64,000 bases of DNA. Origin: Cyanobacteria bacterium P01_D01_bin.156. Its GTDB lineage: Bacteria > Cyanobacteriota > Cyanobacteriia > Phormidesmidales > Phormidesmidaceae. The notes below the pieces were generated by a model. That model worked only from the letters and a program-made list of their open reading frames with translations. It was not told the origin of the DNA and did not search any database. Position 1 is the stretch's first letter. The number at the start of each line of letters is the position of its first letter. The position numbers and the translations under genes are program-made. The stretch is from assembly GCA_039024555.1 (NCBI GenBank), contig JBCCQQ010000016.1, forward strand, positions 1 to 64,000, read 5' to 3'. Of the stretch, positions 1 to 64,000 are shown one piece after another.

Positions 1-201
1 CAGCGGCTGGCCTTTATGCGCCAGGGCAAACTCTGGGCCATTGGGGCCGTGGCCAACACCCTTACCCCTGAGGTAATCAATCAAGTATTCGATGTAGAAG
101 TGGCGATTTTGGATACCCCCGTGGGGCTTCAGATTTGTCCTATAGCTGCGTCTTCACCTGTCCCACCTGCTGTTGGATTAACCGAAGAAGCCGTAGTTTA
201 G
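1..201 (+). CDS. C-terminal part of an iron-siderophore/cobalamin ABC transporter ATP-binding protein (5' end outside window)
   Basis: Frame open from the window edge: QRLAFMRQGKLWAIG..LTPEVINQVFDVEV..LDTPVGLQICP resembles the FecE/FhuC C-terminus; followed by a TonB-receptor fragment. Confidence 0.7.
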   Translation, partial: QRLAFMRQGKLWAIGAVANTLTPEVINQVFDVEVAILDTPVGLQICPIAASSPVPPAVGLTEEAVV

Positions 202-407
202 GGCTAACTCTGCTAGTTCAACAGTGTTTACATTTCACCCAATTACGTGTTCTTTAATTGATTTTTCCAGGATGAACATTATCCGATTATTGCGAATTTT
301 TCTTTTCAGTACTCCTTGTTCTGCTTTGCTGATGGTAGCTCCTGCCATCAGCAAAGTAAAATGAAGCTTGTATAGAGGGTGCGATCGCTTGTGAAGAGGA
401 CCTACAG

Positions 408-854
408 GTGGAATCGCCGCCCGAGGCCCCGCGCTTAGCTCAGGAGGCCCCTGAGGATACTGAAGAGGAAACCGAGGACGATGGTTTGTTGCTCATTACC
501 GTCACCGGTACCCGTACTCCGCGCCCCATTCAAACAGTGCCGGTTACCGTGGATGTGATTGATGCCGATGATGTCAATCGCCTGTTGATTCGCGATATCT
601 CTGACCTTACTCGCTATGAGCCTGGGGTCTCTGTTAACAACAATCTTCAGTTTGGTCTCCAGGGTTTTAATATTTGTGGAATCGACGGTAATCGAGTATT
701 GATTCAAGTGGACGATATTCGTTTACCCTCAGCCTTTCAATCCGGTGATAGGGTCACCGTGGGTCAAGGCTTTAATGTCGATCGAGATTATTTCGATAGT
801 CTAAAAAAACAAATGCTTGTCTACATAGATACAGGCGATTTCATTAGTAGCTAG
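408..854 (+). pseudogene. Truncated TonB-dependent receptor (plug domain only)
   Basis: ITVTGTRTPR..PVTVDVID..DLTRYEPGVSV..FNI(C)GIDGNRVLIQVD plug motifs; similarity is lost around nt 800 and no beta-barrel follows. Confidence 0.8.
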
Positions 855-876
855 TGACGTCGCACTACTGTTTTCC

Positions 877-961
877 GTATAACGGTAAAGTTGAGCAGCG
901 ATGGGCACTCCTGAATACCAGACAAACGTATCTCACCCGTTGCTCCCACAAAGTGTTAGGC
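877..961 (+). other. attC-like recombination site 1
   Basis: GTATAAC...GTTAGGC ends, inner imperfect inverted repeat GAGCAGCG/CGTTGCTC, 85 bp. Confidence 0.55.
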
Positions 962-993
962 TGCCTTCGATGGCTTGCACTTAATTTCTTACA

Positions 994-1620
994 TCAAGTA
1001 GGTCGCTTTGACATCAATGTCCATAAACCTGCTGCTGACAGCATTGAGCCACCAGCAAGATTAAAGCGTCGCTGTACTCTCGAAGACAATAAGAGCCTGC
1101 GGGCTGAGCCTGCAAACATGACATAAAGTGTGGCATTGATAATAGACAGTGCTACAAATGTGAGTGCAAGAATCCAGAGTTGAGGAGCGACTCTTGCATT
1201 AGTGTTAATAAACTGGGGTAAAAATGCAGCGAAGAAAATAATACCTTTAGGATTGAGCGCTGTAACCAGATAGGTATTTGCAAACAACTTCCAGCGAGGG
1301 CCAGATTGTCTAATGGCTGTCACATCCCTTGAGTGCACATCTGCTAGCAAAAGCTTGATACCCAGATAAATTAAATACAAGCCGCCTATCCATTTAATAA
1401 CCCCAAACCAAAAAGCAGAGGCAGCTAAGATAGTTCCCAACCCTAAAAGAGACATCGCCATTGCAGTAGAGTCGGCAAGCGCCACCGCTGCGATGAGAGG
1501 AATATTAGCTTGTCGTCCATGGGACAACGAGTAGCTGATCACGGTAAGAATAGTTGGTCCCGGAATAATAAGCAGAACCACAGATGCAGCAATGAAGGCA
1601 AGCCAAATCTCGATAGACAT
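994..1620 (-). CDS. LysE/RhtB family amino-acid translocator
   Basis: N-terminal IPGP motif, LNPKG motif, about 6 hydrophobic helices, 208 aa. Confidence 0.9.
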   Translation of the reverse strand: MSIEIWLAFIAASVVLLIIPGPTILTVISYSLSHGRQANIPLIAAVALADSTAMAMSLLGLGTILAASAFWFGVIKWIGGLYLIYLGIKLLLADVHSRDVTAIRQSGPRWKLFANTYLVTALNPKGIIFFAAFLPQFINTNARVAPQLWILALTFVALSIINATLYVMFAGSARRLLLSSRVQRRFNLAGGSMLSAAGLWTLMSKRPT

Positions 1621-1741
1621 GTCAACTTTTTCTCAATAGGGTTGACGCTAACTTACAGCAAAACATATTCGCAAAACAGTAACCAAATTGTTAGTAAGAC
1701 ATCAGCACAGTGAATGTCTTGACTGGATAGTCTCCCTTTAG

Positions 1742-1790
1742 CAACTATAACGCCCGGATCACTTGCATGTTCAGTGAGGCTTTATAGTTG
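1742..1790. repeat. Imperfect hairpin, possibly a decayed attC site
   Basis: CAACTATAA(C)...TTATAGTTG arms with inner TCACT/AGTGA. Confidence 0.35.
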
Positions 1791-1961
1791 GCCTTGGATT
1801 GGAAACTTATGCTACAAACGCTGCACCTGAAATATAGTTGCTTAAATAAAAACGACATTGTGTTGTTTTGGAAAGATTGAATTTACTTAGGCAAGATGGT
1901 TGAGAGCGCAAAGTCTAGAAGACCTTGAATCCCTGCGCTCGGTGCAACTAATAAAATCGAA

Positions 1962-2051
1962 TCGTAACGTGCCCATCACCTGCTGCAGAGGTTATCCACA
2001 TCATACTACTGAGCGACTTTCGACGGTCGGTGTGCATGGGTGTTGTTAGCG
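1962..2051 (+). other. attC-like recombination site 2
   Basis: TCGTAAC-GTGCCCATCACC...GGTGTGCATGGGTGTT-GTTAGCG, 90 bp with bulged inner pairing. Confidence 0.6.
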
Positions 2052-2249
2052 GCGATCGCTTGCTTTGAAGAATCCAGAGGTATGGTGCGTTCCCTACAAG
2101 ATCTGACTCTGACGTTAGTAAGGTTTTAGGGAAATGTTAGCCGCCATCACGATGTAAAAAATGTTTAAATAGCCATTCTTCCCAATATCCAATATGTATG
2201 CTAGCTAATAGCATATGTTGACTAAAGAATTTTAAGCGCTGTTGGAATC

Positions 2250-2576
2250 ATGAACTTCAAATATTGTCTTGTTAGTTTAGTTTTATTTAGTATCCCTGCA
2301 GCTTTTGTTCTTCCTGTCAGAGCAGATGTGCTCAGAAACGATGAATCTGGATTATGCTTGGATGTAGCTGAAAGCAGACATGGAGGTAATGTTGTTGTTG
2401 CTACTTGTGAGGGTAGCAACCGTCGTCCATACCAAGTCTGGACAATTGCGGGGACTTCGTATTTTAACAACGAATCCGGGTTGTGTTTAGATGTGGCTGA
2501 GAACAGGCATGGGGGTAACGTTGTTGTCGCTACTTGTGGGGATAGCAGCCGTCGTCCATATCAAGCTTGGCAATAA
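2250..2576 (+). CDS. Secreted ricin-B-type lectin-repeat protein (two repeats)
   Basis: Signal peptide, then two copies of NxESGLCLDVAExRHGGNVVVATCxxSxRRPYQxW (CLD and QxW motifs). Confidence 0.8.
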   Translation: MNFKYCLVSLVLFSIPAAFVLPVRADVLRNDESGLCLDVAESRHGGNVVVATCEGSNRRPYQVWTIAGTSYFNNESGLCLDVAENRHGGNVVVATCGDSSRRPYQAWQ

Positions 2577-2655
2577 TTCCGGTGCTTCCAGAATTCCTGT
2601 GATATCTCCTAGATATAGGAATGTGTTCAACCAATCCCCTGTGAGATCATAGAAA

Positions 2656-2771
2656 CTGCTCGGTTAGTATTCTTCAAGTACTGAGTAAAGTTCTGACAAG
2701 ATCATGCTACTTGCTTCCACACACAATATTAGGGTTCTACAAAATTTCAAGGTTGAATACTAACCGAGCAG
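2656..2771. mobile_element. 116-bp MITE-like element
   Basis: Perfect 17-bp terminal inverted repeats CTGCTCGGTTAGTATTC / GAATACTAACCGAGCAG, non-coding interior. Confidence 0.65.
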
Positions 2772-2803
2772 AATTTCGCTTAAGTCTCCACCGAGAATTA
2801 GCC

Positions 2804-2888
2804 GGATAACGTGGAGCTGAGCGGCGATCAGTGTTTTGGCATTGATGCCTAGATTCCAAACTCTGTACGCTCCTGCGTCAGGTTAGGC
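2804..2888 (+). other. attC-like recombination site 3
   Basis: GGATAAC-GTGGAGCTGAGCG...CGCTCCTGCGTCAG-GTTAGGC, 85 bp. Confidence 0.6.
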
Positions 2889-3322
2889 AGATGGGGCTAA
2901 TGGCCTGGTTCACCTCGGGACTATATTAGATTCCAACTGCTCACTTCAATCAGTTGTGTGCATGCTACATTCCTGAATGTGATTGCCGATAAGGACTATT
3001 GAAATTGGTTTGTTCGTCTAAGCCTCTTCACAGAACAATGATGAACACTGTGCTTGGCATACAAATTCTAAGCATTGGTTTATCTGTAAAAACAGATTCA
3101 GATTTGTTACTAATTAATCAGTTATTGAAATAAGTTCAGAATAACGGAAATCACTAGTAAGAAAAGCAAGTAGCTCATTAATCATTTCATCCTGTTAGCT
3201 AACCGTTTCCCCGTATTGCTTTTCTTTTTTAGGGCTAATTTTGTCCCAAGGAGTTTAAAATGTTTGATAAGAGGTGCATTAGCCACCTGCTCTATCTAAC
3301 TGAAGATTCGTGACTGTAGCAG

Positions 3323-5446
3323 ATGAGTGAGTTATTTAGTGGTACGGGTGAAGGTCTAGCCCGCCTGGGCTTAGAAATTTTAGGGAAAGGCAGCAATGTC
3401 ATCAGCAGTGAATTTAGACAGCGTTGGTTTAATGCATCGGGTAAATATATTACCAATTACAAGAAACGACATTGCCAGCTTAAGGTCTTAGGTATGCGTG
3501 AACCAGTCGATTTAGCTAAGGTTTACACAGGTGTCAAATTACTGAATGATGACGATATTTCAGAATTTGAATCTACGGAAGCATTGGAAGATCTCTATCG
3601 GCAGACAAGATTTCGTGGCTACACAGGTATTTACAGCGATATGCTCAAGCGTTCAGGCATTAGTGTCGCAAATGAAAAACAGTATTTGATGGTATTAGGT
3701 GGTCCAGGAGCTGGTACATCTACTTTCTTACGTAAAATTGGACTAGAGGCACTGAAAGCACTTCACCATGAAGATTCAACATACAAACATCAGTGTGTAC
3801 CAGTACTGTTAGAGCTCAAGCGATTAGAATCTGACGAGATAGATATTCCTGCATTAATTGCGAAAGAATTTTCAACATGTGGATTTCCAGAACCACAACA
3901 ATTCGCCATCAATGCGTTGGAGCAGGGAAAACTATTAATTATTTTGGATGGTCTGGATGAGGTTCCTACAGCAAATCTCAAAAATGCTATTCATTCCATA
4001 CAAGACTTTGTTGATTACTATGATGAAAATCGATTCTTAGCCTCTTGTCGTACTGCTGCATATCGTGGCAGCTTTAAACGTTTTAGTGACGTGAGTATGG
4101 CTGACTTCGATGATCAACAAATTGAACAATTTATTTGCAACTGGTTTAGCAGTGAACAGGATATTGAACGAGAGACAAGCAACAAGTGCTGGGAAGTTCT
4201 TCAACAAGCTGAAAACAAATCAGCTAAAGAACTAGCACATACCCCCTTACTGCTTACTTTTTTATGTCTAGTGTATGATCGAGCACAAAGATTCCCCAAC
4301 AATCGAAGCACATTATATAAAAAAGCTTTAAGAATCCTACTTGAAGAATGGGCAGCAGAAAAAAGAATTAACCGTGATGAGATTTATGATGGATTAAGCA
4401 TAGAGTTAGAGGAGGAATTATTGGCCGAGATTGCATACACAGGTTTCGTTTCCGATCAGTTGTTTTTCTCACAACGTGAATTAACACAGCAAATCAAAGG
4501 TTTTTTGTCCAGCAACTTAAATGCACCAAGGACGTTAGATGGCAAGGAAGTTTTGCGTGCTATAGAGGTACAACAGGGTATTTTAGTGGAAAGAGCTGAG
4601 GATGCTTACTCATTTTCACATTTGACTTTGCAAGAATATTTGACTGCTCAGTACTTGATTAACAATCAGCAATGGGACGAAATAATCAAAAAATATGCGG
4701 TTGAAGTTCGATGGCGAGAGGTATTGTTATTAGCATCTGGACTATTTACAGGAAAGCAAGGGGCGAATCCTCTTTTAACTTTATTAGATCAACAATCTTT
4801 GCAGTATTTGACGTCTCCTAAAGTAAGACGTTGGATTCAAAAAGTAACATATTCGACAATTAGGTCTCAAGGTAAATTTAAAGATTGTGCAAAACGGTCA
4901 TCTGCCATTTTCCTTGCTCTTTCATTGGCTAAATCGCATCAATCTGACCAACTGCAGATGCAGGAAAAATTCGAGGTAAGGCGAGCTATTGAAAATATAT
5001 ATGAGAAAGAAATGGAACATGTTCTAGCTAATGCAGAAGAGCTAGCAAAGCATCTTGCTCCAGAACTTTTTTCAGCTCTTAATCCTGAACTTGTTCGCCT
5101 TCGAGCCCGAGCTTTTGCAGAAAGACTCTTTTTATTAAAGATTTTTAAGAGAGAAAATCTCGGGAGTCTTTTCCAAGCGTTGAAGAATCTTCAAAAAGAT
5201 ATACCAAGCCGAAATGCTTCCAAGGTAGAAATATATGCCTTTAGAAAAAAACTGTCAGAGGCGTGGTTTAGTGTCTTAGAACTAACAGAATATGAAGTTA
5301 GACTTTCTCCGACTCAATATGTAGTGTTGGCTAACTATCTGTATATTTGTGAACTCATGGTGCGATGTAAGGAGGCGGCTATACGAGTATCTCCTGAAGT
5401 ATGGGAAGACATCGAATCACACATACTTAACATACCCGTCGAATAA
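3323..5446 (+). CDS. NACHT-domain (STAND) NTPase, possible NLR-like defence protein; Walker A Lys replaced by Thr
   Basis: LMVLGGPGAGTST, LIILDGLDEV, SCR, TPLLL and YSFSHLTLQEYLTA motifs; AT-rich. Confidence 0.88.
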   Translation: MSELFSGTGEGLARLGLEILGKGSNVISSEFRQRWFNASGKYITNYKKRHCQLKVLGMREPVDLAKVYTGVKLLNDDDISEFESTEALEDLYRQTRFRGYTGIYSDMLKRSGISVANEKQYLMVLGGPGAGTSTFLRKIGLEALKALHHEDSTYKHQCVPVLLELKRLESDEIDIPALIAKEFSTCGFPEPQQFAINALEQGKLLIILDGLDEVPTANLKNAIHSIQDFVDYYDENRFLASCRTAAYRGSFKRFSDVSMADFDDQQIEQFICNWFSSEQDIERETSNKCWEVLQQAENKSAKELAHTPLLLTFLCLVYDRAQRFPNNRSTLYKKALRILLEEWAAEKRINRDEIYDGLSIELEEELLAEIAYTGFVSDQLFFSQRELTQQIKGFLSSNLNAPRTLDGKEVLRAIEVQQGILVERAEDAYSFSHLTLQEYLTAQYLINNQQWDEIIKKYAVEVRWREVLLLASGLFTGKQGANPLLTLLDQQSLQYLTSPKVRRWIQKVTYSTIRSQGKFKDCAKRSSAIFLALSLAKSHQSDQLQMQEKFEVRRAIENIYEKEMEHVLANAEELAKHLAPELFSALNPELVRLRARAFAERLFLLKIFKRENLGSLFQALKNLQKDIPSRNASKVEIYAFRKKLSEAWFSVLELTEYEVRLSPTQYVVLANYLYICELMVRCKEAAIRVSPEVWEDIESHILNIPVE

Positions 5447-5917
5447 TTACTTCACATACTGTTTTTTGATCTAATAAATGTCAGCCAAAACGATTACCCT
5501 GCGCAAATAACTTTAGGAGCATTTGACATTTTAAGTATTGTGGAAAAACCATTCAACCCTAACAAACCATCAAGTGCAACATATGGTGATAAGTCTGTCT
5601 AACTATATATTCAGCGTCAGATTTGTTAGATAAGACCCATAATTTCGGATCTTATCCGTCACTTTTGGGTGATAACGCCCTTATTTACAGAACTTATATA
5701 CAATTTTTGACACATAATTCTGGGAAAGCAGGGTGTTATACGTCACATTTGACAGTTAAGTATGCTGAATAGGGTGCTTATGTATCATTTTTGACTCATA
5801 AGCACTTTCAGATGGGCGTTGTACGTCACTTGCCAGGCCAACACCCAAGAGGCTCAATTCAGGCGCAGAATCTACATGCTGTCACCTAACCACACTGTCG
5901 TATCCTAACGGAACACA

Positions 5918-7726
5918 TTAGCCCAAATACTCGGTAACAAAATCAAGAATTGCCTTGTATCCCCTCGCCTGATTTTCCTTCTTCACAAACCCGTGGCCCT
6001 CGTCTTCAAACACCACATATTCCACCGGAATTCCTCTAGACTGCACAGCCTCCACAATCTCATCCGACTCCACCTTCAATACACGCGGATCGTTAGCCCC
6101 CTGTAACACCATTAGGGGTTTAACAATGTGCTCAGTATGAAACAACGGCGATTTAGCCCGAAGAAACTCTTCATCATCAAAGTCTCCCATCTCCTGCTCC
6201 AGAGCCTTACGAAAAGACTCCCACCAGGGTGGAATACTCTGTAACGTGCGCACCCAATTAGACACACCAAAAATATCAATGCCCACATCAAAGACATTTG
6301 GCTGAAACGCCAACGCGGCCAGCACCATATAACCGCCATAGCTACCACCGATAATGCCAATGCGGTCCGGATCGATCAGGCCAGTCTCAATCAGCATCTG
6401 CTTGCTGGCTACCACATCCTTCAGGTCAACGTCACCATGTTTACGATCGTCTAGGTGGTAAAACGTTTTGCCATAACCAGAACTGCCACGGTTGTTGATG
6501 GCATAAACAGCATATCCATGGTTGACCAGATACTGAATCAGTGCAGAGTATCCCACTCGACTCTGGCCACCAGGCCCACCATGTACCCAGACTAAGCCTG
6601 GCACCTTTGTCTCCTTACTTGCCTGATGGGGTGTGTAGAGAATACCAGGAATCTCTAGGTTGTCGTAGGACGCAAACCGGATCACCTTGCCCGCTACCAA
6701 ATCTTGAGAGTCAATATTGTTGTTTAGGGACTGGGTTAAACAGTTGGGACCCTTGTCGGAGAAGTCGTAAACAAACAAATCGCGGGGTATTTTGCTGTTG
6801 CTTGCATAAAACGCCATCCGGTCTTCAGAACGTGAAATAGTGACAGAGCTAATTTCAGCATCTGGCAGTTGGGGCAGGGCCACCGGCTTCATCGTCGCTG
6901 TGTCGTATACCCTAAGCTCTGTACTGGCATCGTTATTAATGCCGATCACCAGATACTTACCGTGCTTTGAAAAATAGGAATAGTTAATATCCCAGTCAGC
7001 GGTCTCGACCTTTTGACGCTCTCCAGTGGCCAGGGTATAGCGCATCAGATAGAGAAACTCGCTATCTTTATCGGTTGTGTAGTATAGGTGTTGTCCATCG
7101 GGAGTAAACCCCATGGGACGGTGGTTGATGTCCCCATCATGGGGCGTAATTTTTTCCAGATTGCCTGTGGTGCGATCGCACAAATAAATATCGCTATCGC
7201 CATTTGTCTCGGTCTTCGCCAGGGCAATATAGCGCCGATCTGGAGTAATATCTCCAAAATTATAGCCTGTGTCATTTTGGTAGATTAGCTCTCGCTGGTA
7301 GGAGCTAGCATCGTATTCATAGACATCAAAAAAGCGCTGATCCCGTTCGTTTGTGCAGAGGAAAAACGAACGGTCATCCTGTGCCCAGCCTGCAAAAAAG
7401 GCTTTGAGATTTTCACCAGGAGTCAGATCAGTAACTGCACCATCGGTCGCTTGCACATAGACATGGCTCAGTTCATTGCCACCGCGATCGCTACGATACA
7501 AAAATCGTTCATCCTCGGGAAAGTAGCCGATTACAAAAATAGAATCCGTTGTCGAATGGGTCAGCGGCTCAAGGGTGCGATCTCCAATATTAATGGCGTA
7601 GGCATTGTAAATTCCAGACGCATCACTACTGACGAGTACCTTACGATTGTCTGGAGAAAATGATGAGCCTCTATAGTTGGTTGTGCCGAGAAATTCTTCA
7701 ATGGAGTAGGTTCTTGGACTGGCCAT
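5918..7726 (-). CDS. S9 family (prolyl oligopeptidase / acylaminoacyl peptidase) serine peptidase
   Basis: Beta-propeller N-terminus, VHGGP, GGSYGG nucleophile, GANDPRV, DEGHG. Confidence 0.95.
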   Translation of the reverse strand: MASPRTYSIEEFLGTTNYRGSSFSPDNRKVLVSSDASGIYNAYAINIGDRTLEPLTHSTTDSIFVIGYFPEDERFLYRSDRGGNELSHVYVQATDGAVTDLTPGENLKAFFAGWAQDDRSFFLCTNERDQRFFDVYEYDASSYQRELIYQNDTGYNFGDITPDRRYIALAKTETNGDSDIYLCDRTTGNLEKITPHDGDINHRPMGFTPDGQHLYYTTDKDSEFLYLMRYTLATGERQKVETADWDINYSYFSKHGKYLVIGINNDASTELRVYDTATMKPVALPQLPDAEISSVTISRSEDRMAFYASNSKIPRDLFVYDFSDKGPNCLTQSLNNNIDSQDLVAGKVIRFASYDNLEIPGILYTPHQASKETKVPGLVWVHGGPGGQSRVGYSALIQYLVNHGYAVYAINNRGSSGYGKTFYHLDDRKHGDVDLKDVVASKQMLIETGLIDPDRIGIIGGSYGGYMVLAALAFQPNVFDVGIDIFGVSNWVRTLQSIPPWWESFRKALEQEMGDFDDEEFLRAKSPLFHTEHIVKPLMVLQGANDPRVLKVESDEIVEAVQSRGIPVEYVVFEDEGHGFVKKENQARGYKAILDFVTEYLG

Positions 7727-8003
7727 AAAGGACTTACCTCAGGATGTTGGGTTATTTGGCATCTCTAATTTCTGTAGTATAGCTAATCCAGAAAAAGCTC
7801 CATGGTGGCCCAGTCTGCATCCTATAACAGGATAAGCTGTTTTAGTTCACTACTATGAATCGCTTGTATGATAGCGTCAGCAAACCTTCCTGCCATCAAT
7901 ACCTGAAAAGGACGACCATAGTAATCTCTTGGTACTGTTGCAACAGAAATTAGGGAAGTGCGTGAAAATAAGACACCTTAAGAAGGCTTGGCGATACCTG
8001 GTT

Positions 8004-8100
8004 CCCCTTGGCAAGGGGAAACGTCAGGGAGGGGTCTGGAAAACTAGCGCAAATGGCCGAAGACCCCTCCGCCTAAGGCACCTCCCCTTGTTAAGGGGAG
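8004..8100. repeat. Cyanobacterial palindromic intergenic repeat (CCCCTT..AAGGGG / GGAGGGGTCT..AGACCCCTCC)
   Basis: Two CCCCTTGnnAAGGGGA palindromes flank an inverted GGAGGGGTCT/AGACCCCTCC pair. Confidence 0.55.
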
Positions 8101-8149
8101 GACGTTGCTTAATAAAATCCTGCTTGGAATTTTATTTTTGTGCAATCGC

Positions 8150-8290
8150 CTTAGCGAGATAAAGACCGATCCATTCTGGGGCCAGCTAACGGCTGTAAAG
8201 TCGGACCAAGTGTATGGCTTTGACTACCATGGCTTGATTAACCCAAGGAGTATTCAGAGTGTTGAGCAGGTGTGTGAGACCCTGAGCTAG
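8150..8290 (+). pseudogene. C-terminal remnant of an iron-siderophore periplasmic binding protein
   Basis: DPFWGQLTAVKSDQVYGFDYHGLINPRSIQSVEQVCETL resembles the C-terminus of FecB/FhuD-type proteins; N-terminal part absent. Confidence 0.65.
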
Positions 8291-8306
8291 GGTGGAAATA
8301 ATCGGG

Positions 8307-9032
8307 CTAGAAGCCGAATATACCCATAAGCCACGGCACAACAATGGATGTAACCACGGCAGATAGGGCCATTCCCAACCCGGCAAAGGCTCCCATCTCG
8401 GAACTCACTCGAAACGCTGAAGCCGTACCAATCCCGTGGGCGGCTAACCCCATGGCAATGCCCTTAATGCTGTCATCTTTTATGCCCATTAATCTAAACA
8501 GATGACTACCAATAACGGCTCCTAAAATCCCGGTGATAACGACTAAAACAGCCGTTAAAGAGGGTAAGCCCCCAATCTTTTCTGAAATACCCATGGCAAC
8601 AGGAGTTGTTACCGACTTGGGAGCCATGGATAGCTGGGTTTGTATACTTGCTCCTAAAATGCGTGAGATCGCAACAGCACTAGAAGCACTAATCATCACC
8701 CCCAAAATCAACGTAATGGACACCGGTAGCCATACCTTTTTTAATCTCGAAATCTGTTTATAGAGCGGTATCGCTAAAGCAACCGTTGCGGGGCCTAGCA
8801 AAAAGTGAATAAACTGTCCCCCTTCAAAATAGGCTTCATAGGACGTATTTGTGGATAAAAGCGCCCCAATCAATAGGACAACAGCTGTCACTAACGGGTT
8901 AAAAATCGGATTGTACTTACTGTAAACATAGAGTCGGTAGCCAATAATGTAGGCCACCAGGGTCATGGTGATTCCCAATAGAGGAGAAGCGGAAAGGTAT
9001 ACCCAAATCCTCGCAACATCGGATTCAAACAT
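8307..9032 (-). CDS. lrgB: LrgB/CidB family membrane protein
   Basis: LLGPATVALAIPLY, PKSVTTPVA, GLAAHGIGTA motifs; start reassigned to ATG at 9032 (MFESDVARIW), overlapping the cidA stop. Confidence 0.9.
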   Translation of the reverse strand: MFESDVARIWVYLSASPLLGITMTLVAYIIGYRLYVYSKYNPIFNPLVTAVVLLIGALLSTNTSYEAYFEGGQFIHFLLGPATVALAIPLYKQISRLKKVWLPVSITLILGVMISASSAVAISRILGASIQTQLSMAPKSVTTPVAMGISEKIGGLPSLTAVLVVITGILGAVIGSHLFRLMGIKDDSIKGIAMGLAAHGIGTASAFRVSSEMGAFAGLGMALSAVVTSIVVPWLMGIFGF

Positions 9033-9387
9033 CTTTTGATACCCCTGACCAACGGTGCATGCTCGACATAATGGCGGCTGTCGCAGCCATGGTGACAACA
9101 GTACTGAGCAGTAACGTCAGCACAATCGACAGCCATTCATTAGAAATGCGCTCGAAATGGGTCATCAGTCCCACCCCGGCAGGGACAAAGAGCAATGATA
9201 AATGGCTAAGCAGTGCTTCAGATGCGGAATCGATAGACTCAGGGATGCGTCTTCGCCACAACAGGGTCAAAAATAACAGAGCCATTCCAATGACTGGTCC
9301 CGGCACCGGCAGCTGTAGCAACATCGTAAAGGCTTCCCCTATCAGCTGATAGAGAAGCAGTAGGGTAATCCCATTGAGAAACGTCAT
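9025..9387 (-). CDS. cidA: CidA/LrgA family holin-like protein
   Basis: PVPGPVIGM and LSLLFVPAGVG motifs, 120 aa, coupled to lrgB. Confidence 0.9.
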   Translation of the reverse strand: MTFLNGITLLLLYQLIGEAFTMLLQLPVPGPVIGMALLFLTLLWRRRIPESIDSASEALLSHLSLLFVPAGVGLMTHFERISNEWLSIVLTLLLSTVVTMAATAAIMSSMHRWSGVSKDV

Positions 9388-9730
9388 TTTCGTTAAGGCG
9401 AACGGATATCAATTAAAGGATGCTGGTAATCCTTTGCATAAATGTATCCGTCAGATTCAAAACAATCGCTAGATTTATGGATCGTTTTATTCAGAACTAG
9501 CAACAAGTTATTCAACAGTGCTTGGAAAATCTGTATTAAGTCACTAGCAGCAAGGAGTTTGGCTACCCAGCAGCAGGGGCAATCGGCTTAGCCACTCGCT
9601 TATGCCAAAGCGCTACTGCAGTCTAGGGCGTTTGCAAACTTCTTGAGATCGCATATCATGAAGCAACATTCGTGCACAGGTAAATGCAGTTTATTGGTGC
9701 CGCCTTGATTAGCCAGTATCATCCAGCTTT

Positions 9731-9916
9731 ATGGACTCTCAGACTTGGTTATTGATCCTTTGCTTTTTGGCTATATCCGCATGTGGGCTAAGGCTTTCCT
9801 GGCTTTGGTGCTATCGACCAAAATATGAAAGATGGCGACAGCGATCGCAACTGAATGCTCAGTTTGGCAAGTTTAAGCGGTCTAAGCGGCGGGTATACTA
9901 TGCGCCACCTAAATGA
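9731..9916 (+). CDS. Small hypothetical single-pass membrane protein
   Basis: ATG start, N-terminal hydrophobic helix, basic tail. Confidence 0.45.
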   Translation: MDSQTWLLILCFLAISACGLRLSWLWCYRPKYERWRQRSQLNAQFGKFKRSKRRVYYAPPK

Positions 9917-10098
9917 AAACTAGCATCAATAGTTAAATCATTAAGTTTTTTGCCATTGGGTTGCTTTACCCAGTTACCTATTGACGTAGGTATTGGTAAG
10001 CATTCCTAGCATTTTTCCTACGAGCTATCTTGCTGAGCTTCTCGACTTGTTGGAACTTTTTTATCTTCTAACTTATTACGAGTTCTTGGCTTAAACAT

Positions 10099-10130
10099 AA
10101 AGAAAAGCCTGCACCGTTAGGCACAGGCTT
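10099..10130 (-). terminator. Intrinsic terminator after isiA
   Basis: Minus strand reads AAGCCTGTGCC-TAAC-GGTGCAGGCTT followed by a T-rich tract. Confidence 0.65.
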
Positions 10131-10188
10131 GGTTGAGAGAGGAGTCTCAATCGGCGATCTCTAGAAAACGTTTATACTCCGCGCGAGC

Positions 10189-11214
10189 TTATGCTTGGGC
10201 AATGCTGTCCAGAGCTTTATTAACCCGCTTGAAGTCAAAACCCATGGCTCGTAGAGCATGCCACAGATGGCCCTGCAGGAAGAAGAAGCCAAGGAAGAAG
10301 TGAGCATTGGCTAGCCAACAACGAGCCGTATGGGCCTGAAACGGCAGCTCAATGGTATCTGCAAAGTAAGGAGATACCCCCAGCTTTGTATCTAAAATAG
10401 GTCCATAGAACTCTACCGGATAGGCCAGTGTGTTTACCGCACAGAAGTAAGCGGCAACAAATGCAGCTAGTGCAATACCACCCAGGGAGTAAGAGAGAAT
10501 TGCCTCACCCGAGAAGGAGAGAACCTTCTTAGCCCAGCCCAGTGGTGGAACTGCAATGTGCCATACACCACCCAAGATAAGCAAAGTACCTACAAAAGCA
10601 TGGCCACCAACCAGGTCTTCTAGGCTATCAATGCTAGCAAAGTGAGTCTGATAGCCATAGATAGTGGCAATATCCAACGTTGGATTGGTGATCAAACGAA
10701 CTTCACCTAAGGCTGGATCGTATAGACCATGCCACTTAGTGGCCCAAAGCACCAAAACAAGGGCACCAATACCCAAAAACAAAAGATGGTGACCTAGGAT
10801 AAAGCCCAATTTCTTAGGATCTTCCCACTGGAAGTGAAACTTCTTGGCTCTGCCAGTTGCCTGGCTCAGGTCTTCTTCACCTTTGACCAAATGGAATAAA
10901 GCACCCGCAGCCAATACAGCGGAAGACACTAGGTGTACAACACCAACGACAAAAGCAGGATAGGTATCTACAAGACCACCACCGCTAACGCCAAAACCAA
11001 GGGTGGCTAAGTGGGGTAATAGGATCAACCCCTGCTCACCCATGGCGATAGAGGGATCATAGGTTGATAGCTCAAACAGGGTGAAGGCACCGGCCCAAAA
11101 GGTAATTAGGGCGGCTTGAGCAACGTGCGCTGAAATAAATAATCCAGACTTATCGGCGAAGCGGGAATTGCCCGCCCACCAATCGTAAGTTGGACTTTCA
11201 CCATACGCTTGCAT
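10189..11214 (-). CDS. isiA: Iron-stress chlorophyll-binding protein IsiA (CP43'/Pcb family)
   Basis: [55 protein letters not shown]; 341 aa, lacks the large CP43 loop. Confidence 0.9.
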
Positions 11215-11668
11215 AGTGATGATGTCTCCGATAACGACAGCAGTCCCGCGATTAAACGAAACCTCATTGAAAATGGATTGATGTGTAAATGATTTTCAAT
11301 GGCTTCAGCCAGATTGCCCTATGGCATGGGGTACTGGCAACTAATGACATCAATTCTTAATAGTGGTGATGCAGATAACATTTTTAACAGATAGAGACCT
11401 TTCTATTTTTAAGTAGTCTAGGCTTGATTTTTAGCTTTTTTATAAACCAAGGATGGTCTATCTTTAAAGAAAACCTTTCTCAAAAGTAAGCCTTAAAGTA
11501 ATGATGACACGACTTGGAAGTTAAGCATCGGCCCATAGAGAACAGGGACGCTCAGGACTTTCTCTCCTAATGGGAAGTATCAAGGCTCTCCCCATTAGGC
11601 ACACTGAGGTTTACCTCCCTGTTCTGGCAGGATGAATTCGTTGTAAGGTCGGGCGAAAGTTTTGGCCC

Positions 11669-11696
11669 GCATGGGTTACGCGGGGCTAACCCATGC
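11669..11696 (-). terminator. Hairpin downstream of the CIS baseplate arm
   Basis: GCATGGGTTA/TAACCCATGC 10-bp stem just past the stop of the 850-aa gene. Confidence 0.5.
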
Positions 11697-11713
11697 TCCA
11701 TCCTCTTTAAACA

Positions 11714-14266
11714 TTACTCAAACTGTGGGGGTAGCTCCTGGGGAGAGACCATCCCTGGTTTAGACGGTACCGGCAATGCTCTACCATTAGCCCCATTATT
11801 CACTCCGGCAGCTCTGGCACCCGCCGCACCCGCCGCTCCAGCTTCTTCCTCAGCTGCCGCATCCCCAGTATTCACAACAATGGTCGGACTCTCAGGTGTG
11901 GGGTCAAATGTCGTAATCGTAATCGACCGGATCAGCTGCTCCCCAGCTACATTGGTCACCTGCAAAGACAACAGCGTTTCCCCTGGCTCAGGTCCCAGAG
12001 ATACCGGCAAAACCCCTTGCACTGGCACATTGCCAGGGGCTGGCATCAGAGTTACCTCAGTCCCCGGATTATTCTCCACCTCCCAGGCCAACATCAAACT
12101 TACCGGCGACTGTCCCTGATCAACCGGAATTAAATAGCTTGGCTTGGCAGGCTGACCATTGAGGGTGAATGTTAACAACTGGGGGGGACGGGGCTGAATC
12201 TGGGTAGGTTCACTAGTGAACAAAATCGGCTCTGCGGGTTTACCAAGTTTGGGAACCGCCATCAACTCAAAAGTGTAAAGTCCCGCCTGTCGCAAACCGG
12301 TGGGCACATTTTTACACACCAGCTGAGTTTCTAAAGTACAAAAGTCCCTTAGTTCCTTAGGCACCCCATCCAGAAAATTAAAGGAAAATTCTGGTGTGGC
12401 CACCACCCCTTCTACATTACGTCCTACTAGGTGAAGACTGTTTAACCGGTCAGGCTGATCCACCACCCAATTTACCCTGGCCACATAAGGGTCTTTTTCC
12501 AACGGTGTTGGCACAAAGGCCCCTAAAATTTCAGTTTTTTTCTCTTCTTCTGCGGTCTGTTGTTTGGCCTCTTTTGGCTTCTCTTCTGCCTTTTTTGGCG
12601 GCGCTTCCGCATAGGTAGCCGAGGTGGGCACCAGCTCTACAATGGTGGGCACCGGGGCAGGGGAAATAGCTATGGGCAACGCAGTTGCCTGGGCAGGAGT
12701 GGCATTACGACCCTGTTTAGGAATCAACGAGAGGGAAAAGGTATAGTCTCCAGCCCGTCTGGCATCGGTACGCACATTCCGACAGGTGAGCAACCGCTTT
12801 TGTTGAACACACAGGGGCTCTAAATGGGCCGGTAACCCTTCAGAAAAGTCAAACACTAGGGGACCGCTCAGCAGTTCTCCTTCTCCGGAGAGACCGACAA
12901 TTTCTAAACGCTGAATCCGCTGGGGATGGGTAATTTCAAACCCCACATGCACAGTATCTTCCTGGGCGGCATTATAGACAGTATCTTCAGTGGCAAAGCG
13001 CAAAATTTTAGCCGGGGCCGGGGGGCGAATTAAAAACCACCAGGCCAGCCACACTAGACCGATAAAGGAGCCCAGCAACAACAGAATTACGGGTAAAATC
13101 TGCCACCAGGGTCGAGCTTCCCACATTAACAACCCTTGCATGGGCATTTCGGGCAGCGGCTTGTTCTCTGGGTCCTTGGCGGTGACCTCAAAGTTGATCA
13201 TCCGCCCGCCGCCAAACAGCGGACGCTTCCATGGACTTTTTGGCTGAACCGAAATCTGACTAATTAGGGTTTGGTGGGGCGCTAGGGTGAGGGACTCGGG
13301 CTGAATCTGGTAGTTGCACAGGTCGCCATCTTCTAGCCCCAAAATACTGAAATCCAGCTTTCTAGAGGTATTGCCCTGGTTGTTGGCTTGGATGCTGTAC
13401 ATCCCAGCTTGTTTCTGAACCCGACTGACCAGGGTTCTAAACCGGGTTTCTAGCTGGTAAACCGGCTGAACGGTGATGTACAAAACATCCAACAGTTTTA
13501 GTTTGGGATTGTTTTCGGACTTTAGCTGGATGGTGGCCAGTAGAGTGGTGGCCAAGGCATCCAGCGGGGGAGTCACTGTCAGGAGAATCACCCCTTCCAT
13601 CCCCGGATTGAGATCTAGGTAGGGCTCTGTAACCGCCAGACCCGGTGTCTGAAACCCTTGGGGATAGTGAACAGCAACCCAGTCCTCTGGCAGGTCGCTA
13701 CACTGGAGCCGAAACCGGTCTACCCGGTTGGCCCGGTTATAGACATAAATTTGAAACTGCAGCGGATTGCCGGGCAGGGTGCTCACCGGCTTAGCACTGG
13801 TGGTGGCCGGATCTACGGCAAAGGTGGGATCGCTGACTCGAACAGCAGTTTGGGCCGGTGGCAATACCTGGAGGGTGTGTTCGTAGCGCTGGGGGGGACT
13901 GTCGGGATAGTGATTGGGGGCATCCACCACCAGACGGTATTGGTAAGCTCCCGACAGGGCCGTGGCGGGCACATCAAAACAAAAGATTACCTCTTCTCCC
14001 TGACCTGGGTCGAGGGCTAGGCGGGTTTGGGTGGTGGAACACCAGCCCTGTAGAACAGCAGGGAGTTCGTCTAGGTAAACATCAATGATGGCGCTCTGGT
14101 TGCCTTTGTTGTTAACCGTGACGCTGATTTCCAGTGGTTCCCCCGGCAGCACATGGTCTTCTCCCGAAGAGGAGAGAATAATCCCAATGGGTTGGGACGT
14201 GATGTTTTCGAGGGATTCGGCGGCGATGTCGAGGAGCGATCGCATCGGGACGGAAAACTGAGTCAT
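11714..14266 (-). CDS. CIS-associated single-pass membrane protein with N-terminal Ig-like (COG1470-type) repeats
   Basis: Three V.N.G/N beta-sandwich-like modules, TM segment WWQILPVILLLLGSFIGLVWLAWWFLI, duplicated Cys-containing C-terminal domain. Confidence 0.75.
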   Translation of the reverse strand: MTQFSVPMRSLLDIAAESLENITSQPIGIILSSSGEDHVLPGEPLEISVTVNNKGNQSAIIDVYLDELPAVLQGWCSTTQTRLALDPGQGEEVIFCFDVPATALSGAYQYRLVVDAPNHYPDSPPQRYEHTLQVLPPAQTAVRVSDPTFAVDPATTSAKPVSTLPGNPLQFQIYVYNRANRVDRFRLQCSDLPEDWVAVHYPQGFQTPGLAVTEPYLDLNPGMEGVILLTVTPPLDALATTLLATIQLKSENNPKLKLLDVLYITVQPVYQLETRFRTLVSRVQKQAGMYSIQANNQGNTSRKLDFSILGLEDGDLCNYQIQPESLTLAPHQTLISQISVQPKSPWKRPLFGGGRMINFEVTAKDPENKPLPEMPMQGLLMWEARPWWQILPVILLLLGSFIGLVWLAWWFLIRPPAPAKILRFATEDTVYNAAQEDTVHVGFEITHPQRIQRLEIVGLSGEGELLSGPLVFDFSEGLPAHLEPLCVQQKRLLTCRNVRTDARRAGDYTFSLSLIPKQGRNATPAQATALPIAISPAPVPTIVELVPTSATYAEAPPKKAEEKPKEAKQQTAEEEKKTEILGAFVPTPLEKDPYVARVNWVVDQPDRLNSLHLVGRNVEGVVATPEFSFNFLDGVPKELRDFCTLETQLVCKNVPTGLRQAGLYTFELMAVPKLGKPAEPILFTSEPTQIQPRPPQLLTFTLNGQPAKPSYLIPVDQGQSPVSLMLAWEVENNPGTEVTLMPAPGNVPVQGVLPVSLGPEPGETLLSLQVTNVAGEQLIRSITITTFDPTPESPTIVVNTGDAAAEEEAGAAGAAGARAAGVNNGANGRALPVPSKPGMVSPQELPPQFE

Positions 14267-14316
14267 GGCTAGGTGGGGCTAAGAACAGAAGCGTTGGTAT
14301 CTTTCATTGGCACCCA

Positions 14317-16449
14317 CTAGGGGCAGGCTTTGTTATTGGCTTTGGTGCGATGAAGTTTGACCCAGTGGGTATCGCTACCGCTAACCACCAGTAATTTTTT
14401 TTCCTGCTGCACAACATCAACGCTGTTTACCGGTTGCTTAAAGCTTGCCAGCTGCTGCTTTCTCATTACCTGCCCAACGGTGTTGAGATACCACAGCATG
14501 ACTCGACCATCGTCACCGCCGCTGACCAAATAACAAGCATCCCGACTAAGGGCAACGGTATTAACTGGCTCTCCCTGATGCCCATCGGACCAATCATCGC
14601 TAGGCTCACAGGTGCTAATGTCGCTCAGACAAGAATGTAGATTCCACAGGGTAATGCGCCCCTGATTGTCGGCAGTGGCAAGATGGGTGGTGGTGGCATC
14701 CAAACTGGAAATATAGTCGTTGGGTTCACCGGCAGGATAAGCCAGGGGCTGCTGTTGGCCAGTTTCCACATCCCAAAGGAGCAGTTGGTTAAACCGACCG
14801 GCCACGGCAAGCAGCTGTTTTTGAGACGCGCGGGTATCAACGATGGGGACTATGGACTGGACCGCAAAGGGAAATTTTTTCTCCTGTTGGGGAACGGTTT
14901 GCCCGCCCAAGGATGATAAATCTTCTAGCCCCCAGCGCAGCACCAGACCACTGCCATGGGCACTAAAAAGACTCTGGGAATCGTAGCTAAAGCGTAAATC
15001 AAAGACCCGATCGTCCCGTTGAAACACAAAAGACTTCGGCGCTGTTTGAGAGAGAAAATCCCACAGCTGAATCTCACCATTTTCTAAACCGGCCACAAAT
15101 AAATCGTTGTTGCGGGGACGATAGCGCACCACGCGCACCGCTTTATCAGAATCACTCAGGGCCGTGCGATCCTTTAGCCTAGGCAGCACCTGCCACCGCC
15201 GCAGGGTATGGTCATCGGCACCACTAATAACGGTGTTGCCCTGGCCATCAAACTGTACCGTATTCACCGGTCCCCGATGGCCCGATGGCCAGTACAAAGC
15301 CGTCAGGGCCGCCAACAGCACCCCACCCAAGCCTAGACCCTGTACCCACAATGGCACCTTGGGTTTAGCCAACAGTTCTACGGTTTGGGTGGCGGGACGA
15401 ATTTCTGTTTGTTGCAGCTGTGGACGCAGTTGAAATCGCTGTCGTTGAGGCCAACCGAGTAGGGCAGGCTGGGGAGAAAGGGTAAGCTCCACGGAGGCCA
15501 TGGCACCGGGTTTTAACTGTACCTGGGCCGGACTCAGCTGAAGCACCTGGGACGTGGTGGCCGGTGGCGTAACGGGCTGACGGCGCACCCTGGCCCAAAC
15601 CCTACGGTACCAGGGAATATCAATGCGATTAAGGCTGATGGCCACGTCCTGACGCACATTGCTCTGGTTATCAAAGCTGACGGTGTGGTGGGTGGGAAGA
15701 GATTTTTTAACAGATTTTTCTGCGGACGTATCAGCTTCGGCTTCCTCGATATCACAGCTAAAATCTATCCAACCCGTGGGTAATACGGTAAGGGTGGCCG
15801 CCTGCCGCACAACGGGAGCTTCGATTTGGCTGACTTCAATGGTAAAGGGATATACCTTGGCCTCACTGGCGAGGGGCGGCTGGCAGATAAACAAACCATT
15901 GGCACTACCCTGGGGAGCCACCTGCAGCCGACGCTCGTGACCATCGGTAAGCCAGACCTTGGGTAGCCCCTTCACAACAACTCGGCTGTTGGTAGTATTG
16001 CGGTTAGGATTGTATAGCTGCACAGGAATTTCTAGCAGACCTCCCGGCACTGTCTGAAAATCGGTAACCGGCACCTTGAGGGTAGGTGGGGTAATACCGG
16101 TCCCTGCCACCACCAGATTCACCAGCTGTCGATCTTCTTCCCCCAGTTCCAGACAGGTGACATTGACATTGAGGTTCATTTTGCCGTTAAAGCCACCGGG
16201 GATGGGGGGCACTTCCAAAATGTTCACCACAAAGTTCACCCGATCTCCGGCGGGAATTTTGGCAGAGAGATCTGGGGTAAGGCGGTACCAGTCAGGTTTG
16301 CTTTGGTGACCCAGCCCCGATGCGGAGAGTTCTAGGGCAAAGGTGGCAAACTGATCGCTGAGATTGTTGACCATGACCTCAAACTGGTCATTGCCCGCGC
16401 CAAGCTGGACAGTGTGGGTAGAAAGCTGGGTGAGAATCTGTTTGGGCAT
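14317..16449 (-). CDS. CIS-associated single-pass membrane protein with Ig-like N-terminus and C-terminal WD40 propeller
   Basis: TM segment VPLWVQGLGLGGVLLAALTALYW, then GH..VNTV..SGADD..RW, LWD and SGGDDGRVMLW repeats. Confidence 0.8.
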   Translation of the reverse strand: MPKQILTQLSTHTVQLGAGNDQFEVMVNNLSDQFATFALELSASGLGHQSKPDWYRLTPDLSAKIPAGDRVNFVVNILEVPPIPGGFNGKMNLNVNVTCLELGEEDRQLVNLVVAGTGITPPTLKVPVTDFQTVPGGLLEIPVQLYNPNRNTTNSRVVVKGLPKVWLTDGHERRLQVAPQGSANGLFICQPPLASEAKVYPFTIEVSQIEAPVVRQAATLTVLPTGWIDFSCDIEEAEADTSAEKSVKKSLPTHHTVSFDNQSNVRQDVAISLNRIDIPWYRRVWARVRRQPVTPPATTSQVLQLSPAQVQLKPGAMASVELTLSPQPALLGWPQRQRFQLRPQLQQTEIRPATQTVELLAKPKVPLWVQGLGLGGVLLAALTALYWPSGHRGPVNTVQFDGQGNTVISGADDHTLRRWQVLPRLKDRTALSDSDKAVRVVRYRPRNNDLFVAGLENGEIQLWDFLSQTAPKSFVFQRDDRVFDLRFSYDSQSLFSAHGSGLVLRWGLEDLSSLGGQTVPQQEKKFPFAVQSIVPIVDTRASQKQLLAVAGRFNQLLLWDVETGQQQPLAYPAGEPNDYISSLDATTTHLATADNQGRITLWNLHSCLSDISTCEPSDDWSDGHQGEPVNTVALSRDACYLVSGGDDGRVMLWYLNTVGQVMRKQQLASFKQPVNSVDVVQQEKKLLVVSGSDTHWVKLHRTKANNKACP

Positions 16450-16452
16450 GGA

Positions 16453-16552
16453 GTGGGATTTGGGAGTTAGGAATTCGGAGTTCAGAAGTGGGAATTGGGA
16501 TTGGGAGTTCGGAATTTGGAATTGGGAGTTCCGACTTCCGACTTCCGAATTA
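16453..16552. repeat. Short tandem heptamer/hexamer repeats (STRR-like)
   Basis: GGGAATT / GGAGTTC / TTCCGAC units. Confidence 0.7.
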
Positions 16553-16558
16553 GTGTGA

Positions 16559-17884
16559 TTATGGGTGGGATGATGAGGTGGAAGGTATTGATGGGGCAGC
16601 CTGGGGCGCTGCGGTGCGGTTGGTGGTTTGGGCTGGCGGTGTTAACCACTGGTGCATCCGTCGTCGTTGGGCGGCAAAGTTCAGCAGGTTAATGCCCAAT
16701 TCCTGGGCGCTGCGAATCTCTTCGCGGGACAGTTCCAGGGGACTGTCTAGGGTCCAGGCTTCGAGCAAAGGCCCCACTAATAACAACAGGCCGCCCCAGC
16801 CGTATAGGCCGATGGGTCGGGTGTTGAGGGTGGGCAGTCGATGAAAGTTAAAGGGCTGCGATCGCACCACATGATCCATATTTAGGGGCTGCGGGTCTAA
16901 CCCTTCCCGTTGTACAAAGGCCAATAGGGGCTGACTTAGCTGGTCCACCGCATCGGCAATACAGGACTGGATTTCTGCTAATTCTCCTTGGGCAGATTCC
17001 TGCAGGCTAGGGGCTAAGGAACGGCGGCTGGTTGCGATCGCTCGGCGCAGTTCTGCTTCTACCTGATAGAGATCGCCGAGCTGATCTGAATCGGCTTCTA
17101 CCAACAGCACTCCGCCCGCTTGTAAATATTGGGCCACGTGATATTCATCGGGACGACCCAGCTGACAAAATTCATCGTAGTCAAAATGGGTTAGATCGCT
17201 GCGCAGCGCCTCCGGTGACACTTTGCCCAACAACCCCGGATACAGTCCGGGTAGGGACGAAAACAATGCTTCAAACTGGGCAATGGCCGGACTGCGGTGA
17301 TGGGACCAGGCAGAGATACTTGCGGTTAGCTGGGCTCGGGGTCGTACCCGCTGACGATGGCGCAGATCCAGCTGATTCAGGGCCGGAGCAAACACATCCT
17401 CGGGAGCCGTAATTTTTATACTCCCCACCCCCAGTCTCACCCGGCACAGTTCCACCTCATCTGCAGCGGCGGGTACATCCTTTTCTAAAATCTGAAACGC
17501 TTCTTGAATAATCTTTGGCTGAGACGATTGTTCTGAATGTTTCAGCACAATATAAATTGTCGTCTCATTGACCGGCTGGGCCGAGAGATAACAACTTTCT
17601 GCCTGGGCTACAAAAATTGGATTCCCCTGGTTGTCAATGGCTAATCCTGGCTGAATTGTTAACCAGCGAGGCTGCCGGTATTTACTAGGGGCGGTCTCAG
17701 GAACAGGACCGACACTTACCCCTAAACCGCTAACAATGCCACTTTGGTGTAATGCTTCGTAGTGAATGGCATGGCGCTGTTGGTGATACCCATGGGCAAT
17801 GCGCCAGTGGTCGGCGGTAATCAGCATACCGTCATCGACCTGTACGCGTTGGAGGGGGGAAGAGATAATGTTGGCGGGTTTCAT
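16559..17884 (-). CDS. CIS-associated DUF4159-like protein
   Basis: N-terminal DGMLITADHW..YH..R..GIVSGLGV..IQPGLAID (baseplate/tail-associated), C-terminal GGVLLVE...SAQELGINLL; start reassigned to ATG 17884. Confidence 0.7.
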   Translation of the reverse strand: MKPANIISSPLQRVQVDDGMLITADHWRIAHGYHQQRHAIHYEALHQSGIVSGLGVSVGPVPETAPSKYRQPRWLTIQPGLAIDNQGNPIFVAQAESCYLSAQPVNETTIYIVLKHSEQSSQPKIIQEAFQILEKDVPAAADEVELCRVRLGVGSIKITAPEDVFAPALNQLDLRHRQRVRPRAQLTASISAWSHHRSPAIAQFEALFSSLPGLYPGLLGKVSPEALRSDLTHFDYDEFCQLGRPDEYHVAQYLQAGGVLLVEADSDQLGDLYQVEAELRRAIATSRRSLAPSLQESAQGELAEIQSCIADAVDQLSQPLLAFVQREGLDPQPLNMDHVVRSQPFNFHRLPTLNTRPIGLYGWGGLLLLVGPLLEAWTLDSPLELSREEIRSAQELGINLLNFAAQRRRMHQWLTPPAQTTNRTAAPQAAPSIPSTSSSHP

Positions 17885-17897
17885 GGGGGAAAAGAAA

Positions 17898-18037
17898 GGG
17901 GAATGGGGAATGGGGAATGGGCCTGTAGGGGCTGGCCTTGTGCCTGCCCTGATCGACTGGTTAGGCGATATATCGATCGAAAGAAATATTTGATGCGTAG
18001 GGAATGGGTCTGTAGGGGCAGGTTTCATGCCTGCCCT
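17898..18037. repeat. GGGGAAT STRR plus two REP-like GTAGGGGC...GCCTGCCCT direct copies
   Basis: (GGGGAAT)x3; 38-bp near-identical units at 17913-17950 and 18000-18037. Confidence 0.7.
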
Positions 18038-18040
18038 AAA

Positions 18041-19069
18041 TCACGTTGTATTCGGCCTCGGTTCGATGGCTAAATCGTAGGTACAAAAGGCGGGTTTCTC
18101 CTGTTCGATAATGGTGCGAATGAGGGTTTCATCTAGGGGATAGTCGGCGGGGGGCCGCAGCCGCACGACAAAGTGAAAGGGAATGTTGCCGCTGAGGATG
18201 GTGGATTCTCCCATGATGGTTTGACCCAGTACGTGGCCCTGGCTAAAGTTCTCGTGAATGCTGATGGACCGTTGAGATTCATTAGGGACATGATCGTCTA
18301 GGGGTAAACCACTGGCTAGATGTAAGTAAAACCGCAGCCCGCGCCGGGTACCGCGCCAGCGATAGATCTCCATGGCATAGCGGATCAACGCTCGCTGTTG
18401 GGCCAAACTCAAAGGACCTTGAAACGTCCACCCCACCCAGTGGGCCAAAAAGGGCAACATTGCCTGGGGCGCAGTCAGGGGATCTAAGTAAGCCCACTGG
18501 TGGTCAAGAATATCGACGGTGGGTTCAAAGGTGGTTTCAAACACTTTGAGAAACCGACCAACAAAATCGATATTGCGATAAATGTCGGGCAAAAAGTCTA
18601 GATACAGGCTGGGGGGCCGCACCAACACCTGAAACGGCTGCATCTGTTGTTGGCTATGGCCCTGCTCGGTCGTGGCCGTAACCGTTAGCTGACCGGTATG
18701 GTCCAGCTGCAGGGGTAGCTGATCGGGGGAGAGGGGACGCTCAAAAAAGTCGGCAGCGATCGCAAAATACACCACGGCTTCCATCTGGTACTGTCCCGGC
18801 AAGGTGGAGCCCTCCGTGCGCAGCTGCCACCAGTCCGGAGGCACACTTCCCGTGATGGCAAAGTCGAGATGGACCGGGGCATCGGAGTGGTTTTTTATCC
18901 GCACCACCAGCTCGCTTAACTCCCCTGGCTGCAGGTTGAGCTTAGTTTGTAGCGACTGGGGAATTAGGGCCTCCCGCGAGAACACCATCGGTGACTCTGG
19001 CGCCGCTTCTGGTAGCTGCAGCGGTGAGAGTTCAAGGCTGATTAATTGTCCCGTTGTGACCTGTGCCAT
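18041..19069 (-). CDS. CIS baseplate/phage tail protein (P2 gpI-like C-terminal domain)
   Basis: YLDFLPDIY..FVGRFLKVFE..YLDPLTAP..LPFLAHWVG..YRWRGTRRGL..EQEKPAF. Confidence 0.85.
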   Translation of the reverse strand: MAQVTTGQLISLELSPLQLPEAAPESPMVFSREALIPQSLQTKLNLQPGELSELVVRIKNHSDAPVHLDFAITGSVPPDWWQLRTEGSTLPGQYQMEAVVYFAIAADFFERPLSPDQLPLQLDHTGQLTVTATTEQGHSQQQMQPFQVLVRPPSLYLDFLPDIYRNIDFVGRFLKVFETTFEPTVDILDHQWAYLDPLTAPQAMLPFLAHWVGWTFQGPLSLAQQRALIRYAMEIYRWRGTRRGLRFYLHLASGLPLDDHVPNESQRSISIHENFSQGHVLGQTIMGESTILSGNIPFHFVVRLRPPADYPLDETLIRTIIEQEKPAFCTYDLAIEPRPNTT

Positions 19070-19135
19070 GGAGTAGTGGGTGGGAATTCGGAATGGAGAA
19101 TTCGGAGTGCGGAAAGGGAAAGGGAAAGAACGCTT

Positions 19136-21310
19136 TTAGGTAATTAAACTAATGGTGTGGCCCGAGCGCAGTTGGGCATCGGCCCAGGAGCACACCAACC
19201 CTAGGGGACCTGGTTTGACCACATTTTCTGGCGCTAGCTGGCGTACCCAGTCATCGCCCTGGCGACGCACTTCGTACAGCATGACGGCCCCCAGATACCG
19301 CACACCGGTTACCCCCTGCAACAACGTAATAATGTCCGACGGGTGAACGGCGGTCCCAAAGGGCCATCCATCGCCCTTGCGTCCGCCTACTAAGGGATTG
19401 AGGAACCGGTACAGGGCCACCTGGAGATCGTGCAAAATCGCCTGCTGTGCCTCAGGAGAGCCATAGGCCGGGTCAATGGCCACTTCAGTTTTGACACTCA
19501 CCCCCACATAGTCCGGGGCCATCAGTTTTACCTGTACCCCCAGAGGGCGGCGCTCATCTAAATATTGGGTGACCTGCTGGGTCAGGGTAGGTGTGAGGTC
19601 AAAGGCGTCTGGGGCAATCCCCATGGCGGCATCAATGCCAGCAACATTGGCCTGGGGCACCACCATCACCGCTACCATTCCCGGCTGATGGTTAATGGCC
19701 TTGGGACACATACTGCGGGCCACGGCTCCCTGACTGCCCTCAATGGCTAAGGTCTCAAAATCTTCTGGGGTAACGGCGCGATCGCGAGTGCGCAACAACC
19801 GGGGCACCCGCACCACTGCATCATCGAGGGATTCGGCATCGGCTCCGTGGTAAGCGGCCCTGTGGTTAATGACTGAAGCTACATAGGGCACCGCTGACTT
19901 AATCACCCGCAGGGTGTGGGGTTGCACATTTCCCCGCTGCCCGCCGCCGGTGCGATAGGCCCGCATGGTCAGCACGGCCCCCCGTGGTGGCACCGCTCCG
20001 TACTGACGCTCTAATAGTTGGGGGGTGGCGGTAAGCACATTGGTGCCGTTGGTCTGTTGTTGCGATCGCACCCGTGTTGCTGTTTTTAGCTGCCCCGGCT
20101 CCCGGATCAGCGGGCCAAACTGGACCATCCCCGAGAGAGAATCAATTGTATAGTGCCAATCCTCCGGGCCAGAATCGGCAAAATCGTTGACTTCCTGCCA
20201 ATCTTGTTGAATGCCATTGGGCAAAATCACCGACAGAATCTCTGACTCTTCCCGTGGCAGCACCGGTTTACTCTGCAGCTGAAACTGCTGCCCAGGCTGC
20301 CCGTTACTTTCTCCTAGCAGTTCATCCCGAATCAGGGTGCACTGGCTGGCATCAATGGTGCCACCAATGGACCGTGCCCCCACACTCAACAGTCGAGGAG
20401 AGCTGGTATAGGCGGCCACCCCCGCCGTTGCTTCAATACAAACACAGCGAACCCAACGCCCCCGGTAGCTAGCAAAATCTGTCACCGGAAACTGTTGTGG
20501 CAAATGCAACACCACTTCACCCCGCTGGATGTCGCTGTCACTGCCCGTATTGTAAAAACTAAACCCCCGAGTTTCATCGTCACTTTCTTGCAACAGCACC
20601 GGTACCCAACGATAGCCGTTCCACGCTTCCCAACGACGGGGCGGCATTTCTGGTCGAATACCGGTCGGTGTGGCTGTTTCCCCTTCAAAATTTAGGGCAA
20701 TCACATTGCCTTCCAGGGATTGTTCTGGAGCCAGCACTAGATAAAAACTGTTGCCCGTCTGGGGTGTAGAATTAAAAATTTCCTGTTCGCTACCGCGCCA
20801 CTGGCCATCTGCTTGGCGGGTCCAGCGTACCGAAAGACGATCTTGCAACACATTTGGTACAGCCTCCGCCGTTTCCGCTGTCAACAGATGGTGAATATGG
20901 GGCAGGCCAATGGTTAAAGGACGATCGGTACTAAATACAATTGCCTCATCTATTTCAGTACGTTCAGTCGCCACCTCCACCGCTCCTGAAATCTCGTAAG
21001 GCTCCGGTAAACTGGCCGCCAAATAAAAGGTGATTGGCGTATGGGCGGGGGCGGGAGGCTGCAGACGAATACCCAACAACTCCAAAAAGGCAACATAGTT
21101 GCGGCGGGGCACCTGGTTAAACCGCATCATCATCTGATCGGTGAGCCAGCCAAACAGCTCCACCATGGTGATGCCGGGATCGCTAGGGTTGTGGTTGGTC
21201 CACTCGGGGCAGTAGCGCGGCACCCGTAGCAAACATTCTTCCACCAAGTCTTTAAAGGTGCGATCGTCTAAATTTGAATTTGGTAGTTTGGGTAAAAAGT
21301 CAAATTCCAT
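19136..21310 (-). CDS. CIS baseplate assembly protein (baseplate J / Afp11-like)
   Basis: LDDRTFKDLV..PEWTNHNPSDPGITMVELF, YRTGGG..GNV, RDRAVTPEDFE; start at MEFDFLP. Confidence 0.92.
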   Translation of the reverse strand: MEFDFLPKLPNSNLDDRTFKDLVEECLLRVPRYCPEWTNHNPSDPGITMVELFGWLTDQMMMRFNQVPRRNYVAFLELLGIRLQPPAPAHTPITFYLAASLPEPYEISGAVEVATERTEIDEAIVFSTDRPLTIGLPHIHHLLTAETAEAVPNVLQDRLSVRWTRQADGQWRGSEQEIFNSTPQTGNSFYLVLAPEQSLEGNVIALNFEGETATPTGIRPEMPPRRWEAWNGYRWVPVLLQESDDETRGFSFYNTGSDSDIQRGEVVLHLPQQFPVTDFASYRGRWVRCVCIEATAGVAAYTSSPRLLSVGARSIGGTIDASQCTLIRDELLGESNGQPGQQFQLQSKPVLPREESEILSVILPNGIQQDWQEVNDFADSGPEDWHYTIDSLSGMVQFGPLIREPGQLKTATRVRSQQQTNGTNVLTATPQLLERQYGAVPPRGAVLTMRAYRTGGGQRGNVQPHTLRVIKSAVPYVASVINHRAAYHGADAESLDDAVVRVPRLLRTRDRAVTPEDFETLAIEGSQGAVARSMCPKAINHQPGMVAVMVVPQANVAGIDAAMGIAPDAFDLTPTLTQQVTQYLDERRPLGVQVKLMAPDYVGVSVKTEVAIDPAYGSPEAQQAILHDLQVALYRFLNPLVGGRKGDGWPFGTAVHPSDIITLLQGVTGVRYLGAVMLYEVRRQGDDWVRQLAPENVVKPGPLGLVCSWADAQLRSGHTISLIT

Positions 21311-21328
21311 CTGATAAGTTAGCAACGG

Positions 21329-21745
21329 CTATGATGATGGTTCAGTGAGAAAAAATGGATAAACCAAACTACGACGATGGTGAGTTTCTCGAATGCGATA
21401 GTTAAGCATGAGATTGAGACTTGCGGTCTCCGGTACAGGTTTGGACGTTACCGATTCTACTAAAACGCGAGGCTCCCATTTTTGGATGGCTTCACGGGCA
21501 TAAATTTGGGCCAAAAGTAGCGTGTCATCATTGAGGGGAGCAAAGACCAACTCATGGAGCCGAGACCCAAAATCAGGGCGGTATACTCTCTCGCCTAGAC
21601 GCGTACTGAGGATAATACGGATAGATTCTTCTAGGTTGCGATCGCCTTCACTGAGCTGCACACCTCCCTGGAGGGTGAGCCGAAAGGGAAATCCCCAACC
21701 CTGACCTAAAATTTCTGGTGATGACAATTCTTGATGTAATTTCAT
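21329..21745 (-). CDS. gp25/GPW baseplate wedge protein (Afp9-like)
   Basis: LGQGWGFP, ILSTRLGERVYRPDFGS, WEPRV, LVYPFF. Confidence 0.93.
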   Translation of the reverse strand: MKLHQELSSPEILGQGWGFPFRLTLQGGVQLSEGDRNLEESIRIILSTRLGERVYRPDFGSRLHELVFAPLNDDTLLLAQIYAREAIQKWEPRVLVESVTSKPVPETASLNLMLNYRIRETHHRRSLVYPFFLTEPSS

Positions 21746-22120
21746 CTGCAAAAATTAATTACTAGCAAGCTTGATAGAATGAATTACTTTCAATTCAGCG
21801 AAAATATTTCTAATTTGTTATCAATAGAACTACGTAGATGGCTAAGTTTTTAAGTGAGATCCAAATAAGTGAATTAGCTTCTCGATCATCCTAAAGTCCA
21901 TCTAAATAAAGGATTTTGCTTCATTGACTGCTTGGATTTTATATGTGAGAGCAAATAAAAATCACCGACTTAGTATCAAAAAAAATTGTCATCTTTTTTT
22001 TGTTATGTTAACCGTCTACCGTATACAAAACTTCCGTATTATTAACGATTCACGAACGTAGGTAGCATGGGGTAAAAAGAGATTACATAGATAAATTCTA
22101 TTTGATTTGACTGTCTCAAT

Positions 22121-22212
22121 ACCGTTCTGATTTTTGAGGCTCAGACATTTTTTCTAGCTTGGAGGTGATCTTTCAACGGATAAATTTACCTGTCCCAACG
22201 ATCAGCAACGGT
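22121..22212. mobile_element. Degenerate copy of the GCCGTTGCTGA MITE family
   Basis: ACCGTT-CTGAT ... ATCAGCAACGGT ends, 92 bp, no clear TSD. Confidence 0.45.
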
Positions 22213-22242
22213 TTTCTATCTACTGCGTGAGTAACTAAAGAT

Positions 22243-22458
22243 ATGGCCAAAGAACAGGTTGTTAAGCTTTTTCGCGAAGCTCAGGCAAATTCCACACTGC
22301 GTGACACATTGAATACAGCCCCTAACCCAGAGGCATTTGTAGCAATGGCAAACAAAAGAGGATTTGTGTTTACTGTTAATGAATGGCGTGAAATGACAAA
22401 TTTCTCTGTGGAAGAACTAGAATGTGAGCTGTCTATTCCCAATGTTCCTGGGATTTAG
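22243..22458 (+). CDS. Nif11-like leader peptide family protein
   Basis: M.KEQV..LF......LR..L.......FV.MA..RGF.FT..E pattern, 71 aa. Confidence 0.8.
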   Translation: MAKEQVVKLFREAQANSTLRDTLNTAPNPEAFVAMANKRGFVFTVNEWREMTNFSVEELECELSIPNVPGI

Positions 22459-22529
22459 TAAGGCAAAAACTGAGCAATCGGTGGTAGACAACTAACACTC
22501 AGGCCCAAGCGGTCTAAACACTAAACTCT

Positions 22530-22583
22530 AAAATCTCTTATCAAGCCTATGCTTAGTCATAGGCTTGATAAGAGATTTTTTTT
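22530..22583 (+). terminator. Long perfect hairpin terminator between the nif11-like gene and the convergent CRISPR array
   Basis: 22-bp perfect stem AAAATCTCTTATCAAGCCTATG / CATAGGCTTGATAAGAGATTTT, 6-nt loop, T-run. Confidence 0.8.
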
Positions 22584-22696
22584 GGAGGTGACTTTTGATT
22601 TAAGCGTTTTTTGTGATGGTATTGCTTTGCTTGAGGAGTAATTAGAGCAGTTGATATTATCTTGATGGAATCGATTACTGGATTGCTGATTTTGTT

Positions 22697-22732
22697 GTGT
22701 TCAACGCCTTGTGGCATCAAAGGTTTGGATAG
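22697..22732 (-). CRISPR. Single orphan CRISPR repeat of a different family (type I-B/Cas8b3-like, 36 nt)
   Basis: Minus strand CTATCCAAACCTTTGATGCCACAAGGCGTTGAACAC with GATGCC/GGCGTT stem; resembles the recalled cyanobacterial I-B repeat family. Confidence 0.65.
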
Positions 22733-22737
22733 AGTGG

Positions 22738-25475
22738 CGGTTCACCCCCACGCTGGTGGGGACAACTGTTGTTTTTGTTGGGGGAGAAGGACTATGGAAG
22801 CGGTTCACCCCCACGCTGGTGGGGACAACGGATTTTTGTGGCGACCTAAAATGTTGCCAAATCCGGTTCACCCCCACGCTGGTGGGGACAACTCTCGGCA
22901 CCTAGGCGAACGAAAGTTGCTACATCCGGTTCACCCCCACGCTGGTGGGGACAACACTGTCACCTCTGCCGCGCCTTGTCCTTACTGGCGGTTCACCCCC
23001 ACGCTGGTGGGGACAACGGTTGGTTTCTCTCTAACTTGGAAGGGCAAACGCCGGTTCATCCCCACGCTGGTGGGGACAACTAACACTTGTTAGCAACTTC
23101 CCGGTACCATAAACCCGGTTCACCCCCACGCTGGTGGGGACAACGTAGGTCTGCCAATGCCGCCGACATAGGGTCTACCGGTTCACCCCCACGCTGGTGG
23201 GGACAACCTATGGGGTGCTCGCGTTCGAAGTAACGACCCTGCGGTTCACCCCCACGCTGGTGGGGACAACGGAGCTGGATGATAAATCCAGGCGGTAATT
23301 TCTATCGGTTCACCCCCACGCTGGTGGGGACAACGCGCATATAGTCTTTATTTTGGATTTTGAGAGTCGGTTCACCCCCACGCTGGTGGGGACAACGATT
23401 CGGTGTCAGTGGCTGGATTGTTGAGTGTACGGTTCACCCCCACGCTGGTGGGGACAACCATATTGGCTACTTACAAAATTATCAAGGTTTTACCGGTTCA
23501 CCCCCACGCTGGTGGGGACAACTATCATCCTGTTGATAGGAGTAGCGCCGGAATCCGGTTCACCCCCACGCTGGTGGGGACAACCTGCTTTTTCCTGACA
23601 CATCCTCGTCCACCGCTAGCGGTTCACCCCCACGCTGGTGGGGACAACATACTGTCTCGCAATTCTTCAACTGCCACCACATCGGTTCACCCCCACGCTG
23701 GTGGGGACAACTGTGCACCATGCTTCACGAACAAAGCGAGCGTCCAGCGGTTCACCCCCACGCTGGTGGGGACAACTAATTCCTCCGCCTATTCGGCCAA
23801 GAGACTCCCTACGGTTCACCCCCACGCTGGTGGGGACAACGCAACCGTTTTTTAGGACGCTCTCCAACCAAGCACGGTTCACCCCCACGCTGGTGGGGAC
23901 AACGGAGCTGCTTTGTTCTCCTTGCGGAATGATGGCAACGGTTCACCCCCACGCTGGTGGGGACAACAATCTGCCTGCACCATTTCGGCAAGGCCCTTAA
24001 TCGGTTCACCCCCACGCTGGTGGGGACAACTGATGCCCACGCTGGGGGTGCTGTCTGGTATCTCGGTTCACCCCCACGCTGGTGGGGACAACGTCTGACT
24101 TCTGAAATATTGTTGCATGATTACGGCGGTTCACCCCCACGCTGGTGGGGACAACGCGCGCACGTAAACTATGGCATTCTTAGCTTGCTCGGTTCACCCC
24201 CACGCTGGTGGGGACAACGAGCGTTGCCAATGGCGGGGGTGGGTGAGGTGGTGCGGTTCACCCCCACGCTGGTGGGGACAACAGCCGCTTCAGCCGAGAC
24301 CAGGACAGGGAAATAACGGTTCACCCCCACGCTGGTGGGGACAACCACCATGAAAGGTCTACATCAATACCTAAGCTTCGGTTCACCCCCACGCTGGTGG
24401 GGACAACCAGTTTGCCATAGATTAATCGCCTGTAAAAGTTCGGTTCACCCCCACGCTGGTGGGGACAACTGGAACGCGAGTTTTGTGGTCCATCCGAGGA
24501 TCTGGTTCACCCCCACGCTGGTGGGGACAACGATCAACCCCACCCTGGAGCTTGGCTAGCATGTCCGGTTCACCCCCACGCTGGTGGGGACAACGATAGT
24601 TAACAGGCCTATTTAGTTACTCAGGCGCTCGGTTCACCCCCACGCTGGTGGGTACAACCTCAGTGGGACATCAGTATCCACCAGACGATCAGCGGTTCAC
24701 CCCCACGCTGGTGGGGACAACGGAACTGCTAGGACCGTACACCCCGGCAAAAGGAGGCGGTTCACCCCCACGCTGGTGGGGACAACATAGTCTTCTTGCC
24801 GCCCTATGGTCACACTTCAAAGGTTCACCCCCACGCTGGTGGGGACAACGCTGAAAGAATTCGGAATAAAATAGACAGCTCTGCCGGTTCACCCCCACGC
24901 TGGTGGGGACAACGAAGAGCGGACTAGGCGACCGCCCGTAGACACACCGGTTCACCCCCACGCTGGTGGGGACAACGCGGCGATATCTCCTGAGATCGTA
25001 TCCTGTGGCACGGTTCACCCCCACGCTGGTGGGGACAACGCTGTATCTTGATCTTTTCCGGCTTTCTGAATTCGGTTCACCCCCACGCTGGTGGGGACAA
25101 CTGAGATGATCTCTCATGTAGTTTGCCAGCCTGTTCGGTTCACCCCCACGCTGGTGGGGACAACCCACACCGCCATCAAAATCAACTAAGTAATCATCGG
25201 TTCACCCCCACGCTGGTGGGGACAACCTTTTCGTTGATGCCATTCCACAGAGCCTGCATCGGTTCACCCCCACGCTGGTGGGGACAACGGTACTGCGCTC
25301 AAACAGGGCTCTATCGATGTTCCGGTTCACCCCCACGCTGGTGGGGACAACCCATTGGTTACTTACTCCCAGAGCTGCGAACAGCCGGTTCACCCCCACG
25401 CTGGTGGGGACAACGGGAACTGCACCAGCAGTATCAACAAGGGACTCGGTTCACCCCCACGCTGGTGGGGACAAC
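22738..25475 (-). CRISPR. Type I-E CRISPR array, 44 repeats / 43 spacers
   Basis: 29-nt repeat GTTGTCCCCACCAGCGTGGGGGTGAACCG (minus strand), counted by hand; spacers 32-36 nt; single-base variants in repeats starting at 23052, 24503, 24630 and 24821. Confidence 0.98.
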
Positions 25476-25494
25476 ACTTCCAAAATAGCCGAAA

Positions 25495-25767
25495 TCATTC
25501 AACTTTAACCAACAGCACCCCCTCTATGTCTACCAATGACCTCGACGGATTTCCAAGCATTCGAGCATCAAACCCCTGTTCATTCCGCTTTGGATAGATC
25601 ATCACGGCAGATCCCCGTCCGAGTTTCTGCTCAATCAACTGCCAAAGCTCATCCCGAACTAACGCCGAAACTTTGCCAGCAAACACACCCGCCTTAATCT
25701 CAAACAACCAACGACTCAGCTCCCCACGCAGGACAGGCTTCACATTTTCCAAAACCACAACGATCAT
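25495..25767 (-). CDS. cas2: Type I-E Cas2
   Basis: MIVVVLENV...LRGELSRWLFEIKAGVFAG..SALVRDELW..NEQG..VDIEGVLLV. Confidence 0.95.
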   Translation of the reverse strand: MIVVVLENVKPVLRGELSRWLFEIKAGVFAGKVSALVRDELWQLIEQKLGRGSAVMIYPKRNEQGFDARMLGNPSRSLVDIEGVLLVKVE

Positions 25768-26678
25768 CAGCCCTCCTTATCCGCCCAATTTTTACCCCCT
25801 TCCACCGACTCCAAAACATCGTCCCAAAGAAAGCAAATCGGCTCCGCTTCATCGTCATCCCCAAAGCCCAGCACCCGGTCAATATCCTTCACCAGACGTG
25901 CCATTAAACGATAATCGCTGAACCGCTCCCGGCATTTTTGCCGCACATGGCGATCCAGATCAAAATACGTTTCCGCCACCGACTCAAAAGCAGCCGGAAC
26001 CGTTGTTTCCGCCTTGTACATATCAGCAATGTCGTACACAAACGACAGCGGCTTACCCGTATGAATAAAGCCCAGTGCAGGCGAATACCCCACCGAATGC
26101 AACGCCGCCTGACACACCGCATACAAGCAAGTATTCGCAATGGATAGCGCCCGATTAATTGGATTTGCTGCATCCCAATTCTCAGTTTTATAGTTACGCC
26201 CGGTCCACTCGACATCCGTTTTTTTACTCCAGCGTTGATACAGGGTGCGTACTCGGACACCCTCTAGCCCACGAATCTGCTGTAGACTCAGATTCTCATC
26301 AGGCGTTTCATCAAATCTAAACTCATACATGCGTCGTACTACTGCCAACCTTTGAATAGAGTCGGCCCAGAGTGTTGCCTGATGGATTAACCTGCGAGCA
26401 TTGCCCGCACCACTACGACCATGGGCATAAAACCGCATCAGATCTTGACCCACCCACTGTACCTCGCAGGCGTTGTCGGCCAACGTTTTGATGGCAGCAT
26501 GGGTGATGGATGTGCCCGGACCCAGTAGCAAGGTGCCAATGGCAGCACAGGGTACAAAGAATTTACTTTTTTGCTTAAAAACCGCGATCGCACGTTCATC
26601 TTGTTCTATCCGACAATGTTCGAAATAGAGAAAACTAATGCGATCGCGGGCCTTGGGCAGCGTTCGTAATCTGGCCAT
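25767..26678 (-). CDS. cas1: Type I-E Cas1
   Basis: LLLGPGTSITHAA, GLEGVRVR, GYSPALGFIHTG, FVYDIADMYK. Confidence 0.97.
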   Translation of the reverse strand: MARLRTLPKARDRISFLYFEHCRIEQDERAIAVFKQKSKFFVPCAAIGTLLLGPGTSITHAAIKTLADNACEVQWVGQDLMRFYAHGRSGAGNARRLIHQATLWADSIQRLAVVRRMYEFRFDETPDENLSLQQIRGLEGVRVRTLYQRWSKKTDVEWTGRNYKTENWDAANPINRALSIANTCLYAVCQAALHSVGYSPALGFIHTGKPLSFVYDIADMYKAETTVPAAFESVAETYFDLDRHVRQKCRERFSDYRLMARLVKDIDRVLGFGDDDEAEPICFLWDDVLESVEGGKNWADKEG

Positions 26679-26699
26679 AGTGACGATATAAAAAGACGA

Positions 26700-27335
26700 T
26701 CAGGCGCGGTAGCGAGCCACCGATAAAAGACCGCAGCCATAGGACTTCCCTCGGCCCAATCCCTGACACAGTGCTTGGATAAATGCACCGCTGTCGGTGA
26801 CCTCTAAAATGCCTTGGTACAGGGCGGTGGTAATGCGAATGGGAGATTTACCCTTTTTGCGACCAAATACATTGGGTGATGGGATGATATCGGCACCATG
26901 GAGGCGGAAGCCGTTGCGATCGCTCTGGCGCTGTAGCCATGCCAGCTGATCCTGCTGTTTGAAATAGCCAACCGTTTTGCGGGTTTCCTTATCCCGTTTG
27001 CTGGGGTTAGCCCTGAGACGAAACTGTAATACCTTGCCAGGTTCAAAGTTGTTGGCATCGTAGGCAATCGATTTAGTATTCTCCTGTTGCAAATAGCCTT
27101 TAGGTAGCTTAGACCAGTTAGGTTCAACAGCAGACTGTACCAGTATCTTATTACTCTCCGATTCTTGTCGGAATAGAATATTCCATTCATGACGAGGGTT
27201 CCAAGCATCTGGAGTATGTTGTTCTGCCTCATCAGGAAATGCCTGCATAATCTGTCGATGTAGCTCATGGGCATTACCTAAATCTCGTCGCACTTTACGA
27301 GCATGGTCATTGAGAATTAACTGGGAGAGAAACAT
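26700..27335 (-). CDS. cas6e: Cas6e/Cse3/CasE
   Basis: HELHRQIM..FP, FRLRANP, GLGRGKSYGCGLLS glycine-rich loop. Confidence 0.95.
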   Translation of the reverse strand: MFLSQLILNDHARKVRRDLGNAHELHRQIMQAFPDEAEQHTPDAWNPRHEWNILFRQESESNKILVQSAVEPNWSKLPKGYLQQENTKSIAYDANNFEPGKVLQFRLRANPSKRDKETRKTVGYFKQQDQLAWLQRQSDRNGFRLHGADIIPSPNVFGRKKGKSPIRITTALYQGILEVTDSGAFIQALCQGLGRGKSYGCGLLSVARYRA

Positions 27336-27967
27336 TGATTTTTATCCAAAAAAGAAGACTCTACACAACGACTGCCAAAGAATCGCTTTTGCCAATCAAT
27401 CGGTACATCTTGCCTCACATCTAAACTGTTCGGCACTTCCACAACGCACCGCAGCTGTTGCGGTAGTTTGTTAATGGATGCCTGAGAACGCTGTAATTTA
27501 TGCTCTAGAGCCTCTATGAGGGGTAAATCATAGAGGCCAATTCTGACAGGACAGCTAGGAATAAAGCTTTTGCGCCCAAGGTAAAGTTGCCAAACGGGAG
27601 CCAGCAAGGCATTATCCAAAGAATCAAGTAATGCTTGATCTTGGCTTTCTAAGCCCACCAGATAATCACCATCGGCAACATAGTAACGATGGCTAATGAC
27701 GGTGCCCCCCTTGCCCCCGCCGGATTTAATCCCATCCATTACGGTGTGATAATCCTTTTGGACAACACCTTCTTGATTGATGCGGACTCCCATTTTGAGG
27801 GCAGATAGGTCCGCGACAGGTTCCCAGCGGGGTCGCCCCAACGCGGCACACAGTAACCCAATCACTGCTGATTTTGTCGGTTCGCGTCGGGTATCTCGAA
27901 TGGTAAATCGACTGTGATCGCCCCAGCTCATCATCGGTGATCGCATTCGCATGAGTAATGTGGGCAT
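27317..27967 (-). CDS. cas5e: Cas5e/CasD
   Basis: PMMSWG..R.T..EPTKSAVIGLLCAALG, DYHTV, LYLGRKS. Confidence 0.95.
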   Translation of the reverse strand: MPTLLMRMRSPMMSWGDHSRFTIRDTRREPTKSAVIGLLCAALGRPRWEPVADLSALKMGVRINQEGVVQKDYHTVMDGIKSGGGKGGTVISHRYYVADGDYLVGLESQDQALLDSLDNALLAPVWQLYLGRKSFIPSCPVRIGLYDLPLIEALEHKLQRSQASINKLPQQLRCVVEVPNSLDVRQDVPIDWQKRFFGSRCVESSFLDKNQCFSPS

Positions 27968-27969
27968 GG

Positions 27970-29130
27970 TTAGTTACCTCCAGGAAAGGCAGCTGCGATC
28001 GCATCTTTAAGCAGTTCTTGAACAGACGGTTTTTCGTAGTCTGCTAGATGCTTTAAATGCTCGGCCAGTTGCTCACGGGTAACGATGCCTTTAAATGCCA
28101 CTGAGTCATCCCCATACATTTTGCATAGGTCTGTCCAATGCTGATCTAAACGAGAAATTGCATTGCCCAATAAACTTTTGTTATTTCTTGGTGCAACCGG
28201 TTCTTCAAAGGCATCTACCAATGAAACAGGCTGTCCCTTACGTACTACAACCATGACCGCAGCGGGTAGGCTGTGGGCCGCAAACCCATTTTGATGACCG
28301 GTGGGAATGGCTTGAATAAAGGCGTCTGAAAAGGCTTTGGTGATGATGGCTCCTTGGTCATCACTACCTAGATTTTTTTCTAGTTGCTGGGTATCTACCA
28401 CCGTAAATCGATAGTATGTGGAGCTGTTATACCCGGTTTCTCCCAGGTGATCGGCCCCGGCGTCATCATTACCATCCAGGTCACTGGTGTCGCTCAGATC
28501 GTCAACCGCTGTAAAGAAGTCGAACTCTTGCTGTAGCTTGTTAACACTAATGGCATGGGCCATCTGTACTGAGGCATCTACGTTGACCGAAGGCAACGAC
28601 GCCATCATGCGACCAAAGAGGGCAACGTCGCCCGGCTTACCCGTAGTTGCTAAAGATTTTTCAATGACTTTGCCAATGTTGGGATCTTTCTTGGGTAGAG
28701 CCGGTGTTTTACCCGTTAAGCCAGGTGCGATCTCGTCCCAGTTTTTGATCAAAATATCGGCAATAGCTGCAATTTCAGTTTGTCCCAAAAACAAGATCGT
28801 TTTGGTTTTACCTGGTTTCTTTGGATCCTCATCTGCCCCTAAATGACTCAAGGCTAACTTAGCGGCAATTGCCGCTTGTTCTTCCTCAATATCTGCCGCC
28901 ATCAAAAGCGGCTTCAGTTGAGATAGCCAAGAACGAGACCGGTTGGCAAAATTATCAGGATTCAAGTCTGAATGCTGCTGATAGTGAAGTCTAACCGCCC
29001 GCTTTTGGCACTGGCTAGAAATTCTGGCCCGAGGACGTCCACCAAAGACCGTTGACTTAGGCATTCCGTTCTCATCTCGGTTCAGGTTAGCGGGGGGAAA
29101 GCTCTGTAGAACATGGATTTCAAATTGCAT
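27970..29130 (-). CDS. cas7e: Cas7/Cse4/CasC
   Basis: NLNRDENGMPK..FGG..RARISSQ..KR, DVALFGRM, DFFTAVDD. Confidence 0.96.
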   Translation of the reverse strand: MQFEIHVLQSFPPANLNRDENGMPKSTVFGGRPRARISSQCQKRAVRLHYQQHSDLNPDNFANRSRSWLSQLKPLLMAADIEEEQAAIAAKLALSHLGADEDPKKPGKTKTILFLGQTEIAAIADILIKNWDEIAPGLTGKTPALPKKDPNIGKVIEKSLATTGKPGDVALFGRMMASLPSVNVDASVQMAHAISVNKLQQEFDFFTAVDDLSDTSDLDGNDDAGADHLGETGYNSSTYYRFTVVDTQQLEKNLGSDDQGAIITKAFSDAFIQAIPTGHQNGFAAHSLPAAVMVVVRKGQPVSLVDAFEEPVAPRNNKSLLGNAISRLDQHWTDLCKMYGDDSVAFKGIVTREQLAEHLKHLADYEKPSVQELLKDAIAAAFPGGN

Positions 29131-29184
29131 GGTTTTTCTCCTAAAAACTTGAAGGGTTGATTAGCCGTGATAGTGGCAAAGCAC

Positions 29185-29748
29185 CTAAACGCCTGTTACG
29201 CCGTCTAAGTCTTCCTTGTTGTCATTAGCATGCGGTGCATTCCAAAATGCTCGTGCCCACTTATCTTGAATGTATTGATCTGGATGGTCCCAACGGCATA
29301 GATCTACCAACAGTTGTGGATAGTTGATGGAAAGCTTGTTAGATTTCATTAGTCGCACCATGGCGGTCAGGGGCGATCTCAAATCTTCTGATGCAGTATC
29401 TAACAAGGCACGAAATCGACGCTCGGGACCACCAGAACTGTCTTCGTTGATTAAGCGACGGGCACTGTGACCAAACGTGTTCTTATTTTCTGGATCGATA
29501 TCCTGGGGATAGTAAGCCAGTAAGCAGGTCACCAAAAGCCACTGCTCCAAGTTGTAGGCTTCTTCTGAGTCACTCAGGTATCGTAAGACCAAAGGATAAG
29601 TCGCCCGTCGATGTCGCGGATCACCCGTCAGTGCCCGTTTGAGATTTGCCTTTGCTCCATTGTCGTATTCAATAATGTTCTGGATTTGGTCCAAAACATC
29701 CGCTGCACGTTTAACGGCAGGTGAAATAGAAGGTGTTGTTGTCATCAT
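29185..29748 (-). CDS. cse2: Cas11/Cse2/CasB
   Basis: A.LKR, ERRFRALL, INYPQLLVDL..W, WARAF; position in operon. Confidence 0.9.
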   Translation of the reverse strand: MMTTTPSISPAVKRAADVLDQIQNIIEYDNGAKANLKRALTGDPRHRRATYPLVLRYLSDSEEAYNLEQWLLVTCLLAYYPQDIDPENKNTFGHSARRLINEDSSGGPERRFRALLDTASEDLRSPLTAMVRLMKSNKLSINYPQLLVDLCRWDHPDQYIQDKWARAFWNAPHANDNKEDLDGVTGV

Positions 29749-29778
29749 TGTGTTCAGTTAAATGTGCAGTTCAAAACA

Positions 29779-31332
29779 CTAGCTAGCCTTAGCCGTCTCG
29801 GTTTTCTTTTTAGAAGACTTCTTTTTGCCTTTTGGTTTAATATCTCCTCGCAGTTTGGCCAGGTGATAGTTCAGGGAACGTAACGCCGCTGCCCGTGCTT
29901 CATAGTTACGAATCGCAGCGATGGATTCGGTGAAGGCATCTGTTGCCACCTGTTGAATAGTTTTCGTCCACTCTGGCAATGTCCTGTTGCCGTAATAGGT
30001 AACGCCATCGGCCATCGTTTCATGGTCATTGGGTAGATCAAATAGCAACTTGGGAAACGCCTGGTCCAGGACAGCCCAATATCGAGATTCCCCATCAAGG
30101 GCGTTAGCTAATGCACCGGCATCGCCATTCTTGAGCACTTCTGCCAGTGCATGATAGGGACTGCCCTTAAATGAACGAAAAACATTTTGATGCTCTTCTA
30201 CCTCATTTAAAGCAGACACTAGGGCTTGCCATAGCCTTTTTTCTCTGAGATACAGCATGGGCGCAGAAAAGTGCTCACTACTCCATCCCAAGGGTTTAGC
30301 ATTATCCACCGATAGCCCCAGCACTTGAAGGCTTAGCCGGTCCTCTGCTAATTCCTCCTCCTGCAAATCAGCAACCCAGCTGATAATTCGAGGCCGCTCC
30401 CCAGCATCGGAAGATTGTAAGAACGCAGCAGAATCACGCCATAGGGAGCGGCTAAGATTGAGGCGAACGGTGAATTGCCCTTTCTTTGTTTTGTTATAAG
30501 CAACCCCACATTCCCACTGACTGGCATCCACATTTTTAGGAATGCGATCGCCACCATGGAAAGCGACATTAACCGCCCGATCTTGCTCAAAAAATAATCG
30601 CACCCGACGCCACTGATAGGTCAGATAGTCAATGTAGCCGTTGGGAATCCGCTCAAGCGCTACGGCAGGTTCCCGTTCCCAAGAAGGCAGGTCGTCTCCA
30701 TTTACAACACTGGGAATTTCCTTCTTGGGGTTGTACTGCATCAGATTGAGCAACAACGTTTCCTTAAGGCTCTGCCCCCGTACTAAAACATTGGCAGCGT
30801 CCATGGTGGGAATCACCCCTGCTGAAACAGATGAGCCGGTCTTTCTGCCGCCCACATCAAACCAGTGCAATCGCAACACTAGTCTGGCGGCTTCTGGAAT
30901 TGACAGTGAGGCACTACTCCACTGGTGGTCGTGACAAAACACCGTGCTGGTATTGTTGCCGTGTAAAACATGGGCCTGATAAATCTCAGCTGCTGCATCC
31001 TGGGTGATGGTGACATCTTGCATAAATGGCCGTTCTGGATGCAGCAGATCAAAGTAATCAGCATGATCTTTAAGATAGGCAATCGCCTTTTTGCCATCAT
31101 CCTGTTCAATCTCTTCCCAGTGATCGATATCTTTGGGGCCTTGGTAAGCTCGATGCAAAACGGTCAACAGGAAACGGTGAATTGTCAATGTGGTCGGCGG
31201 ATTGTCACCTTGGATTTCCTGGATTGTGTTCCAGTTTTCAAATAATTCAATTAATGAAACGTCTTGTAGTCGAAAATCTTGAGATACCACCGGTATCCAT
31301 TTTTCTACAGTTAGATTGAACGACACTAACAT
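29779..31332 (-). CDS. cse1: Cas8e/Cse1/CasA
   Basis: FNLTVEKWIPV, FDLLHPERPFMQ, G.SLKETLLLN; RBS GAGGAGG precedes ATG 31332. Confidence 0.93.
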   Translation of the reverse strand: MLVSFNLTVEKWIPVVSQDFRLQDVSLIELFENWNTIQEIQGDNPPTTLTIHRFLLTVLHRAYQGPKDIDHWEEIEQDDGKKAIAYLKDHADYFDLLHPERPFMQDVTITQDAAAEIYQAHVLHGNNTSTVFCHDHQWSSASLSIPEAARLVLRLHWFDVGGRKTGSSVSAGVIPTMDAANVLVRGQSLKETLLLNLMQYNPKKEIPSVVNGDDLPSWEREPAVALERIPNGYIDYLTYQWRRVRLFFEQDRAVNVAFHGGDRIPKNVDASQWECGVAYNKTKKGQFTVRLNLSRSLWRDSAAFLQSSDAGERPRIISWVADLQEEELAEDRLSLQVLGLSVDNAKPLGWSSEHFSAPMLYLREKRLWQALVSALNEVEEHQNVFRSFKGSPYHALAEVLKNGDAGALANALDGESRYWAVLDQAFPKLLFDLPNDHETMADGVTYYGNRTLPEWTKTIQQVATDAFTESIAAIRNYEARAAALRSLNYHLAKLRGDIKPKGKKKSSKKKTETAKAS

Positions 31333-31345
31333 CACCTCCTCAAAG

Positions 31346-34084
31346 TCAGTTATTCTTCTGAAAAACAACACCCTTCAGAGGATCTAAGCTGATCCTCCAC
31401 TTGCCCACATCGGCTCCATTCTCCATATCCAACTCCACATAGCGGCAATTTCTAAGCAAGGCCGATGTCCAACTGTTCGGTGGCTTAGTTTTTGATAATT
31501 CATTGACGATTGCTTTTTTTGAAATGCGGGTGCTGTTCGCCAGTAGCTCTCGAATTACCGGTAACGTAGGTCGAGTCTGCAAGTTAATGGATTGACAGTC
31601 TCCAGTGGGTAAACACAGCCCCTGGTCAGTCCGCTTCAAGAAAATAGTCGTAATGGAAGGCTCGCCTAACCGTGTTACTGCCGCAATAGTGGCTTCGTCA
31701 TCTTCATCACCCTGGCGCGTAAACTGGTCCGGGCTATTGTCGGCCCTAGGAGGCGGCAGCTTAACTCTATTAGCCTTTGCTCTGTAAGAATCCTCGGTGT
31801 CTGCTCGATAATCTGCTAACGACGTTTGCCAGTCTTCCTGGTACTGAGGCTCTAACTCTTCAGGAATATCCGCATCCAGGTGATAAACTGCCTCGATTAG
31901 GCTATCTGTTTCTTCTGGTAGCTGAACACTGGTGCGATTTCGCAATGTTAACCAGCTTCGCAACAACACATGACGATCATAGATGTAGCCACTTTCCTCA
32001 AAGTCTGCTTTAGCACCTGCCTTAATGGTTGGTTCTACAATCCATAATGCTGGCGATCGTAATCCCGCAGGTCTACGCTCCCGCATATGACGATGCAACC
32101 GACCCGAACGCTGGAGCAGTAAATCTATCGGAGCCAAATCGCTAATCATTAAGTCAAAGTCCACATCTAAACTTTGTTCAATTACCTGGGTGGCGACCAG
32201 GACATATTTTTCAGGCCGATCACCCTGCTTGCCAAATTTATCTAGGCAATCTTTTTCAATCCGTTCTCGATCAGAAAATAAAAATCGACCATGAAAAAGA
32301 CCCAGTTCTTGATGAGATTCAAAGTGAGGCTGCAAGCGATCATAGACCTCTTGTGCTCGACTAACCGTTGAACAAATGACAGTTGCACATCCGCCATTCT
32401 GAAGCTTGTCTTTAAGGGAAAGTACCCATTCCTTATCCGTCACCCAATGGACTGCTAATTCACGACATACATGGTCAGAGGCTGGGAATGACTTTGCTGT
32501 AACTGTGTCATTAGAAAAAGCCGTAATGCGTGGGTAGGGTGTCTGAGGCAACTCTGGAGCAACAAAATCATCCTCTTCACTGTGGGGGATACTTCCTTTG
32601 GCATAGGCTGTGAGCAGTCCCTGGCGTGTGCTTGTGGGTAATGTGGCCGACAATGCAATCACCGGAGACCCCAGTAATGCCAACCACTCCAGAAAACGCT
32701 CTAGTAAAGTACCTGTGTATAGATCGTAGGCATGAATCTCGTCTAAAATCACGGTTCGTCCGGCTAAACCAAATAGTCTGACAAATTGATGGCGAGATCG
32801 CACCACACCCATTAAGCCTTGATCCACAGTACCCACACCATAAGGGCTCAGCATGGATCGTTTTCGAGCCGTATGCCATTCACTAGCAACAACTTTTTCC
32901 TCCTTGTCATAGACCTGATCTAAACGACAGATAGTCTGCCGATACTCTTCCTTGAGTGCTGCTGCCGAATGACTCAGCGTTAAATTGATGACTTTTTGGT
33001 CATAGCGCTTACTTAGAAAATCCTGAACTCGCTGAAACATTGCATTGCTGGTGGCTTGTGTTGGCAAACCAATATAAAAACCTCCGGCTAATGTTTGATG
33101 TTGTAAATAATCAGCTAGATACAACGCGGCTTCTGTCTTGCCCTCTCCCATGGAGGCTTCTACCATCACTAAGCACGGTGGTTGGAGGGTCTGTGAGAGT
33201 GCGATCGCAACTTTTTGCAAATCCCGTGGATTATCAAACCCAAAAAGTTCTTTAAACGTCAGCGGATCACCATCCTGATGACAAGTCCATCCCTGTTTCT
33301 CAAGGGCATTTTTAGCCTTTTGCTTCAAATCTTGCTTATATTTATCAAATGATGTGTTATCTGCGTAGGGAAAGCCAGATTCTTTTTCAGGGTTGGACGC
33401 TAACCAATCAGACACAGTGGTTAATCCTGCCAACAGCATGGCCGCTGCATTATCACACTGATTGGGTAGGTCAGCAGCAGTTAATTCAACATAGTCTCTC
33501 AACTGCTGAAAAATAGTCAGACTATGCTGCTGCCAAATACTTCGCTCATCTGTTCCAGCCAGAGCACTATCTAATTTCTTGATATCCTCGCTGGAAGGAA
33601 AGAAACCATGATGACCTCCAACAATCGTGGCTAATTTTTTAGCTAGTCGTTGGGCATGACGTTTGGATAAATTATTGCCAACACCAACATCAACCAAAAA
33701 ATCTGGCAATGTCGCCGCTGTTACAAGCCCATGGGGAGTTTTATTTTTACGACGACTCCAGGGTAAAGAAGACCAACAGTCGTAGAGTGTTTCACCAGCT
33801 AAGATTTGCCCCACATCGCTGACCTGAAACTGAAAGGCAGGACTGACTTTACCCAAATCATGGCTACCGGCCATAAACCCACAAAACCGAATCATCGCGT
33901 CTTCATCGGTCAAGCCTAAGCCATCCAATAGCCGTTTCTTGGCCACTGGGCTTAGGTGAGAGCGAACAATTTCCATGGCCACCGCTGCTGTATCTGCTAA
34001 ATGACAAATCACCGGATGATATTTCGGCTGACCATTCTCAAAGTCTCCTTTACCCGTTTTCGCCCAAAACCGTGGCTGACTCAT
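31346..34084 (-). CDS. cas3: Cas3 HD nuclease-helicase
   Basis: WAK, CHLAD, HDLGK, MGEGKTEA, LDEIH, SAT, QRSGRLHRH. Confidence 0.97.
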   Translation of the reverse strand: MSQPRFWAKTGKGDFENGQPKYHPVICHLADTAAVAMEIVRSHLSPVAKKRLLDGLGLTDEDAMIRFCGFMAGSHDLGKVSPAFQFQVSDVGQILAGETLYDCWSSLPWSRRKNKTPHGLVTAATLPDFLVDVGVGNNLSKRHAQRLAKKLATIVGGHHGFFPSSEDIKKLDSALAGTDERSIWQQHSLTIFQQLRDYVELTAADLPNQCDNAAAMLLAGLTTVSDWLASNPEKESGFPYADNTSFDKYKQDLKQKAKNALEKQGWTCHQDGDPLTFKELFGFDNPRDLQKVAIALSQTLQPPCLVMVEASMGEGKTEAALYLADYLQHQTLAGGFYIGLPTQATSNAMFQRVQDFLSKRYDQKVINLTLSHSAAALKEEYRQTICRLDQVYDKEEKVVASEWHTARKRSMLSPYGVGTVDQGLMGVVRSRHQFVRLFGLAGRTVILDEIHAYDLYTGTLLERFLEWLALLGSPVIALSATLPTSTRQGLLTAYAKGSIPHSEEDDFVAPELPQTPYPRITAFSNDTVTAKSFPASDHVCRELAVHWVTDKEWVLSLKDKLQNGGCATVICSTVSRAQEVYDRLQPHFESHQELGLFHGRFLFSDRERIEKDCLDKFGKQGDRPEKYVLVATQVIEQSLDVDFDLMISDLAPIDLLLQRSGRLHRHMRERRPAGLRSPALWIVEPTIKAGAKADFEESGYIYDRHVLLRSWLTLRNRTSVQLPEETDSLIEAVYHLDADIPEELEPQYQEDWQTSLADYRADTEDSYRAKANRVKLPPPRADNSPDQFTRQGDEDDEATIAAVTRLGEPSITTIFLKRTDQGLCLPTGDCQSINLQTRPTLPVIRELLANSTRISKKAIVNELSKTKPPNSWTSALLRNCRYVELDMENGADVGKWRISLDPLKGVVFQKNN

Positions 34085-35052
34085 GGTGAATTCTCCTGTC
34101 CATAGTGCGCCTTCATCCCCTGTACCTCATCCCTCACCATTGCCACCAACTCCGATGGCTCTAGCACCTTTGCCCCCTGCCCATAAAACAACACCCAGCG
34201 TTTCACCTCATTCAACCCCCGTACCTCTAATCGCAATGTCAGCGAGCCATCTTCATGCTCTTCAATCCGCTGACTCGGATGCCAGCGTCGTTCGCGAATA
34301 TAAGGAGCCGTCGGCCCATCAAACCAAATTGCTACCTCTTTAGGGGTGCCCCCCACCTCATGCTGAAATGCCGACTCCACATCCCGTTTGCGATCAAAAG
34401 ACGGATGTACTTCAAATTTCTCGTCTAGTAACTTAATTTCCTGTATGCGATCAACGCGAAACCAGCGTTTATCGTTACGTTTATGACACCATCCAGTGAT
34501 GTACGGATTATTCCGAGAAAAATGCAGCAAATACGGATCTAGCCGCCGTTCCGAGACCGGCTTTCCCGGCGTCCCATACCGCATCCACACCTGTTGCCGT
34601 TGCCGACAGGCTTTTTCCAATATTTGCCACACCTCCGGGTCAAGATCCAACTCCGCTCCAGAGCGAAACATCACATGCTCATCCACTAGCTGATGCAAAT
34701 CTACCCAGCTTTGCTCAGGCAAACGTTTCACTAACTGCTCAATGGCAGACTGTAGCTCTTGACCATAGGCCGAACCCCCATAGGCCGCCAGCATTCGTGC
34801 CCCTAGCGTAAGCGCAAAAATCTCCCCACGGGTAAGCGCAACAGACGATAACCGCCACTCCGCATTAGTGTAGTACCAGCCCTGTGTGCGACTATATTCT
34901 ATAGGAGCATCAAACCTATCTCGCATATAAGCAAGATAGGTACGCACCGTCTTTTCATTACACTCTAGTGCTGCCGCTAATGAATCCGCCGTTTGGCGTT
35001 GGCGAGAACGCAGCAGCTCATCTAGCTGCAACAGCCGTTCCAAATCGAGCAT
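34081..35052 (-). CDS. wHTH-WYL-WCX transcriptional regulator
   Basis: N-terminal HTH (ERLLQLDELL..TADSLA), RRLDPY..YITGWC..R.FRVDRI, WVLFYG..AKVLEP. Confidence 0.93.
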   Translation of the reverse strand: MLDLERLLQLDELLRSRQRQTADSLAAALECNEKTVRTYLAYMRDRFDAPIEYSRTQGWYYTNAEWRLSSVALTRGEIFALTLGARMLAAYGGSAYGQELQSAIEQLVKRLPEQSWVDLHQLVDEHVMFRSGAELDLDPEVWQILEKACRQRQQVWMRYGTPGKPVSERRLDPYLLHFSRNNPYITGWCHKRNDKRWFRVDRIQEIKLLDEKFEVHPSFDRKRDVESAFQHEVGGTPKEVAIWFDGPTAPYIRERRWHPSQRIEEHEDGSLTLRLEVRGLNEVKRWVLFYGQGAKVLEPSELVAMVRDEVQGMKAHYGQENSP

Positions 35053-35156
35053 GTAAGATGTCCCCAAGTGTTGCAGACACCTTATATAATCAACCCGGTA
35101 AAATCATATCCGACTCATTCTTTAAAATAAAAAAATAGATTTGCTTTAGTATTTTT

Positions 35157-35248
35157 GGCGTTGCTGATCCTCGGGATGATTTTTTTCTGAAAGAGTCTGG
35201 CACAAGCGAGCGTCGTTAGATCGATCCATCCCATAAATCAGCAACGGC
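35157..35248 (-). mobile_element. 92-bp MITE with 8-bp TSD
   Basis: TIRs GGCGTTGCTGAT / ATCAGCAACGGC; GTATTTTT duplicated at 35149-35156 and 35249-35256. Confidence 0.85.
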
Positions 35249-35287
35249 GTATTTTTTACCCATGGCCTTGTACCAGAAACAAGGGTG

Positions 35288-37231
35288 TTAGGCCCACCCC
35301 TTCACTTCAGTATCAGTCAGAGGACGCTCTAGCTTCAAATATTCTCTTTTTGCTGCTTGTAACAGATGCTCCATTCTGACCGGTTCGTCCGCATTTGCTG
35401 CGATAAATGCTGCATTGAGGGCGATGTTGCGAATATTACCGCCCGCGATGCTAAGTTTTGCCAGACGTTCATAAACCAAATTTTCGGTGGGGGTATTTGT
35501 CGGAAAGATTTTGCGCCAAATTTTAGTACGCTGCTTAAAATCAGGAAACGGAAATTGAACAACAAACCGTAAACGCCGCAAAAAAGCCTGATCCATGGAG
35601 TTTTTTAAGTTGGTTGTTAAAATTGCTAACCCCCGATATGACTCCATACGCTGTAGCAAATAACTGACCTCCATATTGGCGTAGCGATCTTTAGAATCAC
35701 TGACATCGCTACGTTTACCGAAAAGAGCATCAGCTTCATCAAAGAGTAAAATGACTCCGCCTCCCTCAGCGGCATCAAAAATGCGACGCAGATTCTTTTC
35801 CGTTTCGCCAATGTATTTGCTGACTACCGCACTCAGATCCACCCGATATAAATCGAGATTAAGCTCCTCGGCAATGACTTCGGCTGCTGTTGTTTTACCG
35901 GTACCGCTAGCGCCTGAAAATAGTGCACTAATGCCTAGACCACGACCGCTGCTGTCGCCAAACCCCCAGGCTTCATAGACCCGTGCGCGCTGGGCTACAT
36001 GGGCAGAAATCTCCTGGAGGCTGTTATATTCTTTTTCTGGCAGTACTAGGGTATCCCAGGTAGCGCGAGTCTCGATACGTTGGGCTAGTTCATCTAGCCG
36101 AGGACGGGCCTGGGTACGACAAAGATTCCATAGGGGAGTCGGGCTATCGGTCTGACTCTGCAAACAGACGGTGTGGATAGCACTGGAACTCAGATTAAAT
36201 TGGGAAACTAGGGCGTTGATGGCAGGCTGCCATGTTTTAGCACGTTCGCCCAGGCCCTTGTGCCAAAGCTGTCGCTGTTCCTGAGGTGTGGGGAAATTGA
36301 CGTCTAGGGACACCAGGGTACGCTGGCGCTGACGGCGACGCTCCTGACTGGCAATGATCAGGGGAAGTTGGATAGTGTCAATAAATGTTGCAGCAGCATC
36401 CTGTCTCTCTGTGCTTTCCACCCCCAACTCTTCGCAATTTAACAACAGAGCCATACGACTCAGCCGATATTCTCGTTCACATAGCTGTTGCAAATTTTTT
36501 AGCTGTTGCCAATCGGTCGGTAATGCTTTTACCGAGAGTTCCTGTAGCTCCAGCCCCAAACGACTACAGGCGGCGGCAGCAATGATTCTTAGACTGTTAC
36601 CATCCATCCCAATCAACTGCACACCTGGTAAAACAGTGTTATGTCGGGTCCAGGTGTGCTCTATCGTTTCAACCAACCGGCCATGGGAAGGGACTAATTC
36701 TGAAGACGGTTGGACAGGGCACACCAACATTTGTAACCGCTGATCCAGGTACTGCACCCCTGTTAAATAGTGCAATACTCGCTCATCAATCCGTAAGGGG
36801 CTGGTTACCAAGGCATTTCCCCCACCCACTTCTAACAGTTTATGCCGTCTGAGGGCAGCGCTGGGGGTTAACGCTTCCCAGTTACTGTTTGAAAACAGAT
36901 TTAGAGCCAGCCCAAAGGTGGGATAGGCATGACTGCTAGCTGTCTGGCATAGTTGGGGCCAGCGACCATCCAGTTCCATTCCCGCACAGAGGAGCAGTAT
37001 ATTCTGTTCAAACTCTGTAAGCTCAAAACAACGAGCCAACAATTCTAGGGCAAATGGCTGGCCATGATAGTTGCTTTCTGGGCTGTTGGCGGTCGCTACC
37101 GCTGATTCAGGCTCCCCTCCCGTATGGGTCTCCAGGAGGCGATGTATCTGAGATATGGTGTGGCCTAAATGTTGTCGATTAGCGGTATGCCAATTGTTTA
37201 CAGAGAGGGTACGGGGAATGGCAGCAATCAT
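35288..37231 (-). CDS. CIS AAA+ ATPase (Afp15-like)
   Basis: GASGTGKT, VVSKYIGETEKNL, LLFDEADALFGKR, AFLRRL; N-terminal winged-helix region. Confidence 0.93.
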   Translation of the reverse strand: MIAAIPRTLSVNNWHTANRQHLGHTISQIHRLLETHTGGEPESAVATANSPESNYHGQPFALELLARCFELTEFEQNILLLCAGMELDGRWPQLCQTASSHAYPTFGLALNLFSNSNWEALTPSAALRRHKLLEVGGGNALVTSPLRIDERVLHYLTGVQYLDQRLQMLVCPVQPSSELVPSHGRLVETIEHTWTRHNTVLPGVQLIGMDGNSLRIIAAAACSRLGLELQELSVKALPTDWQQLKNLQQLCEREYRLSRMALLLNCEELGVESTERQDAAATFIDTIQLPLIIASQERRRQRQRTLVSLDVNFPTPQEQRQLWHKGLGERAKTWQPAINALVSQFNLSSSAIHTVCLQSQTDSPTPLWNLCRTQARPRLDELAQRIETRATWDTLVLPEKEYNSLQEISAHVAQRARVYEAWGFGDSSGRGLGISALFSGASGTGKTTAAEVIAEELNLDLYRVDLSAVVSKYIGETEKNLRRIFDAAEGGGVILLFDEADALFGKRSDVSDSKDRYANMEVSYLLQRMESYRGLAILTTNLKNSMDQAFLRRLRFVVQFPFPDFKQRTKIWRKIFPTNTPTENLVYERLAKLSIAGGNIRNIALNAAFIAANADEPVRMEHLLQAAKREYLKLERPLTDTEVKGWA

Positions 37232-37240
37232 AGTCGTTCG

Positions 37241-37501
37241 TTAACTACCCTGCAATAAATCCTGCAAATATTGAATGGCCGCTGTTGGCTCCAATAACAC
37301 AAACTCTCCATCCCGCAGTAGCTCATACTGACCACCGCGATAGCCATGGGCTGAAATTAGCTTTTTCTCCACTGCTTCGGTCGCTAAATTGTGGAGTTGG
37401 TTGACGCTGATGACTTCAAGTTCTAAGTTCATTTTCTGTTTTAGGGTTTCAAGATCGGGTTCGGACGGTTGGTCAGCATTGGATTCAGGTACGTCACTCA
37501 T
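37241..37501 (-). CDS. Hypothetical protein (86 aa) between DUF4255 and the ATPase
   Basis: ATG ORF tightly coupled to its neighbours (5 and 9 bp gaps). Confidence 0.7.
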   Translation of the reverse strand: MSDVPESNADQPSEPDLETLKQKMNLELEVISVNQLHNLATEAVEKKLISAHGYRGGQYELLRDGEFVLLEPTAAIQYLQDLLQGS

Positions 37502-37506
37502 AGTAC

Positions 37507-38745
37507 TTATTGAATAACAACTCTAGGGCTGTTAAACCAGTTATACGTAGGACTACTGGGCTCTGTATCCACACCTAACTGGCTATCAGCTCCATCCACC
37601 TGTAGACGAATTAAATATTCGCTCGGTTTCACGTTGTTAAATGGAATTGTCAGTTCAGTTCTGGAGTTCTGGTCTGGACGGGCTTCAAATAAATAGACAG
37701 CGGGGCTATCCACAGACCATTCATTCAGGGCAACAACAACGCGCTGACCACTGCCCACAGGCAGATGGGTAGAAACGTGCAAATTACCTGTGCGCGGATC
37801 GTCGTCAATGCCTTCAACATCAGACACATGCACAGCGGTCAAGGTGGGACACAGCATAAAGGGATAGGCATTAGAAGCGACGGGAATAGATGTTTGAGGA
37901 TTGGGATAATGTAATACCTGCAGAGGTTGTATCCCGGCCTGGAGGGTTGTTGCTCCACTAAGGGAAACAACAATTTCTGTATCATTAATAGACTGGGGCG
38001 TAATCTCAGCGATGCCGACTTTTATTTTGGTATGGTTGCCCTTGAGCTGTTGCCCCACGACTCGTAATGTGGTGTTGGCTTCAATGGGAGATCTGGGACC
38101 TGTTTGGGCCAGTACCTTATCGATGCGTGGCTGATGGGCAAAGGGCACAATTCGTGAGCGGGGTTCTCGAACGGGCAGTGCCTTCTGGGCCGACATTTCA
38201 CCATCTATAACCACGGCCATAACTTTATAGGCCATGGAGAGGGAATAGGGGGTTTGAAAAAAGGTAGACCAAATTTTTGACAGCTCATCCATATCCATGG
38301 AAACAGGATTAATGGTGATTTGCTGCGCATGGTGGGTGAGGTCAGAGTCCGCTAAGAATGTGGCATCCTCAATGGCGGTGTCAATCATGTCTGAGGTAAG
38401 TACCGTTTTGTCACTCAGAGTGCGCACCACGCTACCCAACAGTCGCTGGGGTTCTAGCTCAGTTTCGTTGCCGTAGGCGCTGAGCATATAGTACAAATCT
38501 AATGATGAATGACGCCGAATCGGTCCTTTTTTGGCGCGAAACGCGGCAGTGTCATGGTTGCGGAGGGCCTCGTTATAGCTGACCTGGTACAAAAACATGT
38601 TGATGCCAGATTCAGGGGTGCTGCTACCAATACTGTTGGGCTTTAGAGTGGTGACCCTGGCACCGTCCACATCCTGCTGAATCGCGCCCTGTAATAGCCG
38701 CTGGAGTGTAGCCGTAACGGTTGCGATCGCAAGATGATTACTCAT
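37507..38745 (-). CDS. DUF4255 / Afp16-like CIS tail terminator/cap
   Basis: MSNHLAIATVTATL, INMFLYQV..N..LRN, LDLYYMLSAY, QRLLG, ELSKIWS; C-terminal Ig/IPT-like extension. Confidence 0.88.
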   Translation of the reverse strand: MSNHLAIATVTATLQRLLQGAIQQDVDGARVTTLKPNSIGSSTPESGINMFLYQVSYNEALRNHDTAAFRAKKGPIRRHSSLDLYYMLSAYGNETELEPQRLLGSVVRTLSDKTVLTSDMIDTAIEDATFLADSDLTHHAQQITINPVSMDMDELSKIWSTFFQTPYSLSMAYKVMAVVIDGEMSAQKALPVREPRSRIVPFAHQPRIDKVLAQTGPRSPIEANTTLRVVGQQLKGNHTKIKVGIAEITPQSINDTEIVVSLSGATTLQAGIQPLQVLHYPNPQTSIPVASNAYPFMLCPTLTAVHVSDVEGIDDDPRTGNLHVSTHLPVGSGQRVVVALNEWSVDSPAVYLFEARPDQNSRTELTIPFNNVKPSEYLIRLQVDGADSQLGVDTEPSSPTYNWFNSPRVVIQ

Positions 38746-38937
38746 TCAACAATAGTGTGACTAAAGTGTAATTAAAAACTGACCCGCTATAGAAATGCCC
38801 AATCTAGGGGCTAAATTCAACATAGTTTGATAAATGGGTACGCACCACCCACATTTTTCCTAGAGATGTCTACACTGATAGTGGGACTTTGCTGATTACC
38901 CCATTAGTAAAGGCGACCATTCACAGACAGTAGCCCC

Positions 38938-39615
38938 ATGGTGAATAGTGTTTCGCTCCTCAGTCAATCGGTTGACCCCTTACTTGACCTGATCCAGTCA
39001 GAACTGCATCCCCAGGTCAGTTTGGTCAGTATTCGTCCCTACGACCCCATTGCAGTGCGTCATGTGCCTATGCCGTGGCAGCTGCTGGGGACAGGGAACT
39101 ATGCCGCTGTCTTTGCCCACCCTGACTACCCCGATCTGGTTGTTAAAATCTATGCTCCTAATCGTCCTGGATTTGAAGACGAGGTGGAGGTGTATCGGCG
39201 AATCGGTTGTCATCCTGCCTTCTCACAATGTTTCTATGCTAAAGACAATTTGCTAGTCCTCAAACGGCTTCACGGGATAACTCTGTTTAATTGTCTCCAT
39301 AGAGGATTACGCATTCCCAAGCAGGTCATTCTAGATATTGACCAAGCCCTAGACTACGCTCGCAGCCGTGGACTGCGTCCCCATGATGTCCATGGAAAAA
39401 ATGTCATGATGCACCACGGACGGGGATTAGTTGTTGATATTTCAGATTTTTTACGTCCGGGCTCTGGTTCCGCATGGCACGACCTCAAACTTTTTTATTA
39501 TTGGCTTTATCGACCCATTATCTCTCCTCTAAAAGTTTCCGTTCCATTATTTCTATTAGATGCTACACGGGGACTGTATCGATGGGTGCGGGTTTTGTTA
39601 AAGCGAAAAGCCTAG
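38938..39615 (+). CDS. Ser/Thr protein kinase-like protein
   Basis: LGTGNYAAVF, VVKIY, HDVHGKNVM, VVDISDF. Confidence 0.8.
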   Translation: MVNSVSLLSQSVDPLLDLIQSELHPQVSLVSIRPYDPIAVRHVPMPWQLLGTGNYAAVFAHPDYPDLVVKIYAPNRPGFEDEVEVYRRIGCHPAFSQCFYAKDNLLVLKRLHGITLFNCLHRGLRIPKQVILDIDQALDYARSRGLRPHDVHGKNVMMHHGRGLVVDISDFLRPGSGSAWHDLKLFYYWLYRPIISPLKVSVPLFLLDATRGLYRWVRVLLKRKA

Positions 39616-39631
39616 CCAGAAACTAATTTTT

Positions 39632-39722
39632 GCTGTTGCTGATTTACGGGATGGACCGATCTGACAACGCTCGACTGTGCCAGACGCTTTCAGAAAAAAA
39701 CATCCCTAGGATTAGCAACGCC
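39632..39722 (+). mobile_element. 91-bp MITE with 8-bp TSD; near-identical inverted copy of 35157-35248
   Basis: GCTGTTGCTGAT ... ATTAGCAACGCC; TAATTTTT duplicated at 39624-39631 and 39723-39730; interior aligns with the reverse complement of the 35157 copy. Confidence 0.85.
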
Positions 39723-40064
39723 TAATTTTTGATAGGGCCATCTCCTCAATAAATTGGCCATAGCAGACTCTTCAGTATTTCTTACTAGGTCCCGACGTAA
39801 TTACAAAACTAAGAATACTTAATTTGACTTTTATTGATACCGAAGGACAAGTTTAGGGAAAACAGTATTCAGAAGACTGTTCTAACTATTGTTGTATAAC
39901 TATTTTGCACAGGCTTTTGTTATCAATGCACCGTGCATTTGGTAACTAAACCTAATGGGTAATCCAGCATTTTCTCATTTCGTTCGTTGAAACGATAATT
40001 CTCTCCCGTTAGACAGAAAAACACTACAGACACTACAGATTGATCTGGATGGAGGATAGCTAAT

Positions 40065-41777
40065 ATGGCCTTAGATTACTTTGCGCCTGGTGTATACGTT
40101 GAAGAAGTCGATCGCGGTAGTCGCCCCATTGAAGGGGTGAGTATGAGCGTTGCTGGTTTTGTGGGCTTCACCGAAGATGTGCGCGGCGATGCCGAACTGT
40201 TCGAGCCCATGATGATCACCAATTGGGCGCAGTATCTAGAGTTTTTTGGTAAACCTGGCTCCGATGGTTTTACTGATTTTGGGGCCTATCTTCCCTTTGC
40301 GGTTCAAGGCTGGTTTCTAAACGGCGGTGGCCGCTGCTGGGTTGTTAGCATTGGTACTCAGCTACCGGGTTCTCCTAAGCCTGTGGCCGCAGACCATGCA
40401 ACAAAACTGATTACCTCCAGTGGTAAGCCTTCTCTTTCTTTCTATCTCAAGGCTTCTGAGTCAGAAGAAGGGGGTACTTTGGCCCTGCCCTCTAGCACCG
40501 GTCGTCTGACGGTCAGTGTCTTGGATGGTGGCCCCAAACCTCTGCCTGAGGATGCTCCTGAAGATGCGGACCCCCCCCTTAATAATGGCGAATATTTTAC
40601 CGTTGTGGTGAGAAACGGGGACGACATTCTTGAGCGGTATGATCACCTGACCATGAACCCAGAGGCGGAGACGGCGCTAGCAGACTATGCTGTTGCCCAG
40701 CTGGAATCTTCTGAGTATATTGTCATTGGCGATATTTCCCAGTCGGGTCAGGCCCTCTCCCGTCGTCCGGCCAACGGCTCTTATGAAATTGCACCGCCTC
40801 CCTATGTCGGTGAACCCGATCGCTTTAACCGCGATCTCCAAGGAAATCGTGATGACCGTACCGGTATTCAAGGTCTATACGAGATTGATGAAGTCTCCAT
40901 GGTGGCCTGTCCCGATCTGCTCCTAGCCTATGAGTGTGGTTTGATCGATATTGACCAGGTACACGGTGTCATGGAAATGATGCTGAGCATGTGTGAGAAT
41001 TCCTTCCCTGGACCGGCTTATCGGATGGCCGTGATTGATCCTCCTCCGGTGAAGCCTGGGAAGAGCATGACTCCCGTTGACCCCAGCCGTCAGCGCCCTG
41101 CGGATGCTGCTAAATGGTTGAGCATGTTCAATCGTCGCTCCATGTTTGGTGCTACCTATTATCCCTGGATTAAGGTGGCTGATCCTCGCAACGGTGGACG
41201 TCCCAAGCTGGTTCCTCCTTCTGGCCACATGATGGGTATTTGGTGCCGCACCGATGAGTCTCGCGGTGTGTTTAAGGCCCCTGCGAACGAAACTCCTCGG
41301 GGTGTGATTGGTCTGGCCTACGAGACCAATATGCGCGAGCAGGAGTTGTTGAACCCCTTAGGCATTAACTGTATTCGTAACTTTGCTAGTTACAACCGTG
41401 GCTTAAAAGTGTGGGGGGCTCGTACCCTGGTGGAGCCCGACAATGTACAGTGGCGCTACATCAGTGTCCGTCGGTTGTTGAGCTACATCGAGAAGTCCAT
41501 TGAAATCGGGACCCAGTGGGTTGTTTTTGAGCCTAACGATCCAGATCTGTGGGCTCGGGTTACTCGCACCGTGAGTAATTTCCTAGAAAGACTCTGGCGA
41601 GAAGGAGCTTTGTTTGGCTCATCTCCTTCTGAATCGTTCTACGTAAAGTGTGATGGTGAACTGAATACCCATGACACAATTATGCTAGGCCGACTATATG
41701 TGGAAGTTGGTGTCTGCCCCGTGAGACCGGCAGAATTTGTAATCTTCCGCATTAGTCAGTGGGCTCCTAACCAGTAA
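40065..41777 (+). CDS. CIS contractile tail sheath protein
   Basis: APGVYVEEV..GSRPIEGV, YYPWI, PPSGH..G, KAPANE, VWGARTL, YISVRRL, WVVFEPND, PVRPAEFVIFRI. Confidence 0.97.
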   Translation: MALDYFAPGVYVEEVDRGSRPIEGVSMSVAGFVGFTEDVRGDAELFEPMMITNWAQYLEFFGKPGSDGFTDFGAYLPFAVQGWFLNGGGRCWVVSIGTQLPGSPKPVAADHATKLITSSGKPSLSFYLKASESEEGGTLALPSSTGRLTVSVLDGGPKPLPEDAPEDADPPLNNGEYFTVVVRNGDDILERYDHLTMNPEAETALADYAVAQLESSEYIVIGDISQSGQALSRRPANGSYEIAPPPYVGEPDRFNRDLQGNRDDRTGIQGLYEIDEVSMVACPDLLLAYECGLIDIDQVHGVMEMMLSMCENSFPGPAYRMAVIDPPPVKPGKSMTPVDPSRQRPADAAKWLSMFNRRSMFGATYYPWIKVADPRNGGRPKLVPPSGHMMGIWCRTDESRGVFKAPANETPRGVIGLAYETNMREQELLNPLGINCIRNFASYNRGLKVWGARTLVEPDNVQWRYISVRRLLSYIEKSIEIGTQWVVFEPNDPDLWARVTRTVSNFLERLWREGALFGSSPSESFYVKCDGELNTHDTIMLGRLYVEVGVCPVRPAEFVIFRISQWAPNQ

Positions 41778-41885
41778 GGTTTAGCGGAGAATCTGAGAAT
41801 CTCCAAACACTCCCATTCCCTCCTTTGCTCTCCTTTTTAGGGGGGGATGAAACAAACGCCATTACTGCAAACGCCGTAAAACAAT

Positions 41886-41972
41886 GCCGTTGCTGATTTA
41901 GAGGATGAAACGATCTATAAAACTGATCAGTTGTCTAGATATGACAAATCCATCCCGAGGATCAGCAACGCC
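41886..41972 (+). mobile_element. 87-bp MITE-family copy upstream of the first tube gene
   Basis: GCCGTTGCTGATTTAGAGGATG ... CATCCCGAGGATCAGCAACGCC; A-rich degenerate TSD. Confidence 0.8.
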
Positions 41973-42007
41973 AAAAAAAATCAACAGAATGATAAGGAGG
42001 TAGACTC

Positions 42008-42505
42008 ATGTCTGATCTAACTAAACCCATTGCCCCCAGTAGTTTTTACATAGAACTTGCTGGTGTGTGTGAAGGAGAACAGTCCGTTTTCAAAAATGTT
42101 AATATTCCTGACTATGCCCCTAAGGTTCAAGGGGGACAGCAGGCCATTGGCACCACTAAGGGGGGTAAAACCATTTGGCAGGTGAATACCGCAGGTTTTG
42201 AAGGGTTGTTTAATTTTGACTGTGTGTGTATTGCCAGCGGCGATGGTGATAGCACCAGTAAAAAGCTCTATGAATGGTTCGAAAATTGTTTACCCGCTTC
42301 CAATGGGGGCAAAAGCAACTGGGGTGGCAATAAAAAAGAAGGCAGTATTACTGCCTACGACACTGACGGCAATGAAGTTGCTAAGTGGATGTTTGTTGAG
42401 GCTTGGCCTTCTAAGTATAAGTGTGCCGATCTCGATGTGAGTGCTGATGCTTATATCGAAGAGACTTACACCATTACCTGCGAGAAATTTAATCGGGTTT
42501 TGTAG
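42008..42505 (+). CDS. T4 gp19-like tube protein 1
   Basis: FYIEL, LYEWF, GSITAYD..G.EVAKW.F.EAWPSKY..DLD...IEE; strong AAGGAGG RBS. Confidence 0.88.
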   Translation: MSDLTKPIAPSSFYIELAGVCEGEQSVFKNVNIPDYAPKVQGGQQAIGTTKGGKTIWQVNTAGFEGLFNFDCVCIASGDGDSTSKKLYEWFENCLPASNGGKSNWGGNKKEGSITAYDTDGNEVAKWMFVEAWPSKYKCADLDVSADAYIEETYTITCEKFNRVL

Positions 42506-42527
42506 TGGACCTTTAGGTAAATCAGGA

Positions 42528-42578
42528 GCCGTTGCTGATTTAGGGGATCAAACAATCCATTTGAGGATCAGCAACGCC
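42528..42578 (+). mobile_element. 51-bp internally deleted MITE-family copy
   Basis: GCCGTTGCTGAT...GGATCAGCAACGCC; flanks AATCAGGA / AATCAAGA (7/8 TSD). Confidence 0.8.
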
Positions 42579-42605
42579 AATCAAGAAAATAGTTGAGAAC
42601 AGATC

Positions 42606-43088
42606 ATGGTTCAATATTGTACAAATTCAAAATTTTACTTCGAGATTGATGGTGTCACAGGTTTATCAGTGAAAACCTGTACCGGTCCTGAGATTGAGCT
42701 TGAGGTAGCAGGTGGCGATACTGCCATCGGTGTGACTAAAAATGCCATTACCCAAACCCAATCCACCATCGGCGGTGTGAAATACAACAGCACCATTACC
42801 CTCACCTATGTAGCGGGTAACGAATCTGATCACCAAAAACTATCGGACTGGTACAACGATTGTCATCCAGATACTTACTCAGGTGGTGGTTCCAAAGCCA
42901 TGGACAGTCGCAAAACAGGCTCTCTCGTGGTTTATAATCCCAATGGTGAAGAGGCCATGCGCTATAACTTTATCGATCTGTTTCCAGGAACCAAAAAACA
43001 AATTGGTAGCCTTTCGGTAGACAGCGGCGGCAGTCTGGCTGAAGATACTCTGGAGCTATACTTCACCCAGGTTATTCGGGCAGCTTAG
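42606..43088 (+). CDS. T4 gp19-like tube protein 2
   Basis: FYFEIDG, LSDWY, RKTGSLVVYN..G....RYNF...FP. Confidence 0.85.
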   Translation: MVQYCTNSKFYFEIDGVTGLSVKTCTGPEIELEVAGGDTAIGVTKNAITQTQSTIGGVKYNSTITLTYVAGNESDHQKLSDWYNDCHPDTYSGGGSKAMDSRKTGSLVVYNPNGEEAMRYNFIDLFPGTKKQIGSLSVDSGGSLAEDTLELYFTQVIRAA

Positions 43089-43093
43089 CGACT

Positions 43094-43618
43094 ATGTTTC
43101 CTGAGATTTTAACCAAGGCCCGCTTTTATTTAGAACTTAGGCTGGATGGTAGCGTTGACCTGATTGATGGTTATTTTATGGAGTGTAATGGCTTCCAGCG
43201 ATCGCAAGATGTGATTGAGATCTGTGAAGTCACTCCCCAGGTATGGGGTCAGCAGGGCCGCAGCCACGGCCATGTAGTTCGTTCCAAAATTCCTGGTAAC
43301 AGTTCTTACACCAACATTACCCTCAAACGAGGGCTAACGGTATCTACCGCTTTTTGGGACTGGATGGATACCATCGGTGAAGGCAATTGGGATGCCCAAC
43401 GGCGCAATGGAGCCTTGTGTATCTATGGGCAATCTGGTCTCGAACAGTTTCGATTTGAGTTTACCGGAGCTTGGCCCGTTAGCTACAAAATCTCTGATCT
43501 CGATGTTAAGGGCGCGGATCATAATGTCGAAGAAGTGGAGATTGCTGTAGAGTCGCTCAAGCGAGTATCCGATGAATGGATGTTAGGAGCCGCTGCCCTG
43601 AGTATGGCCATGAGCTAA
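43094..43618 (+). CDS. T4 gp19-like tube protein 3
   Basis: FYLEL, FMECNG, NITLKRG, FWDW, RRNG, F.FTGAWPVSY..SDLD. Confidence 0.9.
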   Translation: MFPEILTKARFYLELRLDGSVDLIDGYFMECNGFQRSQDVIEICEVTPQVWGQQGRSHGHVVRSKIPGNSSYTNITLKRGLTVSTAFWDWMDTIGEGNWDAQRRNGALCIYGQSGLEQFRFEFTGAWPVSYKISDLDVKGADHNVEEVEIAVESLKRVSDEWMLGAAALSMAMS

Positions 43619-43754
43619 CAACCTGGAAAAGAGACTATTTCCGCCCCGTCTGCACAGGGCAGGGCGGTATCAACATTGACTCCAACCATCGCCAACTTCT
43701 CTTCAAAAGAGCCTGTACTGTCCCCTCTGCTAAACCTTTTTCTCTTAAGGAACC

Positions 43755-44180
43755 ATGGTTGCTATTCAAATTTCGAATGACTTGGGGCTACCGTCACCAA
43801 AGGCAAAGCCCTCTATTCAGCCCATTGTCTCCCCCCCGGTAAACATCCCCGATAGTCCACCAAAACCATCGGTTAGTGTAACCTCTGGCCTAAGAACAGA
43901 ATTCACGTTTGAACTGCCCACAGGCTATGCCGACGCCACAGGACAGCTGCATCATCGAGGTGTCATGCGTCTGGCCCGCACCGTAGATGAAATTGAACCC
44001 ATGTCTGATCCACGGGTCCAGGCCAATCCGGCCTACGCCACCGTGATTATTTTGGCACGGGTGATTTTATCCCTGGGTTCGCTGCCAGAGGTGAGCCCCA
44101 TTGTGATTGAGCACCTGTTTGCAGGCGATCTTAACTACCTACAAAACTTCTACCGAGAGATTAATAATCTGATGGAGTAG
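43755..44180 (+). CDS. Phage tail assembly chaperone-like CIS protein
   Basis: TEFTFELPTGY.D..G..H..GVMRLA...DEI.P..DPRV..NPAY...ILARVI...LF..D..YLQ.FY..IN. Confidence 0.8.
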   Translation: MVAIQISNDLGLPSPKAKPSIQPIVSPPVNIPDSPPKPSVSVTSGLRTEFTFELPTGYADATGQLHHRGVMRLARTVDEIEPMSDPRVQANPAYATVIILARVILSLGSLPEVSPIVIEHLFAGDLNYLQNFYREINNLME

Positions 44181-44183
44181 ACC

Positions 44184-44447
44184 ATGGCACAGTTAGATTT
44201 GGGGACCGGAGCTGAGCAAGCAACCTTTTTGCCCCCCAATGGTTCGATTTCTAATCCAGTGGGGTTTGTGGGGCCAGCGATTTTGCAAAGCACCCATACT
44301 TTAGAGGTGAAACGCATGATGGCGAAAGTGGCGGTACAGTTAGCCAATGATCCGATGGCGATGGAACAGTTTTGCGATCGCATCCACCAGTTACTTCGGG
44401 ATGACCTGCAAGCCCAACAAGAACGAGCCAGTGGGAGACGCCATTAA
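44184..44447 (+). CDS. Small CIS protein (87 aa) with a C-terminal helix motif shared with the giant protein
   Basis: Coupled ORF; C-terminus FCDRIHQLLRDDLQAQQERASG. Confidence 0.7.
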   Translation: MAQLDLGTGAEQATFLPPNGSISNPVGFVGPAILQSTHTLEVKRMMAKVAVQLANDPMAMEQFCDRIHQLLRDDLQAQQERASGRRH

Positions 44448-45043
44448 TGTTTAACGAGCTACTTGCCGCCAACCAGTTAGGCACCTCTATCTATGGTGAT
44501 CTATACGGCGACAGCCGCAGCACTACGTCCAACGCCGCCGATTACATCACCACCAATCGATTTTACGTAGAAATTGAAAGCAAAATCACCGCCTGTTTTA
44601 CCGAATGCAGTGGCCTAGGCGTCACCATTAACAGAGAAACTGTTGCTGAAGGAGGACTCAATGATCAACAACGAATTTTACTCGGAACCCCTGAGTTTAA
44701 GGACGTCACCCTCAAACGCGGCATTAGCGGCAATCAAGTGTTCTGGGACTGGATTAGTGCACTATTTCAACCCCGTACCTCAGGGACCAGTCTCAACCAA
44801 TACCGACGCAACATTAACATTTTGGTCTTTAACCAGGCCGGACACACTCAACAATGTTGGACCCTGATTGGTGCAGTCCCAGTGGGGTGGCAAGCACCTT
44901 CTCTCCAGGCCGATGGTAGCGCTGTTGCCATTGAAGAACTCACCTTGGCCTATGAGGGGTTAAATGTCACCTTTGGCAGCGGCGGTGGTGGTGCCACTAT
45001 GCTAACCAGTCGTTCTGACACCGGGTACTTTGCGAGTAAATAG
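44447..45043 (+). CDS. T4 gp19-like tube protein 4 (possibly Afp5-like tube initiator)
   Basis: NRFYVEI..ACFTECSGL..EGG.N..DVTLKRG..FWDW..RRNI..W.LIGAVPVGW..P.L.A..AIEELTLAYEG. Confidence 0.9.
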   Translation: MFNELLAANQLGTSIYGDLYGDSRSTTSNAADYITTNRFYVEIESKITACFTECSGLGVTINRETVAEGGLNDQQRILLGTPEFKDVTLKRGISGNQVFWDWISALFQPRTSGTSLNQYRRNINILVFNQAGHTQQCWTLIGAVPVGWQAPSLQADGSAVAIEELTLAYEGLNVTFGSGGGGATMLTSRSDTGYFASK

Positions 45044-45113
45044 GGCTGCGCGATGTCAAAGCTAAAGGTTGATTCTAGGACAGGATGTGGTGGGTAGGAA
45101 ACAAAGTTAAATA

Positions 45114-48100
45114 ATGGCAAAATCTCTAGGCCATACATCCCCATTAGGTATCGCTCGTTCCCTAGGCAGTTGGGTCCAAAGACGTTCGTTGGGGTCTATC
45201 CCCCTATCGATCCTTGATCTAAAAACATTTTATCCTCAAGGTTTTCCTGTTGTCCCTTCAGATAATTTAACAACACAACCTGTAGAAACAACATCTAGCG
45301 AAAACACGGTTGCTCGTCAGGTCGATGCTGCCCCTCTCGAAAACGCAGCAGCTCAGAAATCTTTAGCTTCCGCAGAGCCAGCAGTTCCCTTCAGAAATCA
45401 ACTGCAGCATTATTTTTCATCTGAGGCAACAGCTCCAAAGAACAATGTAGATAACGTCTCTAACCAAACCAGAGTCAATAGGAGCATACTCTCTGAGAGC
45501 GTATCACCACCTACTGATATCCCCGCAGAGGCACAAACAAACCAGACTTCTGCAACGCCGCCGCAAGATGATTCAAGGCTAGCTCAAGAAAATCCTGTAC
45601 AAGCTACTGAAACTGACCATAGTCAGCGCTTGGCTGCCAATATTTTCCCAGCAGTACAAAATACAGATGTTGGTAATTCTTTCCAATCTCCAACCGTAGA
45701 AGTCCCAGCAGCATCCTCGGTACAGTCTGACAGCAGTGCTATACAGCGAACAGTATCTGACACTATTGAGTCATTCACTGCAGACGATATTTCACCTCAG
45801 ATTACTAACAACAGTAACCATACTCAATTTTTAACCGAGGATTCTCCAAACCCTACTAAGCAGTCCAATAGCGAAACGATAGAATCTGCTGCTACGTCTG
45901 ATGAGATTACGACATCAGACGACTCTCACAACAGCTCTAAAAGTCCGGGCGGAACTACTCAATTCTTGTCAGAAGAAAATCTTTCAGAATCTTTAATACA
46001 GCCTAAAAGTAAACCTGTACAACGAACACCATCTGACAATATTCAGTTATCGGCTACAGACAGTGTTTCACTATCGAGCACAGATAAGCTAAATCCTGTT
46101 CAATCTCTTACAGAAAGTCCTCAACGAGGATCTGTAGACCAGTCTGAGCATGAAACTATACAACGTACTATCTCGCCTCAGAAGCGGACTACGGAGAGTT
46201 CTCAACAGCCTTTTACACATACGGCGAAAGGGAATCAATCCCTGCAAAAGAGCTCTCAATCAGAGCTAATAACACAGTCCGATGGCAATAAACATATATT
46301 GTCGCAGACTCCAGCAGACAAGCCTCAGTTAGACTCTTTTTCATCATCTAATGATAACAGTAGTCATTCCTCTGTGGCCAATAGTTCTCAATCATCAGTT
46401 TCTGAAATTGCTCAATCGATTCATAATCTACAGCCACCTTCACATCAGCCCAATCCTCTACAGCGGGTGACGAGCAATTCATCATCACCACCTACTCCAG
46501 GTACTGCACCCAGCAATACATTGCCACCTATTGGACCGACGCTCACTGATATTAATCAGTCCATTCAAAGTCTGCGCAACCCCACACTGCAGCGAGCGAC
46601 TGATTTGCCTCATAGCAGCAGTACAGAAAATCAGGCACCATCATCAAACACTCAAGCTACAACCTCTGTATCCAAAGAACAACTTTCCCATCATACTGCT
46701 CCAGCAAACTCTACTGATGTGGAACAGTCCGCTATTCAAAGAACCCAAGACAGTTTAGAATCGTCACCGCCTGAAACCGTTTATCCTGCGAGTTCAGCGG
46801 ATAAATCGTTACCAGATCAGCAAAGCTATCTACAGAAACAAACGCTGTCTGAGGCACCATCAATCGAGCAAACGCAGTCAGTTAACGTTGAGTTTACGAC
46901 ACTTCAGCGAACGTCTGATCGAAGTAAGTCCGGCACTATAGAATCATCCCCAGCATTACCAACAAACGAAACTCACCCATCTTTTATGAGTGACGCATCT
47001 GGGGACATTTTTCCAGACGTGGGCAATATTCAGCGGCATACATCTGATGACAGAAGAATATCTGTACAACAATCGACTGCATCAGATACATCTGACGTTT
47101 TACAAACTACCTCTGCCAATCTAGAGCAGAAGAATATAAATAACAGACCATTTTTATCTAACGCCATCTCATCAGAGTCTGTCCAACGTTCTTTAACAGA
47201 ATCTGGCACCAGCCAAAACAGTACAACGAGTGTAGATGAGGCGTATCCTTCCACCCAGAACCCAGCAAGACAGTCTGTATCTACAGAGAGTTCTGCAGTT
47301 GCCCGTACAATTGAGGCGAATACACAGATTCAAAAATCGGAGAATCATTCGGCCCAGAGCTCCGCAGATAGTAAGTTGGGTTTGCATCAGGGCTCAAGTA
47401 GCAGTGAATCTAAAACTGACTCATTAGATAGTATTCAAGGGACTATCGCCTCAATAGAAACAGCCTCAAATACTGACGCTGTTAGACTTCAGCGTCAAGT
47501 TTTCGAGCAGTCTGTTCCTGAAGATACGCCTGAATTGTACCGTGCTGGTGATCAATTTACCTCTGAGACAGCTTCTGAGGATACTTTTCAAAAGGCCAAT
47601 GTTTCGTCGAGTGAAGCTCCGGCAAATTCTATCCAACGGTCAGAGGATGCCCAATCTACGCCTAGCTCCAGCTTTAGCACTTCTCAGGAAATCACTACTG
47701 ATAAGGCTACATCAGTTCAACGAACAACTCAGTCTGAATTAAATCCAATACCTGATACCGAAAAATCTGCAACAGCGCCTTCCTTTACACAACACGATAT
47801 TGATCAAGGCACTAACCAGCCTTTAACATCCCCTAACGACTGGAGAGGTACTGACACGTCTGCTGAGCAAGTTACCCCCCAAACACATCAGTCTAAACCA
47901 GTCATTCAGCGACAGTCGGGTGATACCCATTCAGATACTAGTTTGCCCACTCAGAATTCCAGTCTGGAGATTCCTAATACTTTACGAACAGACAGTCAGT
48001 CGATCGCAAACGCGTCAGAACTGTCTACACAACAGACAGATGTAACTGTACAACAGGCTTCTAATACTGCAGAAGTTAGTCAGGCCCATGCAAAAGATGC

Positions 48101-51100
48101 TTTAGAGGGAAGTGCGATCGCATCTACCTTCCACCAGCAAAGTAGCCCTACACAACTTCAACGCTCTATATCAATTGATAATTCACAGCCTACGGAAATA
48201 CCTGTTACTCAGAATAAGGAACATAGGTTATCTAACCTTGAACCGTTATCAACCTCGGCTCATCAAACCGTTGTACAACAGTCTATCGAAACAATAGCTC
48301 ACGAAATAAAAGACCTACCTGTACAAAAACAACCTGTTAGTTCGGTAGAGGATAGTGAGATCGCACCCTCTCCTCCTCATTTAATAGAAGCATCAACGGA
48401 GGCTATCTCAGAAATTCAAAGATCTCCACAGCCAGCTAACTTAGGAAAGATATTTGGAGATATCTCACCCGTTGAAATATCCTCAGACCGTCAGATATCT
48501 AGCTTAGATAGCCAGGTTAATTATAATCCTGTTCATAATTCCGCTGAGTTAGTTCAACGAGCTACTGAGGAACATACTGTAAGTACTGAAGACATCCATA
48601 TTCCCCATCAAACCTTCCCTCACTCTGACGAAAGGTCTCAGGAAACCGCAACAAATCTTCCTGCCCAGTCTTCTCCATCAGATTTTGGTAATGCAGATGT
48701 GATTCACCGAGAATTAGAATCACCTGAGTCCATATCCCACAGCCACAGCCAACCGGACTCTGCTCAGCCTGTCACAGTCAATCCTGTAGATGGCTATATT
48801 TCTCAATCACAAGCCCTATCTCAAGATGTAACCCTACAGCGCTCATTAAATGAGAACACGATATCAGCTGTAGAGTCTGAATCCTTTAACGCTTTAACAG
48901 TATCTAATCAAAATCTTTCCAAGACAACAACTGGTCAGATTTCTATTCAAAGGAGTATCGAGCAGACTAATACCGTAGAGCCTGACTCCTTTGAATCTTT
49001 GACGGAACTCGATCAAAACCCTTCTAGTACGATAGCTGACCAGACTTCGCTCCAAAGAAACCCTGAGCATATTAGTACTGTAGAATCCGACTCCTTTACA
49101 TCTTTAACGTTACCTGATCAAAACTCTTCTAATACAACAGCTGGCCAGACTTCTATTCAAAGAAGCCCCGAGGATATTAATACTGCCGTAGCCGCCGAAA
49201 CCATATCTACATCAGAGGCTTTTTCTCCGTTACCTGATCAGACAGCAACCTCTCCTGCCCAACCTGTTTCTTCTTCACTACAACGATCGGTAGACTCTGC
49301 TACAGCTGCTTCCACTAATAGAGAGGCTAGTAATGCCTTATCCCAAGACACTTTCTCAGGGGAATTGGATGCCTCAAACGTACTCAGCGTCGATGACGTT
49401 ACGTCAAATACTATTCAACGATCAACCAATGGGTCTGTGGAGTCTCAACAAAAGCTATTATCAACGGACAATTCGTTGCTTGACTCACCCGTTTTGGGCC
49501 AGACTTCAGCTTCTCCAGACTTACACCAACCTGTTGCTAAGGCTCATGACATTACAACAGATGCCATCCAGCGATCAATCAATACACCTATCGATTCTCA
49601 GCAACAGCAACCATCGACACTTACCACGACTGCGGATAGCAAACATTCTCCAGAGTTAAGACAGTCAGAAAATTCACAAAATCTTCCTAACACTGTCGAT
49701 CTTGCCCATACTCTTCAGCGTCAAGCCGATAGCTCGACAGAGATTTCCTCACACCCAAGTGATGTTAAACCGACTATCACAGATGATAAGCAAACCGATG
49801 CCCAGATTGACTCACCCAAACTAACTGACAGACAAGGAGCCCACCCATCCCATGGCCAGGAAATTGCTATTCAGCGAGAACCGAGCGACTCGATAGATGG
49901 TGTTGTTGGCCACATGTTGCAGGATTCATCGATACAGTTTGAAGATCTTGATGGCAGCGTTACTTCCATAGAACCCAACCAGCCTATAACGTCGGTTGTT
50001 CCTAATACGTTAGAGAATACATCTGATACTCAAGTACAACGGTCTTTGTCTCCTCAGCAAACGAATACAAAGATCCAACCATCTGAATCCAGTATCAGTC
50101 AATCAACTGAGGTAGCAGATCTTAGTCAAGGTTCTAGCACAGATGCACCAAACCCTAGCAAAGTGCAGCGCTCCTTAACTGAACCTGGCAGACAGGATAT
50201 AGATATATCGGCTCAGGAAATAGCAAAGTCTCCATCAACAGCCTCCCAGACGATTTCTTCAGAGACAGCAGACGTTAGTAACTTTCCACCACTTTCAGAG
50301 GTTCTATCTGCGTCCTCATCCATCGAACAACCTATGCAGGATGAAGCGACCACCCATCCATGGAGCGCCTATCAAACAGATTCAACTCACATCAGCCATA
50401 GCCAGCCTGGCCAAGATACTGTTCAACGAGCTAGCGATCGCAACTCCCCCATAAGCAACAACCCCTCCCCTAGCGAACCGTTACGGTCCCATTCCCCACA
50501 GACAGCTCAACCCCGCACTGAAAACAGTACAGATATTAGTCAGCAACCATCAATAGAGGCAAACACCCTTCAGCGCACCTCTACGCCTGGCAATCGTCTA
50601 AACAATCGCCTAGAGCCAACTCCAGTACAAAATATTCCTTTCCAAGAGACTCAAACTACGGAGCCAATATCAGTGTCTGAGTCAGCATTGGAACCTCCAA
50701 ACACAGTCCAATTTGAGCATGAGCCATCTGTTCAAGGGGAAATCAACCCAGCACAAACAAATTATTCACAGCCGTCAGGCTCCAGGATACAACGATCTGC
50801 TGAGGGTTTGAATGCCAATAAGCCGCCTTTCATGCAATCATCTTCCCATGAGAATCAACTAACATCTGAAGTCCAGTCTTCAGCAGATTTGAATCCTACA
50901 CAGGGCAACTCTCTACAGAAATCTTCTACGTCTGATGCCATTGACTCTCAGGAATCAATGGAACGTTATCCATCTATTCAATGGGATGCTGACTCCATTG
51001 AGCAAACATTAGATACACAGGACACAACAATAGCCAATAGCCCACAGCAATTATCAGACTCCAGTCGGTTTAGCGAAGATACTTCGAAAATTTCTATTCA

Positions 51101-52175
51101 AAAATACTCGACAGAGAATACCCCTATTTCACCTTTGCAAGATTTAGCTTCCCCATTAACGCATTTTCATCAGTCCATTGAAGATAATGCCTTACACAAT
51201 CCAGATAAATTTGATACTCCTAAAACGGTATCGCAAGGATTTGTAGACAATAATCCATCTGTTCAGTCTGACTTCACACGGGCAAGATCAGGGTTACCGC
51301 AAGAATCGATAGGCCAAAACTTTCCTCAGCAATCCTCTAAGCCTAATCGGACTGCAGTAGAAGCTCCAGAAACGTCTATCCAACGAGCAACGCACCAAAT
51401 AGGTCCATTGGGCAGTGTATCCTCACTCCGTCTGCCAAAAGTTCTAAGACCTTTAGGTGTCCTTAAACCACTACCGTCCTTGCAAAAGGCCACTTCAGAA
51501 CCTGCGCAATCAACCGTGGCAGAAAGGGCTCAGCCTATTGTCCACAGTTCAGATTTGCCCCCTTCTAAAATTCAGGCTAAAACTGCTCAACCCCAAGAAA
51601 ACAATGATGATATTCACCCACTCAAATCTAACAACGCAATCGCAGACATCCAGATAGAGAATTCTCTTATTCAGAAGAAACCAGAAGACCCTACCCAGAA
51701 AATTGGCCAGGACAATAGCCGGACTCCCTCTTCTGAGACATCTCACACCGCCACAATTCCTAGTGAATGGTCAAATCTAGCAGATTTGGTAAATCATTTA
51801 CACCACAATCCAAGCAATACAACATCTCAGCCTTCAAACCAATCTTTACCTCAATCTTCCTCCTCTAAGCAAAACAGTTCGCCATCCTCATCTCAGCAGG
51901 TTACTCAACCATCATCCACTCGCTCATCATCATCTGCCTTTAAGCCAACTAAGGCTCCTACGGTTACTGTTCAACGTCAAACAGTGAGTTCAAATAAGCC
52001 CACCATTATCCAAGCGTCTCAAGATTCCACAACAACTCAGGTAGGCAATGCTCCCCAGGAAGATGAGCCGAACTACAGCCAATATTTAGAGCTGTTGGCC
52101 CAGGAAGTCTATGGTCTTTTACGGCAACGGCTGTCCCTAGAGCAGGAACGACGAGGTCCAAAATACCCAAGGTAG
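45114..52175 (+). CDS. 2353-aa Ser/Thr/Gln/Pro-rich low-complexity protein with recurrent [ILV]Q[RK] motifs; candidate tape-measure or tube-lumen protein
   Basis: Uninterrupted 7-kb ORF between the tube and Afp7-like genes; about 40 QR/QK motifs; C-terminal LELLAQEVYGLLRQRLSLEQERRG. Confidence 0.75.
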   Translation: MAKSLGHTSPLGIARSLGSWVQRRSLGSIPLSILDLKTFYPQGFPVVPSDNLTTQPVETTSSENTVARQVDAAPLENAAAQKSLASAEPAVPFRNQLQHYFSSEATAPKNNVDNVSNQTRVNRSILSESVSPPTDIPAEAQTNQTSATPPQDDSRLAQENPVQATETDHSQRLAANIFPAVQNTDVGNSFQSPTVEVPAASSVQSDSSAIQRTVSDTIESFTADDISPQITNNSNHTQFLTEDSPNPTKQSNSETIESAATSDEITTSDDSHNSSKSPGGTTQFLSEENLSESLIQPKSKPVQRTPSDNIQLSATDSVSLSSTDKLNPVQSLTESPQRGSVDQSEHETIQRTISPQKRTTESSQQPFTHTAKGNQSLQKSSQSELITQSDGNKHILSQTPADKPQLDSFSSSNDNSSHSSVANSSQSSVSEIAQSIHNLQPPSHQPNPLQRVTSNSSSPPTPGTAPSNTLPPIGPTLTDINQSIQSLRNPTLQRATDLPHSSSTENQAPSSNTQATTSVSKEQLSHHTAPANSTDVEQSAIQRTQDSLESSPPETVYPASSADKSLPDQQSYLQKQTLSEAPSIEQTQSVNVEFTTLQRTSDRSKSGTIESSPALPTNETHPSFMSDASGDIFPDVGNIQRHTSDDRRISVQQSTASDTSDVLQTTSANLEQKNINNRPFLSNAISSESVQRSLTESGTSQNSTTSVDEAYPSTQNPARQSVSTESSAVARTIEANTQIQKSENHSAQSSADSKLGLHQGSSSSESKTDSLDSIQGTIASIETASNTDAVRLQRQVFEQSVPEDTPELYRAGDQFTSETASEDTFQKANVSSSEAPANSIQRSEDAQSTPSSSFSTSQEITTDKATSVQRTTQSELNPIPDTEKSATAPSFTQHDIDQGTNQPLTSPNDWRGTDTSAEQVTPQTHQSKPVIQRQSGDTHSDTSLPTQNSSLEIPNTLRTDSQSIANASELSTQQTDVTVQQASNTAEVSQAHAKDALEGSAIASTFHQQSSPTQLQRSISIDNSQPTEIPVTQNKEHRLSNLEPLSTSAHQTVVQQSIETIAHEIKDLPVQKQPVSSVEDSEIAPSPPHLIEASTEAISEIQRSPQPANLGKIFGDISPVEISSDRQISSLDSQVNYNPVHNSAELVQRATEEHTVSTEDIHIPHQTFPHSDERSQETATNLPAQSSPSDFGNADVIHRELESPESISHSHSQPDSAQPVTVNPVDGYISQSQALSQDVTLQRSLNENTISAVESESFNALTVSNQNLSKTTTGQISIQRSIEQTNTVEPDSFESLTELDQNPSSTIADQTSLQRNPEHISTVESDSFTSLTLPDQNSSNTTAGQTSIQRSPEDINTAVAAETISTSEAFSPLPDQTATSPAQPVSSSLQRSVDSATAASTNREASNALSQDTFSGELDASNVLSVDDVTSNTIQRSTNGSVESQQKLLSTDNSLLDSPVLGQTSASPDLHQPVAKAHDITTDAIQRSINTPIDSQQQQPSTLTTTADSKHSPELRQSENSQNLPNTVDLAHTLQRQADSSTEISSHPSDVKPTITDDKQTDAQIDSPKLTDRQGAHPSHGQEIAIQREPSDSIDGVVGHMLQDSSIQFEDLDGSVTSIEPNQPITSVVPNTLENTSDTQVQRSLSPQQTNTKIQPSESSISQSTEVADLSQGSSTDAPNPSKVQRSLTEPGRQDIDISAQEIAKSPSTASQTISSETADVSNFPPLSEVLSASSSIEQPMQDEATTHPWSAYQTDSTHISHSQPGQDTVQRASDRNSPISNNPSPSEPLRSHSPQTAQPRTENSTDISQQPSIEANTLQRTSTPGNRLNNRLEPTPVQNIPFQETQTTEPISVSESALEPPNTVQFEHEPSVQGEINPAQTNYSQPSGSRIQRSAEGLNANKPPFMQSSSHENQLTSEVQSSADLNPTQGNSLQKSSTSDAIDSQESMERYPSIQWDADSIEQTLDTQDTTIANSPQQLSDSSRFSEDTSKISIQKYSTENTPISPLQDLASPLTHFHQSIEDNALHNPDKFDTPKTVSQGFVDNNPSVQSDFTRARSGLPQESIGQNFPQQSSKPNRTAVEAPETSIQRATHQIGPLGSVSSLRLPKVLRPLGVLKPLPSLQKATSEPAQSTVAERAQPIVHSSDLPPSKIQAKTAQPQENNDDIHPLKSNNAIADIQIENSLIQKKPEDPTQKIGQDNSRTPSSETSHTATIPSEWSNLADLVNHLHHNPSNTTSQPSNQSLPQSSSSKQNSSPSSSQQVTQPSSTRSSSSAFKPTKAPTVTVQRQTVSSNKPTIIQASQDSTTTQVGNAPQEDEPNYSQYLELLAQEVYGLLRQRLSLEQERRGPKYPR
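48870..49165 (+). repeat. Three 105-bp (35-aa) tandem units inside the giant gene
   Basis: GTAGA..C.GA.TCCTTT...CAAAA...CAGA.TTC...CAAAG units start at 48870, 48975 and 49080. Confidence 0.75.
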
Positions 52176-52230
52176 CTATTGGTATGCTTCCAATTTAAAC
52201 CATCTTTGTAGCCGTACATTTATTTGAACC

Positions 52231-52716
52231 ATGAGCCAATTTGTTAAAGCTAAACTCATTGCCCAAGGTGGTGGCAACAATATCGAGTTTATGTTCAATC
52301 CAACCCAGCTGAGCTTTACTCGAAATATGAACCTAAACTCCAGTGGAGGAGCCCGCACAGATGAGGGCATTCCCAAGATAAGTTTTGGCTCACCAGATCC
52401 CTTAAATATTACGCTGAATGGGCTAATATTTGACACCTATGAAACCGGTGAGAATGTCCTGGATAAACATATCGAGAATTTTCGCCAGTCCGTTGAATTT
52501 CTCGATGGGTCAGAACGTCCTCCCATGTATATTTTTACGTGGGGGAAACAAGAATATTTACGCTGCTTTGTTCAGACCCTTACCTACACCCTCAATATGT
52601 TTCTGCCCGATGGAACTCCAGTAAGAGCTTCCGTGGATGTCACCCTGCAAGAAATTGGTGAAACCAGCGGTTCCGGAAATACAGGTACCCCCAGCCGTGG
52701 CAGTAGCCGACGATAA
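52231..52716 (+). CDS. CIS tube/baseplate hub protein (Afp7-like, no LysM)
   Basis: IEFMFNPTQL, LIFDTYE, RPP..IFTWG, MF.PDGTPVRA.V.VTL.E. Confidence 0.88.
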   Translation: MSQFVKAKLIAQGGGNNIEFMFNPTQLSFTRNMNLNSSGGARTDEGIPKISFGSPDPLNITLNGLIFDTYETGENVLDKHIENFRQSVEFLDGSERPPMYIFTWGKQEYLRCFVQTLTYTLNMFLPDGTPVRASVDVTLQEIGETSGSGNTGTPSRGSSRR

Positions 52717-52720
52717 GCGA

Positions 52721-52754
52721 GTAAAAATACGGTAAACGCGTAAAAATACGGTAA
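52721..52754. promoter_or_regulatory. Tandem 15-bp repeat containing a GTA-N4-TAC palindrome upstream of vgrG
   Basis: GTAAAAATACGGTAA at 52721 and 52740. Confidence 0.4.
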
Positions 52755-52835
52755 GAAGATTCTTGTTGACTGACATAAACCGGTAATTGCCGTCATGTGC
52801 GCTGGTCTAGCCAACCCTTAAAATCAAGTTTCATT

Positions 52836-52884
52836 GCTGTTGCTGACATTTATAGATGATCCTGCATCAAAAATCAGCAACGCT
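52836..52884 (+). mobile_element. 49-bp degenerate MITE-family copy upstream of vgrG
   Basis: GCTGTTGCTGA ... ATCAGCAACGCT; no TSD. Confidence 0.6.
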
Positions 52885-52913
52885 ACTTAATAGCGGAAAA
52901 AGCTAGTATCCCC

Positions 52914-54923
52914 ATGGCTGCCACTAAGTTTGTTGCGACGCCTACACTCAAGATCGATGGTCAGGCTGCCTCCAGTGAACTGATGGAGGATATTCTACAA
53001 ATTGTGGTGGAAGAGAGCCTGCATCTGCCAGGGATGTTTACCCTATCGATTCAAAACGACTACTTTGCGGGTGAGGAAAACTACAAGGTTTGGAAACACG
53101 AAAAGCTGTTTGAAATCGGCAAAACCATAGAGATTGGGTTTTCCGCCAGCACCACCGATTCTGATGAATTTGACGAAGAGAACAAAGGCAATGTGATCAA
53201 GGGAGAGATCACCGCCATTGAAACTCACTTTACCAGTGAGGCCCAGGCCCCTATCATTGTGCGCGGCTATGATGCCTCCCATCGACTACACCGAGGCCGC
53301 CACAGCCGTTCATTTCAGAATAAAACCGATGCCGATATTGTCAAAGCCATTGTCGCTGAGGTCGGAATTTCTGTTGGTACGGTAGATGCTACCGGAGGTC
53401 CCTATGGCTATGGGGACATTGGCGGGGCCAGCGGCTATGTGTTTCAGCAAAACCAAACCAACATGGAATTTTTGCGTGAACGAGCCGCTCGTCATGGGTT
53501 TGAACTGTATGTGCAGGACGGTAAACTCAATTTTCGTAAACCGACAAAAGATAGCACCCTCTCTCTGGAATGGTTAGAGGATATCCACAGCTTTCGTGTG
53601 CGGGTGAGCAGTGCCGACCAGGTAAAAAGTGTAGAAGTGCGGGGCTGGGACTATAGCCGCAAAGAGGTGATTGCTGAAACAATCAGCAAAGCGAAACAGG
53701 TTTTAACCGATACAGATAATGGCGAAGGTAGTAAAACCGTCAGTGTTTTTAATGGTAAGCCCACCACACCCACCCTAGTCATGGTGGACCAGCCCATATC
53801 CCAGGCTCAAGAAGCTAAAGCCATGGCCCAGGCTCTCTACGATGAAGTGGGGGGAGAGTTTGTACAGGCTGATGCCCGAGGTGAAGGAGACCCCTCCATT
53901 CGTCCTGGACGGGTGGTCAAACTTACGGGTATGGGCAAGTATAGCGGTAGCTACTATGTTACTGAGACTCGCCATGTGCTCCATGAGCGCATTTATAGAA
54001 CAGAATTTAGCGTACGGGGACTGCGCGGTGGAGATTTACTACAGACGCTGGAAACCAAAAATACTCTGCAGCCTGGACAAACCCTTATGATCGGCATTGT
54101 GGCCGACAATAAAGATCCCAAAGGATGGGGACGGGTACGGGTCAAACTACCCACCCTGACGGAAGAGCACATGAGCAACTGGGCTAGGGTTGTATCCATA
54201 GGGGCAGGCCCTGCCCGTGGCTTAGACTGGCTACCGGAAATTAACGATGAGGTACTGGTGGCCTTTGAACATGGGGACATCCACCGACCCTATATTCTCG
54301 GGGGTGTTTGGAATGGTAAGGATGCTCCACCGGAAAAAACTGAAGAGACCATTGTCAATGGTAAGGTCCGTCTGAGAACCCTAAAAACAAGGCTGGGACA
54401 TACCCTACAGTTTGTGGAAGAAGACAAGGGTGACAGTAAAAAGGGCGTGTATTTAACCACCGTCGATAAACATCAGCTCCATTTAAATGACACGGATAAG
54501 TATGTCGATCTCAAAACCAAAGATGGCCACCAGCTCAAGTTTGACGACAAAAATAAAAAGATAGAGCTAAAAACCAAAGGTGGCCATCAAATTGCCATGG
54601 ACGATAGTGGCAAAAAAGTCGATATTGTTTCCACCGGTAGCCTCAATGCTAAGTCGGGTAAGACTGGCAAAAGTGAAAAGATCACTATTAACGGTGGCGA
54701 GATTACGCTCACAGGGGCTACAAAAATCACTTTGAAAGTGGGTAGTAACAAAGTAGAGATTAGCAACACGGGGGTCAATATTTCAGGCACCCAGGTCAAT
54801 GTCAAAGCCAGTGCAACGGCAAAAGTAGAAGGGGCAATGGTAGATGTCAAGGGCAGTGGCACCGTAAATGTACAGTCTTCAGGCATGACCAAGGTAGCTG
54901 GGAGTCTGTTGAAGCTTAACTAG
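52914..54923 (+). CDS. vgrG: VgrG-like spike (gp27-gp5 fusion, Afp8-like)
   Basis: Q.NQTNMEFLRERA, VRGWD, DPKGWGRVRVKLP..SNWARV..G....LPEINDEVLVAFEHGD..PYILGG; C-terminal beta-helix. Confidence 0.95.
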   Translation: MAATKFVATPTLKIDGQAASSELMEDILQIVVEESLHLPGMFTLSIQNDYFAGEENYKVWKHEKLFEIGKTIEIGFSASTTDSDEFDEENKGNVIKGEITAIETHFTSEAQAPIIVRGYDASHRLHRGRHSRSFQNKTDADIVKAIVAEVGISVGTVDATGGPYGYGDIGGASGYVFQQNQTNMEFLRERAARHGFELYVQDGKLNFRKPTKDSTLSLEWLEDIHSFRVRVSSADQVKSVEVRGWDYSRKEVIAETISKAKQVLTDTDNGEGSKTVSVFNGKPTTPTLVMVDQPISQAQEAKAMAQALYDEVGGEFVQADARGEGDPSIRPGRVVKLTGMGKYSGSYYVTETRHVLHERIYRTEFSVRGLRGGDLLQTLETKNTLQPGQTLMIGIVADNKDPKGWGRVRVKLPTLTEEHMSNWARVVSIGAGPARGLDWLPEINDEVLVAFEHGDIHRPYILGGVWNGKDAPPEKTEETIVNGKVRLRTLKTRLGHTLQFVEEDKGDSKKGVYLTTVDKHQLHLNDTDKYVDLKTKDGHQLKFDDKNKKIELKTKGGHQIAMDDSGKKVDIVSTGSLNAKSGKTGKSEKITINGGEITLTGATKITLKVGSNKVEISNTGVNISGTQVNVKASATAKVEGAMVDVKGSGTVNVQSSGMTKVAGSLLKLN

Positions 54924-54951
54924 GTCTAAAAAATAAACTGGAGGTAAACAA

Positions 54952-55344
54952 ATGGGAATGCAAGTGGTGGCAGGGGCTATGCTCAAATGTCCCTTTGGGG
55001 TGGCACCGAGTGTGTTGAGTGTTTTACCCAAGGGTCCACCAGTGATGGCCTGCGGCCCTTTAGCTGCCACCATTATGGACTACGCACCCATGGTAAATAT
55101 CCTTCCCTTTGGCATGTGCAGTTCTCTGGCAAATCCTACCGTTGCCAGTGCTACGGCTGCAGCTTTGGGGGTACTCACTCCCATGCCCTGTGTCCCGGTA
55201 ATTCCAGCACCGTGGGCACCGGGCTCACCCACGGTGCATATTAATAACTTTCCTGCCCTCAACAACAGTTCAAAATGCATGTGTACCTGGGGCGGAGTTA
55301 TTTCCATCGTAAATCCAGGACAGTATACGGTGCAGATCCCCTAA
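54952..55344 (+). CDS. DUF4280 (PAAR-like) spike tip protein
   Basis: V.GA.LKCPFG..PS, NILPFGMC.S.ANP, PCVP...W, CMCTWGGVI. Confidence 0.92.
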   Translation: MGMQVVAGAMLKCPFGVAPSVLSVLPKGPPVMACGPLAATIMDYAPMVNILPFGMCSSLANPTVASATAAALGVLTPMPCVPVIPAPWAPGSPTVHINNFPALNNSSKCMCTWGGVISIVNPGQYTVQIP

Positions 55345-55570
55345 TGTTTCTCTAGAACAGGTTAGAGAACAGTGAATTCACGGATGTAAACTATCTATGC
55401 GGGTACTTTTACGTATGCTTCCAACCCCATGGTTGGCCAAATATTGTTACCGATGGTGAATATCTCGTAGATTGTATCAATTCCAATCCGGGCATTCTCA
55501 GAGAGCGTTGTTGCTAATGTAATGGAAACAGCCCAAAAACAATCGTTCCTGAAATCGCCATGTGTACGCA

Positions 55571-56398
55571 ATGTCAGACTCTTTTCCCAAAACTCCTTCC
55601 CAGCAATTAAGGCTTCTAGGCATTTTGGGTGGGTTAGGTCCCTTAGCCCATATTGAGTTCGAACAGCGCTTACTACAGCATAGTGTCCGGCGAGGAGCGC
55701 AGTGCGATCAGGACCATCCTAACTGGGTTGTTCTCAGTGCTGCATCAACGCCAGATCGAACTAAAAGTCTCATGGGAACTGGGCCAGACTGTGTCCCCTA
55801 CTTGGTAGACAGTGCCTGCCAGCTAAAAGCCATGGGAGCTGACTTTTTGGTCGTCACCTGTAATACCGCCCACAGTTTTTACCATACGGTACAAAATCAG
55901 TTGGATATTCCCTGGCTGCATATGATGAATGCCACCGTGAAATACATTGCTGAGAGCTTTCCGACCGTGCGACAGGTGGGCATTTTGGCAACAGATGGAA
56001 CATTGCGATCGCAGCTTTATACCACCAGTCTTGCCCAGTATGGCATCTCCCCCATTTTGCCAACCCTGGGTTCGTCCATTCAACAACGAGTAATGGAGTC
56101 GATTTATTCTCCCAACTGGGGTATCAAAGCCACCGGCACCTGGGTTTCAGATATTGCCCTAATCGAGCTGATTGTGGCCTCACGCTGGCTAGCGGAACAA
56201 GGGGCGGAGCTGATAATTGCTGGTTGTACCGAACTCTCTATCGGCCTGGCCCGCCTGAGTCAATTGCCTATCAATTGGATCGATCCCCTAGATGTGATGG
56301 CAAATCTTGCCCTTGACCTTATCTATGGCGTTGCACCTACCCACTGTGAGCGATTATCTCCCCTGATGAATACTTTTAGCAGCAGTACGTCCGGTTGA
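55571..56398 (+). CDS. Aspartate/glutamate racemase family protein
   Basis: GILGGLGP, PDRT, CNTAH and GCTE catalytic cysteine motifs. Confidence 0.92.
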   Translation: MSDSFPKTPSQQLRLLGILGGLGPLAHIEFEQRLLQHSVRRGAQCDQDHPNWVVLSAASTPDRTKSLMGTGPDCVPYLVDSACQLKAMGADFLVVTCNTAHSFYHTVQNQLDIPWLHMMNATVKYIAESFPTVRQVGILATDGTLRSQLYTTSLAQYGISPILPTLGSSIQQRVMESIYSPNWGIKATGTWVSDIALIELIVASRWLAEQGAELIIAGCTELSIGLARLSQLPINWIDPLDVMANLALDLIYGVAPTHCERLSPLMNTFSSSTSG

Positions 56399-56481
56399 AA
56401 ATTCAGCAACGGCATACTGCCTAGAACTTTGAGAAATATCTGTTATCCCAACTCACCTGCAAGACGTTATAAAAATCTCCC

Positions 56482-57564
56482 ATGATTCACATACCGTTAC
56501 CACGTCCACCCCACTGGCTATCCCGGCTTTTTCTCGTAGCTGCGCTGGTTCTCAGTTTTAGTATTTTATGTGACCAGCCTGCTCTAGCTAGTCCCCTACG
56601 GTTTGGCAATGAAGGGGCCGCCGTTGAACAGCTTCAGACCCAATTGCAGTCCCTTGGCTATCTAGAGTCGGACGTTAATGGTCTCTACGATGAACTTACC
56701 CGCCAGGCTATCCAGGCTTTTCAGAAAGATCTTGGTTTACCCGCTGATGGTGTTGCAGGTGCCAAAACCCAACGCCAGCTAGCCGAAAAAGTGACCGACA
56801 GTCCCCGCAGTGCCATGCCCCCCGACATTCAGCGCATTCTTGACCGTGGCAAGCTGATTGTTGCCCTGCTGGGTACCGATAACTCACCCTTCTTTATGGA
56901 AGACGCCAACCACCACTCCACCGTTGGCCTTGATATAAAAATTGCCCAGGGGCTGGCCGAAGCCCTGGATGTGGATTTGGAATTTAATCGCTCGGCAGAA
57001 ACCTTTAACGAGGTGGTAGATAAGGTCTATCAGCTAGAGGCCGATATCGCCATTTCTAAACTGAGTCGCACCCTCAGCCGTGCCCAGCGGGTGCGATTCT
57101 CTCGTCCCTATGTCACCATGCGCCAAGGGTTATTAGTCAACCGATTACAGATCGCAGAACAAAGCGACGGTAATCAGGTGATTGAGGCAATTCGTAACTT
57201 CAATGGCGATGTGGGCGTTATTCAGGGGTCGTCCTACGGAGGCTTTATCAAGCAAAAGTTTCCCAAAGCAACTATCAAGGAATACCCCACCTGGGATGAC
57301 ATTGTGGATGCCGTGATTCAGGGTAAAATCCAGGCCGCCTATCGAGATGAACTAGAAGTAAAAAAGGTGATTCTCAAAAATCCAGATGCGGCCCTGAGAT
57401 TACAAACCATTGCCCTTACCGATACCCAAGACCAAATTGCCATGGCGCTACCTTGGGACAGTCAAAATTTGCAGGCTTTGGTGAATCAGTATTTAGACAC
57501 CTTTAGCCTGAACTATACCGCTGATGATGTGCTGGATGAGTACGCAGACTATCTGCAGGAGTAA
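56482..57564 (+). CDS. Secreted peptidoglycan-binding domain + family-3 substrate-binding protein
   Basis: Signal peptide; LRFG..G.AV..LQ..L..LGY..G.YD..T..AI..FQ...GL.ADGVAG.KT; then RILDRGKL, G.DI.IA..LA, DIAIS.LS.T..R...VRFS.PY. Confidence 0.88.
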   Translation: MIHIPLPRPPHWLSRLFLVAALVLSFSILCDQPALASPLRFGNEGAAVEQLQTQLQSLGYLESDVNGLYDELTRQAIQAFQKDLGLPADGVAGAKTQRQLAEKVTDSPRSAMPPDIQRILDRGKLIVALLGTDNSPFFMEDANHHSTVGLDIKIAQGLAEALDVDLEFNRSAETFNEVVDKVYQLEADIAISKLSRTLSRAQRVRFSRPYVTMRQGLLVNRLQIAEQSDGNQVIEAIRNFNGDVGVIQGSSYGGFIKQKFPKATIKEYPTWDDIVDAVIQGKIQAAYRDELEVKKVILKNPDAALRLQTIALTDTQDQIAMALPWDSQNLQALVNQYLDTFSLNYTADDVLDEYADYLQE

Positions 57565-57569
57565 CAAGT

Positions 57570-58895
57570 ATGACCATTAATCCGACTACAAAACAACCCC
57601 GGCTAGGACTTGGTGCTCCATCTATCAAATGGCTGCGCAGCCCTTGGGCAATTTTGATCAGCGTTGTTCTCGCTGTCTACATGGGAACGGCCCATAAGGA
57701 AACGGCTGTACTGCTGGCCCCCCTGGGAGACTTTTATCTAGGGCTGCTTAAAATGTGCGTTTTGCCCATTCTGTTAGCCGCCATTACCACAAGTATTGGT
57801 CGTCTGATGGGTAGTAAAGACGCAGCGCTTTACGTTAAACGGATCTTGGTGGTCTTTCCTCTAAGTCTGTTAGCCGCTAGTGGTTTAACGGCTCTGATTG
57901 CTGCCATTGCTGGGCCGGGGCGCAATCTATCGGCCCAAACCTTAGAGTCTTTGGGGGTGCTGGTTAACGACTCGGGTATTGATCTCGAAATGGCGTTGAC
58001 GGGTCCCCTACCGGAGGAAGCAAAGCGGGGCATTGGTACATTTTTAATTAGTCTGGTTCCTGACAATATTTTTTATGCCCTAAGTCAGGGAGAAACTCTT
58101 AAGGTACTCATTTTCTCGATTATTGTTGGTATTTCACTGGGGTTAGTTCGCGATCGCGTCACTGAACCTTGCTTCGAGATTTTAGAAGCCATTTACCGCA
58201 CCTTTAATCAGCTAATCGATTGGCTGACCGTCGTTCTACCCATTGGTCTGTTTAGCCTATTGGCCTATCAGCTTTCTCAGCAGGGTGTGGACGTCATGCT
58301 ATCGATGATTAACTTTGTCCTGGCTGCCCTAATCACATTTTTTATCATTTATGTGATCTGTACATTAGTGGTTTGGCAACAGTCTAAAGTCTCCCTACTC
58401 AAAGTTTTAGCAGCATTACGAGAGCCGACAATTTTAGCTTTAGCCACTTCCAGTAGTTTAGCCTGTCTCCCCTCATCCATCGCCCAGCTAAGTGAGGCCC
58501 TAAAGTTTAATCGCCAAACGGTCAATCTCGTTACGCCCCTATCCATTACCCTGTGTCGATTTGGTTCTGTTATCTACTTTGCCTTGGGCTCCGTATTTGT
58601 CATGCAGCTATACGATAAGCCCATTAGTCTGGGAAGTATTCTAATTGTGGTGGTGGGCTCCATTTTTGCAGGGATGGCCACTGCTGGGGTTACTGGAATT
58701 CTCACATTAGCCATGTTAGGAATTGTTCTAGAACCTTTGCAGCTACCCTTAGAAGCTGTTCTAGTGTTGTTTGTTGCTATTGATCCCATTATGGATCCAT
58801 TTCGTACCCTCGGGATTGTTCACACCGGCATTGCAGCGACTGCCGTAATTGCGGATAAGTCCACTGGCAATACAATCATAACCAATCTCAACTAA
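57570..58895 (+). CDS. DAACS (dicarboxylate/amino acid:cation symporter, GltP family)
   Basis: LLKMCVLP, VPDNIF, ATSSSLACLP, GMATAGVTG, IDPIMDPFRT. Confidence 0.92.
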   Translation: MTINPTTKQPRLGLGAPSIKWLRSPWAILISVVLAVYMGTAHKETAVLLAPLGDFYLGLLKMCVLPILLAAITTSIGRLMGSKDAALYVKRILVVFPLSLLAASGLTALIAAIAGPGRNLSAQTLESLGVLVNDSGIDLEMALTGPLPEEAKRGIGTFLISLVPDNIFYALSQGETLKVLIFSIIVGISLGLVRDRVTEPCFEILEAIYRTFNQLIDWLTVVLPIGLFSLLAYQLSQQGVDVMLSMINFVLAALITFFIIYVICTLVVWQQSKVSLLKVLAALREPTILALATSSSLACLPSSIAQLSEALKFNRQTVNLVTPLSITLCRFGSVIYFALGSVFVMQLYDKPISLGSILIVVVGSIFAGMATAGVTGILTLAMLGIVLEPLQLPLEAVLVLFVAIDPIMDPFRTLGIVHTGIAATAVIADKSTGNTIITNLN

Positions 58896-59031
58896 ACAGC
58901 TTGTTGGTTATTCTGATCGGTTCATATGCAAAATCGATAGCTGCAAGTAACCTGCTATTAACTTAACGGATGCGTTGTTCCAGCGTTTCTCTTCTAAACT
59001 AAGGGAAGAAATGCTGGAATAGTTAGGTGCA

Positions 59032-59736
59032 ATGCCCCAATTAGATTTTGCTATCTGGAATAGGCTACTGCAACAGTATGTAGATAACAGAGGTCGAGTG
59101 GCCTATGATCGCTGGCAGCAAGAATCTCTTAGCGAACTGGAACAGTGGTTAAGCGATCTGGCCAGTGTAGATCTGCAGAGGTTAGAACGCCCGATTGCGA
59201 TCGCAACCCTTCTAAATCTCTATAATGCATTGACCATTCGCCAGGTACTTTACCAGTACCCGATTACATCCATTCGACCTAGGTTTTTAGGGATTCCCAA
59301 CTGGCTAGCCTTTCTGCAGTTCTTTACTACATCGGTCTACCGTCTAGACGGGCAATCCGTAAGCTTAAACAATCTTGAGCACGGCATTCTACGTCAGCGG
59401 TTCCTGGACCCACGGATTCACTTTGCGTTAGTCTGTGCGTCCGTGGGCTGCCCTTTATTAAGAGCAGAAGCCTACACACCAGAAATGTTATCCAACCAGT
59501 TGGAGGAGGACTGCGATCGCTTTATTAACAACCCAGACAAAGTCCGCTACGATGCTGTCAGCAACACGCTATTCTGCAGCAAACTATTCAAATGGTATAA
59601 GGCAGACTTTTTAACGGTGGCTGACTCAATTGCAGCGTATTGCGATCGCTACTATACCGCTGCCCAGATACCGGCCTCCGTAAACGTGGTTCACTCACCC
59701 TACAGCTGGGAATTAAATCAACGTATATCTTCATAA
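59032..59736 (+). CDS. DUF547 domain protein
   Basis: LLQQYVD..GRVAY, NLYNALT, SLNNLEHGILR, DPRIHFALVCASVGCP, SKLFKWY..DF. Confidence 0.9.
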   Translation: MPQLDFAIWNRLLQQYVDNRGRVAYDRWQQESLSELEQWLSDLASVDLQRLERPIAIATLLNLYNALTIRQVLYQYPITSIRPRFLGIPNWLAFLQFFTTSVYRLDGQSVSLNNLEHGILRQRFLDPRIHFALVCASVGCPLLRAEAYTPEMLSNQLEEDCDRFINNPDKVRYDAVSNTLFCSKLFKWYKADFLTVADSIAAYCDRYYTAAQIPASVNVVHSPYSWELNQRISS

Positions 59737-60458
59737 AATTGCTTGAGCCACTGTCCAGACACCCCCATGCCCCACAGAGAACCAACAGCTAGATAAATAA
59801 AATTTGCCTTTAGCGCCCCCCACCTAACCACCCGACGGTCCGAAGACTGCACCAGGCGATTGACCTGATAAATGCGGCCCAGCCGAGAGAGTCTCAGGCA
59901 TAGATCCGCATCTTCCATAATTGGTAAAGTTTCATCAAAACCGCCACAGGCCCAAAAGTCTGTTTGTCGACAAAACATTACCTGGTCGCCAAATAAAATC
60001 CGTAATCCGTCTCGGACGTAACGATGGGGGCGAAACAACAGGGCTGCATAGTGGGTTTTTATAGCATTGTGCAAAGAGATACCCCAGCGAGTTATGTGTT
60101 GGCCCGCCATAATTGAAATAAAGCCACCACAGACAATATCAGGTTTTTCTAGAGTTGTTGCTATGAGTGCTGTTACATCATCGGGTACTCGAGTGTCCCC
60201 ATGGAGAAAACATAAAATATTGCCGGTTGCCTGCTTGGCTCCTAAGTTCATTTGTACAGAACGTCCCGGTCGATCAGCAAAAATCACCTTAGTCCCATGG
60301 TCCTTGGCAATGGCCGCAGTATCATCACTGCTACCACCATCCACCACAATAATTTCATGGGCAGGTGGATCTAGAATGGCTAAATGGCGCAGAGTGCGAT
60401 CCAAGCAGCTGGATTCGTTCAAGACTGGAATAATAATAGAAACTTGAGCAACTGTCAC
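59718..60458 (-). CDS. GT2 glycosyltransferase (TIGR04283-like)
   Basis: SIIIPVLNE, EIIVVDGGSSD, QMNLGA, FLHGD, FGDQ, GGF..PIMED, SSDRR. Confidence 0.88.
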   Translation of the reverse strand: MTVAQVSIIIPVLNESSCLDRTLRHLAILDPPAHEIIVVDGGSSDDTAAIAKDHGTKVIFADRPGRSVQMNLGAKQATGNILCFLHGDTRVPDDVTALIATTLEKPDIVCGGFISIMAGQHITRWGISLHNAIKTHYAALLFRPHRYVRDGLRILFGDQVMFCRQTDFWACGGFDETLPIMEDADLCLRLSRLGRIYQVNRLVQSSDRRVVRWGALKANFIYLAVGSLWGMGVSGQWLKQFYEDIR

Positions 60459-60466
60459 AAATATCT

Positions 60467-61210
60467 ATGGAGCGCAACAACCTTGCATTTTACGATCAAC
60501 AGGCTGACCAGTGGTGGAACGAATCGGCGACCATTTTTCCCCTGAGCAAGCTGAATCCGCTTCGATTTGCATATTTTGATCGGCTGATTCCCCAATGGAA
60601 TGGTCTCAAAGTGTTGGATGTGGGCTGTGGTGGCGGCTATACTTGTGAGTTTTTGGCCCAGCGAAAAGCAATTGTAACCGGAATTGATCAATCAGCAGCC
60701 TGCATTAAGGCCGCGCATCGTCACAGGACTGAAAAAGGACTAAACATTGACTATCAAGTAGGTGTGGCCGAACACCTACCATTTGATAATGACTACTTTG
60801 ATGTCGTCACCTGTGTAGATGTGTTGGAACATGTCAAAAGCCCCAGAGCGACCATAGCTGAAATTGGGCGGGTACTAAAGCCAGGGGGCCAATTTTGTTT
60901 TGATACGATTAATCGTACCTGGCAGTCGCGGTGGCTAATGATTTGGCTACTAGAGGATATACTCCGACAGATTCCCAGAGGGGTTCATGATTGGGCAAAG
61001 TTTGTTAAGCCAGAGGAGCTGGAGCAACTGCTACTAGAAACAGGGTTTGTTGAGGTGTCCTTGGCAGGCTTTGATTTATTTGGCCATAATCTCATAGCTC
61101 AGGTAGCTAACCTGATGCACTTTTTAAAAACCGGCGGGTTTAATGTGCAGTTTGATGGGGATACCCGAGTAATGTACATCGGTACAGCACAGTTGGAAAA
61201 AACAGCGTAG
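60467..61210 (+). CDS. ubiG: UbiG-like SAM-dependent O-methyltransferase
   Basis: WW..LNPLR, VLDVGCGGG, DVLEHV, LKPGG, TINRT, HDW.KFVKP.EL. Confidence 0.75.
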   Translation: MERNNLAFYDQQADQWWNESATIFPLSKLNPLRFAYFDRLIPQWNGLKVLDVGCGGGYTCEFLAQRKAIVTGIDQSAACIKAAHRHRTEKGLNIDYQVGVAEHLPFDNDYFDVVTCVDVLEHVKSPRATIAEIGRVLKPGGQFCFDTINRTWQSRWLMIWLLEDILRQIPRGVHDWAKFVKPEELEQLLLETGFVEVSLAGFDLFGHNLIAQVANLMHFLKTGGFNVQFDGDTRVMYIGTAQLEKTA

Positions 61211-61247
61211 AATTCTTTTGCTAAATTTGAAGATGTCTCTTGTAAAA

Positions 61248-61286
61248 AGCTCGTCTAGCCCTAAAATCCTTGGGGCTAGACGAGCT
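61248..61286. terminator. Hairpin between convergent genes
   Basis: 14-bp stem AGCTCGTCTAGCCC / GGGCTAGACGAGCT, A-run on the left side. Confidence 0.7.
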
Positions 61287-61324
61287 ACGGTGTTACCAGT
61301 TGATACGCTTACTAAAGGTAGAGC

Positions 61325-63004
61325 CTAGGCAACCAGAGCGGGCTTCTCTTCACTACTATCTTCAGGAATCCTTAGGTCCTGTACCATTTTCTGAATCTCT
61401 GGCGGGGGCGGGGGTGTTAAACGAGAAACAACTAGCGTCACCACTAAGTTGAGCACCATACCAAAGGTCCCAATCCCCTCAGCTGAGATATCAAAGAACC
61501 AAGTGGGCATGTTCAAAAACTTCACCCCAATAATGTAGGCTGCCGTAAAAATTAGTCCAACAAGCATGCCCGAAATAGCACCCTCACGGTTGGTCCGCTC
61601 ATCAAAGATCCCCAATACAATCACCGGAAAGAAGCTAGATGCTGCTAGCCCAAACGCAAAGGCCACCACCTGCCCCACAAATCCCGGTGGGTTCGTCCCA
61701 AAATAGCTGGCAACAACCAGGGCAAAAGCCACCATAATCCGACCAACAAATACCCGCTGCCGTTCTGACGCATCCGGGTTGAACATTCGATAGTACACAT
61801 CGTGGGCAATGGAGCTGGAAATGACTAGCAACAGACCTGATGCGGTTGAAAGTGCGGCAGCTAAACCACCTGCAGCCACTAACGCTACTACCCAAGGAGC
61901 CAGCTGCGCAACCTCTGGGGTAGAGAGCACAACAATGTCACGATCAATCGTAATTTCATTGCTGGCTTCATCGGGAGTCAGCTGCAAGAGACCGTCTCGA
62001 TTTTTATCTTCAAAGGCCAACAGTCCCGTATTTTCCCACTTTTGTACCCAGTCCAACTGCTGCACTTCTTCAACACTGGCACCATTCAGCGTGGTCACCA
62101 AGTTATAGCGAGAAAACATCGATAGGGCCGGAGCTGTTGTATATAGCAGTGCAATAAACAACAATGCCCAACTTACAGAGAATCTGGCTGAACGAACATC
62201 TTTTACCGTGTAAAAGCGGACAATAATATGGGGCAGTCCCGCAGTGCCTAACATAAGGGCACTGGTAATTGCCAAAACATCCAACATCGATTTGTTAGCA
62301 AAGGCTTGGGTGTATTCTGCAAACCCCAAATCGAGCTGAATTTGATTGAGCTTAGTACTAATATCGCTAAAGGTCATTGCAAATTGAGGGATGGGATTTC
62401 CCGTAAGCAATGTTGCCAGACCAACAGCCGGAATTATATAAGCGATAATAAGTACATAATATTGGGCGACTTGAGTCCAGGTGATGCCTTTCATTCCACC
62501 CAGGACTGCAAAAAAGCCCACAATAATCATGCCAATCAGCACGCCCGTGTTGACATCAACCTGTAAAAATCGACTAAACACAATACCGACCCCTCTCATT
62601 TGGCCAACAATATAGACCAGTGAGATAAATAGAGCCGCAATGACGGCAACCAGCCGTGCCCAGTTGGAATAGTAACGATCACCAATAAAATCAGGCACCG
62701 TGTATTTGCCAAATTTTCGCAGATACGGAACTATTAACAACGCTAGAAGAACATAGCCTCCGGTCCAACCGATGAGATAAATTGAACCGTCGTAACCGAG
62801 AAATGAGACCAAACCAGCCATGGAAATAAATGAAGCAGCAGACATCCAGTCTGCTGCTGTCGCTGCTCCATTTGCTGTCGCCGGCACGCCCTGATCGGCG
62901 ACAAAAAATCCTTTACTATCGGTAACGCGCGAACTCCAACCGATGTATAAATACATCAAAATGGAACCGCCTACAAACAGTCCTGTCCAAACCTCAACTG
63001 ACAT
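61325..63004 (-). CDS. Sodium:solute symporter, ActP-like
   Basis: NG.ATAADWMSAASFIS, GKYTVPDF, GGMKGITWTQ, GTAGLPHI..RFYTV, AALSTASGLLL. Confidence 0.92.
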   Translation of the reverse strand: MSVEVWTGLFVGGSILMYLYIGWSSRVTDSKGFFVADQGVPATANGAATAADWMSAASFISMAGLVSFLGYDGSIYLIGWTGGYVLLALLIVPYLRKFGKYTVPDFIGDRYYSNWARLVAVIAALFISLVYIVGQMRGVGIVFSRFLQVDVNTGVLIGMIIVGFFAVLGGMKGITWTQVAQYYVLIIAYIIPAVGLATLLTGNPIPQFAMTFSDISTKLNQIQLDLGFAEYTQAFANKSMLDVLAITSALMLGTAGLPHIIVRFYTVKDVRSARFSVSWALLFIALLYTTAPALSMFSRYNLVTTLNGASVEEVQQLDWVQKWENTGLLAFEDKNRDGLLQLTPDEASNEITIDRDIVVLSTPEVAQLAPWVVALVAAGGLAAALSTASGLLLVISSSIAHDVYYRMFNPDASERQRVFVGRIMVAFALVVASYFGTNPPGFVGQVVAFAFGLAASSFFPVIVLGIFDERTNREGAISGMLVGLIFTAAYIIGVKFLNMPTWFFDISAEGIGTFGMVLNLVVTLVVSRLTPPPPPEIQKMVQDLRIPEDSSEEKPALVA

Positions 63005-63005
63005 A

Positions 63006-63311
63006 TTATTTACCCTCTAAATCATAGCCAGAAAAGGCCGTATACTTTGAATCACTGGGGCGAGAATGATATCGTTTGTCAAGCTCGTCTGTTTCAAATG
63101 CATAAAAGAATGTCAGCCCAACAAACGATAGAATTGAGCCTTGCTGAGCTACCCAAAACCCTAGCGGTAGACCAAAAAACTGAATCTGATTGAGCAGGTC
63201 TACAATTAAAATACTACAACCCAAGGCCACTGTCCCCCAGGCTGTCAATAACAGTTGAATGGTAGCGACGTTGGTATCCCAATAACTTTGCTGTCGAGAA
63301 AAATCTCTCAT
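63006..63311 (-). CDS. Small membrane partner of the symporter (DUF4212-like)
   Basis: YW..N, GLPLGFWVAQQGSI, LD..Y; directly upstream of the symporter. Confidence 0.85.
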   Translation of the reverse strand: MRDFSRQQSYWDTNVATIQLLLTAWGTVALGCSILIVDLLNQIQFFGLPLGFWVAQQGSILSFVGLTFFYAFETDELDKRYHSRPSDSKYTAFSGYDLEGK

Positions 63312-63672
63312 AACGTTTAGATATATAGATCGACTAAAGAACAGATAGCCCTGATAATTTAATGCTTGTTTAGATTATGCTGCATTTAAATGAGACGTTA
63401 TAGCCAAAAGGCATGAACTGCCTAATCTTCATTCGATTTTTAACATTTTTACTCTGAATAGGTCAGCAACCGAGAGAAAACTCTATGGTTTAGCTAACCC
63501 ATTAGCTCTGCAATAAATATTCCTTACAACAACCTACACTTTCAATGGTGTTCCCCAGGAAAAAATCAATTTCCAGTAAAATTGATATAAAGAGAGCTCA
63601 TGCCTAACAAGGATAGTTCAATCTCCAGCTGTACAGGGCGTTAGATAGCATAGCTATAGGTGCCTCGCTATT

Positions 63673-64000
63673 CTAAAGAGTCTCATTAACCATGAGTTCA
63701 TCGCTATGGAAAAAGGTCGGTATGTCTAAAATATGCATCATCTGTTCCCCATAGGGAACCATTCCTTGAATGAAGCGATGGTTCATCATAGGGGGCACAG
63801 CTGTTTCCATGGCACTCGGTTTTAACTCAAATAGGGCATCTCGAATTTCCTCGATTACTACGGCTGCTAAGGCATTTTCCAGCTCAACTACAACAGCCAT
63901 CGGATTCTTAGATAGTGTTTTAGCTGAGAAGCCTAAGGGCTCGGTAATATCAACAACGGTGACCACTTCACCCCGCAAATTGGTATTGCCGACAATATAT
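63673..64000 (-). CDS. cheW: CheW-like chemotaxis adaptor (5' end outside window)
   Basis: IVGNTNLRGEVVTVVDI..LG, VVVE, ILDIP. Confidence 0.8.
   Translation of the reverse strand, partial: YIVGNTNLRGEVVTVVDITEPLGFSAKTLSKNPMAVVVELENALAAVVIEEIRDALFELKPSAMETAVPPMMNHRFIQGMVPYGEQMMHILDIPTFFHSDELMVNETL

Follow-up and report, generated by a model that had tools for sequence, protein, structure and literature searches.

Does a complete CRISPR-Cas system lying inside the locus of a contractile injection system (CIS) work together with its neighbours, or does it merely occupy the site? The question is raised by contig C16 of the cyanobacterial assembly G000 (6.6 Mb in 149 contigs), whose positions 1-64000 are the window, that is, the whole 64,000-nucleotide stretch analysed here. 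The insert is very probably an ordinary mobile, WYL-headed type I-E cassette, a recent and self-regulated insertion at an accessory site that is not part of the CIS.

The cassette, encoded on the minus strand (35052 to 25495), has the order WYL-cas3-cse1-cse2-cas7e-cas5e-cas6e-cas1e-cas2e. It is headed by an HTH-WYL-WCX regulator (34081..35052; 323 aa from its ATG), the sole WYL-domain match in the assembly, with WYL and WCX domains above cut-off and an HTH match just under it. Next come cas3 (31346..34084), an open frame with the usual motifs encoding an HD nuclease fused to a helicase, the Cascade genes cse1, cse2, cas7e, cas5e and cas6e (26700..31371), and cas1e with cas2e (25495..26678). 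All eight cas genes are intact and score above type I-E NCBIfam or Pfam cut-offs. The array (22738..25475, also on the minus strand) starts 19 nt past the cas2 stop, about the same distance as in relatives, and consists of 44 repeats of 29 nt, of the hairpin type, separated by 43 unique spacers of 32-36 nt (mode 34). Its repeat is confined to this one array in the assembly searched. A full and intact cas set together with a 29-nt hairpin-repeat array with unique spacers identifies the system as type I-E. At the end of the array, on the same strand, lies a relic (22697..22744) made up of the first repeat of a type I-MYXAN (I-B) array (22697-22732) and the final 12 bases of the leader.

Genes of the CIS flank the cassette on both sides. 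The baseplate operon (11714..21751, minus strand) comprises, according to Pfam/NCBIfam, an unknown 850-aa protein, a WD40 protein, a CIS13-like protein (below cut-off), a TIGR02242 tail protein, baseplate J and gp25, in an order shared with relatives. Divergent from gp25, a small Nif11-domain protein (22243..22458, plus strand) forms the left border of the insert, and a perfect inverted repeat of 22 bp (22530..22579), accompanied by a T tract on the plus strand, is a likely terminator between this gene and the array trailer. The right border is the stop of the AAA ATPase gene, which shares the stretch 35288..38745 (minus strand) with the Pvc16/DUF4255 gene and an 86-aa gene. Divergent from these, a sheath-tube-spike operon (40065..55344, plus strand) encodes the sheath, four tube proteins, an unknown protein of 2353 aa, a CIS tube protein, a VgrG-like spike and a DUF4280/PAAR-like protein. 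Sheath, tube, baseplate J, gp25, spike, PAAR-like protein, AAA ATPase and Pvc16/DUF4255 are thus all encoded at this CIS locus, one of four in the assembly, which has a single cas1 gene. From the nif11-like stop to the ATPase stop the insert measures 12,829 bp. The first-pass annotation had described a WYL-cas block within a CIS locus, and Pfam/NCBIfam searches confirmed its gene order, strands and families. It had also taken the block to separate the ATPase genes from the gp25 operon; the position is right, but no operon is split, because the opposite-strand nif11 gene and the 22-bp hairpin stand between the array and gp25.

The history of the site was reconstructed from orthologous ATPase loci. 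The nearest named relatives of the ATPase are found in cyanobacteria such as Leptothoe, Adonisia and Leptolyngbya sp. PCC 7375, all of which are filamentous. Nineteen flanks with ATPases 67-92% identical to that of the window were compared: ten from the same genus (74-92% identity), seven from other genome contigs, after ten duplicates had been dropped, and two from metagenomes, chosen because they show both sides of the junction. None of the 19 contains cas genes or an array. In 15 of them the ATPase reaches nif11-gp25 across 132-1832 bp, while in the other four the flank runs into other genes. Five further loci viewed from the nif11 side, one of which is truncated where its contig stops, are also devoid of cas genes. 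The closest junction, L153 (nif11 92%, gp25 88% and ATPase 86% identical), has a gap of 496 bp without any ORF of at least 60 aa. Because the relatives carry no cas genes at this junction, the cassette is likely a recent insertion, and its arrival was probably horizontal, later than the divergence from the closest relative. In relatives the nif11-like gene converges on the ATPase, so that the site is a 3'-3' gap in which an insertion breaks no operon.

Also, the junction appears to accept diverse cargo. Five of the 15 contiguous junctions hold unrelated genes, namely an HNH gene and its partner, a sulfotransferase, a glycosyltransferase, a CAAX protease and an unknown ORF. This fits the alternative that the first-pass annotation had itself offered, an insertion site, and not its first option of a coupled defence unit, which is not supported: on the genomic side the relatives show what that annotation had named as a refutation, their gp25-nif11 and ATPase genes being adjacent (15/19) or unlinked (4/19) without cas genes. 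Among 21 other genomes of the genus, the nif11 gene of the window is found in 12 and its WYL gene in two; both occur together only in G008, on separate contigs.

Viewed from the cassette rather than from the CIS, the association is equally isolated. Cse1 is present in 25 of 301 genomes of the class, G000 included, and 16 related I-E loci were examined with wide flanks. A WYL match lies upstream of cas3 in 15 of the 16 (in one case only a fragment), and tblastn detected CIS genes in the flanks of none. The neighbours of the I-E loci, checked with Pfam in six genomes, are mutually unrelated. The nine genes recur, in unchanged order, on pREC1 of Acaryochloris marina MBIC10699 (NZ_AP026076.1), a plasmid typed as conjugative. 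Its cas proteins are 73-89% identical to those of the window, and the leader end just past cas2 and the promoter motif are likewise shared. In contrast, the pREC1 WYL protein is only 59% identical, whereas the window WYL shares 84-87% with same-genus WYLs, and the cassette of the window, unlike that of pREC1, lies inside a CIS locus and carries an I-MYXAN relic repeat.

Fifty genomes of the class sample have both Pvc16 and Cas3 among the matches listed, and in 11 of these a pair occurs on the same contig. A distance below 20 kb was found, among the matches listed, only in G000 and in none of the other 49, for which a crude chance expectation is 0.6. The test is a weak one, because assemblies are fragmented (39 of the 50 genomes lack a same-contig pair, many of them being fragmented) and 39 of the 189 Pvc16 matches fall outside those listed. 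In the nearest other cases, G037 (62 kb) and G273 (79 kb), the CIS genes lie at one end of the stretch examined and the cas genes at the other, with no matches in between.

Some observations speak against a foreign origin. The tetranucleotide profile of the cassette is host-typical (54th percentile), and neither composition nor HIP1 density distinguishes it from the host; since composition is host-typical, it gives no sign that the cassette is foreign. Nor is the insertion flagged by a transposase, an integrase or a duplicated target site. With regard to the spacers, none matches the assembly or the relatives' loci examined beyond 15-16 bases, as self-targeting would. Phage records yielded no protospacers, plasmids gave only repeat-level or short matches, and in viral contigs, searched with the repeat and 2 of the 43 spacers, there was no exact match.

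The region upstream of the WYL gene is consistent with autonomous control. Common to WYL upstream regions are an imperfect palindrome and, 10 nt past its right half, a TAnnnT hexamer. In the window this predicted promoter (35079..35115, minus strand) comprises the palindrome at 35115-35093 and the hexamer at 35084-35079, which ends 26 nt before the WYL ATG. The pattern occurs at 17 of 20 WYL loci, a count that is not independent because the pattern was drawn from the same loci, and at three of four plasmid loci. An independent matrix, built from 11 other sites with that of the window excluded (one of the 11 training sites was mis-picked), ranked 35115-35093 first among 13.2 million genome positions, with 22.8 bits. 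Six CIS intergenic regions scored 5.1 at most with this matrix, and the strict promoter pattern is absent from 20 CIS loci. The cassette thus appears, judging by these motifs, to bring its own predicted promoter. Cyanobacterial type I-E and I-MYXAN cassettes share a WYL family and a conserved predicted promoter with PafBC-type spacing. In a literature search outside which most subscription journals lay, no title or abstract addressed CRISPR-Cas within a CIS locus or the WYL promoter, so that earlier descriptions of the promoter motif may exist.

Two characterised regulators offer a model for the window WYL. PafBC is assigned the consensus tGTCgg(N10)tA(N3)T (PMC8635444), and the site bound by DriD is a pseudo-palindrome that keeps a constant spacing to the -10 (PMC13004042). 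As a comparison of motifs, the predicted site has the same 10-nt spacing to TAnnnT as that of PafBC and resembles that of DriD in being a pseudo-palindrome at fixed distance. The HTH-WYL-WCX layout of the protein is also that of DriD from Caulobacter and PafBC from Mycobacterium. However, the likeness is distant, with weak PDB matches to WYL-family structures, PafC included (E 6e-9 to 1e-8), and the predicted site of the window precedes a cas operon.

The palindrome is likely the target of a WYL dimer, which by analogy with DriD and PafBC would respond to ssDNA. In its ssDNA-bound form the dimer would likely switch on the series WYL-cas3-cascade-cas1-cas2-array from its own predicted promoter, and Cascade-Cas3 would then likely provide ordinary type I-E immunity. 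We lean slightly towards such an ssDNA-triggered activator, a repressor having not far short of an even chance. Sll7009 is a negative regulator of a type I-D system (PMC10212523, PMC4012209), and this one cyanobacterial CRISPR WYL with data counts against the activator reading. BrxR, which represses at inverted repeats (PMC9122601), points the same way. In Synechocystis 6803, matches of the window WYL lie on pSYSM and do not adjoin cas genes. If the WYL protein is an ssDNA-triggered activator, CRISPR expression would answer foreign or damaged DNA directly, with a sign opposite to that of Sll7009.

The predicted promoter shares the gap between ATPase and WYL genes with a repeated element, and the earlier account of this gap, as roughly 235 bp that are largely a MITE, is to be corrected on two points. 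The MITE-like element (35157..35248) has 92 bp, about 40% of the gap, and the conserved predicted WYL promoter, located downstream of it, had gone unmentioned. The element resembles a MITE in being short, in having terminal inverted repeats and in its many copies, with 86 paired copies genome-wide, 76 of them of 90-99 bp. It recurs in several CIS intergenic gaps, yet a CIS-specific RNA element was rejected as a reading, the copies being spread across the genome and its 8-base motif being found in none of 15 relatives' junctions. Rfam gave no match at gathering score within 11000-56000.

Could transcripts nevertheless pass from the CIS genes into the cassette? A chance insertion with incidental read-through, in which pvc16-ATPase transcripts extend into WYL-cas and cas expression partly tracks the CIS in this lineage only, is the best of the remaining readings, though an unlikely one. 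The cassette is on the strand of the ATPase, and the element folds as a hairpin without a strong U tract. The terminator-like signals 3' of the ATPase amount to one weak match against 0.6 expected, which is chance level. Read-through is possible because the strand is shared and the terminator-like signal is weak; the WYL gene's own conserved predicted promoter, downstream of the element, argues against it. Clearly improbable is the further step of a lineage-specific wiring, in which pvc16-ATPase transcripts running into WYL-cas would let one stress signal arm both immunity and CIS-mediated death of infected cells in a filament.

Even less probable is a defence unit under common WYL control, in which selection has acted jointly on CRISPR immunity and on killing or cell death brought about by the CIS. 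Some features of the locus do point in that direction: the cassette follows the ATPase on the same strand after 235 bp with no strong terminator, traces of two CRISPR types are present, and the CIS is nearest to PDB entries 8BKY, 8BL4 and 9GTP, which we take to be Streptomyces entries. The sheath finds its best, full-length match in 8BKY/8BL4 (E 2e-119) and the baseplate protein its sole PDB match in 9GTP (E 2.5e-109), results that bear out, given that origin of the entries, the likeness to Streptomyces CISs originally proposed. The CIS of the window differs from the Streptomyces-type cytoplasmic CIS in its cyanobacterial host. The CISs of Streptomyces and Anabaena have been tied to cell death (PMC10020575, PMC8894136), and the word CRISPR is absent from the main texts of these two and of PMC12210884. 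With the thylakoid-anchored CIS of Anabaena (PMC8894136), the system of the window shares a cyanobacterial origin and the same core parts, but the two sheaths match only in the C-terminal third (E 2e-50). The features of the thylakoid-anchored type (a Cis13 membrane segment, an extended Cis12 and a Cis19 crown) were not recovered. Matches to the CIS12 and CIS13 models fall far below cut-off, the CIS13-like protein scoring 43 bits against a cut-off of 370 and having no PDB match and no clear membrane helix (top hydropathy 1.46). For the 850-aa protein of the baseplate operon there was no PDB match either.

Against common control and co-selection stands the comparative record. The link is repeated in 0/19 orthologous flanks, 0/16 related I-E loci and, within 20 kb and among the matches listed, 0/49 other genomes of the class, and of the 12 other genomes of the genus with the nif11 gene of the window, 11 lack the WYL gene. 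Sites resembling the WYL operator occur in none of the six CIS intergenic regions nor, by the strict pattern, in the 20 CIS loci, and the nif11 gene and hairpin lie between array and gp25. As a CIS-CRISPR system the locus has little significance, the link being found in one genome and absent from its relatives.

The continuity of the sequence was checked against contigs of run X1, labelled marine metagenome, which are not an independent source because X1 is possibly the origin of the assembly. X1 contains the stretch, and among the runs listed as doing so none is an RNA run. On these contigs nif11 runs on into the first I-E repeat, the left half of the element is attached to cas2-WYL, and its right half is attached to the ATPase. 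None of the contigs listed spans the 39 bases at the centre of the element (35180-35218), and the ATPase-WYL join therefore rests on the assembly and on the ancestral gp25-nif11-ATPase order. That this join is an assembly error caused by the repeated element is hardly credible: the unbridged bases, the letter at 35205 that no listed X1 contig shows and the 86 copies of the element would allow it, but depth is similar on both sides (19-21), the join preserves the ancestral gene order, and on the other side nif11, relic and I-E repeat lie together on one 508-nt contig, this repeat belonging to a single array.

With the ordinary, self-regulated cassette as the preferred reading, the relic repeat suggests how the cassette was put together. 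The repeat had been attributed to another CRISPR type, and it is indeed real, representing the first repeat and leader end of a type I-MYXAN (I-B) array. A 31-base part of it matches, with at most three mismatches, in 3 of 300 other genomes, each time inside a repeat array. The relic differs in 3 of 36 letters from the array repeat of G008 (L265), and in 6 of 36 from the array that follows the I-MYXAN cas2 of Synechocystis PCC 6714 (pSYLB). The 12 bases preceding it match the leader end of G008 at 10 of 12 positions, compared with at most five in internal controls and 0-6 in five other I-MYXAN-type arrays, of which one is truncated where its contig stops. The 12 bases coincide in part with the end of the last repeat of the I-E array, and the sequence beyond the relic is unlike the G008 trailer. 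A second CRISPR-Cas system to which the relic might belong was rejected on account of the lack of any DevR or RAMP match and the single cas1 gene in the assembly, in which neither a Cas7b match nor a second copy of the relic repeat was found.

The array of G008 follows a full I-MYXAN operon whose head WYL is 84-85% identical to that of the window, and the I-MYXAN cassettes of G008 (L265) and PCC 6714 (pSYLB) resemble the window in both WYL family and promoter. In the WYL tree the window groups at 100/100 with G008 and with G020, a type I-E genome with distant interference genes: these are 27-39% identical to those of the window, compared with 95% for cas1 and 98% for cas2. Since the relic is close to the G008 repeat and the WYL of G008 is 84-85% identical, an exchange of cas genes behind a kept regulator is indicated, which, we infer, left one I-MYXAN repeat in place. 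The WYL gene and the relic repeat likely derive from a WYL-I-MYXAN cassette resident in the genus, in which an I-E block would have replaced the I-MYXAN cas genes and most of the leader. The joint likely lies in a 7-base near-match between the end of the I-E repeat and the end of the I-MYXAN leader. The earlier suggestion that the site had hosted another CRISPR type is therefore upheld as far as its presence goes, by leader end and first repeat, although the swap may predate the cassette's arrival. Across three genomes of one genus, three different sets of cas genes stand behind near-identical WYLs, and the window probably retains the scar of such a swap. Elsewhere in the assembly, orphan arrays of other repeat types are located on contigs C46, C48 and C120.

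The predicted promoter of the HTH-WYL-WCX regulator gene that heads the cas block (window 35079-35115) consists of a palindrome-N10-TAnnnT motif that is conserved ahead of cyanobacterial WYL genes, being found also among the fetched loci L046-L063, L077, L081, L241-L245 and L265. The cas genes behind the motif-bearing regulators are of type I-E, type I-MYXAN and, at one locus, another type I. The spacing of the motif resembles that of PafBC, the WYL activator of Mycobacterium. Two relatives of the same genus, G020 (L062) and G008 (L265), carry WYL proteins 84-87% identical to that of the window, and the cas payloads behind them differ. In G020 the interference block is rearranged and distant from that of the window, and a leftover cas6 fragment precedes a cas1 that is 95% identical to the window's.

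On a contig of the marine metagenome run X1 that joins position 22734 to 22697, the relic-type repeat occurs twice, flanking a 32-letter spacer, and therefore an intact array of this type is present in the sample. Elsewhere in the G000 assembly, contigs C46, C48 and C120 bear short CRISPR-like arrays of two further repeat types, for which no matching cas1 or RAMP gene was found in the assembly.

Within the contractile injection system, the Nif11-domain gene (window 22243-22458) keeps its divergent orientation to gp25 in all relatives showing both genes, the sequence upstream of it is conserved, and it may be a genuine accessory of this subtype. The GC-rich (54%) baseplate operon (window 11714-21751) has a more unusual tetranucleotide profile than any other 9.5-kb stretch tested (100th percentile of 625), in contrast to the cas block. 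In the tube operon, a 2353-aa ORF (window 45114-52175) without match in Pfam or NCBIfam has strong strand skew and resembles relatives at its ends only; it is possibly a tape-measure or cargo protein.

The MITE-like element recurs, as a copy or half copy, in other intergenic gaps of the injection system (39632-39722, 41886-41972, 42528-42580 and 22193-22210). An lrgA-lrgB pair (cidAB-like holin/antiholin; window 8307-9387) lies about 2.3 kb past the end of the baseplate operon, adjoining an isiA/pcb-like gene. Among relatives, the G009 locus (L005:12989-14481), in which baseplate J is truncated at about residue 450 and adjoins a partial PAAR-like gene, looks rearranged or broken. In G005 (L007:4554-13930), a diversity-generating-retroelement-like cluster containing a reverse transcriptase, Avd, three FGE-sulfatase genes, a MoxR-like AAA and a vWA gene directly follows the orthologous ATPase.
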